Positions 1 to 64,000 of a stretch of DNA of 64,000 bases are shown one piece after another. Under the pieces are notes generated by a model that did no database searches, was not told the DNA's origin, and worked only from the letters and a program-made list of their open reading frames with translations. Made by a program: the position numbers and the translations under genes. The DNA comes from Bugula neritina (lineage: Eukaryota; Animalia; Bryozoa), in NCBI GenBank assembly GCA_964035545.1, contig OZ037768.1, positions 4,248,741 through 4,312,740 of the forward strand, in the 5' to 3' direction. How positions within the stretch are numbered: position 1 is the stretch's first letter; each line of letters begins with the position of its first letter.

Positions 1-1661
1 TCAGAGCAAGTCCATCACAGCAGATCACACTTGACTGTGAATCTTTAAAACAACACACTGATTCAATCTACAACAAAATATTATTAAATAATGTTACACT
101 TGGGGTCAGTTTTCAAATCTAAAGATTGGCATCGTTTAGCCAAAATTGGCAAATTCATTGCACACCATAAATATACATAATTAAATTTTTAGAAAAGTGT
201 TACGAACCTCTCGAGTGTTTCTATGATATTTGCACAAGCAGAGAGCCTTGTCAACTCCTCCACTAAGGAAATAACAAAGTTCAGAAGAATTTGTAGAGTT
301 TCGAAGCCATCTAACACAATTGACTCTATCCTTGTGAAGAGAGTTACTAGATATTACTCTTGGAGCACCATTCCTTTCAGACAAAACCTAAGGGGGAGGG
401 GGTGGAATGTAAGAAATATTAAAATACTTTAGTAGTTACCCTTAGGAGAATTTATGCGACTTTCAACTTTTGTCCTATCTAAAAATTGGCATAATACAAG
501 CCACTTTTACGATGACCAAAAAACTATTTTCAACAACTACTTTTATACTGCTACATTTTTATAAGAATAATTTCCTAAGCTTTCAACTCAACAGCTCAAG
601 TCATTAAGCCAAAAGCTCGAGCAACAAAATTATTATTCATAGAAAGATACTTCTAGACTTGAACTAAGTTTAAACAGAAAGTAACATTTTAAAAAATATA
701 TTCTACAATGTAGGAATACTAGAGTATCCAAACAAGGTATCATCAAGTGGGTTTCATTTATATTTAAGTGGTGCATTTGTAGAACAGATTTACATTTTAT
801 GAATTTTGTTGTCCTGGTGGTCATATGCTTCTTTTAGAACTACTTAAAATATCTAGGATTTTAGATTATAAAAAGCTAGTAGTCAACAAAAACGGTTAAT
901 TATTTTATGCAATACTGTAATTAACTGCTTCCAAACTTAAGGAATTGTAGAGGTTTTTTTTACTGGAAATGCCATATATTTTACCCAAGTTTTACTATAA
1001 TAGATAACTGCTAAATACAGTTTCACAGAAATGTCTCACCTTTAACTCATGTGATGGAGTAAGTTTTATTGACTATAGATTAAAACTGTGAAAAACACTA
1101 TTAATTATTTTGATAAAATTGCAAAATTAAAGCCAGTACGGTTTGCAGTGTAAGGTTCATCCATGATGACATATGAGCATAATTCCGGTGATCAAACATG
1201 GTTCAATTACAAAAACTTGAGCTATTTACTATACCTAAAGCTTGAAGAGTTTAAATTATATTTAGTCTAACTCTATACATATATTAACTTTGAAAAGAAA
1301 GTTGCTATTTCAAAGTCAAAGTGCTAAAGCGTGAATTCAATACAGTCTTGACAAATTTTAATGTAAATTTATAATAAGATGATAACATTAACTTTAAGTC
1401 CTAAGATAAAGTTAACAAAATTAAATTATATACTAATAACTTGCAGATCACGATAATAAAAATTATTAAATCAAATTAAAAACTCACCACTGCCACACTG
1501 TTTCTTGCTGCATATAAAAATAAACCATCATCACCTTGTTCGTCTTGATTTTGGGAGTCCTGCAGCCAATGAACACTGCTGGGTGTTCTATTGCACCCAC
1601 AAGATGTAAAAGCTGTTTTTGCAGACAGAGTGTTGTTTAATTCAAAAGAAACGTTGTTCAT
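1..1661 (-). CDS. ELP2: Elongator complex protein 2 (WD40), 5' part; coding exons 1661-1488, 387-208, 67-<1 (continues beyond the window)
   Basis: Exons join in phase 0 at GT-AG sites. TAFTSCGCNRTPSSVHW...LYAARNSVAV|VL...HKDRVNCVRWL...LSGGVDK resembles the ELP2 N-terminus from memory (CCPNR...GHTARVNCIQW...VSGGSD). Confidence 0.85.
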
Positions 1662-2141
1662 GCTTTTAGATTTAGACAACTAAAAACATAAAAGTGAAAA
1701 CTAAAACGAAGGAATGCACGTCAATTTCATACAATTGTCATCAAGAGCATGACATCGCTTATGGGGGCAGACATATTAAAAATACTCTTGAATATGTAAA
1801 AATATTCTTTAAAATAGTTGTTTTTTTATTATAATTTTTTTTTATGTTAAAAATTTTTTAAACAAATTTTTCAAACATAACTGTACATGTTTTACAATAT
1901 ATTATCACTGAGATTATAATATTTTAATTATACACGCGCGAGCGTAAAACAAATATAAATTTTATTATCGTATTATTAAATTGAATTCGCTAACGAGAAT
2001 AATAATCTTGAATAATTCTGCTTTTTATCAGTAATTGTTAATATCAATATACATATGTACTTATACTATGATATAAAAAATAATTTATTTGATTCAATAT
2101 ACTAAAAATCATAGATAATCATAATGATAATCTTATTCTTA

Positions 2142-2412
2142 TGTAGTAAGTTATGTAACTACTATGCGTGGGTTCCTAGCTTGTAATTATGTCTATTTAT
2201 CTACACCAATAAAGTATTTAGGTAAAAGTTTCCAAGTTTATTTACTACTAATTATATAAAAGATACAGCACGTACACAGCTTAGAGATTACATCTTCGCT
2301 TAGTTAGCACGCTCTCTCTACTGCAAAACTGCTACTAACTGAGGCCTATCACGTGACGCACTTGGATAGGCTGAAGGAATACGGGGGACGCGCGCATTAC
2401 GTCCTTACTACA
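2142..2412 (-). repeat. 3' LTR (271 bp)
   Basis: Begins TGTAGTAAG and ends CTTACTACA (perfect 9-bp terminal inverted repeat, TG...CA). Identical by eye to 9450-9720. Minus strand has TATATAA followed by AATAAA. Confidence 0.97.
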
Positions 2413-2424
2413 CCGCCCCCCCCC
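2413..2424 (-). promoter_or_regulatory. Polypurine tract (plus-strand primer)
   Basis: Minus strand GGGGGGGGGCGG directly abuts the 3' LTR. Confidence 0.9.
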
Positions 2425-2768
2425 AGCAGAAAGCCCTACTTTCTGATAACACAGATACAATAAATTCGAACATAAAATGTTATAAAACTATATAAAAAAA
2501 CCGAGAGAGCGTGTGGCACATAAGAGAAAAACATGGTTATGTACAGTAATAAGAAACATATACATATATAAAAAAATATAACAGTAAATACACAATGGCA
2601 CCGGCGGGAGGCACTTATAAGAGATAGTTTGTAGAGGTAGGGCTGTATACTGGTAGGTTACTATATTGTTACACTGAGTAATTGTTTGTGAGCACCGGCG
2701 TGAGAAGGGTCTGGAATGGGGCACCACCTGCTGTACCATCACGGATAGGGAGAGGAGGGACATCATCT

Positions 2769-3857
2769 TCAAGCACTTCCTTTCATTCGGGCTACAGAGG
2801 CAGAGAGGGCCCGGAGTTCTGATGCGGCGGCAGAGATTCTCGGTGTCAGTCTTTGCACCTCTTTCTCTAATTCTCGTATCCGCTCTTCCGCCTCGCCTAG
2901 ATTCCTGGCAGGGGCAGAGTGTCGGTTGGGGGATGAAGATGGCCAACGCCGTTTACGAGAAGGCCTTGGGGAGATAGGGGGGGAGGGACGCCATCGCTGT
3001 GGTATATCGATGCGTCGTAACACGACCCTTGGTATGGAGTCGGGGTGGGGCACTGTGCGTGCGGGGGGTGAGGAACGGGATACGCGTGGTTTCCTATATC
3101 CGGGTGGTTTAGGGCAGGGTCCCTGTGTGATGGTCCTGGGTGCGGGGAACTCCTGACGCAGCCGTTCATATCGAACTGGGTCTGATATGAACGGTCGGAT
3201 GAGATTAAGGAATTGTGGAAAGGAGGGCTCGTCGACTTCGAACAGGTGTCCAATATGGCATCCCATAGTTCGCTGGTGACGGAGGATGTAGTCCCTGTGG
3301 TAACTATATTCACCACAGGGACAAAAGGTGGTGAAATAATGTTGGGGAATATGAACTCGAAGTCTTCGTGGGGTAGTGAAGTGAAGCTGGCATAAACGGC
3401 AGGTGGTGCATTGGTCGTCTCCCTTGTGCTCTCGTATCAGTGTTTCTGTATCTGTTGTAACCCAGCATGATTGTTGTAGGAGTGCCTCCGGAAGAGTAGT
3501 GGGAACGGGTTCCTCGTTCCAAGCCATTTCTAGTGACGGCATGTCACCAGAGAGAGGAGAGAGAGCGGTATCTAAAAGAGCAGAATTACTGTTAGATCGA
3601 ATATGATCTTTACACCGTAATTCTGATGACAACCGACTGTTACTAGTCTGGGAGTCATACATCTTTTCAGATAGCACTCGAGGGACTGAGTCGTGTCGTG
3701 TAGACTGACAGAGAGACATAGTGTCAAGCTCCAGATCTAGTAGATCGTCGGCCATCTTTATGTTCTCGTCGCCTTTCACGTAAGACTCAGTCCCCAGTAG
3801 TTGTGATTCAATCAAGGCGATTAAATCAGAACTGACTGATGGTAGACTGGTTTCCAT
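2769..3857 (-). CDS. Retrotransposon extra ORF (ORF2): two zinc fingers, basic/Pro-rich region, C-terminal coiled coil
   Basis: 362-aa ORF downstream of pol, same strand. CRLC-x12-H-x3-H with the canonical F and L, then CPC-x12-H-x5-C/H (3401-3255). RPSRKRRW basic patch. LGEAEERIRELEKEVQRL...ELRALSASVARM heptad pattern. Confidence 0.8.
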   Translation of the reverse strand: METSLPSVSSDLIALIESQLLGTESYVKGDENIKMADDLLDLELDTMSLCQSTRHDSVPRVLSEKMYDSQTSNSRLSSELRCKDHIRSNSNSALLDTALSPLSGDMPSLEMAWNEEPVPTTLPEALLQQSCWVTTDTETLIREHKGDDQCTTCRLCQLHFTTPRRLRVHIPQHYFTTFCPCGEYSYHRDYILRHQRTMGCHIGHLFEVDEPSFPQFLNLIRPFISDPVRYERLRQEFPAPRTITQGPCPKPPGYRKPRVSRSSPPARTVPHPDSIPRVVLRRIDIPQRWRPSPPISPRPSRKRRWPSSSPNRHSAPARNLGEAEERIRELEKEVQRLTPRISAAASELRALSASVARMKGSA

Positions 3858-3922
3858 GAGTGGAAATGTTAGCTCAGAGCAAGCTTACCTGAGAACCCGG
3901 TATTTGTAATCATACTCAGCGT

Positions 3923-6900
3923 TCAAGCTTGGATGTCCGTGGATTGAGATTGAATGCGTCTTCCCTTGACAACGTCAGCGTACGAAAAGACTGGGCAGCG
4001 TGGTTGTTGCGCACGGCTGGAACTATTTGCCCCGGGCGTAGTAGTTTTGTTTACTACTCCGCCTTCGCAAAAGTTGAGATTTCCGTGGTGTTCACAACTC
4101 CCACGCTTTGCTGCCAGTCCTTCCGTACGGCGCCCAGCTAGACTTTCATAACTGCCGTTTGTAACACGGTCACATATGTAGTCTTTAAGGTATGCCGGGG
4201 GTTGTCTAGTACGCTGTCCCCGTTCCAGGGGAGGTGACGTATCAGCTGGAGAGGGAGTTGTAGCTGTTGGTTGGGGCGGCGTACTCACTGGTGGGCTATT
4301 TTGCTCCACCTGTGGTGTTTCTGGCCCGCCGTTGGTGGTGGTGTTCCCCTCTCCGCTGTTGTCTCCAGATGGAGCCCCTCCCACAGGGGGGTTTTGCACT
4401 TCCGGACGCGGATGCGGAACCGGAAGTGGTGGGGGTAGACTTGGTACTGGGGGCGGTGGGCGCACTTCCGTTGGTGGGAGTGGCGTCTCCTGCCTCACCA
4501 AGTCCTCTCCCCACGGCACGACCACTTCGTACTCTGGTCCATGCCGTTGCCGCCCACGCGTTACTGTCTGCCTCCTGGGCTCCAACAACGGGGGGGCTGC
4601 TCCTGCTGCTCCTGGGCTAGCCCAATACGGTTTCAAGCGGGTTTCGTTCTGGACAGAGACCTGTCCAGATCGCTCCAACTTGTACGTATGATTGGGCATA
4701 GCCTCAACTACTACGTAGGGTCCCACAAACTTAGGCTGGAGCTTAGCCGCTTGTCCTCGACGCCTACGGTAGTTGACCATCCACACCCAGTCCCCAGTTT
4801 GATAGAGAGGTGGTTCCTGAGAGTCCTCTCGCCGTACCTGCCACTGCTTCGCCCGCAGTATTTCGTGTGCGGCCCTCAGGTCCTCTATCAATTTACTGGC
4901 ATACTCGTGGATGGTATAGTCCTGCTCTGGGATGTGGTAGGTAAGGTGGTCAGGCACTCGCGTCTCTCGACCGAGCATCAGGAGGTTAGGGGTTTCCCCC
5001 GTACTGGTGTGTGGTGTACTACGGTAGGCCCGCATGACTTGCGGCAGTACCGTATCCCACTCCTCCTGACCCCGGCCGAGGAGCAGACTGCGCAGTGCAT
5101 CGCCCAACATGCGATTGTTGCGTTCCACCACCCCGTTGCCTTGAGGATGGTACGGGGTGGTCCTGCTTTGGTTTACTCCCCAGAGGCGGCAGAGGTCGCT
5201 CAACAGTTGGGACTGGAATTGAGCCCCCTGGTCCGAATGTATTTGCTCAGGTAGTCCAAGATAGCAGAATACATTTTGATCCAGCACCCTGGCCACTGTG
5301 GGGGCGGACGCATCTGGAATAGCCAGGGCATCCGCCCACCGTGTAAAGTGGTCGGTTAATACTAGGATCCAACTGTTTCCTCTGGGGGTGACGGGCATGG
5401 GTCCGACTAGGTCGATAGCTACCACCTGCCACGGCCTTCCAGCATATAGCCTACGCCGTCCCGCTTCACCAGGGAGACGGCCATGCTTGCTGGCCTGGCA
5501 GATTTCGCATTGTTTGACTCTACGCCGCACCTCACGCTCCATGCCGGGCCAGTACCACCGGAGTTGTAACTTGGAGAGCACCCTGCTCACCCCGGCGTGG
5601 GCTTGCTTGTGGGTGTCCCATACTAACTCCCGGCGTATGGCGGCTGGGCAGATCACCTTCTTCCTGCCGTACTGGTTGTTGTGAGCAGCCACTGTGATGG
5701 TCAGCAGACCATCTGGCCCGATCCGCAGGGAGTCCCAACGTTGGCAGTACGACCGTAACTCGGTGCATCCCTGCCGCAGTTGTTCTTCACTGGGTCGTCG
5801 CCCCTCCTTTTTGGCACGATATACGTCGGCTACCACTCCAGGGAGGTCCTCCTGGAGTCTTCGTAGCTCCCTAACGTTATCAGCCAAGACAGGATTGGCA
5901 CGGAGGCGTTGGATAGCCTCCGGGGGCGTAGCGGCCTTCTGTAGGAGTTGACCCTGGTCCCAGTCATACTCCGTTTCAGAGTGGTTCAGTGCTCTCAACT
6001 CGGATTTTGGAGGACCTCCGTCCCTCTTCTCGATGTTGAGGCACTGTTTACACCCCTCGTCCGGTCGCCGGCTCAGTCCATCAGCATTGCCGTGTTTCTT
6101 ACCGGGTCGGTGCTCGATCCGGTAAGAGAACTCAGCCAGGACCTCGAGCCATCGAGCGACTTGGCTGGACGGTTCTGCTCTCTTACATAACCAAATCAAG
6201 GAGGCGTGGTCAGTCGGCAAGCGGAACTTCCTGCCGTATAGATAAGGTCTGAAATGCTTCACTGACTTGATTACTGCCAGCAATTCCTTTCGGGTAGTGC
6301 AGTAATTTCGTTCAGTGGGCGAGAGAGACTTACTGTAGTAGGCCACGACTACTTCGCGGCCCTCCTGCACCTGGGACAGCACAGCGCCGACATTTTGGTC
6401 ACTGGCGTCAGTATCGAGGATGTACTCCAGGGCAGGGTCTGGATAGGCCAGGATAGGGGCCTCCAGCAGGCGGCCTTTGAGGCAGTCGAGCGCTCTCTGT
6501 TCGACGGGAGTCCACTGCCAGGTCACCCCCTTTGCGGTGAGCCGGTTTAATGGCTGCGCTACCCCCGCAAAGTCTGGTATGTATTGCCTGTAATACCCTA
6601 CCAGCCCCAGGAAAGCCCGTAGCCCGGTCAAATCCTGGGGGGTTACCCAATCTTCTATAGCTCGTACCTTTTCAGGATCCGTCGCCACACCGTGACGGCC
6701 GACGATGTGCCCCAGGTACTTCACCTCTGGCTGCAAGAGAGCGCACTTGAAGGGTTTGAGCTTCAGATTGGCGCCTCGGAGTCGATCGAAGACCTCCCGC
6801 AGACGGCTGACGTGCGTCTGAAAGTCTGGGGAGATCACGATGACGTCGTCGAGGTATACTAGCAGTGTCTTCCAGTGGAGTCCACTGAGGACCTGTTCCA

Positions 6901-9382
6901 TGAGCCGCTGGAACGTGGCGGGGGCAGAAGTCAGTCCGAAGGGGAGGACTTTCCACTTCCATAAGCCGTCCCGCGTGATGAACGCCGCCTTCTCCTGGGC
7001 GTCTGGGCTGAGGGGGACCTGCCAATAGCCGCTCAACAAGTCTAGCGTACTGAAGTACTTGCTGCCGGCTAAGGCGTCCAGAGATTCGTCGATCCTGGGT
7101 AAGGGGTAGGCGTCCTGTATGGTCACGCTATTGAGCTTGCGATAATCCACACAGAACCGCCAACTGCCGTCTTTCTTTCGGACCAGAACGACCGGTGAAC
7201 TCCACGCACTATGTGCTGGCTCGATGAGGCCGCGGTCCAAAAGATCCCGGACTTGTTGGCTGACCTCCTTTTCCTTCTCGGGTCCCAGCCTCCTAGTGGG
7301 CTGCCGAATAGGGGTAGTCCCTGCAGCCAGCGGTATCTCATGACGGACGGCCGTGGTCAGGCCGACGTCATGGTCCCCACTGCTGAACACGTCGCTATAA
7401 TCACGTAGCAACTGAGCCATAGTCTGGCGTTCCACGTTGCCCGTGCAGCCGTTACACGCTGCCTGGTATAGCTCTTTGACGTGTGATGGGACGGTCCCCC
7501 GCCTAACTGACGGGCTCTGTTGGGGACCTTCCGTCGCAGCTCCCAGCGACAGCCCTATATCCTCCTCCTGGATGGAGTGGAAGCGACTCAGCATGGATCC
7601 TGACGGTAATTGTACCGCTTCGGAGAAGGGGTTGACACACTGCACCAAGATCTCTCCTCGGTCAGTCAGCCGGTTAAGACTGCTGGCGAGTTGGATTCTA
7701 GTGTGCGCACCTTCGACAACCCCTAGCCCCGAGAGTTGGCTATTGTTCACTCTGCAGTGAACGGTAGCCCGGGAGCGGCCGGGTATAGTACAGTTGCGTA
7801 CTACCTGCACACCTCCCGCTAGAGGACGACCGAACTTGTCGACACAGGTGAGCTCTTTGCCGCCCATTAGCATGGCTGACTTGCTAAAGTCAATATGGCA
7901 CCCGTGTCTCTTCAAGAACGGCATCCCCAGTATGGCATCTTCCTCCAGTGGGCTGATGACGAAGGTTTCCTGAATGGCCTGGTCGCGGACGCGCCCAGCC
8001 AATTCTATGATACCGTAGAAAGGAATCCGTGACCCGTCAGCTAGGGTGCCCGGTTCCCCGGTATAGGGAGCTAAGGCTCCCCTCTCCTTGAGAGGGAGGG
8101 TGTCGAAGACCCGACGGCTGAGGAGATTAGTGGTACACCCGGAGTCTAGCAGGAAGGTGACAGCTTTACCGGCCACCTTCCCTGGCAAGAAGTAGCTGCC
8201 TCCGTGAGGTTGTACCCGTACTCCCCCAGCGTGCTCGGTCTCGGCCGAACGGGGCTGTGCCCGTTTGTTCCGCGGTTTGCGGGGCCGGTGAAAGTTTCCT
8301 TGCGGGGAGGCGTTCTGATCCTCCCCGATGCCCTGAGGGGCCTCGCTGGTCTGTTCCATTACTGGTAACGGACTGAAGCGGTTGGTGAGAGGCAAAGAGA
8401 AGGGGTCTCGTGGTCGACCCGGTTGGCTGGTTCGGCGAGGTGTTTGCCATTGACGGGGGGTGTGTTGCTGGGCCCGTACGGGCTCCTGGCGACATCCACC
8501 CCGTTTTCCTCTCTGTGTGTGCCCGCGGAGCTCTGGGGGTCTCCGGGGAGGTTGTGGTTTCTGCTGCCGTTTGAATCGTGGGCCGCTCAGGTGGCGGTGC
8601 CCCTGGTTGCCGCTTTCCCAGCGTCGCATCATAGGTCTGGGGGGTTTTGCTGCCGTCCTCTTACTCTTCCTTGAGTGGTTGTATGTTATCGTCGCCACCA
8701 ATTGTCCCAGTCTAGTCATCAAGCGGCTTATCTCCATCTCTATGGGGGGTTTAGTGGTCGCGGCAGCCGTGTGGACCGGATGGTCTGGTTCCCTAGAGGT
8801 CTGGGGAGTGATCTCTTCCGTCTTATAGAGTCGCTCGGCTCCAGCGTAGGCCTTGTTCTCCTGGATTGCAGCCTCGATTGTGGTCACTCCCTTGGCTTGT
8901 AACTGGTGGTGGAAGTCCAAAGAGTTGAGAGACTGTACAAAGGCTTCGAATGTGTAGTGCCGTCTGTGTGTTTCTGGCAGATCGCTATACGCGGTCCGTG
9001 CCAGTCTCTGCACCAGAGTGGCGTGGTCAGAAAGCGGTGTACATGTCTTGCGGAGTAATCCTTGCAGCCTGGACTTGGCGACGGCAACGGGCATGCCAAA
9101 ACGGGCCCGCAGTGTAGCAATGATCCCGTTTATGCTAGGCTTCCACCCGTACGGCTTGGCTTCTCCCGTCAGTGCCATCCGCAGTTTTGTAAGGGCTACT
9201 CTGGGCGGCCATCTTGTAATGGCTGCAGCTTCACGGAATTCTTGAACGAATTGTTCAATATCCTCGCGGCCTGTGAACACGGGAACCTCCAACGTGTTCC
9301 TATATACCTCCTCTCCAGCTCCGAGAGGGCCTATAATAATGTTCTGCTCACCTCCTTCCATTGAAGTTACTCCCTCGTCCAT
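3923..9382 (-). CDS. Gag-Pol polyprotein (capsid, aspartic protease, RT, RNase H, integrase), 1819 aa, uninterrupted
   Basis: Capsid-like VPVFTGREDIEQFVQEF; protease FLLDSG; RT WRFCVDYRKLN, LPFGL, YLDDV; RNase H LDTDAS, ELLAV; integrase H-x3-H...CEIC, IDLVGP, SDQGAQF, VERNNR; GPY motif PKFVGPY. Confidence 0.98.
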   Translation of the reverse strand: MDEGVTSMEGGEQNIIIGPLGAGEEVYRNTLEVPVFTGREDIEQFVQEFREAAAITRWPPRVALTKLRMALTGEAKPYGWKPSINGIIATLRARFGMPVAVAKSRLQGLLRKTCTPLSDHATLVQRLARTAYSDLPETHRRHYTFEAFVQSLNSLDFHHQLQAKGVTTIEAAIQENKAYAGAERLYKTEEITPQTSREPDHPVHTAAATTKPPIEMEISRLMTRLGQLVATITYNHSRKSKRTAAKPPRPMMRRWESGNQGHRHLSGPRFKRQQKPQPPRRPPELRGHTQRGKRGGCRQEPVRAQQHTPRQWQTPRRTSQPGRPRDPFSLPLTNRFSPLPVMEQTSEAPQGIGEDQNASPQGNFHRPRKPRNKRAQPRSAETEHAGGVRVQPHGGSYFLPGKVAGKAVTFLLDSGCTTNLLSRRVFDTLPLKERGALAPYTGEPGTLADGSRIPFYGIIELAGRVRDQAIQETFVISPLEEDAILGMPFLKRHGCHIDFSKSAMLMGGKELTCVDKFGRPLAGGVQVVRNCTIPGRSRATVHCRVNNSQLSGLGVVEGAHTRIQLASSLNRLTDRGEILVQCVNPFSEAVQLPSGSMLSRFHSIQEEDIGLSLGAATEGPQQSPSVRRGTVPSHVKELYQAACNGCTGNVERQTMAQLLRDYSDVFSSGDHDVGLTTAVRHEIPLAAGTTPIRQPTRRLGPEKEKEVSQQVRDLLDRGLIEPAHSAWSSPVVLVRKKDGSWRFCVDYRKLNSVTIQDAYPLPRIDESLDALAGSKYFSTLDLLSGYWQVPLSPDAQEKAAFITRDGLWKWKVLPFGLTSAPATFQRLMEQVLSGLHWKTLLVYLDDVIVISPDFQTHVSRLREVFDRLRGANLKLKPFKCALLQPEVKYLGHIVGRHGVATDPEKVRAIEDWVTPQDLTGLRAFLGLVGYYRQYIPDFAGVAQPLNRLTAKGVTWQWTPVEQRALDCLKGRLLEAPILAYPDPALEYILDTDASDQNVGAVLSQVQEGREVVVAYYSKSLSPTERNYCTTRKELLAVIKSVKHFRPYLYGRKFRLPTDHASLIWLCKRAEPSSQVARWLEVLAEFSYRIEHRPGKKHGNADGLSRRPDEGCKQCLNIEKRDGGPPKSELRALNHSETEYDWDQGQLLQKAATPPEAIQRLRANPVLADNVRELRRLQEDLPGVVADVYRAKKEGRRPSEEQLRQGCTELRSYCQRWDSLRIGPDGLLTITVAAHNNQYGRKKVICPAAIRRELVWDTHKQAHAGVSRVLSKLQLRWYWPGMEREVRRRVKQCEICQASKHGRLPGEAGRRRLYAGRPWQVVAIDLVGPMPVTPRGNSWILVLTDHFTRWADALAIPDASAPTVARVLDQNVFCYLGLPEQIHSDQGAQFQSQLLSDLCRLWGVNQSRTTPYHPQGNGVVERNNRMLGDALRSLLLGRGQEEWDTVLPQVMRAYRSTPHTSTGETPNLLMLGRETRVPDHLTYHIPEQDYTIHEYASKLIEDLRAAHEILRAKQWQVRREDSQEPPLYQTGDWVWMVNYRRRRGQAAKLQPKFVGPYVVVEAMPNHTYKLERSGQVSVQNETRLKPYWASPGAAGAAPPLLEPRRQTVTRGRQRHGPEYEVVVPWGEDLVRQETPLPPTEVRPPPPVPSLPPPLPVPHPRPEVQNPPVGGAPSGDNSGEGNTTTNGGPETPQVEQNSPPVSTPPQPTATTPSPADTSPPLERGQRTRQPPAYLKDYICDRVTNGSYESLAGRRTEGLAAKRGSCEHHGNLNFCEGGVVNKTTTPGANSSSRAQQPRCPVFSYADVVKGRRIQSQSTDIQA

Positions 9383-9430
9383 GATGATGATGTTCTAATA
9401 CTTCTCATTGTTCTCATACAGTAGCTAGAA

Positions 9431-9448
9431 ATCCCACTGCTGCCACCA
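9431..9448 (-). promoter_or_regulatory. Primer binding site, probably tRNA-Leu
   Basis: Minus strand TGGTGGCAGCAGTGGGAT, 1 nt inside the 5' LTR. Complementary to ATCCCACYGCTGCCACCA, the 3' end I recall for eukaryotic tRNA-Leu(AAG/UAG). Confidence 0.85.
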
Positions 9449-9449
9449 C

Positions 9450-9720
9450 TGTAGTAAGTTATGTAACTACTATGCGTGGGTTCCTAGCTTGTAATTATGT
9501 CTATTTATCTACACCAATAAAGTATTTAGGTAAAAGTTTCCAAGTTTATTTACTACTAATTATATAAAAGATACAGCACGTACACAGCTTAGAGATTACA
9601 TCTTCGCTTAGTTAGCACGCTCTCTCTACTGCAAAACTGCTACTAACTGAGGCCTATCACGTGACGCACTTGGATAGGCTGAAGGAATACGGGGGACGCG
9701 CGCATTACGTCCTTACTACA
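9450..9720 (-). repeat. 5' LTR (271 bp)
   Basis: Direct repeat of 2142-2412; PBS on the inner side, TSD CTTA on the outer side. Confidence 0.97.
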
Positions 9721-10030
9721 CTTATCGTTATTTTATACTTATAGTTATTACTTATAGTTATTGAGTTATACTTATACTTATACTTATAGTTTAACTTTAA
9801 AACTGAAGTTAAGACTTAATCTGTTAATTATTAAATTTAAGTTAATGTTAATGTTATACCTAAAGACTATAGTTATACTTATATTAATACTTAATCTTAC
9901 AGTTATTCTAATACTTAAACTTTAACTAATAATATTACTAATAACTTATACTTAAAGTTAAACTGATAGTAATACTAATTCTATTACTTATACTTAATCT
10001 TATACTTATAGTTATACTTATACTTATAGT
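9721..10030. repeat. AT-rich hexamer-based low-complexity tract (CTTATA/GTTATA) upstream of MND1
   Basis: Repeated TTATACTTATAG variants; a short similar stretch at ~2110-2141 lies on the other side of the Gypsy insertion. Confidence 0.8.
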
Positions 10031-10550
10031 CATTGAAGTCATTGTGCTAGCATTTAAATTAGACAGTTTACTGTTAGTGTTGCTCGTAGTCACTGTAAAA
10101 GGTCAAAGTGTGACTTTCTTTGAGAATTTAGGTAATTGATAAATGCACTTTCTAGCTATCACTAAATTTTGGACATAGTAATAGGCAGTAAGTATTTCGT
10201 ATACATATACGTAAAGACTGGGCCTAATAATATAGCTAGGCATTAAAAACTCTCGTTCATTCAAAACTATCTTTTTTAGTTTTCTTGGAGTTTTCCTACT
10301 CTTGATCTTAGTTTCACATTTTTGTCAATACTCACCAAGTAATTTAAATATAATAGAATAGCCATATTTGGTGATCGGATAGCACCTGATTGCTAACTTC
10401 AATGATGCACTTGTTGAACTTGTATCTTCTGCTTTCTTATTATGAGCTACTTTATAAATCGAGCCGTATTGTGTTTAATTTTTAGACAGAAGAAGCTCCA
10501 TGTGTTATAAACTTTCACTTCAAACTTGATGGGAACAAGGTCAATACAAC

Positions 10551-13500
10551 ATGGTTTGTCTATAATAATAATATATCACATCATACAGTAGCTTTCTTGT
10601 ACATCAGAAATTTATACATCAACCTTTTTTTTTAATTGTAACATCAGTTCTGTAGAGTTAAAACTTGTATGAGTATGTGGTTTTTACAGTTTTTAAAATC
10701 GAATATAGTTTTCAACATTAGCAATGTTGTTCAATTATAGAGATTAAAAATACTTTAAAACTGTTGAAGTTGTCAACCTCGTTGTGGATATGAGCACTGA
10801 ATTTAGAAGTTTAAATGCATTGAAAAAAGTTGATTTCAGGATTATATTAATAATGTCTAACTATGAATTGCTAATATGTAGCTAGATTTTGGCCATCACT
10901 TCATAGCAGTATGAAAACATCAAATGAAAATGAAATGAAAACTCAATGCTCTTATGTTTTTAGTCTAAGAGGAAAGGATTAAGCGTGGAAGAAAAGCGAA
11001 CAAGAATGATGGACTTTTTCTATGAAAAGGTATTTGCTGCATTTTTGTTTATTATTCAACGTGAAAAATTGAACAACCGATTTTGTATATCTGTTTTTTG
11101 AGAACTAAAATGATTAATGTAGAGCTTTAAAAGGTTTCATCATATATTGTGAAGAAGGAATAGTTTAATGCAACTTCTAGTTGATCAGCTAGAAAAAATA
11201 ACTCTACACTGTATAAAAGTAAACATGAGTTTTCTGAAATGTAGAGTTATTTTCTCTTGTTATAATTTTGGCTAAACTGCATACAATCATTTTACTAAAA
11301 ATACTTAATACTAAAAAACATAATTTTTAGTGGAGCTAATTATTCCTAATCATAGATAATTAAATTAATAATGTTATAAATAATTTTAATTCACAAATAG
11401 TTAAAATTTATGCCATTGTATTTTTATATATTTCTTATAACATTTTTTTAAAGTTAACACTAGTTGATTTCCTGCAATATTATTCAGATCTTTGATTTAC
11501 ACCCAGATTTAATTTCAAAATGTTACTGTTTGAAATTGCCATTTGTTTTATAATGTTATAAAACACAAAATGCTTGCGCACTGTCATATAAAAAGACAAT
11601 TTACTATTTAGTACGTGTTGATATCATACTTTACTGTCAGTATTAGTAGTTATCTCTCCTTTGCTTAAAAGATTATTACCACGGATTGAATTCAGCACAT
11701 TTTTTAAGTTTTCAGTCTGTATGTGATTATGTATCAAGTTAAGTGGGCTTGGCTATACAGGTTTTCTTTTCACTATTGGTAGTTGTCTTTCCTTATTATA
11801 TCTACCTAATCATTAAAAGCTCATCATTGTTGGTAGATATATTTAATAAACTTCATTGAATTGTCATCAAAAACCTGTTACTAGTACCTTCTATACTTCC
11901 TGGTAACTGATTGCCTGGGGAAGTTGCTGGTATATCCGTGGGACTACCCCAGCAATATGTATGCACTTAGTTATAATTATAAGACATTCTAGAACAAACC
12001 AGTTCATAATATTGCACAGCTTATCAACACTTTGAAGTGTGAACTGAATCAGGAAAAACCTTTCTAGAAAGTTCTCGATGGTCAGTTTGAAAAAATTATT
12101 GTGTATGGCCAATTGTGTCAAGCTAGATCTATTGTTGGAATTCCCTAACAATACATCCCAATGCTTATCATATTTTGGGAAATTACAGTGTAATTAGAGT
12201 CTTCTGCATCATGTTACCTGCTAAGAATAAAATACAGTCTAAAGTCTGTCACAGTGTTGTTAATATGATGACCATCTAATAAGCACTGTAAACTCTTAAT
12301 GCTTGCAGAAAGACTTTTTCCAGTTAAAAGAACTGGAAAAGTTATGCCAGAAGGAAAAGGGCATTACATCAATGAGTGTGAAAGACATTCTCACCAGTCT
12401 AGTTGACGATGGGATGGTGGACACAGATAAAATTGGGACCAGTGTTTACTTCTGGGCTTTCCCTGGTAAAGCCAGGCAAAAGGTATTTGAAAATCAATAT
12501 CTCAGTTAGCATATTTTGTGGCCTGCATTGTACGTTCTCTGTAACACATATACACAGCACACTCTCACTAGTAACTAACGGCAAACCATGGCACTGGCAT
12601 TCTAATCTCCAATATAGAATAATTGGTTAGTAGGTTATAGTAGTGGACTAGATGGCCTACTGAGAGTGATATGTCCTAATGGTATGTTTACCAAGCTAAG
12701 TAAGGCCCACGATTAGCACTAAACGAATCTTTTCCTGCTAAAACATGAAATTTTCTATACTATTATTTGCCGCACAAAGTAGTATGCTATTTGATTACAG
12801 CATCAAATGAAATGAGCTGTAATTACAATGCATTAATTTATAAAAAGAAATTGAACGTAATTTTTAGTTATAATGAGGATATTGAAATCTCCCAAATCGT
12901 TTGCTCAATTATTTACCAGTGTATTAATTGCTGCAAGCTATCCTATCATCATGTGCAGTCTGAAATTCCTTAGCATTGTGATTGTATACTTCCTCAATCT
13001 GTGACACAGTATGACATCTTCTAAATGACAAATTATGCTTAGTGATTAGGCAAATTTTTACCACAAAACCTCTTTTACATATATACCTGCTTTATATGTA
13101 AAAATGTTCATCATTTTCAATATCTGGTGTAAAACTTGTTCATTTATGTGTCCCTCTCACTTTTTGTTTCTCTGATTATTTACTTATGTAAATCTATATC
13201 TTAAGGTTGCTGGTGCAAAGAGAAGTTTATTTCAGAGTTCACTGTTTGCAATGTTTTTTATTGCAGAGCCAAAAAAGACTTAATGATCTCACATCTAAAC
13301 AAAATGAATTGACAGCTAAAAAGCAGAAGCTGGTTGAATTGATAGAGGAAGAGTCCAAGGGTAAAGAACCCTGGTAAGAGATGTATAGTTGTGCTGGTAG
13401 TGTGTCATTGTGGAGTTTTCTTTGTACTTTCAATCAGTTTGACTAACTGTGTAAAATTTTAGTGAAGAAAGAGACAGAGTTCTTGAGTTATTAGCCCAAA

Positions 13501-14465
13501 AGACTAAGCAGAGAGATGAGATGAAAGAGGAGTTGCAAGCGTTCAAAGAGAATGATCCAGAAGTTATAGAATCTGTTAGAAAAGATACTGCAGTAGCACA
13601 TGAAGCAGCCAATAGATGGACAGGTAACAGTATGAAAACAACTCTTTTTATAAATACTTACTCACGCAAGTGTAAAGTCACCATTCCTGTGAGAAAGCTC
13701 CTGATGGAAAGGGTTTTTGTTAAATTGTGCTAAGGACTTATTCAGATGGGACACAGGAACAATTATGACTAAATGCTCTTCCTAACATCACCAATGGCCT
13801 TTGTCAGGGTTCGAACCCATGACTTCGTGCTTATGAAGCAAACGCTCTAACCCCTAGACCACAACTCTTTAAATAAATACTATCCTAGACTTATTTCAAA
13901 TGAACTACCTCGTGGAATTAGTTTTAGAAATTTAGAGAAAACAAAAAGAAAAGTACATAATGATCTCTTTAAGGCATATCCATAGTCACTAATACAAGAG
14001 TGGTGGTACCTGCTCTGTTTCTATTTCTAGTAATTCTGCCCAGTGTTTCACATTCTCTTACCACTGGCCCAATCCGTGAACAGTAATTCTGAGCAATGTT
14101 TGACTATTTCACTGGAAATTTTTAAATTCTTATAATGTTGACAGCTACTGCTACTGTTGTGAAGCTTCACCCACTTTTTTGGCACATAGCGCTAGTCTAG
14201 TGGCACTGCAGTGGACTTTGAACTTTTCCAATAACAACTTTAATTAAACAATGAAAGTCTGCCTGTATGTCATCACTAAAAGTAAGGTTGTTGACTTTAT
14301 GTTATCTTACACTTGAGTTCTGTTGAGTTACGCTGAAATACCTCCTTTATTTCTGTAGATAACATTTTCTGTATAAAGTCTTGGATCAAGAATAAATTTG
14401 GCTTCGACACATCAACTATAGACAAACAGTTTGGTATTCCTGAAGACCTGGACTACTTAGATTAA
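10551..14465 (+). CDS. MND1: Meiotic nuclear division protein 1; exons 10551-10553 (ATG only, tentative), 10964-11029, 12309-12482, 13267-13373, 13463-13623, 14359-14465
   Basis: [58 protein letters not shown]|[15 protein letters not shown]...[11 protein letters not shown]. Splice phases are consistent throughout. Confidence 0.96.
13659..13860 (-). mobile_element. tRNA-derived SINE in the last MND1 intron
   Basis: Minus strand head TGGTCTAGGGGTTAGAGCG...CAT loop...GGTTCGAACCC (A and B boxes). Flanked by 21-bp direct repeats at 13638-13658 and 13861-13881 (19/21 identical). Confidence 0.7.
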
Positions 14466-15322
14466 CTTATAATATATGTTAACAGATTATTGTATTTTTA
14501 TTTATTTAATTACTGGTAACTATTTTCTACTTTGCTTTTGATAGTTTCTCAAGTTGAAATATAAGTTGAACATGGTCTCAGTCATATAACTTCAATCTCC
14601 AGGGATTTAAATAACATAGTGCAAGTTCTTTTGTTTCCAAGTGTGAGCAACGAGTGTTATGTCAACGAGGTGTGTTTATCCCAGAAGGCAGCAAACATCT
14701 ACACGTTATGCTCCACATGACTCTATTCACTAACATGTGCATTCTCTAATTTCTTAATATACTCGGAATAGAATTTATTTACTACAATGCACAAAGACAA
14801 TGCGTAACTAAAATTATTTCAATGGAATTGGATTCCATTTATTCAGAGCACATGGATGGTGTTGCCATGCATGTCAACATTAGTGTATGAATTAAAAAAG
14901 TATGTTGTAAAAATTACAAGTAGTCCGGAACTCTAATGTCCTATATAATATGTCCCCCATGGTGACAAGGGTAAACAATACCAACATAATTACTTAGTGT
15001 GTGGTTATGAAGCATAACTCACAGTATAATATCCTCACATATTTTGCCAAAGCTGCAATAAAGTAATTACTGGTACATAAGATAAAAATACACAATTATC
15101 AGGGAATGTCAGTACACCCCTCACAAGAACCCATGAAATAACATTATCAATGCTTAAATTATTTTTGTAAATTATTTCCTTGTTTAATTGGTGGCCAATT
15201 AGATGGCTAGGCTTGAGCCTTCCCATTGTAGCACCCAGATAAATATTCATTATACATAGAAAAACTAAATCTAAAAAATTCGCTATAGAACTAGGATTAT
15301 TTACATAAATAAAATTAATATG

Positions 15323-18300
15323 TCAAGCAATACAGTTGTCTTTAGTTTTAATGTCTTCGATATGACAAAGCCCTTCTAAGACTGATAGTTTGTAAGTTAT
15401 AGAGTCTAATGTATCTTCGTCACTAGTGTTGGATATCTGCTTGCTCAAAGAGGCCTTGTCACTTTGATCATCAGGCTGTTCAGACTCCAACTCCTGCATA
15501 TTATTTGAGGATTGAGAAGAAGGTTCTAGATTCACATCTGTACCCTCTGTTGAAACGGTGCCATTATATTGGCTGTTTTCAGAATAGTCATTGGATTGAG
15601 ACATCTCTGTAAGAGTTACTCTTACTGGAATATCGGTTTGTAGATTAACTAGTTTCTGTTCTAAAATAGGAATACATTCCCGAGCTTGTGCCACAGTCAT
15701 CGGCGGGCAGATGTCTATGGATACAAACTTGGAAAGTTGGTCGGGAGTGTAGCTTATTTTCTTCTACAAAACAAAAAGCAGGTTCCATTATATTCACTGC
15801 CAGTTTATTTCAAAATTAGTGTTTACGCAGACAATTAGCATCCCAACTAGTGAATTGCGTCATTGTCATCATAGATGCTGATGCTATACCCAAACCATGA
15901 GGAACTGGCATGAATCATACGACATGACCTAATAGCTGCACCACAGCCTGTAGATGGACAGCTTACAGTTTGGTTATCTATTCATAGATTACCTTGCAAG
16001 CTGTTGCTGCTGGGTGTTGGACAGGTGGCACCCACAGGCACAACAGCATTGTGCCTATAACATAATATATCAAACAGAATTATTGCCAACCAATAAACTT
16101 AGAACACATCCCAGTGCGTTCTTAACACTGATTTTAGCCTTGCTGCTAATTCAATTACAGCTCATTACTGTATAGATTTTCTAGTACATTCTATAGAAAG
16201 GTATTTTTTGTTTGCAGTGTTTTGTCATGTGATAAAGGCTGAATGGAATTCCGACTCATTGCATCATTCTTGCCAATGTAATCACGGACTGGCACAATCT
16301 ACTGGCTACACATAAGCAGTATAATCAATGTATATCCACGTGTAACTAGTGTGGCAATAACAACTACCATTTATTAAATCATGTGATACAGCCAACACCT
16401 TATCAGCTCACAGATGAACTAGAGATCCTTCAACTAAACATTGCATCATAAAGAGACCATCAATGAGAGCTGAATATGCAGTGCCTACCTTTTTCTGTCT
16501 CTGTGAGGACCGGTCATCCCCAATTTGCTTAGTTAACCGCTCGCAGAACTCTATGAGCTGCTGGCAGGTGAGCATTTCTGCTGTTTGCGGTTTATCAGCC
16601 ACCTTTTCTGCTAAACTGTAGTAAACAAAAGACAGCAGTTAAGTTGACCTGGTACCACATGCTGACCTGTGCCAAAGTTCATGCAGCAGCAATATAATGG
16701 CAGCACTGTTGCTTGCAGTTGTGCTAAATGGCACTAAGCCAACATTTTGACTGTATGATGCAAGAATTCACACTGCAAGACTACAAAGTAGAGTTTAGAT
16801 TCCAGGACTTACCCAAGACATCTAGTTTGGTTGTGATGAGGCAGCCAATTATGCTGCTGCTGCTTCTGTTTATTGTCCAAATCTACCTGTTTGGCTGCTG
16901 CTTTCTGCTCAGCGTAGGTCTGTTGGTGTTTTGTAAATTGTTCCTTTAGTGACTGTTTCTGATTATTTTTTAGCTCCATTTCTAAAACACAATACAGCAC
17001 AATTATGAAAATGCACGAGGTGTGAACAAACAGTATTAGACTTACAAAGCATTACATAACCATAATGTTTCTGCTACATCATGAGACTGAGTCAACAGCG
17101 TTTTATATGCACTTGCATTTGAAAAGCAGCTGATGTGCACATGACACACTGTGGGGGGGGAGAGAGAAATTCCATGTCGTTATTTGTTTATAATTCTTTT
17201 ATGACTGATAACTGAACTATACGGGAATGTAACCTAATTTATCATACTTTGTTTTGAGGTTATCAGTTAACAGTAAGCCAGGCTGGTGAGTTGGAATCAA
17301 TTACATTATTACGTTATGCACCTTACTTGAGTGTTGTGAAATATGCAGGCAAGTTAATAAAGAACCTGTGTTTATCTACTTAAAATAGGTTGAGGCTGCG
17401 TTACTAGAGTGTATAGTTGAGTTGTATCACTACTCAGAGTTTCACAACAGCATTGCATCAAAACATTTCCTGGTATGAAGATGGAGTAGCAATGACTAAT
17501 GATAAGGCAGGAAGATGAAGTGGCATTAGTTAGTATAGTTGTAGCAACTGAAGGCTTAATTCACTACTAAGTAGAGTACACTCAGACTGAACCCCTGACA
17601 CACTTCATTTATTAACATATTCACATATATCTTAGCTATCCTCTACAGACTGAGGGTTGTAAGCTCAAACAATTCTGTTTTACAATAAATTTTCACTCAA
17701 GCTGATGAAGTTCTCATTTGTCTGTAGTATTATATCTAACTAATACTAATTACTGCTGACTTTCATAGCATGTTATTCTTAGCTGCTGCAACACAAAGCT
17801 TAAGCACTGGTCTGGGTTATAAGTTTAAAGTTTAACAGAAGCACTTCTATGGCTTTGGTTGCTAATGCCATCACTTCTATTGTGTGCTTTACCTTCACGA
17901 AGTTGACTTTCCAATGCCTTGCATGTTGTCAACTTTTCTCTCGTATCTTCCTCTTGCTTTCTTATTGCCACAATCTCCTTGATGACTTTGTCTCTGGCAG
18001 CTCTCTTGTCATACTGACTTGATCTCAAAGCCTTCAGCTCTGACTGTGTGCCAAGGTATTCACTGGAACAACCAATATATTACTACAATCTATTTATTTA
18101 CATATAATTGCATGCTCTGGTATATTGACTGCTGAAAATTTTTCCATAGGCAACACTCACATGACCCGATACAGGAAAATTTCAAGTGGAAATTAGCAGC
18201 TAGCAGTCGGACACAGGCCTAGTTTACGCACTCTAGCTGCAGCTATGTCAATAAATTCTAGTGAGCTAAACAATGGTACAACTTGGTACTCAATGCCTCT

Positions 18301-20101
18301 CATTGTTCACTCTAAGCATTGCTGTGTAGCTACTATCGTAATTACACTACATACGTTTCTAGTATAGAATGGAATTGTACAAAAACAGAAATTTATTTTT
18401 AGAAATTTAGGTTTAAGAAATTTTAAATTTAGATTTACAAAAACAGCTTAACAATTGAAATTTCATAAGAGATCTAAAAATATATGATGCCATAATATGC
18501 TACTGCCCAAATATACTGCTCCATAGAAATTCACAATGGCTGTTTGCATACAGTGGATTTTTTACAGGTTGGCACTGTTCCAAAGTATGTGGAAACTTTA
18601 GTTAAAAAGTGGAAAGTACTTATCTACTCACCCCACAACTTTCCTTGACCTATTTAACTTGTCAATCTCGGCTACTATCTTCTTCTCCTCACAGTGCTTG
18701 AAGTGCCGACTATCTAAATGCACTTGCAACTTTCTATAAATAAAATCAAACTTATAAGTAAGTCAGTAGCTTAGCAAAAATCCTCAACAATCAACACAGC
18801 AAGCTCTTAGTGCTTTATGTAGCACGTACCATGCGGATGTAAATATTCTCGGAACTGCTGGCAAAATTTATTAGCCTACTGAACTTTTACCCTTGGCAAG
18901 TTGTCTATTAGGTCATATAGTAATACATGTATGATAACAGTATCTTATTCATGAAGGCTCTGACTCTAGCACTGTCAGATGATGCAGTGCTCGCAGTTTG
19001 AAAGCATTCAATCAACAAATAAACTATATTCCAGATCACCCAAGAATATTTAAATAGCAGCTAGTTTACATCAAGTTGCACAGAAATGCTATACATTTAT
19101 GGAGTGATGGTTGGGGTTTAACTGTTACCTGATAGCATTATCCAACTTCTGCAAGTCTCTGTATTGAAGTTTTGACTGTAGCTGTCCAATCTTTTCTGAC
19201 TAAAACAAAGATTTTACTTACACAATAGAGCTATACTTCAACATAGTGTGTTTAATATAATATAGTGCTAACATAATATAGTACAGTGCTAATATAACAT
19301 AATATAATATAATATAGTGATAATATTGAGCTTAAAGATGCAAAACTAGTTGTATTCAAAGTAGCGCATTTTGCAGATTTCACACTATTTATAGTGCAGG
19401 CATATACATTATGCTCTCTTGTCATATCTATTGTAGAGAGTAACATTTCTGTTCAAATATCCACTATTCAAGGTAAACAGTGTACATATGATTAGTCTGG
19501 GGATAAGCGACTTAGTGACAGTAACCATATCATAGCATGGACTTACCAGTTTGTTTATGTTGACACTCATATTATTCACACAAGCCTCTACTGACCCCTT
19601 CTCTGTGAATTTGGCTGTTTTTTCTTCTTTCAACTTATCAAGTTTTGCAAAGAGATCATTTAGCATAGCTTTATTTCCAGCCTACAAAACGAAAAACAAT
19701 TAGATTGAAGTGGCTAACTGTCGGAAATATTTATTTCTGTAATATTATGACTGCAGATGTGATGGATAGTTATTGTAAATGATACATATTATGATGCATG
19801 ACTCTATTAACCTAAAACGACCTTGACCAAAAATGCCCAACATTGATCTCTATTTAAACAGTACAATATAATATGAGTAAATATAATACGATGATTTCAA
19901 TGATGTAAATAGATTACAGACATAAGAACCTACCAATTTTACTTGTGTAATCTGAATTTCATCAGCCAATTGTCTGCATAATCGTTCAAAATTCTTTCTT
20001 GACGGTTTACATATTTTACCGTCAGCAGTAGTAGGTAACTCATATTCGTAACCAGAGTTTTGCACAGGCATTGTGGTCTTGCATAAATGTTCTTTATCCA
20101 T
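15323..20101 (-). CDS. Coiled-coil protein resembling fungal Bfr1 / plant proton-pump interactor; exons 20101-19934, 19681-19547, 19199-19129, 18733-18632, 18062-17893, 16981-16813, 16615-16489, 15763-15323
   Basis: All eight exons join in frame at GT-AG sites. Motifs KPSRKNFERLCRQLADEI, LQYRDLQKLDNAIRKLQVHLDSRHFKHCEEKKIVAEIDKLNRSRK, EMLTCQQLIEF and FVSIDICPPMT...LEQKL. The gene is well supported; the family call is from recall only. Confidence 0.7.
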
Positions 20102-20374
20102 CAGTATTGCTCACTAAAATTAAGAACCAAACCAATGTTAAAGTTGCATATTGGCATTCAAACTGATTACCTGCTTTTGAAAAACTTCCTTTCAAATATT
20201 TACAAATTGAACTACGATCAACAACTAAGTGATTTTTCAATATAAATATGATTGAATTTAATTAAAGAATAGTTAAGACTTTCTTTTTGACTTAATCTGA
20301 ATCTTAATAAAACTTAAAACCGCCACTTTCACATTAATTTTGTAATTTATAACATTCATTGTGGTAGCCATACG

Positions 20375-20890
20375 TATTTATATTAGTATTATAGTAATAC
20401 TAATACTATTAGTATTACTATTAATATTAGTAATACTAATACTCTAATAGTAATGCTATTAGTATTACTAATAGTAATACTAATAGTGACTAATACTTAT
20501 ACTATTACTAATAGTAATACTAGTATTACTATTAGTATTAATATTACTATTACTATGTAACTATTAGTATTAGTAAATGTAATACTAAGACTTGCAAGTT
20601 ATAATCATAATGTCAATGATAATCAGAATTAAGTATCAACTTTAGACTTAGTAACTGTAAGGATGATCATAACTACATATATCACATTCAATAATCATTA
20701 TGATTATCACTTAACAGTTATCAGTATGAGTATCACTATCATGATAGTATAAGTATTACTATTACTATTAGTATTAGTAATACTAATAGTAATAAACATA
20801 GTAATACCAATAGTAACTGTAAGAGTAAGACTAAGTATAATACTAATACTAATAGTAATACTAATACTAATAGTAATACTTAATAACAAA
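20375..20890. repeat. AT-rich (TAA/TAG/TAC)-based tract upstream of the Bfr1-like gene
   Basis: Dense ATTACT/AGTAAT/ACTAAT repeats. Confidence 0.85.
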
Positions 20891-21359
20891 TAATTTTAAT
20901 TCCTCTAGCCTCTTATTCTACATGATAATTATTCAATTATTAATATTATTAGCAGGAATTAACAACAACGCAAAACTGCGAACCATCAATAACACCTGTA
21001 ATAGTAAAAAAACTAAGCGGCATTAGCAATTAACACCAACCTCCCACTTCTGCGCGACACACACTTATAGTATACTAATACACGCGATTGATATATAAAC
21101 ACAACGAAAGTAACGCTGACTCAGCACGCTCAGACTTGTTTTTTCAGTTTAGACATAGTCCATAATTGAAATGAAATTAGTGAAACGGGTAATACCTAAA
21201 AAATCTTTCAAAAACTGTTGCTATTTTATTTCTAAGAACTCAGGTTAGAGATTTAGTTCCGCATTTAGGTCGCAAAACTCGTTTGTTGGAAAACCCAATA
21301 AACCACATGATCTCCTTGGGTGGGACCGAAAGCGAGGATTCGCTGTGCACTCAGAGTAG

Positions 21360-21544
21360 GAGTGGTCACTCTGGGCGGAGACTAACACAGCTTATTATCA
21401 AACATACCACCTACCTAGGCGCAACAAACTTGTCATAGGTGCTGCAAAACATGAGCACTGCATCATGGTTTCTCCGACTTAAACCCCACTTCTTCAATGC
21501 AAATTAAGTAGGCTCCAAACCAAAATGTCCAGAGTGAACCACTC
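21360..21544. mobile_element. Possible MITE bounded by ~16-bp inverted repeats
   Basis: GAGTGGTCACTCTGG (21360-21374) and CCAGAGTGAACCACTC (21529-21544) are reverse complements with one indel; GC-richer than the flanks; no TSD seen. Confidence 0.3.
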
Positions 21545-22858
21545 AAGTTATTTTCATTAGGAATGCAACTCCGAATAATAAGGCAAAGTTTAAATTTTGT
21601 TATTATGTATTTCTATTCAACCACAAATAGTCAACCATTAATTTATACAACTTTCTGAAAATATGCTACCAGTTGCTTTCAATACCAGCCTCTACAACCA
21701 AATATATGATTAAATTTGTATTATCTAGCATAAAATAAATGATGCAAGTATAATTATATATGCAATACATTGAGACTGAAGCAGGTTTTTATTGAAGAAA
21801 TTATTGCTTAAGGCAACAGCTAGTGCAAATTTAAAATATTTACTATTTTGCTTATGATGAGTCCAACACATTCATAGTATGATAATACACACTTATTAAA
21901 TTTTTAGACTTGCAGACTCTTCACACATTAAATTCCAAAACTTTACACAGAATGGCAACTTTATGTTTGCAAGCAACATGCGTTGTTTTGCTTAATACCA
22001 CTACTGCAAATAATGGTTGAAATATGAATACAGAAATTCCGTTTATTGCATTGAAAATTAAAGGTTGCTAACTTAAAAGTACTAAAATCTCGAAATGACA
22101 AAATAGTAACACTACAAGAGAAAATTCTACTTCTACAAGCAAAGTAAAAAGAACAGTTGGAGTTAGAAAAAAAAAATATTGTAAATCTTCCACACTATAT
22201 TGATTACAAGAAGTGAACATTCCAATGCTTTTTACCTGCCTACGTAAATAAGTTGATTTAACAAGACTAGGTTATAGAAACGTCTGGTGGTTAATGCAAG
22301 TATATAAAAACAATTATGATGTCAACTTGAAACGATGAAATAAAATTTAGTTCAAGAGATTTAGTTTCTAATTGTTTTTGTAGAAGAAAGTTTGAAAAGT
22401 ATGAAAACATATAAGGTGACATTCTTATAGCTTCTCTAGATTTATAGTAGTCTATGTTTTAATGTTATTAGATGTAAAGACTCCATTCAAAAACCTCGAA
22501 AAACTTTCTATTATGATAATTTGAGGTGAAAGAACAATGCTACAGTGACTTTTATTAAGCAATATTTCCACAACCGCGACATATTAATTAAAAAAAATAT
22601 CCAAATAACACCAATAGTAAAGGAATAATAGATAAAAAACTACATTGAAGAATTTAGAAACTATAAAATAACAACATGACACCCGGTTCCCTGCCCCTAC
22701 ACAAAGTTTGACTCGTGACTAAATGCTAAACTGGCTTCGCTAAAAAATTACTGAATTGCTGAGCAGATAATTTGGTTGTAATACTTATACGGATAATTTT
22801 TGCCATCTAACCCAGATTGACTTTAACACTCGAACTGTATTACTGAGCCAACTAAGAC

Positions 22859-25800
22859 TTAGACGGCAGTGCTATGACGATGATGCCGTGACCTGCCTCG
22901 TCGTACTCGCTGCCTGCTGCCTGACCTCTGATTAGATGGAGTGACTAGAGGGTGGGGAGGTTGAATACTGGACACGGCAATGTTCTTAGATGCATATGTA
23001 GCTTCACTGGCTGTATCATAGTTCTCTATCAGGCCGATTTCATACGCTCTTTTGGAGGCGGTTTGTACAGCATTTATCAGTGCAAACCTGAATCCGGACT
23101 TCTCCAGGTCAAACACTCCACTCATGGTAGAGCCTGAAGGAGAGCAAACAGAGTCTTTCAACTCTCCAGGGTGAATTCCACTTTCTAGAACCATCTTTGC
23201 TGAGCCCTACAAACCATAACCAACAATAAGTACTACAGATGATGAGCTAATTATTTCACAAATTTGACACCAACAAAATACATTTCTAAAATATTGAGAT
23301 ATATGGGAGAACTTCAGAGTCACTTTTTCAACTATGCTTGTATCTTCAATATTGGAAACACTTCCCTTTATGTTACAATTTACAACCAAATCTTTATAAT
23401 AAAAGCACAATTTAGCTAAACTTGTAAAATGAAATTACGCTGAGAAGCAAAGAAATGTGTACATACAATCATAGTTTGAGCAGCTAATCTCATCGCAGTC
23501 TCTCTGGGTAGTCCCATTTTAACCCCACCATCTGAGAGGGCTTCTAAACACATGAACATCTGCAACATGCACAAGTGTAGACAAATCTCAAAAGCAGAGA
23601 TAAATAAACTATTTTTCTAAGTTTATGTCAAGTAGATTTATAATATTATTTTATGAACAAGTAGGATAGGTTTACTTCAAATCTAAAAGTTTTTTAATGA
23701 AGTGAGATATTTCATGCTTTGAATAAGAACACTTCAGTTAAATCTATAAAAATTAGAAAATTCCTGAGAGATATTTATAAGGTGTAAATAAAAAGGCAGG
23801 AATAAACACCAGATTTGTGACAAGATGGGCTAGTGTAGCATTGCAAAGCAGACAAACATAAATAGAATAACTAAATATCTTTGGAGTAAACCAAATTGGT
23901 GCCCCTTTTCAACTTTTTTAGCATTAGAGAATACAATCAGGTAATTATTTATTCGTATTATTGAAATAATGTTGGTGTAACACTACTCAAACAAAATAGT
24001 CCCAAAGTTGCAAACAAAACTTATCGCAATCTAACAGTAATTTATACATATTAAAGACTTGACTTACTTAAATTTAACAACTCTTGGGCAGGAAAAATTT
24101 TTAAAAAGGTTTTGGGTAAATAAAAAAGGTCTCGCTGTAAATCTGGTACACTTGATTAACTGAAATAAATGCTGAAATAAAATATATACTAAGAAAATGC
24201 AAGTTCATAAGAGAAGACAACTTCATGATAGAAACGGTAGAAACTAACATAAGCTGGTCCACTGCCACTAAGTCCAGTCACAGCATCTAAATGCTTCTCC
24301 GCCATCTCCTCACACAGTCCGAATGTAGACATGAGATTCTGTACAAGATCACCATCAGAGGGAAGGGTGTGAGGCCCCCGTGAGAATACTGTAGCACCAT
24401 ATTGAACAAGGGCTGGCGTGTTGGACATCAGTCTCACCACTCTACTACCAGCTGGCAGAGTCTGCAGCAGAATATTTATATGCTAATACGATGTGGTTTA
24501 GGAAACCATACCATGCCATGCCCTATGAATATACATGACAGAAATATTAGATTTCAGGCTATAAATAGCGAACAAGCAATCATTTTTCACATGTGACACT
24601 TCCACCATATATAACATCTTCAATACATTAATATGGCATTCGATTTTAAATAAAAAAGCAAAACGACATCCTTCAAATAAATACCAACAAAAAGCAGTGC
24701 TTATTTGAAGAATTGTAACCTATACAATATCAGATTGTAATATTCTAATACAGGTGTTCCAACTATTCACCATATAATATATACACTACTCTCAGTTGGT
24801 TTACATATCTTCATAGGTAAACACATAAGATTACACTCAGATGTAGCGAGGCATCAGTTCGTTGACCCAGAAAGATAAAGTATCATTAATCAAAGACACC
24901 TGAAGCCCTGGTATTACTAACAGCTGGAATACAGAGGCACGTGAATGTCATTTATTATTGCAGCCCATTCAAGCGTGAAATGTATACCTTGAAGACACCC
25001 AATGCATACATTTAGTTTACTTGTATGCAGTTGATGGTGGTAAAGGTATACTTGTACAGACTTAATGAACAACATGGACGATTATGTTGACTTTTACTGC
25101 ATACAAAATTCAACAGTATAACTTAAATAACGCAGGTATAAACTAAAAAAAGTTATGCTGTGTGCTGTATAGTGCAACATGAGTATTGCAATACTGCATA
25201 CCCTACAACTCATGCATATACAGTGTAACTCATGTATATACACTATAACTCATGTATTGTATATACACTGCAGCACCAGTGAAGTCTGCTAAGAGTAGTA
25301 AACATAATGTTACCTGCTGCATAGTGTCAATGCTAATTCCTGCAGCCACTGAAATCACGAGGTGATCCTTTGTTATGGAAGGATAAATGTCTGTTAATAT
25401 TCGTCTAACCATGTTGGGCTTAACGGCCATAACAATGATATCACTGTTCTCCACTATTGTTCTATTACACTGGGTGGTCCTCGTACCCATTGCCTAGTTG
25501 GAAGAGATAGTATATCCAGCATTTTACAGAAGAGTGACTGTATTCTCCAGAGAAAATCTGTATTTACAAGATAAATTTAGCTTTAGATCTTATACAAAGA
25601 AAAGAGGGGGAGAGGGGAACTAACCTCCCAACACGTGAGAACTCGACCATCTGGATCACTGGCCATAATCTGCTCAGCTCTCAGGATTCCTAAAGCACCA
25701 AGTCCATTAAACAATATATTGCAGGTAAAATCAGTTTGATGTCAGATTAAATCGAATAAATTATATCTGCAGGTAGAAATCTGTATCACTTAAATACCTG

Positions 25801-25861
25801 ATCTCACAATTCCTTTGCACATAGCTTGGGCCATTTTGCCAGCACCAATAAAGCCCACCAT
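22859..25861 (-). CDS. PYCR: Pyrroline-5-carboxylate reductase; exons 25861-25798, 25689-25625, 25493-25314, 24461-24249, 23559-23467, 23206-22859
   Basis: MVGFIGAGKMAQA (Rossmann), MAVKP, ISVAAGI, RLMSNTP, DAVTGLSGSGPAY, EALSDGGVKMGLPR, HPGELKDSVCSPSGST. Phases are consistent. Confidence 0.96.
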
Positions 25862-27539
25862 TATGGTTGACTAAGGATAACAACATAAATCTACAACATA
25901 ATACATCGTCATGGCAACCGCTTAGCACCCACTTCATACATTGCATCAGCTTTATACAGTAAATGCTATTTGAAGTAGATCCTAACATGGCAGCTTTTTA
26001 ACATAAAATATGCTAATACATTTCCCTGCTACACTAACAGTTTGTCATTATGGAAACTGTTGGTATCCGTTCCCAATGTTCAGTTTGAAGACAGAAAATT
26101 ACTCTGTATTTACCATGTGATTAGAACGAAATATTTTTAAAATAATTATTTAGTAGAACATTGAGCATAACTTTTACATAAACCTGATTAACTGACTATA
26201 CATAAAATAAATAAATGACAATCATTTAGGTTTCCCCTATCTAGCCTAAATCAGGGCCAGTGATTTGTTTTATACCACACCAGTATTTGAAATAGCTAAT
26301 CCCCCACTCCAACACGAACACTACGGAACTAAGTCTACCCTTAGTTTGAACAGCCACAGTTATGAACCTAATAGATTAATAAGTGGAAGTTACTATTTTA
26401 AATCAGCACTACATAAACTCAACTAAAGATCAGAACCCATGCTACATAGCCTCCGGTACTTGCTGACCACAGAGTGTTGTTACTTATTGATCTGAAATAG
26501 TTTATAATTATCATTTCTAAAATAATTGACTTGACTGTACAGCTAGTTGAACTGACTCAAAAACTTACAACAAGTTCTGAAAATTTAAAAAAGAAAACCT
26601 CAAATCATATAAGATATTTTTACATATTTCCTATATCTATATCAATATTTGGTAACTTAGTAGCTTTTTTTAAAATAAGTAAAATATTAAACTAACTTAA
26701 GTTTTAATAGATTTGCTGGATAGAGTTATTAATTGCTGATTACATTGCTACACCAGTTGCTTTCTATAATAGTTAAAGAGTAATTTAACAGCTAAAACTG
26801 GAACTATCTATTGATTATTGTAATTTGAGCTTCTGAAAGCACATTTATAATAAAATTAAACCACACATCTATTAACTCAATTTTCAACTTAAAAATATAT
26901 TTTTAACTGTACATTGCAAATATTAACTTGCCATAAAATAGTGCTATGTCAATTTGAATTGTTGCTAACAGATCTGAGCTAATAACTTTCTTACCTTAGA
27001 TTGGATTTAAATTTGTCTGCTTAAACACAAAGTGATTTGACTTGGCCAGCTATTGATTTAGCATGATTTGATGACCCATGATTTTGCATGTATACTAAAT
27101 AACAGTAATAACACCTTAGACTTCTCTTACAACATTATTAGTTCATTTATTACTAGATGAAATCTACAAATAAATTAAAAATTAAGATTAAAGTACAACT
27201 TGAGGTCATATTAGACTTTCAGTGTAAAAATTTATTAATCAAACTCAGACTAACATCATTAATTTCCTTATTATTTTCATAATTTCCATGATAATTAAAA
27301 ATCCAAATCAAGGTAAAGACAATTTGTTTTTGTTACATTTACTTGATCTGACTCTCCCATCACATTACGAAAAAGTAAATCAGTAAATGTAACTAGTTTG
27401 AGTTTAAAGTATTTTTTGCTATCTTACTTTTACTTGGTTTTGAGTAAAAAAATTTAACATCAAAATTATAAAGAAAAAGTAAAAGAGCCCAGATTGCCAT
27501 TCGGTCTACATTCTAATAAGTACAAACAAAAACAATAAC

Positions 27540-28120
27540 TTATATTCAATTTCGTATTGCCATAACTATGACACTGACTACCACCTTAAGTATAACTATT
27601 ACTATAAATTATTATTATTGCAATTATTAATATCTATATAAATTATGACTATGACCATGAGCATGATCCATTAAATTTACTATTATATTTATATAATTAA
27701 AATATAATACTACTAGCACTATTGCTACTGCTGCTGCTATTAATACTACTGCTACTATTACTACTTCTAGCATTAGTAGTAGTACTACTACTACTACTAC
27801 TAGTACTACTACTACTACTACTGCTGCTATTACTAGTACTACTAGTAGTACTAGTAATACTATTATTATTAAATTGAATATTCACCATTTTAATCTAGTA
27901 TTACTATTAGTATTACTTGAACTTATCTAGTAGTAGTTCTACTTACTCTTACAGTCAAGTTACAGTTACTTTTAGTCTTACTCTTAGAATTGGTAATACT
28001 ATTACTATTAGTATTACTAATACTAATAGTAATAGTAATACTAATAGACTTATGGTAATATTAATACTAATAGTAATACTAATAGTAATACTAATACTAA
28101 TAGTAATAATCTTATAATTC
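27540..28120. repeat. Composite (TAC)n/(TAA)n and hexamer tract between the divergent PYCR and GPCR genes
   Basis: Runs of TACTACTAC, TAATACTAATAG and related units. Confidence 0.85.
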
Positions 28121-30469
28121 AAATTATAAATAATAAATTAAAGTATAATGAATTGAAACTTTCAGCAATTTGAGCCCTTATTATCATTATCTGAATTGTA
28201 AAATCAATGTTTATGATAAACGTGGTTAGTAAGCAAAGACGCTATGCTTACTGTAAACTTAAAGAAAAAAACACCTGAATAAATATTAAATTTTGCAACA
28301 CAAAGCCACCCAGAGTACTACTACGTTTAAAGCTGGTGAAATTAAAGAGAATGAGAAACCTAACTATAGCAAAAGAAACTGATGAAATGTAGAACAAAAC
28401 TGGTATGCAGGTAAAGTAGTTCTTAAATTAGTCAGAAAAATAATTGCGTGCATGTTTGTTACTTGCGCACCTCTTTCTTTCTTTTAACAGCTGGTAACCA
28501 TGGTTTCTGCAAGTCATGAATTTTTTAGTTATTTTATATAATTTTCTTATTTAAAAGTATTATTACAAACAGTTAATTTATATACAATTATTTTTATGTG
28601 CTAGTTTTGATAGAAATGTTGCAAGTCGGTAAGGTTGCGCAGAAATACCATAGAGAAGCATCAACATGGCCGTAATACCCACCATTCAAATGGTAGAGTT
28701 TTACTTTTAGTATGCGAGTAAATAACGCGACCTTGTTTTCATTTTGCTCAGTAACAGCGTCAGTCTTTTGATTTAAATAAGATACAAACTGTTTAATTTG
28801 CATATTCTTGTAATTATTATTCTAACAGCTTTACTAGACTTGAACTAAAATGCAATCAGCAATGTAGATGGTTGATTGATTAAAAATGAATCAGATTGAG
28901 ATTACCAATATCACCAACTTAATATATCAAATTTGATGTTGAAGTTATTTTAAAACTTAAACAAAGTAAGTAAATTTTGATGTTCAAGAATAACTTTATC
29001 AATATCAGCTTGTGTTGATATTTATGGTATGTCAGTATGAATAATTATTTTATAACTATAGCATTATGATTAACTAGCAGTAAAACCAACAGTAACTAAC
29101 TAAAGTTGTAGCTAATCACAAATCAGTCTCCCTGTTACTATTAGGCTGTTAGTGTGAGTATGAATAAATATTATTATATAATCATTTATTTTAAATTTCT
29201 CACAGATAGTTAAACTTGATGATGTAACCAATGGCTATAAAGTTGAACAATTTACAGTATCACTATCAGTACTATATCTATATAGTATATACTTATGGCT
29301 TAACTTTAACTATACAAATATATTAGTGACTAATATAATTAGAAATATAAATTTAAATGTTTATTTTAAAATTTAATGCAATGTTATACTATTATTCGTA
29401 TTATTTTTATAATCATATTGAATCCTATTTTTATCTCACAAATAGTTTTGGGTTTTAGTATAAAACATGTTATTATAATATCAAGTCCAATTTTAAATAA
29501 TATAACTAAAAATGATTTCAATTAGATTTATGAAAATATAAAAGTTTAACACAATTAACTTATCAAAATTAGTGCTAACTGTAGCAATCTTATGTGGCTA
29601 AAAGTTTTCAGTTTTATTTCAAGGAGCTAAAATAATATAATAATGATTTTAGATAAAATTGTTTCTTTTGCAAATTAATAATTGTAGTTAATTTGGTTCA
29701 AGTGATAAAACAAAACTTATATTTATTAAAATTATTGCAAATTTTCTGCTGCTGAGTTTAAAAATAAATGATTACTCTTGATAGTTGGAAAGTATAAAAA
29801 TCATGTTGGTTTTATCTGAAAGAGCATAATGACTATCGTTTGATTATTTAAAAAAAAAGTATAGCCATTCATAGACAACATACTGCATGTCACACTAACT
29901 TAAATGCAAAAAATAATGCACTATTAAATATATCTAGTAATAGGCTTGTGTTTGACATTTAAATAACATGTCAATTCTTTCATGTATTTTTATAATATAT
30001 CTTAAAATTTAATTTTCACGTATTTTATGCGTATTATTTTAATCCTAATTTTTTATTTTTAGTAAATATCATGTCTTTAGATGCAAGTCAATCTCTTCTT
30101 GCATGAGTCAATTTTTAGGCAGCTGAAAGTTACAAAATGTAGATTAATTGTTGAAAAGATTTAAGGTTCTTAGTTCAACTGTGTTGAAGAAAATTTTATC
30201 CTACTTAGGGTTCCAGGAAAATTTTACTGCATGCATTTGTTTTAGGTTTCATTATATTTCATAGTGACAGCTGATCAGATTTACTAATTGTATAATGTAA
30301 CACCAGTTACACTGCAATAATCAATAATAGTGAAAGGGTATTGTTCAATATCAACAAATCACTTGAATACTTTGGCCCACATACCGCATGGTTTTCATCT
30401 ATTTATTAATAATAATTGTTTTAGATACAAATGGAACAGCTGATCTGCTATCACTAATGACATACAACG

Positions 30470-33400
30470 ATGTCTTCAACTACTGTGAGACCTGGGCTGG
30501 TAGAAAGGACATCTACACTTGCCATCATAACACTCTTAGCGTTTCTAGGAAATTTACTGCTCCTTGTAACTGTCGTGCAAAGCTCTGCTTTACGACAAAC
30601 ACATTTCAACAAACACATCATCAATGTTGCCATATTGAATTTGCTGACTTCAATCATATGTCTGCCTATGGTTATTGGTTATTCAGTCACTAGTCAATGG
30701 GATTATGGGGAACTAGTTGCGTGTAAGCTATTTGCCCACCTGCTCACGTCTGCAACAATATGTATGTGTCTTAGTATACTTGCCATGAACTTTGACCGTC
30801 TAATAGCAGTCAGTAATCCAGACTTGTATGCTACTCGTATGAACTCTGTCAAAACAGCATTTCTGATAATTCTTGTCTGGTTAGTAGCCATATTGTTTCC
30901 TTTGCCACTGAGTTTAGGTGTTATACCAACTAGTCCACATCCTGCCAGATATGTTTGTACAATATCAGCTCTCAGTTCTCTTAAATTCCTCGTGCCAATG
31001 TATACTATCTGCTTCGGATTTCCTGCCGTGCTGAATATATTAATTTTTATATATGTAACAAAGGAAGCTATGAGTGAAAAGGAGGCCGAGAGTAGAGGCT
31101 CAGTCAATCGGCCAAATTCAACTATTAGACTTTGGCCTGAAGTTCAGACGGCAGGTGTGGTTTTTATTCTTTTTCTTCTCTGGGCAATTTCCGAACTGCC
31201 ATACATTATACTCTCATCTATAGAACAGTATATTACGTCGGCTGAAGTTGATCAGGAATTCAATTATTCACCTGACCTTGACACTACGTTTATGTGGCTC
31301 AAATTTTGCAATACCTTCGCTTTACCTCTTGTAATTTTTAAATGGAGAAAAGACATTTGGCAAAAGTTCAAGGATCTGATATTTTGCCGAAAAAGTAACA
31401 GCGTGGTGGATGCATCTCCCAGACCTGAAAAGCATCCGACGAGCAAACAAAAACCTAAAACTCAAGTTTCAGTAAATCAAGCAAGTAGTACTCCTAAATT
31501 CCAGGCTTCTTTTCCAATACCTACAATAAAAGCTTCCAAGGATGGTCTGCATGTCCATGGCAATATAGATGACGACGATGAGGATTGTGGGATATTTTAT
31601 GCCAACCTTGATATCACTGGTCAGCTAGATCAATTACATAACCCTGCAGTGGATGATAGTTCTTGTGCTCAAGGTAAGTTGATTAATTATATAAATGGAG
31701 TAGTTTTATGAGCAGCTCTGAGTTGGGGGTGACTGAGTGCGGTAGTTGGGAATTTTCGAGTTTGGAGTTGGAATATAAGTTGGAACTTGAGACTCCAAAC
31801 TCAAGAATCCCCAACTGTTGCACTCAGTCACCCCCAACTTGAAGCTGCTTATAAATTGATTCGTATAAATAAGCGCTTTTAACTATAGCCATGGTTTCTG
31901 CTAATAACTAATCGAACTATGCCCGATCAACTGACTGAAAATTAGTCTACAATTTGTTCGAATGATATGAGATAAAAGTAATGAGTAATAATTAAATAGT
32001 AAAGTCTGTCCTATTAGTCATTCATTCACTTGGTTAGTTGCTGTAGATGTAGATATGGGTGACACAAGTGATTACGAGACAGATCCATACTCTCAGTCTG
32101 ATCCCATATCAGTAAACCACCACTCTAGAACTAACTCAGCTGCTGCAGCTGGCAAAGAGTTGCGATCTAAAGCTAACAGCATATCCGTTCTTTCCCAAGA
32201 TTCAGGTATGTATTATGTTATCCAACATACAGGAACATTTGCAAATACTTTTGTGCTGTTTTTGATTAACTTTTGTTTTATTAGCTACAATATTAAAAAT
32301 ATTTTAATTAGCTTAATTTTCTTTTGTAAGATCCTTATAAATCCTGGTTTGTGGGCTAACGAATTCTCATTAAAATACATAGTGCATGCCTACAGTTGCA
32401 GCTTTTAGCAAGAAGCAAAATACTGAATAGGACACTTCAAAATTAAAAAAGTTTTTATTTTTTTTACATGTTCTTCTTTCTTTCACAATACAAAGTTTTG
32501 ACGGCATTATATGTTTCTACATAAAATATGACAGGATTTGGTGCTCACAACATTAGGTTTTAAATCGCATATAATGTTCATAGACAGGCTTCCTCAGGTC
32601 TCTAAACATGTTATGCTGGATAGAAAAAAGATTTGAGGCTACACATTCTTTCATCTTTTTGATTTACTGATAAGCAGAGTTAAGCACCTTTTGATATTCT
32701 TAAAAATTAATCAAATTTGTTCTGCCATGTGTGTTTAAAGTTTATAATTGTAAGAAATGGAACAATAAAGTTAGTAGTTGAACTCACTGACACTATAAAC
32801 ACACTCATTCTGGGCACTCCGGGAGCTATTGCAGCACATTAGCACATTAACTTGCTTGAACAAAATTGATTTAACTTGATTTTATAAGGAAATAACTGTT
32901 GAATAAATAACTAATTATTATATTTGGCTTGTCAGTTGAAACAAATTGAAAATCAATTTTTATAAACATAATTTTAGTTCTGACAATTCAAATACCTATA
33001 ATGAAAGAATCTACCTTTGTGACAAACAATGCTACTTCAGTTTTATACGCTGCAATCTACAATATTATGTTTTGTATCATTCACTGGTGAAAAACAATGG
33101 CGGCTCTGCATTGCAATAAAATACAGCATTTTTCACAGTGATGCTTGTATATCAAGAAAAAGACATTACTAGTGTAAGGTTTTTTCTTTTTTTTATATAT
33201 GAAAGGGGATCATTATTTGAGCAAAAAAGTGTACGTTATAGAGAAATGAAATTCGAACATCTTTCAACAATGTTTTCACCCGGTTTCTTTTTAAATAATT
33301 AATATTCCAACTTGGTTTACCCAAGTAGCTGTTTTGTTATCATGAGATGAAAACCATTATCAAAAAATGTTTTTTAAAAATATTGTTTTATTGCATTGTG

Positions 33401-36110
33401 GACAGACCTTTAAAATTTGGATATTTTTATTGCAAAGAAAACATTAATGAAATATAAAGTAATAATGTATAAAAATTTCTAAGAAGCCCCAAAACCTTTC
33501 ACAATTACATTGTTTGTGCAATGTACATGCTTGTCACGTTTCCCCTGTGCAATATTACCAATAAAACTTCTTTTCACAGACACAGTATTGTGTGTTAAAC
33601 CGTAGCTGAATACGCAATGACTGAATGAATGCAATCATGACTGCAGGGCATGGGCCTTGCTGTCTATTATCCCTATAGGATAATACGACAGCAAACAAGT
33701 TTAATGGCCAAGCCAATATTATTGATTTGAATAGTCCTAACTCTGTTAAAATAATTGGAATTTAATGTTATTGTATTAGTGCAAGTTGATAAATATAGAA
33801 ACATGTACGTTACTTCAAACAGCTCATTCACAGCTTGTACACTGGCCAGTGTCTTACCAAAAAGAGGCATAAATATATTGTTGATAGCTGTATATCATGA
33901 TATTAAATTGTCTGGTGAAGCAGAATATTATAAATTAACTTTGACTATCAGGTCCTTTGTAACAGTTCTAGTTTGTATAGTTTGTAATTATACATTATAA
34001 TTACATATAAAGCACGCTAATATTTAAACACCATCAAAATTTGAATTGATGAAGTTTACTCTATGCTTTGATTTAAAGTTTGTAGAGATAACAACTCCAA
34101 CCTTTTATCTAAATTAACCCAACTACTTGTACAATGTAGCTTCTATTTCATGGAAAAATTTAGCTAGCCTGTTGCTAATTTTTTATGTAATTTATTTTTG
34201 CAGGAAATGGGTCAGCTTCAAGTTCTGTAAAAAAGAAGCGGCGTAAAAAACGAGCAATCGCCGATATCAACATCGAAAATGATCGAATTGTTGCAGCAAG
34301 TAGCCTAAGTATTAACCAGTCACTATCAACAAGTAACGCGGAGCTTGACCTCCCCCCAACTAGTCTAGACAGCACCGTATCTGAAACTAAATCTAACAGC
34401 AATAATAACACCGAACTAATACACAATGCTGAAGTTATCCAGACATTAGATTCTGACATATCCAAACCAACTAAACATAAAAAGAAAAAGAAGAAGAAAA
34501 ATAAGAATATAATTGATGCAGAAACTAACACAACTCAAAGACTAGGTATGGAGCTGACAGAAAGGAAGAAACCCCCTCCTAGACTCTCCCCTATAGACCC
34601 AGGGGTTATCCAGAAGTCGATGGGTAGGATGGCCACCCCTCCTTTGAGAGGTAAAGTCCCACACAACAATGACCTGAGCATTCTACCTCCAACTGGACTC
34701 TCACAGGACAGGCGGAGAAAGACTCACTCAGCTGATGATGCAGCAGGTGGGTGACCAAACATCCTGGGAGTTTATAGCGTTGTGTGCGGGCTCAAGTCAG
34801 TGGCTAAACATGGAAATTCGGGTTATAACTTTCACTATTTCTCTCAGAGTTGGTGAAAGTTTAAATCTGAACGACATGTGAATCCTAAGCCTACTAATGT
34901 GTAGACTCAGAACCTACTAATGTGTAGACTAAGAACCTACTAATGTGTAGACTAAGAACCTACTAATGTGTAGACTAAGAACCTACTAATGTGTAGACTA
35001 AGAACCTACTAATGTGTAGACTCAGAGCCTACTAATGTGTAGACTAAGAACCTACTAATGTGTAGACTAAGAACCTACTAATGTGTAGACTAAGAACCTA
35101 CTAATGTGTAGACTAAGAACCTACTAATGTGTAGACTCAGAGCCTACTAATGTGTAAACTAGGAACTGTTTATGTTCCAAGTAACACTGACTTACAGTTG
35201 TTTAGGTCTACATACTCTGTATGCTATAATATATTTAGGTCTACATACTCTGTATGCTATAAGATATCTAGGTCTACATACTCTGTATGCTATAAGATAT
35301 TTAGGTCTACATATTCTGTATGCTATAAGATATTTAGGTCTACATACTCTGTATGCTATAAGATATCTAGGTCTACATACTCTGTATGCTATAATATATT
35401 TAGATCTACATACGCTGTATGCTATAAGATATTTAGGTCTACATACTCTGTATGCTATAAGATATTTAGATCTACATACTCTGTATGCTATAAGATATTT
35501 AGGTCTATATAACTATAAGATGTTTGCTAGGTGACATTTTCTTGATTAATAGGCTGGTTTATTTATAAACATCTTTAGCAATTCTTACCTCAAATCGGCT
35601 TTAGCAGCGTCTCTCCTTGCGCAAGTTCGTATTGTCATCACACATCTGATTTATTACCAACACATTTTATGCATGGAATGAAATTTATCTGGCAAACATT
35701 ATTTATTATATCTAAGATGATGTATTATTTTGGCCTTTTACGTACGTATATGTGTGCACATACCACATAGTTTTATATAAACTTAAATTAAAACTAACAT
35801 GCCTGCCTAATGATGTTTAAATGGTATCAAGTAAAACTTATTTTTTATTCTTTTATGTTGAAATTTGCTAAAAATAAATGCATACATGTATACTCTTTAT
35901 GGTAGTTCATGAAACTTTGACATCATTTCAGAACATGTTCCTTCTGCTGAATCTGATGCTTCAAAATCAACCAATCGAAAGAAGAAATCTTCACGACCAA
36001 GAAACCAATCGGGGGATTCCGAGAAACCTTTAATGGGTTCGAATGCGTCATCGGAGTTGCACTCCCTTACCACTGAGACATATCGAGACTCGTATATCTG
36101 GTTGGTGTGA
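30470..36110 (+). CDS. Orphan rhodopsin-family (class A) GPCR with long C-terminal tail, about 690-700 aa; exons 30470-31673, ~32047-32205, 34204-34746, 35932-36110
   Basis: Seven hydrophobic segments with GN (TM1), W...C (ECL1/TM3), DRL (DRY site), W...P (TM4), FGFP (TM5), LPY (TM6). Three downstream exons join in phase 1 and end at ...YIWLV*. Confidence 0.85.
31705..31855. repeat. Foldback hairpin / MITE-like palindrome in GPCR intron 1
   Basis: Ungapped 64-bp arms (31705-31768 and 31792-31855), 54/64 complementary, 23-nt loop. Confidence 0.9.
34890..35165. repeat. Minisatellite, 12 x 23 bp (CCTACTAATGTGTAGACTAAGAA)
   Basis: Units start every 23 bp from 34890 to 35143; no spacers. Confidence 0.97.
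35201..35507. repeat. Minisatellite, 9 full units plus a partial x 33 bp (TTTAGGTCTACATACTCTGTATGCTATAAGATA)
   Basis: Units start every 33 bp from 35201; internal CATAC-TCT-GTATG hairpin. Confidence 0.97.
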
Positions 36111-38134
36111 CATGATTATACTTGTGTAGATATACTGAGTTACCAGTAGTAGAAACTAGATTCATAGTGATGAATAGAAATCACTAATAATTGATACAAT
36201 AAAAAAACGCTAAATTATGACAATATTGATGAGGTTTACAGTTCATTTTAAAGTTTATAGTACCTTATAGTTTATAACACCTTAGCAGTAATGTATACAG
36301 CCATAGTGTATATCACTGTATGCAGTAAGTTATAAATGATGTAATAGGAAGTCCTGTTGCATTACACTGTTGATGGACATGTATTTATTTTACTAGTCTT
36401 TTGTCAAAGGTGGCAGTTTACAGCATTGCCTGAAACTAACCACATTGAAACTATGAAACTATTGGTAGTGTACATGTCAAACACCTCAATGTCATTTACA
36501 TTATTATTTTAGTATCGATTTCACTATATTTATTCTTTGGAGTCATTTTCTTGAATACCTATTATGCCAGTGTCTTTTATGCAACATGAACAGCATGAAA
36601 TACAGCACACAGTCTTGCATTGTTATACCCGTACATATCTTGTATGGCATATTTGCATATCTAGTTTGACAGAACTTCTATTTGCTAATAACCAAACACC
36701 CTAAGGCTCTTTTCATAATATTTATTTTAGTCACAAATCACTGCTTCTTCAAATAATGATACTATATTTTAGAGTCTGAGGAAAAGAAGAGATTTGATTG
36801 CCATGAAAATTTATCTCACCATGTTTCCTGTTTTACTGTAACTAAGAGTCATTAGTTATTAGCAGTTTTCATGTCTTTTCCTCTTATTTTTCTACTGGTT
36901 AGAAACTTATTTTTGTATTATTAGTTTTATTTTATTAGTATTTTTCATAACTGTGATATAATGTATTTGCAGTTTTGTACAGTTGAACAAAACTCCTAAG
37001 AATCCTCTTCTGAACGTTGTTATATTTTGTAAAAGTATATTGCTTCAGTTAAGCTACTATTTTAATACAAACATGGATGCTCACGTTTATTTTTTCCTAA
37101 AGTAACTCGGACATATAACTTATACGCTGCTTTGTTTAACATTGATTTTTATTAAGAGTCATGCTTAGTATATAATTTGTGCTATATTTTTGTAACATAC
37201 AGAAATATTTGTGTTATATCAGTTTAGCTCTTTACTTTGGCATATTTCAATTAAAAGTAAATCTACAAGTTGCCAATCGACGCGAGTTTATTCTATGTTT
37301 TTAGTCCCATGACGTTATATTTGAAAATATTTTTGCTATGACCTTGTGTTGTTGAAACAATCTCTTTTTATGACTTTCTGCATAATTCCGTCATTAAAAC
37401 ATGATCTTTTTTCAATGTTGAAATTGAAATATTATTTGCTCAAAAGAAAAACATGTTAATATTTATTGAAAATTATGTTGTTTTTTGCATTGAATATTTT
37501 CAGCATCTTTAAAATGCATTCCAGTGACAAGAAAACTATTTTTTACATAAGATGTTTAAAAAAGCTTTTTTTTAAATAAAATTCGTTTATTTCACTTGAA
37601 CCAAACTAAACAGACTCTTATGTTAATTGGTGCACATCATTACATTACACTAGACTGACTCATGTGGTCGAAGTCACGTAACATGTGCTATATTCACACA
37701 TCACATACTTAGCTATCATAGATATTCAGTCTGCTTCATGAACACAAACATACTAAATCTACCAGGTAAATATGCTCGGACTGTCATACAACCCGATAAT
37801 CTTATCACTGTAAATTTTTTGGTATAAAAACCAGTATGTTACTGTGTCTTTCCCAATGCCATGGATGATGAATTATCATTTCCTCTCCAATATAATCACC
37901 ATTCATCCTAATCTGTCAACTTCAGTATATATGGCAACCTTACCAATTGCCTGTTGATTGGTTACAGTCGTGTTGAGCCATGTGTGAACTGCTACTTTCA
38001 ACTACTTATTCTGTGGGTCTACCAGGATTACTTTCATTCTACCATAACTTTGGTTGTTGAGAATGTATCACCATTATTAGTTCGATTGAAAGCTGAAACT
38101 TATTACATGAGAAGTTGGAATCTGACTGAAGAAC

Positions 38135-41100
38135 ATGTTTCCTTTGGTTATAGCCTATTTGATGCTAGTCAACCATTTTATTCAAGGTAAAGCCATTCCT
38201 GTATAAATGAACATAGCTAATTATCATGTTAGCTAGTAGAGATTACAAACTAGGAAATGTGTGCTGTATCTGCTATATCTAATAACTGTATTAGACCATT
38301 TGTACCATGTATCTACATATTCAACTAGCTGCTTATCTTCTTCTCTAAAGAGTTTACAAGGACAGATTTGGTCATTCTCATCAAGTCTATAATCATGTGA
38401 ACACTGATGGTATCAGTACTTCTTTTTCTTGAAGATGAACTGTAGCTTGCTGCTTTCAGAAAGCTCTTTTGGTTATCAGTTTAGATCTTCAACATGGCAA
38501 CTGAAAGCTAGTTTTTTATTTTCAATTCTGATTTATTTACAGCTGAAACATCTCCTTGACATCAGATCAGGAGTTCACTAGCTTGCACACCCTCACTAGT
38601 CTTAGTGATCAGTGATGGAGTGCAGCTCAATACTGTTCTCCTAACAACGGCCTACAACTTTACTATTCATGTATTGCAGGACAGAATATTCATGGATCTT
38701 TACCTCCAGATGCCTTGTCACATCTTCAGATGAGACACTTCGAAGGCTTCTTTAACAACCCTTCTCACCCAGAGTGGGGCTCAATTGGTAAGTTGTCCAC
38801 TGTTCAAGTGAAGGCTTCAGTCTTTACCAGCTCTTCGACAATTTGTTCACTGTAATAATACAGAAGTACAGTAGCTTCTGAGCTTACATGATACAGGAAC
38901 TATACTCTTTAACCTCAAGTTCTGTTTGATAGAATTTCTTAATTTGGTCTAGCCGCAATTATTTCATGCTCTCCGAGTGCTTGCAATAATGAATTTGTAA
39001 TTTTTTATTTAGTAAAATCAAGTTGTGGTTTTCTCCAAATGCTAATTTGTTCTTAAAAAAGTGACTTTCAAAATGCATTTCCTGATGTTGGTAAGACTAG
39101 TCAATAGTTTAGTAAAACATGTTACCTTTTTACTTTTACCAGATTTTTGTTATTTACTTTCAAACTGAATGGTGTATTATAAACCATTGGCAGAGAATAA
39201 TCAAATAAACTGATTCATAATCAATTTGATAAATTGAGCCATTGTCTTCTATTGATTTCTACTAAGCCCGTTGTGAAGGATATTGTAATCTAAGCTTTAA
39301 TGTCATAATTATCAAAAGCTCAAGAGGTGTGTGAGCCCAAAGTAAAGTCAAAGATGAACAGCAGAACATAGTCACTAGTTCCCAAGTAGTTGAGAGAGTA
39401 ACAAAGTCGTCTGCACAAATTTCAGGGACTCTTTAACTTCCTTGATGGAAATTTTACAACTAGTGCTATTAAAAATCTGTGGTTCCAAATTGTTTCAGAA
39501 AAACTTAAACTTTTCCTATAACTGAAAACCATTTACAAATAACCAATAGAATATTATCTTATTTACCATTTTCAAATTAAAACTTCTCAATAGCTAATTA
39601 TGCTAATCTGCAAGATACCTCAATGTCCAGAGGTTTAAATAAACCACAAGCTATTTTCTAATGTGTTGCAAGAATTGCTATAATCTGTGTCCTTAGGGGC
39701 ATGACCAATAACTTCCCATCGCTCTAGCGGAGCGTGATGCATGCATTTACCTCAAAACTTTGTTGCATTATTTTGAAATAGATATTCAAGGTTTTTCAAT
39801 TGTGCCTTTTTTAAAATTTACCTAATGGACTCTATCTTATTATATTGAAAAATATTTGCAAACGTAATTCATGCTTCTTGAATATCCAAGTTTTACATCA
39901 AGTTGATCAGTGTGTCTAAGCTGAAGATCCTACTGCTTCAGTCACTTGGCCAAGTGTCTAATTTAAAAGAAATCATGTCACGTGAATTACTCCACACACT
40001 GTAAGGATATCTCTGTCTTTCAAAGCTAGATAATCTCCATGTGCTTAACACTTATGTTAAAATAAAAGTTATAGTTTGTGATTTGATGAGTGTCAATAAT
40101 ATAGAGGGCAGTATGAAAGTGATCTAAGCTTTATTTGTAAGACTTGCATAGATAGGAATTAGCCTGGTGGTTACATGTAGAATATTATAAAGTTCTTTGA
40201 ATTTAGACACCCAGTTACACGCATGCATTTTCATTCATTAGTACACAACTGTCTTTCGTTAGTAAGTCTGTTAAAATTCTACCATAAAACTATTTAAGTA
40301 TATTTGTAGTTAGTTTATAAAATTGATGGTTAATGTTATCTTTAACTTTTAGCAATTTGTCTTAAATGTCAAATAAGTGATGTGATGCATATTATGGTGA
40401 ATCATATAAATCTAGGTGATGGGAGGATATTATATCCATACGCTAATCCAAGCTTGATTTTCTTTAGATCTTTAGCAAACTGTAATATAAACCGTACAAA
40501 GTGATTTAAGAGGCTTTTTTTATTGTCCTTACAAGTTCCTTTTTTATCTCTAGTTTCTATTTCATATATCTGTTGTAGGTCAGCTCATAACTGACAGCCA
40601 ATATGGCCCAGTATACTACTCAGATGGCACTAAAATGCTGGCTGGCGGACCAAATCCTCGAAAAATCACCAACAAGTTGATGCGAGGCCCCAGTGGGCAA
40701 GGCTCAGACGTGTTCACTGCTCTATTTCCTTTCTTTGGTAAGTAACTTTATCCCCGCTCTATCTCTGGCAAAGCCTTCTTCCTTCTATTTCAAAGCACTG
40801 TCACATCCTTATATGGGAGTTTGACTTCCTTGAATGTTTAAAACAAAAAAATGTTGAAGGAAACTTCAATATCTCAACATTTATTAGATAGCATGTGCGT
40901 GCTGATCCGGGAATCAGGTGACAGGGCAAAGTATCCAGGATTGATTGTGATAATATGCCCTGTCTGTGAAAAAGTGATTTATTTTATAATATTAAACAAT
41001 CTGGGTTACAGCATTGTTGGCTATTATTGTGTTGAGATATGAAAATCACTCATAAGAGGATTTCCTAGTTCCTGTAGAGTCTAGGTTTATTTTAACTCCT

Positions 41101-44100
41101 AGTTATGAAAACTTGAAACACGGAGTAATATATTATATGTTATTTAACAGAAAAAACAACTGGAAATGCAATACACTTTAGTAGAGCATACTTTAAAAAC
41201 AGGACATTGAGTTCTAATACTTATTCACATTGTTATAAGGTCAGTTATTAATGCGAGAGATCCTTGACATTGATGAGGCTAGTTGCCCGAGAGAAATCTA
41301 CGGTGTTGATGTCAGCGATGATCCGATATTTGCTGCCAACAAATCTAAAGAGGAGATGATTCTAATGCCAGTATATCGCACAAAGTATGACAAGGGTACA
41401 GGGAAATATGCCGGGAATCCCAGGAAACAGGTTTCTATTACGTTTCATATTTCTGTGAATTGTGCATGCCAAGTGTTGTGTTTGATGTTTTAGTAATTTT
41501 ATAGCCTTGTTTAGTTGAATTTACTCATTATGAGTCACAGTGGCACTGTGAATTTTGGCATAAAAAGAGAAAATCTCATTTAAGTAAAGTTCTTTGAAAG
41601 TTTATTTCCACATCATAATATCAATGTTCTCTTTGATTTGAATTAAGTTTTTGAAATTTCTTCACAACCAATCTTTTTTTTCAATTCCTAAAATTTGTAG
41701 ATTTATTGAATCTATTTAACATAAAAGAGTTGAATCAAAAAAAGGTAACTCCATGACACATAATGGCAGAAATAATGTTTTATGAATACATTATAGAGCA
41801 TTAAATGACACCTCAATTTGACTTTTTCTGGCAATTTTCTATTTTTAATCACAGTAGGCTATATCTAGTATCTACACAGTGTAAAACACCATACTGGTTA
41901 AAATTACTAACTCCCAACAAGCTCCTTGGTAATGCAAAAAGTTGTTGGTGGTAAATGATCTTTTACCTCTATTGCTTTTCTCTTATGAATTATAAACCAA
42001 ATTTGCACCAATTTAGGTGAACAGTGCAACAAGTTGGATAGATGGGAGTTTTATATACGGCCCCTCAGAGGTTTGGACAGATGCTCTGAGGCTATTTAAA
42101 GGAGGGTTACTAGATATGAATGACAGGGATTTGCCATCACTAAACTTGCGAGGGCTCCCATTGGATAACTACCCTCCTCCTCGTACCCACAAGCGAGTAC
42201 CACCAGCCAGCTTCTGGGGTAAGTCATGGTCATGTATCTCAATAAACTTCTGGAAGCTTCCAGACAACAATATTTGGTTCTTTATTTTATCTTTTATATT
42301 AATTACCACTTGCATTACTTTATATGCTCACAAATATAAAGTGTTTTGTTCATTTAAATACTTGTTGAAATGAGAACATTTTTAAATATCAACAGCTGTG
42401 GGAGACCGTAGAGCACATGAAAACCCTGCCCTCTTGTCCCTGTCTATCATGTTCATGAGATACCACAATGCCTTGGCCCAGGAGTATGCGACTGAGGCTG
42501 TGTCGGCGGGTAGTCCTGAACCTACCGACAAGGAGCTGTTTAGAAGAGCTAGAACTCAGACTATTGCAGTGCTGCAGGTAAAATCTCGTGACTATAAGAA
42601 CTTAATATTATTTGACACTTATGTGTATGTACGCCAAAACAGCACTTTAGAAATTAAATTAATGGCCACTATTTGATGGATAAAATTTAATTTAATATTT
42701 TTTAATAGTTTATTTTTAAATGACAATGACTTTACTAAATGTACTTTTGCCAAACTTTGTCTCATTTTGATTGTTGCAGTCAATAATTTTGTACGAATGG
42801 ATGCCTTTTCTGCTCAACAAGACCTCTGCAGAAGTAGCGTATAATGGTTACCAGCCCTCCGTGGCTCCTCAAATTGATTCATTGTTTGCAGCTGTCATCT
42901 CTAAATGGTCAATGACTCTTATTCCTCCTGGCATACCTATTAGGTAGGTGTTATGTAACTATTACTCAACTTATACCAGGCAATTCCCAGGCCAAAATTT
43001 CGAGCAAATTATTAAATTACTGATCTTTATTTGCTGTGATAGGAGATTTCTACTACTTTAAAGTTTAAACATTCAGAGACTTGTAATTTTCGTAATTGCA
43101 GATCAGAGACTGGCTGCGGAATGTCTGCTGATTCAATCAGATTGTGTGAGTCGTGGTTTGACGGGCAGAAGTTGATCAATGACTCTGATACTGACCGCTC
43201 TAGAGATATTATTCTAGGTTTAGCCTCACTACCAGCTGAGAAAGAAGACCATATCATTGTAGAAGATCTTTTAGGTATAATTATATGTCATTTGTTGATA
43301 AATATCTAAAAATCTACAATTTAAATAGCAATCTAGTTACTCAAACTTTTATTTTTCTCATAAAACTCTCTACATAGGTCAAAGTTGGTATGTTGGCATT
43401 ATTATTATTTTATTTTTTAGTATTCATGCTAAGATAAACTAAAATTTAATTCTAATTATTTCTTAAAACAATATTTTTACTTTTAAATTACTATTTCTAA
43501 ATAAAACTTTAGCTCATTTTGCCGTTAATGAGTCAGTAACTAATAGCCTGTTGGGTTAATTTGCTAACCTCAGACTTATTGTTAATAGATTACCACTATG
43601 GCCCCCTCCACTTCTCAAGAACCGATGCCGCCGCTGAGCATATTATACGAGGTAGAGACTTTGGTGTGAAAGTAGGGAAGCTGTACCTAGACAAAGATCA
43701 TATATACGAAAACCATACAGAGCTACTGGATAGTCTGAATTTCACAGTAGGTATATTACTTTTGCACAAAATGTGTGTAATTGGATTGAGAATTGCTCAA
43801 ATACATGCACACACATAAATATACACTATAATGTGTGATGTTGTTCCCTTGCGTAATAATGTATATATTATTTAGGAGCTGAGTGAAGTACATTGTGCAA
43901 TTTCCACAAACTTGTTTTAATTTAAAACGGAATAATGTATTTATAAATCTGTCAACATTTTTTATTTATTATATTTTATTGCAGGATGGTTCTTTTAAAG
44001 TTACGTTCAACTGCCATTTCTGCTATTTTTAAAGTCCAAGTTTTTCAATCTGTATACAATTTTTATCTTTGCATTAATTCTTTGAAAGTTATATTTTTTG

Positions 44101-47100
44101 TATGAATACCTTGAACGGCATTTAGCTAATCCAATGCATTCCAAAGAATTATCAACTTACAACAATTAGGTTTAATTTGAAATTTTAACTTATTGTATAG
44201 CAAAACTTTGTAACCAAAAATAAATTAAAGAAAAGTAAAAAGGGAAAAGAGACAAAACAAAAATACATAAACAAATATATGTAACGAATAAGAAGTAAAG
44301 GAGCAAAAGTCCTAATGTATACACAAAACATATTGGTTTTTCACAATCATGCTGATGGCTAATGAGCCCAATGTGAGAAGAAGCAAGCCTAAACGTATTT
44401 AACACAGTGATTTGAGGAGTTTGTGTTGGTTAAATTTAGATTTTTATTTTTTTCATCACTTTTCAACTTTTTTTGAATATATTATAACTGATGTACAATA
44501 TAACTGTTAGAAATTGAAATATGATGGTAAATACCAATATAAATTTTTGAAAGTCATACAAAAACTACTGTAATTGTTAAATATCAAATTTTAAAAGCAT
44601 TGCACAAAATATTGTAATTATTTTTACTAATTCTTACAAAAATTTTGTCTTTAGAGCGAGCAGCAAGCCCTCCTAGAAGAGCTCTATGAAGGAGACTTGA
44701 GCAAGGTTGACCTGTTTGTCATCGCGTTGATGGATAAGGACAATGAATCTGGTACTGCTCCGGGATATCTCGTCAAAAAGGTTATTGAGCAGCAGCTGAC
44801 ACGACTCCGAGATGCTGACTATTTCTGGTTTGAGAACAAAGTCAACAGGTAAGACACACAGTACACCACCCATCTGGTTATGTAAAGTTTTAGTTTGGCT
44901 CTAAGTCAATATAATTCTGATAGATGTGATCTTCTTGTTTCAAACATAATATTTATGGACAGAGTAAATAGACTGTTGATTGTTCAGCAAATCATTACAA
45001 ATAAAAAATGCATTTGTTGATAATACTATCATTCTTTGGAATGCAACACATTTAACTTTCCTTGACTATTCACAGATCTAACTTTTGTGATTTATCATTT
45101 TTTTAAGCGTAGTTTATGGAAGCATGCTGAAACATACATTTATTTAACTGGTTACCACAAAATATTTAGTGCATAAATTTTCTAAAAAATTATTTTTGTT
45201 TTGAAAAAGAAGTTGCAAAAATGATGCAATTATACATGATAAGAACAATCATTATTTTTTTGGTTATTAACATTGAATATACCTTCATTATAGTTACTAA
45301 ATTTAGAATATGGTATTCACAGATTGTTCACTGATGATGAAATTGACCAAATAAAATCAACTAAGCTGAGTGATGTAATTTCCAAGGCTTTCAAAGTAGA
45401 CAAGGTTCGTCTAGCAACAGATGTGTTCTCTGTTGAAAAAGGTAGGTTCCTCTAGTGGAGTAAAGTCAGCATAGGTGTGGAAGGTCACTGTGACAGAGTT
45501 TGTTCCTTGTAAACATACAGCTACATCCTTGTACAGAATCTTATAAAGATATGCTACCGTTTCAACTATTAATTATTGCATTACTTTTCTTTGTTTAGAA
45601 ATAGTATATTTTATAGCGAGAGAAGTTTGCCTGTTTCCTCCTCTCAACTCATCTAACCTTCCTCCGTGCTCTTCTATGAAAACATACGACTATTTTGCTG
45701 GCAATGAAGCTGCTTTTATCATATCCTGGATTTTTATTGGACTCTTTCCTCTCGGTTTGTTATAATCTTACTCCAATAGAACTTGCAAATATAAGCTTTT
45801 ATCTTTTTTGTTAGTATTTACATTAATTTGTATTCTGCTTTGCAGTTTATGTTTTGTTGAAATTTAACATAAAAACTATGCTTTCTTTTCATCACTATAT
45901 TATTTTTTACATAAAAGCGGCTCTAAAAACATGCTGTCAAGGGTTGTTTGTTGTTGCAGCTGTTATCGGCATGGGGTATGCGGGTTACACCATCTCTGAA
46001 CACAGGCGAAAGAAAGGACAGATGTTATACAAGGCGTCGCTCAACGCTTCTGCCTCGAGTCGCAAGGGTCCAGCTAACTCTAGGGAGATGCTGGACTCGT
46101 TCACCGGTAAGTGGTGCAGTGATTTTCTCATTAAATAACTTGAATGCATGGTTTTACTCGAAATTGAAAGGAAGCTCTTTATATCCCACATGTATATCTT
46201 GATTAGAATACATCTAATAAATGACTGATTGTTTCTGCATTTGTAAATTGAATTTAAAATTTGTGAAATGATTTCTCAGAGTGGCAGAATGGAAATATGT
46301 ATCTTCTCGGTAAGGCGTATTCCTTCCTTGTTGTACTCCTGTAACTATTTCCTCTGTCTACACCACACAGCTGGGAGGCTGGTAAAAGATGAACTGGTAG
46401 TTTGTAGCCAGTAGGGCGTTTATTCAATACATTGGCCATTCTATTTTGTGAATCTGGAAGTGAAATTTTTCCTTATCTGGTTTTATTGATAACATGACAA
46501 CCTTATTTTAAAGTATGCTCTAAACATTTATTATCCTGCGAAATGTTTAAAGGCTGAAACTGTGTTTTTAAGTGATAGGCCACTTATACATGCATTCCTA
46601 AGGCTACTTTCTACCAGTTCATGTTTACCGTCATTCTATTGTTGTCATCACTCACGTCTTGTGTACCTCCCGCACTTGTTTCCACTCTTTCTGTACAGTG
46701 ATTCACAACTATTTCCCTGTTTCTTAAACTGTTCATATGTTGAAAACAGTTACAATAGTTTTACTCACTATCAAACTGTTCACACTGTATTCTTCCCCTG
46801 GCACGATCAAAACATTTGCATAAGTCTGTTATGATTGTGAGATTCCTTCCCGGTAGTCCCTGTATAACCCAATGTCAATTTAGTCTTGCATATATACATG
46901 TACGTGTCAAGGACTCTTTTCTATGCACTCTGTTTTAACTTTTTTGGTTTTATTTTAAAAGATTTGGCATGGAATCAAGTGAACTTAAAATTCCAGATTT
47001 GCCAAGTAGCTCTAGACTTGTAATATTTGAAATTTGGCACAGAAAAAAGTTGTTTGTCTTTGCACTAAAGCAAAAATTTGCATTTCTGCATATAGTGGGG

Positions 47101-50100
47101 AATCGCAAAACTTTTAGAGTTTATTAATAACTAACTAAATATAGTAACTATAAGTCATCGTACTGCAATAGGATATTATATAGCACTGTCATTCAAACCA
47201 GGAAACCCTCCAGGTGATTCAGATTGTGAAGGTCGTAAGACTTCTGTATACTGCATAAATATCCATACCCCTAGGAAATCATTTGTTTCAACACAGCTGT
47301 GTTGGCCAGTGCAACTTTGAGTGCAAGTTGTGTTGAATCTCTAGATTCTAATAGACAACCTTCTATTTGTTACAAGTATAGGTGTTTCAAGCTGCTTGTT
47401 GTTTGATATGTTTGAATATTTGACAGTTATTTGATTTGCTGACACTTGATTTTTATATTGGAAACAGTATAATTAATAGCTGGGATCTGCAATTCTATTA
47501 TTTTCAACAAAAGCTTAAAGTTTTCAGATAATTGTCAACAGTTTAAGTTATTTTTAATTTTTTTATTTTTAGCAAGTGAATGGGTTGGTGAGGATGAGGT
47601 GAAGGAAGTGAGAATACGTCTTGATGACGCCAAGTATGTCTTATATGTGCAGACGGTTGAAGGGCTTCCTCTCCGCTCTGCCAACTTGTCAGTGTACGAG
47701 GTCCTCACTCTACACGTCTGTCCAAAGTCACCCTTTACTGTACACATTCAACTACCAAAGAGTTATGACCTGGTCAGTGGAATATTTATAGTGAAACTGT
47801 GTGAAGTCTTAGCTTAACCTTTTATATGCGATTTAGACAGTTTCCACATTGCTTTATTTCTTAGAATAGATTTATGTTTACTGGTTTGGTGTGTAAGCTT
47901 GGTGTGCCTAATTTTAAAACCACAATTAGTGATTAATTATGACTATTTTGATAACTGTCAAAATCTTTAGTAAATCAATATGCGAAGATGACTGTGATAT
48001 GCAGTTTTAACAGCTCCTCAAGTTACCATTTAGTCGTTATATAAATACTGTTTCTGCACATTAGTTTATAAAATGTTAAAAATGAGATTTAGTGAGAAGT
48101 GCTTTTTGACATGGTGTCAAAATTCACACAATTCAACTTCAGAGAATTTCAATGATCTGTTTACTGAATAATACAATTAACACAATATTATCTGTCACCA
48201 ATCTTGACGCTACCAATAGTTGCATTCAATTCTTTGAACTTATGTGCTATAATAAACCATAGCACTTTTAGAGCCATATACAATAGTATAATATAGAATA
48301 TATAATATACAATATATGATATGTAATATACAATAGTATAATATATAATGGTTATAACAGGTATATTTTGTTAGTCCTATTTAATGTATTTTAAACAGCA
48401 GCGTTATTATAATAAAATAGATTGTACATCTTGTATGTGGCCTTTTATACTCTGAAACCTTTTTTTGTAATAAAATTTATAATATGATTAAATATTTTAA
48501 ATGTTTCCTGTTTGCTTATATCATCCAGTTATAGTTTAGCTCAATGCCCAATCTGTTTTAGGTTCTGCGCTTCTCATCCCACGACCATTTACAGAAGTTC
48601 TGCTCTAAACTCAACACCTACGTCTATGACAATGGTAAACTCATGGTCAGGCAGCCAGCCTCATGGAAATCTATATCAAAGAAAGCCGTCACCAAATCTA
48701 GAAGGAAAGAGAACCTTAATTCCTTCTTTAGGAATGTCTTTGCTCAGGTGAGGGGGTGTATAACATGTCCCATTATTCTCTGCTAGATGAATGTCTGCAT
48801 TTTCTTATCACTAGATGATTTTTTTTAAGATATAGTGGCTATTAATACATATTATTGGTAAAGTGATACAGACCCCTGTGCTTGTTGGAGAAGGTTACAT
48901 GGTTATCTCAGTGGTTTCAGAGTATATAATTCCGCAATATTTCTGTTTCTGCAGGCCTTCCACAACTCTGATATGAGGTCTAGTGATGCCATGTCTACAA
49001 ACAGAGAGATCGTTGAGTTTGAGATATCAAAGGTACTCAATGCCGTCTCCGCCGTTTCCTTTCATATATTACAGTTGGTACAGAATTAGTGTGCATTCAG
49101 TATACATGCACTTTTCAGCAGTGACTTTGTACAATAGGCTTTTTTTCATTCCAACAACGATATCCTTCTTAACCCCACTCCATTCTCTTTAGCATATTGT
49201 AAAAAACCGTTCTGTCGTTTACATTGTCTAGTATTACATATTATAGAAAAATCAACTTTCTACCCACCGCTACTATAATTTTATTACAAGTATACGTGAC
49301 TATTTTTGCCACATTCAGGTTTTCATCTTCATTCTGTTTCCTTGGTACAGATATGTTTGCGTTCTTGAAAAATTATATCCATGGATGGATATGGATATAA
49401 CTTTCATGATTAAGTTTGAAGTACAGTGCTGTAGCTTTATTAACCACCCTTTCTAGAGTATATGTTTTTCATTTAGTTTAATAGTGTCCGTCCTGCCATG
49501 TTGATTCAATAATTTTAGCTATTGCCTAAATAATTAAATGGCATGATCATAAAATTTCACAATGCATGGTAGCACGCAGGCATGCATACGCAGGCGTGCA
49601 TACGCCTGCATACGTGATATTATGACACTCGCCTGTTAATACCACAGATATTAGTATTGCGCTACGTACTATTATGTGTATTAATTATAATTAAATACCT
49701 GCAAGACAAGCTCTTTGTGGTTGTGTTGTTATTCAGACATTAAGATGACTGGGAAGTCATAAATTCAAGTTGTGTCAGAGTGCAGTAGCTGTTCCTGTTA
49801 TGTCCTTTTTCATACTCCGACAATCTTCTACCAAGTTCTAAACACATTCTAATTAATTTCCATGTGTTATATAATTAGGAATAGACAATAGCTATGCATT
49901 TCACATGACACATCTTTATACATGAGTCATAACATGTGACTAAACTCTCTACAATGCCAACAGTATGTGCTCTAGCTAACAAGCATCTGATAACTATAGG
50001 CCTGCTACCTCCCTAGCAAAATATAGTTGAGGGGACGGGTGCACTTGGGCCCCTACTTTTTTGTATGGCAAAGTTATAGAAATCATGCTTGTAGAATGTC

Positions 50101-53100
50101 AATTTACTCATATAACACAAGTATACAGTATATATTACTGTATGTAATATTATATGTTATTACAACATAACACACATTAGAACTATTATTTATGTACTGT
50201 GCTAATATATCATTGCACGATATCTTATTCTGTGTAGCTACACTCTGTCGTTCTAGAAATATGTATAATAGACGTCTGCTCTGTGGTATGTTTAGGAAGA
50301 GTTTGCGGACTCTCTGGGAATGAAAGCTAACTCCAAGTTTGTGGAGCTCATGTTTAACGTGGCCGATAAGCAGAAGAGGGGATTCCTCAGATTCAGAGAA
50401 ATACTGGAACTGGTGATTATCATGTCTAAAGGTTGGTTTCTGATTGGTTAACTTGTTTAGAGACAGACTGCTGCAGTGAATATAAAGCCCTTTGCATGGT
50501 TTCGGCATCTTAGTATAATTGACTACTAGTAGAGATTTCAGTTTTGATAAATTTTATGAACAAAACTGAAATAGGCTATTCCATTATGAATTTACAGTTA
50601 GTCTTAGCAAGAACAGGTGTAGCCTGATAGTCTCACACCTACATTAAGCTCCTATCTGTTTAGTTGAAAAATCTTCAATTATTTAAAAAAATCAAGGTCA
50701 GATTTTTTTAAAGAAAAATTTGAAGCTATTTTAGTGTCAGGGAAGGGTTTTTTCCCAGACACTGTATAGTTATTTTTAGTTCCAATGAACATTACTATTA
50801 TAAACAGTGATTAGTGATATCAGATTTTAAGATGCTACTAACTAATCAGCATATCAATATCATCTAAAATATATGATATTCTATGTTTTAGGATCTCCAG
50901 ACAGGAAATTAGAGCTATTGTTTGACATGTTTGATTTTTCTGGAAATGGGAAAATCGCCAGAAATGAGATCACTCAAGTCGTGAGGTATTTGGATGGAAG
51001 TTATACTTCCTTTCTTTACACAAACTCCTGTGAATATGTTTTCATTTGAGGAAATCCATTTGATTGCTACAGGCAATAATTAAAACTTTTCAATAATTTA
51101 TTAAACCAATAATTTGCATCTACACTTGGAAAAGTTTTTAAAAGTTAATCTATTAAGAAATAGCACAAATTTTGTAGGTAATGACATAACTTTTGTTATT
51201 TTGCCGTTATTGAATTTTGATATTGTAAATTAACTGTTATGAACAACGATTATGATTTATACAATACAGATCATTGGTTGACCTTGCCGGGTCAAGCCAG
51301 CCCACATCTGACCTTGAACCTATAGTCACTGAAATGTACACATGTGCTGGTCTCTCCGACAAGGACGCTTTAGACTTTGATGACTTCAAACGACTTCTGA
51401 CTAGTAAAGATGAGAACTTTATGCTGAAAGTCGGGGTCGACTGGAAAGGTTGGTTCCTTTAAAACTCTTCTATCATAAGAATTGTGTCATTGCGTTTCCT
51501 TGTAGTTTTATTGGTCATAAATGCAAATTTTTAAAGTTTTCCTTGTTTTTCCTTGCCCACTTACTGAGTATTCATCAATTAAACTATTTTCGCAATTGAA
51601 AATAATTTCTGGATCCTCTGGAGTGTAATGAGTGCTAGGTAATAAAACAGTATTTTTCTATAACTGTATGCGACTACATTATTGTGTTCTAGGACTAAAA
51701 AAGACGGCTACTAAGCGACCGAAGCTGAGAGCCATTGGGAATGCAAATAGACTGACACTGGAGAAGCTGCCAGATGACTCTATTGATAATGTCTTACACA
51801 GCAAAGACTCGGTTAGAAGAGGTTCTTACAACAGATCAGAGCATGGTATTGGGAATGGTATGACCCCCACCGTATCAGTTGAAGATCTACAGTCTGTACT
51901 AAGTGAAGATTCAGCTGTAACGGCCACACCAACTCACACTAGGATTGGCTTTTATGACACGCCAGAATCAACTATAGATAGAAAACTAGGTGCGTGCATA
52001 GCATAGTGCAAGACCAATAGTGCATCTCGCGGTGTTATTATTAACATGTTTATCAGATGTTTGGGGATAAATATTTTTGCAACTTGTTATTCTTCATTTT
52101 TCTATCTTCCACATTATTTACAAAATTTACGTTCTTAATAATTTAAATACTAAAATTTTTATAGCTAACTTAGCGGTTTCTATATGCAGTACTTTCACTG
52201 TTATTGATAGAGATGCCAATTTTAAGCAAAACACAAAAAATTTACTTGTAAACTGAAATCTCACACACTTGTACAATGTAAATTCAAACGTCAAATGGCT
52301 AAACCCAACATAATACTCCTACTAATGAAGAACTCTAGCTGAGCAATAATTTTTCGTAGCTTATAAACCCTCTATCAATTAGCATAAAGATAAACAGCGA
52401 TGTATATATAAGATGTTGTTTTCTCTTCACACCTCTCTGTTATCTCAGATTATAGTCTATGATGTGCTGGACATCTTTTTAGTTGTTAGCCAAAAAGATA
52501 TGAAAGTGATGCACTGTGAGAGTATGTATTGTTAAAATTACAGTTCACAAACCATCAAGTTTGTTTCTAAAGAGAGTGGAGCCACCAAAGTTTGATCCAA
52601 AGACTGCTAGAATTAAATCATTTATTCATTACATTGAGAACAGGAAGCGGGAGATAGCTGTCTTGTTCTTCTTCTACGCCGTCTGCATTGGATTGTTTGT
52701 CGAGAGATTTGTCTGTGAGTTTATGTTTATTTGGTAATGACTCAATTTTAACCAAAATAGTATGCTTCAAAAACAATTCAACCTAAAACTTTGGCTATGC
52801 AGAAACTTCACTGTAAATAAAATTTTTTTACGAGTTTTATGCTCACATCATTTTCTTAATTGGAGTTGTTGGAGCTTTGTAAATTTACTATATACAGACA
52901 GGTTTTTATATTTACTTGCATGTAAGTCAATTTTTCATTTAAAGAGTACTCTCTGAAAAAATAGAACAATATTTATTGTATGGCATTTCATTGCCATTTC
53001 ATATATTGTTTTCCTCTTACAGTTTACCTGTATGCTAATGAACATAATGGAGTAAGACAGACACTGAATGCAGGTGTGGCATTTGCTAGAGGTGCAGCTG

Positions 53101-56100
53101 AAGTGTGTTCCTTCTCTTTTTCTATTTTACTCATAACCATGTGTTACAACATGGTGCGGTACATGAGGGAGACCGTCCTCAACTTGTACATTCCGTTTGA
53201 TAAGAACATAGTCTTTCATAAGATAGTAGCTTGGACGGCTGTTGCATTCACAGGTATGGAAATGGTTTATAGAGTTATTAAAACTATTGAACTTTAAACT
53301 ATGTTTTAAAGTACCGTTTTTTATTTGAATTTATAAGATGCTATTTATAGAGTGTGAGTCTTAACAGGTTGATATTTTAGTATCTTTTTTTCCATTTTCA
53401 GCTGTTCATGTCGTAGCCTATGGTTTCAACTACTATTTCTTAGCCTCAGGACCTGCAGATCATGCTTGTTTCTTTGACACAGCAGTTTATCCATCAGATG
53501 GGTTTATAAGAGTTGGTCCTACTCTCTATACAACATTGCCAGGTATGATGTGTGGCCATGCAATGGTAACTATACAGTCAGTGGTTGATGTGCCATGTTT
53601 TCCTGTGGACACAGCAGGGGTTGTATTAGTATTTTCAACACTATTTTATGCACTGTACAGTGCAGCCACCTTTTCACTTTTTTATAACATCAAACAATTT
53701 ATCAAATCAATTTTTTAATTAAAATGACTTACTAGAAACTTTATTAAAAATAAATTTAAAAGAAATGTTTATGTAATTTAATCAAAAGCAATTTTTAAGA
53801 AATTTCAATAACTTTCAACATAACTATAATAATGCATTTAGTATTTTTTATTATTGAAACGATTTGTTATTGAACTGCAAATAACATTGCCTAATTGTCA
53901 CAGTTGAGTGAATACTGTGCTTGCTATACTGATATTATATAGACTATACAGTATACTAAAATTTTTAAAACTAATTACAGAAAAATAGCAAATCTATATT
54001 TTCCACTGCATATAAATTTTTGTGTAGGTATCTTTATTTGGCATCAATTTTTTTATTATATTTTAATTTGTAGTTTGAAAGCAGGTTTTTATAATTTTTT
54101 ATTAGATGGTATATATTTTGTATGATGAAACAGTTCGTTTAGTAAATGACTAAGCTTTTAGATTTCATCAACGAGAGCACGTACACGTACCTAGTCTTCT
54201 ATGTATTGAACAATGGAGTTAATAAACATACAACAGTGTATACCTAGAAATGTAAGATATTTTATTAAACAGAATCTGGTGCTTATATGATCAACACCTC
54301 AGTAGAGTTACATCGACTCTTTACGTTTCTTGTAGGAATCACTGGAGTGCTTCTGATTCTCACGCTGATTGTGATGTTTATTTTTGCCTCACAGACGGCG
54401 AGGCGCTACATGCACAACACCTTCTGGATCGTCCACAAACTGTTCATTTTTCTGTACATGCTCATGGCCATACACGGTCTGCTGTGGCTCACGCAGAAAC
54501 CCAACTTCATCTATCATTTCATTGGCCCGTGCGTTCTCTTTGTAATAGACAAAGTCTTGAGTGTAACTCGTAGAAAAATGAAGCTGAAAATCATACAGGC
54601 CGACTTGCTACCATCTAGTAAGTTTATTCATGTGTTTCTATCTGTGAGAATTTCTTATTTTAATAGTTTTTGTAACTTTCTATAAGCCCATCAATTAAAG
54701 CAATTATTACTTTATGCTATGGAGTAACAGATCATATCACAGGCATTTCTTTGCATCTTTATCAGTTGTGCAACTGTATTGGTTTGGGTATTGCTTTATT
54801 TCCTTCGTAAGATCTGTTTCAGATTAACTATGTCAATTTTGAAACTGAACGTGACTGTTAGAGCTGAAGATTCTTCAACTGTCAAAATTTTACTTTCTAA
54901 TAGTTTCAATATTTCTCATCACCTACCAAACATACTTTCAATGTATGTAAAGGAAAGTTTAATCTATAGTTGGTGTTTATAGCTTATATAGCAGCAATGA
55001 ATTCGATATATTAAGTATGTTCTTAAAAGTTGTTGATGCCTGTGATTCAAATTTTAAATTTAACATCCAACAGTTGCTTTTCACAAGGGATGTTGAATAA
55101 TATCATGTTTGCATACTACTACACCTAATCAAACACCACTATTGCACTCTTGAGTGTTCTGTGGTAGTCATTCTATAAACATGTATTTTTCCAGATGTGA
55201 CTCGAGTTATGTTCAAACGTCCTGCAAACTTTGAATACAAGTCAGGGATGTGGGTGAGAATAGCCTGCGATGCACTCGGACTAAACGAGTACCATCCTTT
55301 CACCTTGACCTCTTGCCCTCACGAGGACTTCCTGTCTCTACATATAAGAGGCGTTGGACCTTGGACTATGAATCTCAGAAGTGTAATCGAGTCCAGTCAG
55401 AAAAAGGAAAGAGCTCTCCCTAATGTAAGCTAACCGAGAACGTGACATCATTTCCACAAGTTATTTTCACTTGTTGTTGTTTTTTGTTAAGTTAAGCTGT
55501 TGAAACAAATTTGTGACTAAGCTGACTATTAATGTGCTTCCATCAGTTGATGATTCATCAGGACTTGAAATGCTTTGGAAATGCTTTAATAATATGAAGT
55601 GCATACGTGATTGTTGCCAAGTATATTTTTCCATGAGCTTTCCAAAGATTTTAGTCCAGGCCCACTAAACTTTTCTGTCAAAATAAAGACCCTTACAATT
55701 ACATAAACTAATAATATAATCATAAACGACTATTTACTCCCGTATACTTACTTTCTTGCAATTACAATCACAGTATAAGTTAAAGCTTCTGCTACTTGTT
55801 GAACTGCTTGTTTAGTATGAATAGACTAAGCTCCATTAGAGACATTAGGGCTGTGTGAGAGAGTATCTCATTGCAATTCTCTTGCGATATTTTGAATTCT
55901 TCAGCCAGCCATGTTGTCAGAATGACTCAAATGTCAAGTTAGGCACTCAGAAAGTTGTTGTGTTGTTGAGCTCATGTTCCATGCTTGAATGTGTTTGGGA
56001 AAACTTTGAATATATTCATATATAGTATATTGTGTTTGCATATCTTGTAGGCAAGCTTGGTTTTATTTAAAGAGAAGATAACTCTAAACTTATTGTTTCC

Positions 56101-57951
56101 TACAATTGTATGCATGTATACCTTGTATGCATGTATGTCTTGTATTATTTATGTTTCTAAAGATATTTGTCGATGGACCGTTTGGCTCTGGACAACAAGA
56201 CTGGTACAACTTTGAGGTATCTGTGCTGGTAGGGGCGGGTATTGGTGTCACCCCTTACGCCTCTATACTCAAAGATTTTGTGCACATGATGAGAACTAAA
56301 AACAGGTCTGTTGGTAGTCAGTTAAAGACCTAAACAGTTATTTTTATTTTATTCTTAATTTTTGTCGTATGAAAGGCTTATAAAAACTAGGAGTTTAAAT
56401 AGAAAAACCTCATTATGTTTAGGTCTTTTAATTACCTATATTTGATAAACTTCCAGGAATCCCATGTAAAATGCATCTTTATATTTTTATATGTTTTATT
56501 GTGTTTTTTATTTAGATTTAAAATAAAGTGCCAGAAAGTGTATTTCATCTGGTCTACAAGTAACCAGAGAAGTTTCGAGTGGCTCATTGATATTTTAAAG
56601 CAAGTTGAAGAAGTGGACATCAACTCTACTGTTTCTACTAACATATTTATCACACAATTCTTCCAAGGGTTTGATCTCAGGACCAGCATGCTAGTGAGTC
56701 TCCTAGTTGCTGTGAAAATTGTTCAAATTGATTTTCGTGATAAAGCTAGTTATCACTTTAGAAAGATGTCAATTGTCAGCTGATAAGTGCAGATGTATAT
56801 AACAAATTGAGTGCAGATGTGTATAATGGCTGAGTACAGATGTGTATAATGGCTGAGTGCAGATGTGTACATATAAAGGGCTGAGTGCAGATGTGTATAA
56901 ACTAATAAATATGCTTGGTCACTGTATAATTGCTGTATGCATAGTGTTTTACTTTGTTATGTTGTCATTGTTATGTCATAGCCTAGTGACAATCAGTTGA
57001 CAGTGTTTGTAAAGTGATCTCATATCTATGATATGAATGTTTATTTTTAGTACGTGTTTGAAGAGCACGCTAAAAAGCTGGGTGGGTGTAGCTTGTTCAC
57101 TGGATTAAAGGCTACAACTAACTTTGGTCGGCCCAACTTCCTTGAAATATTCCATAAAATCTCAGAAGAACATCTTCGAGTATGTATAGTTTAAACACGA
57201 GTTCTATAAATATGCATAATGGCATATAGGCATATAGCATATCACTACAAACACGACACACTGTTATATACACCATGACTTGCAGTATAATATAGTGCAT
57301 TGATGGAATTAAGTTTTTTCTTGTATTTTTAAAGCAGTTTATGGAAGCCAATTTTATTTCTTGGAAACAAGAAATCTATTTTACCCGTATACCTTGAGTT
57401 AGAAGTATATTACAATCTCCAAAACTGTCCAACAAAGATTTTTTTGTAATTTAAACTAACAACTTTAGAAAAATCCTTACTTGAAACACAAATTTACATT
57501 TAGTATTTTGGCATTTTCACTATACGTTACGTATAGCTTTATACTACATTTGATTGTCATTGACTACCTTGCAACGATGTTTAGTATGCATATATAAGGT
57601 AAATAATATAAAAATTTAAAAGTTGAAACAAATTCTTTTATACCTAAAGAAGTGTATTTAAGAATTCCTTATGGCATATGATCTTTTATACTATCATTAT
57701 GAAAAGTATATATATTTACTTTGCATTCCAAGAAGTTCATATTCACCAGATTACTGTGTTGAACATTGGAGCTATGGGTACTGTTATTTAAACCATTTAG
57801 ATATATACTTAAGTTGCAATTTTTTTAGGTTAAAAATATTGGAGTGTTTAGCTGTGGTCCTCCTGGCATGACAAAAGGCGTAGAAGAGGCGTGTATCAAA
57901 TCATCTGCTACCACCCATTCTCAATTCCAACATCATTATGAAAACTTCTAA
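38135..57951 (+). CDS. DUOX: Dual oxidase (peroxidase-homology domain, TM1, EF-hands, NOX core), about 29 exons
   Basis: Signal peptide [18 protein letters not shown] (38135-38186; start tentative); [15 protein letters not shown]; PNPRKIT; [14 protein letters not shown]; ENPALL; RGRDFG; [10 protein letters not shown]; EF-hands ([24 protein letters not shown]); paired heme His (FHKIVA...VH, WIVH...IHG); HPFTLTS; DGPFG; GAGIGVTPY; VFSCGPPGM...HYENF* with stop at 57949-57951. Confidence 0.96.
56787..56899. repeat. Degenerate ~22-bp tandem repeat (GCTGAGTGCAGATGTGTATAAT), about 5 copies, in a DUOX intron
   Basis: AGT(G/A)CAGATGT(G/A)TA recurs five times. Confidence 0.8.
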
Positions 57952-59172
57952 AAAACCAAACTCATTAAATATTAAAATGTATGCTAATTTAAAAAATTAT
58001 TACCTAATGAAATATATAAATTAGTAAGACAGTCCAATGATATAATATCTATATCTTTATGATATATAACCGTTATATATATAATATATTCAACAAATAT
58101 TAATCATAATCCTATATATTACACTTGCATGAGTTTATATATAATATTGCATGTAATGTGCATAATCTCTATGTTTTATTAATATACAAATTCTGTTATG
58201 TAATACTTTTGTTAAACTATTTAAAGGAATTCTGTTGTTTTATTGTGTTGAACAATTAAAATATAAACTATTCAATGAGGTTGATTTAATATTTCTATTT
58301 GAGCAATTTGAATTGTGACGCATTTATATTTTTATTGACAAAACATATTTGACCTGTTACTTATAAAAGCTTTATAGCTATTATGTTGATACTTCAATAA
58401 GCTACTAAAATGATAATAAACTATAAAATACTTTGTTTGTCTGTAGCCTAGGTTACCAGTTCATTGCCCCTGTTGATAGGAAGCTATTCTGCATTCAATA
58501 GATTGTTACTTTTATAGATCTACTGTAGTATAAACAATTAAACACTCCTATCATTTATATTTAGTTACCTTATTTCATGGAACATAGATCAAATTTTATA
58601 AAGTAAATATTAAATTTTACTAAGTATGTATCGTAACTATGAGTTCTTGATCTGTGTTAGGAATGGCTAAAACTATTACTAGTTCTTCTGTGTTTAGGTA
58701 AGTTAAAGTCAACTAAGGTTCATAAATATGACTACTTCAATGTAGACTATAGTTAGATGTCTGTCTGTTCATACAGCAGTTGAATCAGTGAGTCATGAAT
58801 AAATAAAATTTTTTAATTTTCTGGGAGTTTCTTTTTTAAAACAAATGCAAAATGTGACTGACTATATATGATGACACACTGCAAGGTACACACAAAGTTT
58901 TAAACAAAAATTAATCAGTTTATTATGTAACCTTGGCATTATTAAACTAGGTGTGTGTGTTCACAATGAACACCATGCATATATACATTGTAACCTTATC
59001 TTACACTTACCATGTTAGCTTTTTAAAAGAATACATAATAAGCCAGATAAGCATTGTAATACAAAATGCTGATAGCATAGTCAATCAGCACTAAATCTAT
59101 AGACTTACAAAGGCAGGTTCCAACCTTGTTGAGTCGTACTAGAGAACTAATTCCTATAGTGAATGGTGAGAC

Positions 59173-62100
59173 ATGGGGAACTCTTGTGGGAAATCAGCTT
59201 CTGTTGAGTTTGTTGGTACCCCAGCCTCTGAGAGAGGTGGTGATGGTAGTGTCAGTACCCCAGCCTCTAAGAAAGGTGATGGTGGTAAGGATCCCAGACT
59301 AGCAGATGATGACAATAACAACATACAGCCAGTAGATGTAAGTCAAAGCCAGCTGAGGGCCATAGTTGAAGAGAGTAACAACAATGTAAGTAGTTTAAGT
59401 AGTATACTACTCAACTAGTGCCTATTCTAGCTTGTAGTGTAAGTAATACACTACTCAACTAGTGCCTATTCTAGCTTGTTTGAATTTCGATTTTCAATAG
59501 GTATATTTTAATAACACATTATATGTGTACAGTCGGCATAACTTTATTCATTTACAATACATACTTGACCTGGTACAACTTGCACATGATGTGTAACTAG
59601 TATTAGTTATGGCTTTATATGCACCCAACTTACTAGAATAAATACATCATGTGGTATTTAAACCTGACTCTGCCCATGTTTGTATCATTCAGTTAGATTT
59701 GCATGTGTCTGATTGTACTGTGAATGTTAAAAGGAAAGTTATGAGAAGTTCAAGGTAAGAGCTGAGTAGCCATTTCGCAGTATCATGATTACTCTACTCT
59801 TCTCAGTTTGTAGCCATAATTTTCAAACTAGAATTTTTCCACCTTCCCGATTTTGCGCTAAGAACTAACTTAAGATTGTATGGCTATACCATCAAGGCTT
59901 TACCTTTTCTTACCTGTGCGTGAACTGCTTAACTTTTCACCTGCTGGTTACTGATAAATAAGAAATTAGAAATACAAGCACAATTACACACTCAAATAGG
60001 CTTTGTGTAAAAATTATTGCCAATTAATAATATCTACTATAATACACTAAGTTCATTTGCATTCTCTATTTTATTAATTTTAACTTTACTGCAGGTTTTG
60101 ATTGAATAAACATCATATGTTTTAGCGTCTGATTCATGCAGTAGAAGTAGGCTATCACAAATAAAAGCTAGTAAGCTACGCATATGAGCTCTAGGTTATA
60201 CCAGAAGCAATTTAAAATGTGTTTATTTGTCTACTGTAAGTTAGAATGACAATTGCACAAAATTTCCTACCGGGACTATGAATCTATAAAGCTATACTTA
60301 CTCTGATTAACTGCAGTTATACCTGCTTTGCTTTTAAATAGACTCATCAGCAGTGCTTGGAATATGTAAAAGCCGCCCTAGACAAACAGAAAGTTAGAGA
60401 AAGTGTAGTTCATAACTATTCTGACAGCCTCTTAGATATACCAGGGGAGGAGCTGACCTTCAACTTTGATCATGTAGTGATCGAGGAAGATAGAGACGAA
60501 GTTGATGCAATGGTACTACCTCCAGAAGGTATACTGGCCATGAAGTTCAATCTGTTGAGTTTTAAGAGTTTAAAGCACTGCTAATAAGAATAGAAACTAA
60601 TAGATTTACAATTGCTATTTGTACTTTGGATTCAGAATGTTGATTGTGTTCAATTTGACAATCTATATTGAGGTAAATGAAGTAATGGAGAAATTGAGAA
60701 AGGCCAGTGTTCTAAACTAGAAATGTAGGAAAAGAAGTTATATGTTCGCACAAACAAATTTAATAAAAAATTTAAAGAATTTAGGCTATATCTCAAGTTC
60801 TCCACTACTGCTCCTAAATGTCTATGTTACTGCTGAAGTAGCCATGCTTTTTTCTTGAAGGACCCATTTACCCAGTGTATGTTACGGATGTTGGAGCTTC
60901 AGGTAACCAGCAGTAAAATTTCTTCTTGACTGCTTGATATGATTCTTCCAGCAAAATTTCTTTTTAGCTAAACGATTTTATTGCATAGTTTCCTAAAGTA
61001 TTGAACTATTTTAGAGTGCTAACCCTTTTATTTCATTGATTTAATTGTTCTTGTCTTCTCATTAAGTGACCATATGCTCTTTTGATAGCCTTAGATTTCA
61101 TGCTGTTCATGTGCACAGTATTCTTACTAAGTAACAACTTCTTGCAGCTAGAGTGAAGAACTGTGGCTAATTATGATCAATACTAAGTTCCAATTGCTCT
61201 CAAGTAATGATATTGCCACATAATTAGCTTAAGTTTTGAAGGAAATATGTTTTCATTAATCTTTCTAAAATATAACATAACTCAAGTGAATATACTGCTT
61301 AAAAGCTTGAATCTTAGCTATCAGACAAGACTAATTATAGCATTTAAATTTTTATTATGAAGAGATAACTCCTTTTGAAATGTAAAACTATTTCATAAAA
61401 AAGTAATCCATACATCCACAGCAAATGATGCATGCTCTGTCTATAGTAATTTAAATTCTCTTAACTATCCTATAGTAAAAATTAATTGATTCATTCAATA
61501 CAACTTCTGGCAGTACATGTATATTATTGTATAATATTATTGTATAATATTATTGTATATTATAGTATATGTATATTACGGTATGTTATAGTACATGTAT
61601 ATTATTGTATATCAAATTATATGCATATTATTGTATATTATAGTATATGTATATCATTGTATATTATAGTATATGTATATGTATATTGTATGTTATAGTA
61701 TATGTATATTATATTGTATGTTATAGTATATGTATATTGTTGTATATGTATATTATTGTGTATTATTGCATACATGTATAGTTGGTGACGAGGGAGAGGA
61801 TGAGATAGAAATTGATACGAGGTCTACAACTTGGGTTAGAAAGAGAAGCAAGGAGTTTGAGTATACATTACCTAATGACAAGTACAGTAAAGTCACACAG
61901 GAAGTGCTCCATCTTGAAAACACAAAGAAGAGGAAAATAGTGGCCATGAGTGACCTGCATTTGGGTGGCAGTTGGTCTGAAGGGATGGACTGGAAGCTAG
62001 AGAAATATCTTGAGAATTTGATCCAAATTGCAAAAGAAGAGGTAAGTTGATATTAGTATCTAAATAGAAACTATGAGTAGTTCCTGTTGAGATATCAATG

Positions 62101-64000
62101 TTGACTTGCAGCAGACAGTGTTTCTGAAGTAATATAATTCTGTAGCTGTGTATGTTGGACATGTAGCTCATGTCACACATGTCAGCCTGTAGCACAAGAC
62201 ACTATAAGTAATTCATTATCATTTTTAGTGAAAGCACTGACAATAAAAAATATATAAAACTTGACCATTAAGTAATAATCATTGCTGTCAATGTATTATC
62301 CCATGCAGATTTAGTACAGGCAGCTTTTTGGGTACCTCTACCACTTTGAGTACATAGGTACCAGCTAATCAGGCAGAGACTGTAAAACAAGTTAGCTTTA
62401 TTTTTTTGCAAGAAAATTACTGATTACTTATTTATATGAAATAATTTGCAATTACAGCTACAAATGCGATAAATTTTGCCAATTTATCCATTTATTCATT
62501 TTAACAACTAACAGGGCTTATTTATTCTTTTGTAAGAGCTTTATAAATATTTGTGATGGTAAATACTAAGATTGCAAATATGAACCCAATTGTTTTTTGC
62601 AGATCGCATGCTTTGTGATGTTAGGAGACATATTTGAGATGTGGCTGGAAAAATTTGCTGAAGTTCCACCAGATAATGCTGCCAGAGTGCAGGACTGGAA
62701 AGAATCCGCTTCAGTGCTTATCAATGCAATCGACAAACTTGTTTCAGAATGTGATGTTAAAGTCTTTTATGTCAGAGGAAATCATGATCGAGAAATAACA
62801 GAGCAAGACGTCAAAACGATTTTTGGCGAGAAGGTATCATTTGTCCCGTGCACGCTCATTCTTAGACTCAAAACAGGAAGTGAAGTTGAACACCGAGTAC
62901 GATTGGCCCACGGGCATGAATGGGATGTTTTCAACAGCTACATGTTGCAGGATTCTAACAAACTTATACCTAATAGACCTATCGGATATTACATCGCACG
63001 AGCTGTGTCCACAGCGGAGAGGCATGACAGTGGCTCCGAGGTAGAGGATTTACTAATCGGACTGGCTGGTGGTCTACTCAGCATGATTCCTAAAGCCTTA
63101 GAGGACGATCTTATTGATGTTTTACTCAGGCCAGAAGTTCACAGGAAGCTCATCGGGCGGTTGTTCGAGGGCGCTTTTGAAGTTGAAGACATCGACTTCC
63201 TCCTTCAAGCTAAATGTCGAGTCAGCGAAAATGAGTATGTGCGACTTCAGAGTCTCCTCGAATACCCTCTCTTTAGACTTTGCGGGTCAGAGGTAATGCC
63301 TTATTCATCTTTAAATAATTTAGCTTTAGCAAAGCTAAATGCATGAAAAGGTTATTTCACAAGTTCAGTAAAATTGAGTTTTATTTAATGCTGTGGAAAT
63401 CATCAGAATGATACAAAAATGCTCTACACATTGACTTCCATTTGAAGCATGTGATAAATTATGATTATATTAGCTTTAAGTAAATGATTCTTGAAAATTT
63501 TCACAAGTATATGATATGCATGCCAATATTTGGTGTAATATTTTTTGACTCATTGACTTTTATCTGCTTCTATTTATACAGTTTTCTGTTAGTATATATG
63601 CAGCATATGCGGAGGTATCATAGATTTACCAGTTTCACACAGCTTTATATTTATTAACTTTTTAACAACTTGTGTCTAAAAGCAGCTACTTTGACACTTC
63701 CTTTCAGTTTACTTCATGCACAAATATGGCCCTTCTTTGCAATTGTATAGTAACATTTCTACAGCAATGGATGCTTTTGTAAACGCTTTTTACAAACAAA
63801 TAAATTTTGTGTGAGCATGGTCATGTGAAATCAGCATCTTTATCAACCACATTTGTTACTAAAGGTTGGTAAACATGATGTCTTCCACATGATTAAAGCA
63901 TCTACTGGTGACTACAAGAAGTTTATAAGAAGAAGTGACGAAGATGTCGTTGTCTTAGCTCACACTCACAGGTGGGACTTGAGGAAATACAGGAACTACA
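59173..64000 (+). CDS. Calcineurin-like metallophosphoesterase (LpxH/YbbF-like motifs) with probable acylated N-terminus; exons 59173-59385, 60342-60528, 61782-62041, 62603-63292, 63865->64000 (partial)
   Basis: All five metal motifs are present: SDLHLG, LGDIFE, RGNHD, AHGHEWD, LAHTH. Exons join in phase. N-terminus MGNSCGK. Confidence 0.85.
61510..61780. repeat. Low-complexity GTATATTATT-type tract abutting a splice acceptor
   Basis: Repeated TATATTATTGTA / ATAGTATATG variants. Confidence 0.8.

Follow-up and report, generated by a model that had tools for sequence, protein, structure and literature searches.

The window (the whole 64-kb stretch of Bugula neritina DNA analysed here) contains a complete Ty3/Gypsy LTR retrotransposon on its minus strand, at positions 2142–9720 (Table 1). 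The element has the LTRs, primer-binding site, polypurine tract (PPT), target-site duplication, and pol order (PR-RT-RH-IN) of the Ty3/Gypsy group. The primer-binding site begins with TGG, and is presumably of the tRNA-Leu type. The identity of the two LTRs, together with the 4-bp duplication and the completeness of the parts, indicates a young and intact insertion. An additional gene, ORF2, occupies the env slot.

The gag part (window 8200–9382) has no CCHC knuckle and no Pfam match at E 1. The Chromo family is absent among the 12 Pfam matches on gag-pol (E 1), and with no C-terminal chromodomain on its integrase the element is not a chromovirus by that criterion. No second copy was found within the 64-kb window. 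In contigs from three runs of one study, summed contig depth over ORF2 and pol in run X1 was approximately 5,600–11,400, compared to 110–200 over the flanks; summed depth is not equivalent to copy number, and the window itself may come from the sample of run X1. The depth over ORF2 and pol suggests that the element is multi-copy. It sits at the border of an AT-rich array of hexamers, a kind of repeat that is common in the window (9733–10028, 20391–20885, and 27708–28108).

Table 1. Parts of the Gypsy element and of the ORF2 protein, in window coordinates.
Feature	Position	Strand	Remarks
Target-site duplication	2138..2141; other copy 9721-9724	+	CTTA (4 bp), flanks the LTRs
5' LTR	9450..9720	-	271 nt, TG...CA; identical to 3' LTR
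Primer-binding site	9430..9448	-	begins TGG, adjoins 5' LTR
Single gag-pol ORF	3923..9394 (start about 9382-9394)	-	order PR-RT-RH-IN
ORF2, accessory gene in env slot	2769..3857	-	362 aa
ORF2 residues 1-127	3477..3857	-	acidic, Ser-rich; predicted disorder except helix 8-21
ORF2 residues 128-240	3138..3476	-	folded two-zinc domain
ORF2 PxVxL motif, residues 276-280	3018..3032	-	followed by two Arg and Ile
ORF2 basic NLS-like patch, residues 298-305	2943..2966	-
ORF2 C-terminal heptad helix, residues 315-361	2775..2915	-
Polypurine tract (PPT)	2413..2424	-	G-rich, precedes 3' LTR
3' LTR	2142..2412	-	271 nt

An earlier note on this DNA, made from the letters alone, had reported an intact sense reading frame between pol and the PPT. 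ORF2 begins 65 nt past the pol stop (3923) in a different frame, contains no internal stop, and ends approximately 340 nt upstream of the PPT. Its frame is closed by its own stop at 3885–3887, just upstream of the start. Because this frame is closed upstream and differs from that of pol, translation of ORF2 requires its own RNA or re-initiation, and the two stops mean that no frameshift can fuse pol to ORF2 in the window copy. Donor-like splice words occur at 9419, 9351, 3915, and 3888; our own acceptor pattern gave no site within 3830–4000. Expression from a subgenomic, probably spliced, RNA would fit this layout.

For the translation start, we lean to Met1 over an internal Met at 106–111. 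The internal Met is found in 11/11 full-length relatives, and the six differences listed in codons 62–104 are all non-synonymous. From the first 30 residues onward, 53 of 121 close relatives can be aligned, and codons 1–105 stayed open in 192 of 1000 neutral runs. DNA similarity over codons 1–105 (window 3540–3850) is retained in divergent runs, and a DNA- or RNA-level signal or a second start may lie within these codons. The RNA of codons 1–106 folds strongly (z -5.97). A special RNA element here is not supported, as much of pol folds strongly too, Rfam gave 0 matches, and pairs were kept in 5/7 listed variants against 66% expected. Along the sense RNA over 3540–6340 (minus strand), six of seven 400-nt windows had z values of -4 to -6 against dinucleotide shuffles, and no discrete RNA element stood out.

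Most of what the earlier note had read from the protein was confirmed. Residues 1–130 are acidic and Ser-rich as claimed, with 22 D/E, 9 K/R, and 30 S/T, and the NLS-like patch is present as RKRRW at residues 301–305. The linker past the folded domain is rich in Arg, Ser, and Pro. A leucine-zipper-like C terminus had also been proposed; residues 315–361 do form an amphipathic heptad helix (pLDDT of about 90), and its core positions are a mixture of L/I/V/A, which makes it a coiled coil and not a strict leucine zipper. With 30 close relatives as input, a first fold model was of poor quality (pLDDT 46.8) and served solely for helices and disorder. Hydropathy over 19 residues peaks at 0.93, which leaves no transmembrane helix, again in line with the note. 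Pfam has no family for ORF2 (best E 0.1) and no env family matches at E 1; the transmembrane-anchored glycoprotein of an errantivirus was not found.

The central part of ORF2, at residues 153–200, contains two zinc fingers with the spacing that had been claimed. Finger 1 (C153-x2-C156-x3-F-x5-L-x2-H169-x3-H173) is a classical C2H2 finger in both spacing and fold, and finger 2 reads C179-x-C181-x12-H194-x5-C200. Both sit centrally within a larger folded domain (approximately residues 128–240), which is made up of a Trp-capped helix, the C2H2 finger, the C-x-C...H...C/H finger, an EVD strand, and two helices, and is the region common to the distant relatives (21–47% identity). C153, C156, H169, H173, C179, and C181 are invariant in 65/65 rows, which bears out the expected conservation of Cys and His. 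In an alignment of 87 rows, 94% retain H194 and 62% have Cys as the eighth ligand; W132, G182, R188, V208, and D209 are conserved as well. AlphaFold2, a check that the note had proposed, returned one compact domain from an alignment of diverse relatives, with high confidence (pLDDT 94.4, pTM 0.85).

By the helix numbering of C2H2 fingers, base-facing position +3 of finger 1 is Arg in 68% of the 87 rows. Position +6 is Val in the window copy and the linker between the fingers is short, unlike typical base-reading arrays. The closest solved chains are mostly DNA-bound tandem C2H2 proteins (Kaiso, ZNF524, ZBTB20, SALL4, and CTCF). These matches are weak (Z 3.1–3.4, rmsd 2.3–3.9 Å, 50–57 residues), involve the paired fingers alone, and reveal no function; no structure match reached Z of at least 5. 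The two ORF2 fingers overlay on the tandem pairs of Kaiso, ZBTB20, SALL4, and CTCF (PDB 5vmu, 9kh2, 7y3k, and 5yeg) at 2.3–2.7 Å over 50–57 residues. ORF2 differs from them in its short linker, the C-x-C form of finger 2, and extra N- and C-terminal elements, for which these chains have no counterpart. Foldseek against the PDB and viral models gave no match at E 0.001, an absence that does not prove a new fold. NCBIfam holds 0 families for the window domain, the top ESM Atlas clusters are unnamed and the remainder generic C2H2, and the scores of relatives on PF00096/PF13894 are weak and with few exceptions fall below the cut-off. The two-zinc domain is uncatalogued: Pfam has no family for it, and among solved folds only its paired fingers have a counterpart. 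The surroundings of the domain recur in distant relatives as well: an acidic region lies upstream in 35/43, a basic region downstream in 43/55, and a terminal heptad helix is found in 29/40, compared to 1/40 in a control stretch by our own simple score.

Relatives of ORF2 are numerous. A word search recovered 74 (51–99% identity) and a profile search 118. With an exhaustive search, 177 cluster representatives reached E ≤0.001, and 150 of them are among the matches listed. The relatives reach down to approximately 25% identity and share the two-zinc domain of about 110 residues. Eleven full-length relatives with 53–71% identity are all open throughout, and 10/11 retain all eight zinc ligands; they were recovered as open frames and are a biased sample, as many shorter relatives look decayed. 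In neutral simulations, 0/500 runs were free of stops at 70% protein identity, and likewise 0/500 at 60%. Against one contig of run X2 (with a 1-nt gap at 3156), 21 of the 33 differences counted, from a table giving 40 of its 148 rows, fall at third codon positions (p 0.0004). The dN/dS over codons 250–299 against this contig is approximately 0.17, a rough value from 50 codons only, and is not near the value of 1 that the note had named; no outcome that the note had set down as refuting its claim was seen. ORF2 is under purifying selection. Among the metagenome, viral, and prokaryote genome contigs scanned, no locus of a relative was confirmed.

Six distant relatives are joined in frame to parts of a Gypsy pol (P0258, P0259, P0214, P0231, P0208, and P0244), which indicates that the module travels with the element lineage. 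In P0258 and P0259, a single frame takes in RNase H or protease, then integrase, and then the complete module; their pols are 52–53% identical to that of the window, and the P0259 domain is 30% identical. A pol-tail motif precedes the module in P0214 and P0231, and a Gypsy protease is joined to it in P0208 and P0244. P0208, P0252, and P0244 carry the protease in frame with the zinc module, no RT or integrase family being detected in them, and are probably internally deleted or non-autonomous derivatives that kept the accessory module. With selection on ORF2, pol-linked relatives, and no glycoprotein features, the claim of a non-envelope accessory gene belonging to the element lineage was upheld.

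The same domain is found in annotated bryozoan genes. The relatives with a named organism (4 of the 30 clusters looked up) all come from Watersipora or Bugula, both of which are bryozoans. P0254 and P0255 (Bugula, adjacent locus tags) and P0213 (Watersipora) combine the zinc domain with a common unnamed N-terminal domain. P0125 (Watersipora) and P0150 contain two copies of the zinc domain and a C-terminal coil; P0125 is an annotated bryozoan gene that has both an HP1-type motif and a coil. In a domain tree of 38 rows, from which 49 of the 87 cores were left out and in which several branches are long, pol-linked rows stand on both sides of the best-supported split. A single clade of the five domain copies from named bryozoan genes was rejected (p-AU 0.026). 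This pattern would fit repeated domestication of the domain by bryozoan hosts; it may also stem from a domain that arose in a host and was later captured, or from element ORFs annotated in error as the named genes.

Past the domain the linker is variable, with the exception of a PxVxL motif that the earlier note did not mention, as it did not mention the in-frame pol fusions or the annotated bryozoan genes. Strict PxVxL is present in 50 of the 61 close relatives (of 122 rows) that cover residues 276–280. Of 70 alternate-residue triplets in the linker, P276/V278/L280 is the best kept (0.82 against a median of 0.32), and none of the three DNA differences listed in codons 276, 277, and 280 changes the amino acid. 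PxVxL, LxVxL, and CxVxL bind the HP1 chromoshadow dimer, according to the available text of PMC7465937. Among the distant relatives, [PLC]xVxL occurs within 130 residues of the domain in 17/65, compared to 8.5 in shuffles (2/2000), and is absent from the tested flanks in 48/65. An extended HP1a consensus, taken from the accessible part of PMC12526061, matches 14/65 against 5.3 expected (1/2000 shuffles); these matches are not independent, as six lie in one subclade and one is a Watersipora gene adjoining it. The same consensus had 0 matches in four control linkers from pol/gag. For strict PxVxL, the distant relatives show no enrichment (6 against 4.2 expected; 225/1000 shuffles). Six motif patterns were tried in total, three of them picked after the alignment had been viewed.

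The window copy passes 13 of the 14 positions of the extended consensus (-7 to +6), which is derived from Drosophila, and fails at -4. All 14 positions are passed by 1/61 close relatives, and by 43 without the -4 rule; 44 of the 61 have two basic residues where the consensus expects three to six. In common with HP1 chromoshadow ligands and the HP1a Access Codes, as far as these are set out in the text available from PMC7465937 and PMC12526061, ORF2 has its conserved PxVxL core within a linker that is basic and disordered, position +4 being basic and +5 hydrophobic. It differs from the known ligands in being encoded by a retrotransposon and in failing at -4, and its docking is predicted. A short motif of this type matches more than half of a proteome, according to the same part of PMC12526061. 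A PDB sequence search with the motif stretch gave chance matches only. From the alignments, PxVxL is beyond doubt a conserved linear motif, and we infer HP1 as its partner.

Taken as a parts list, an acidic region, paired fingers, an HP1-type motif, a basic patch, and a coiled coil would best be read as a chromatin adaptor. Our tentative preference, held at somewhat less than even confidence, is that ORF2 is a conserved Gypsy accessory gene for a nuclear chromatin adaptor, which sits on the element's own DNA and keeps the provirus transcribed. In such a mechanism, the basic patch would bring about nuclear import, the two-zinc domain would bind DNA, presumably that of the element itself, and PxVxL would dock on HP1. 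The coiled coil could pair or oligomerise ORF2, and the acidic N terminus may have an activating role. The outcome would be anti-silencing, that is, a provirus that is transcribed in silent chromatin. Docking on HP1 is as compatible with silencing or tethering as it is with anti-silencing, and three of the five readings considered require contact with HP1.

Tethering of integration is an unlikely alternative, in which the module is packaged with integrase or fused to it and guides the cDNA to HP1-marked chromatin. The chromodomains of chromoviruses and the Sir4-binding tail of Ty5 are precedents. Integrase and module share a frame in P0258 and P0259, the pol-tail motif precedes the module in P0214 and P0231, the evidence on the HP1-type motif applies equally to this reading, and the window copy lies at the edge of a hexamer array. 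However, window ORF2 is separate from pol and no frameshift can join the two. A frame that runs open across the join does not have to yield a fused product; the 3' ORF of Cer1 is used through splicing (PMC10309623, in the text available). A single insertion site next to a common kind of array shows no preference.

A role on RNA is likewise improbable, namely that of a Rev- or CERV-like factor that would use its fingers and basic linker to bind structured genomic RNA and help it to be exported from the nucleus or packaged. As described in the accessible part of PMC10309623, CERV of Cer1 (a C. elegans Ty3/Gypsy element) is a nuclear, non-env protein from the same slot, acts in gRNA export, and combines a region rich in Cys with a candidate NLS and what may be a leucine zipper. 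The lack of a CCHC knuckle in Gag, the Arg/Ser/Pro-rich linker, and sense RNA that folds above shuffles over much of 3540–6340 would suit such a factor. However, CERV is described there as having a loop of the C4 type, a domain resembling G proteins, and N-terminal exons in common with gag, and it is set apart by this description from ORF2 with its C2H2 and C-x-C...H...C/H domain, PxVxL, and C-terminal coil. Neither the C4 Cys loop M domain nor the G-like domain was found in ORF2, the 362 aa of which are filled by other parts, and the ligand pattern is unlike that of the C4 loop. No discrete RNA element was identified in the element and Rfam gave 0 matches. The PxVxL motif is left unaccounted for by an RNA-binding role.

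Self-restraint, with the protein sitting on element DNA and bringing in HP1 to shut it down as a brake on copy number, is markedly less probable. It would place in one chain what the KRAB-zinc-finger and KAP1 pair achieves with two proteins. Zinc fingers, an HP1-type motif, and a coiled coil are the usual layout of a corepressor, and the presence of the domain in annotated bryozoan genes, with motif and coil in P0125, is what would be expected if hosts had kept a repressor. Against this, the element is young, as its identical LTRs indicate, and looks multi-copy, and the acidic N-terminal region of the 35/43 distant relatives is a better fit to activation. That ORF2 is a host exon captured recently, of no use to the element, is hardly credible and largely refuted: the domain in annotated bryozoan genes, three of them with a common N-terminal domain, makes a host donor possible, but ORF2 is under purifying selection, the best-supported split has pol-linked rows on either side, with pols only 52–53% identical to that of the window, and the named genes are rejected as one clade.

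Extra genes in the env slot are already known, and the note's account of this slot was overstated, given CERV as a nuclear, non-env accessory protein (PMC10309623) and other non-env ORF3s (PMC5408684), as described in the available text of both. The non-env ORF3s of bdelloid rotifers (PMC5408684, text as available) are likewise family-specific sense ORFs past pol in LTR elements of an invertebrate, and are typically expressed from spliced messages. They are GDSL, DEDDy, CC, and TM types, that is, enzymes, coiled-coil or membrane proteins, and the words "zinc" and "C2H2" are absent from PMC5408684. Errantivirus env takes the same slot in most errantiviruses, as seen in the accessible portion of PMC13524379, whereas ORF2 has no TM helix or glycoprotein features; the env elements of bryozoans have the order GAG-ENV-POL with a gB-type env according to the same portion, and "zinc finger" is absent from its main text. 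Plant elements carry conserved additional ORFs in the stretch that separates pol from the 3' LTR, such as gene23 of Grande, and some of the products are nuclear and proposed regulators (PMC7264820, available part). These ORFs are antisense, or env-like when sense, and "zinc" is absent from PMC7264820.

No C2H2-type, HP1-motif protein in the env slot is described in the available text of the comparison papers on extra ORFs. The word "zinc" is absent from the text of PMC8220671, PMC8556966, and PMC6238403, and the accessible parts of PMC13228809 and PMC6431247 contain nothing relevant to the family. As the note had supposed, no description of the ORF2 family was found in full-text literature searches, and the element may be listed in repeat databases (Repbase, GyDB, Dfam) or supplements without annotation. 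The observation made in the earlier note is confirmed, its interpretation of ORF2 is partly supported, and ORF2 is a real accessory gene that represents a new protein family in a known arrangement.

To our knowledge, an accessory protein of known function has been described for few animal LTR retrotransposons. ORF2 provides a direct test case for whether animal retrotransposons encode tools that engage heterochromatin, be it for escape, targeting, or self-control. Moreover, an uncatalogued and confidently folded domain that recurs in host genes is a case for the exchange of regulatory domains between elements and hosts. A broader proposal is that an old lineage of animal Gypsy elements has its own HP1-docking zinc-finger chromatin factor, separate or fused to integrase, which serves in counter-silencing or heterochromatin targeting, and that bryozoan hosts have taken up its domain more than once. 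We regard this as possible and rather doubtful.

Elsewhere in the window, a single long ORF at 30461–31711 (+) encodes a rhodopsin-family 7TM receptor (PF00001, E 2.8e-25), and an ORF at 62570–63346 (+) has a weak match to calcineurin-like phosphoesterases (E 0.0023, short of the cut-off). At 34890–35511 lie two neighbouring, well-kept tandem arrays, a 23-mer repeated 12 times and a 33-mer repeated 9.4 times.
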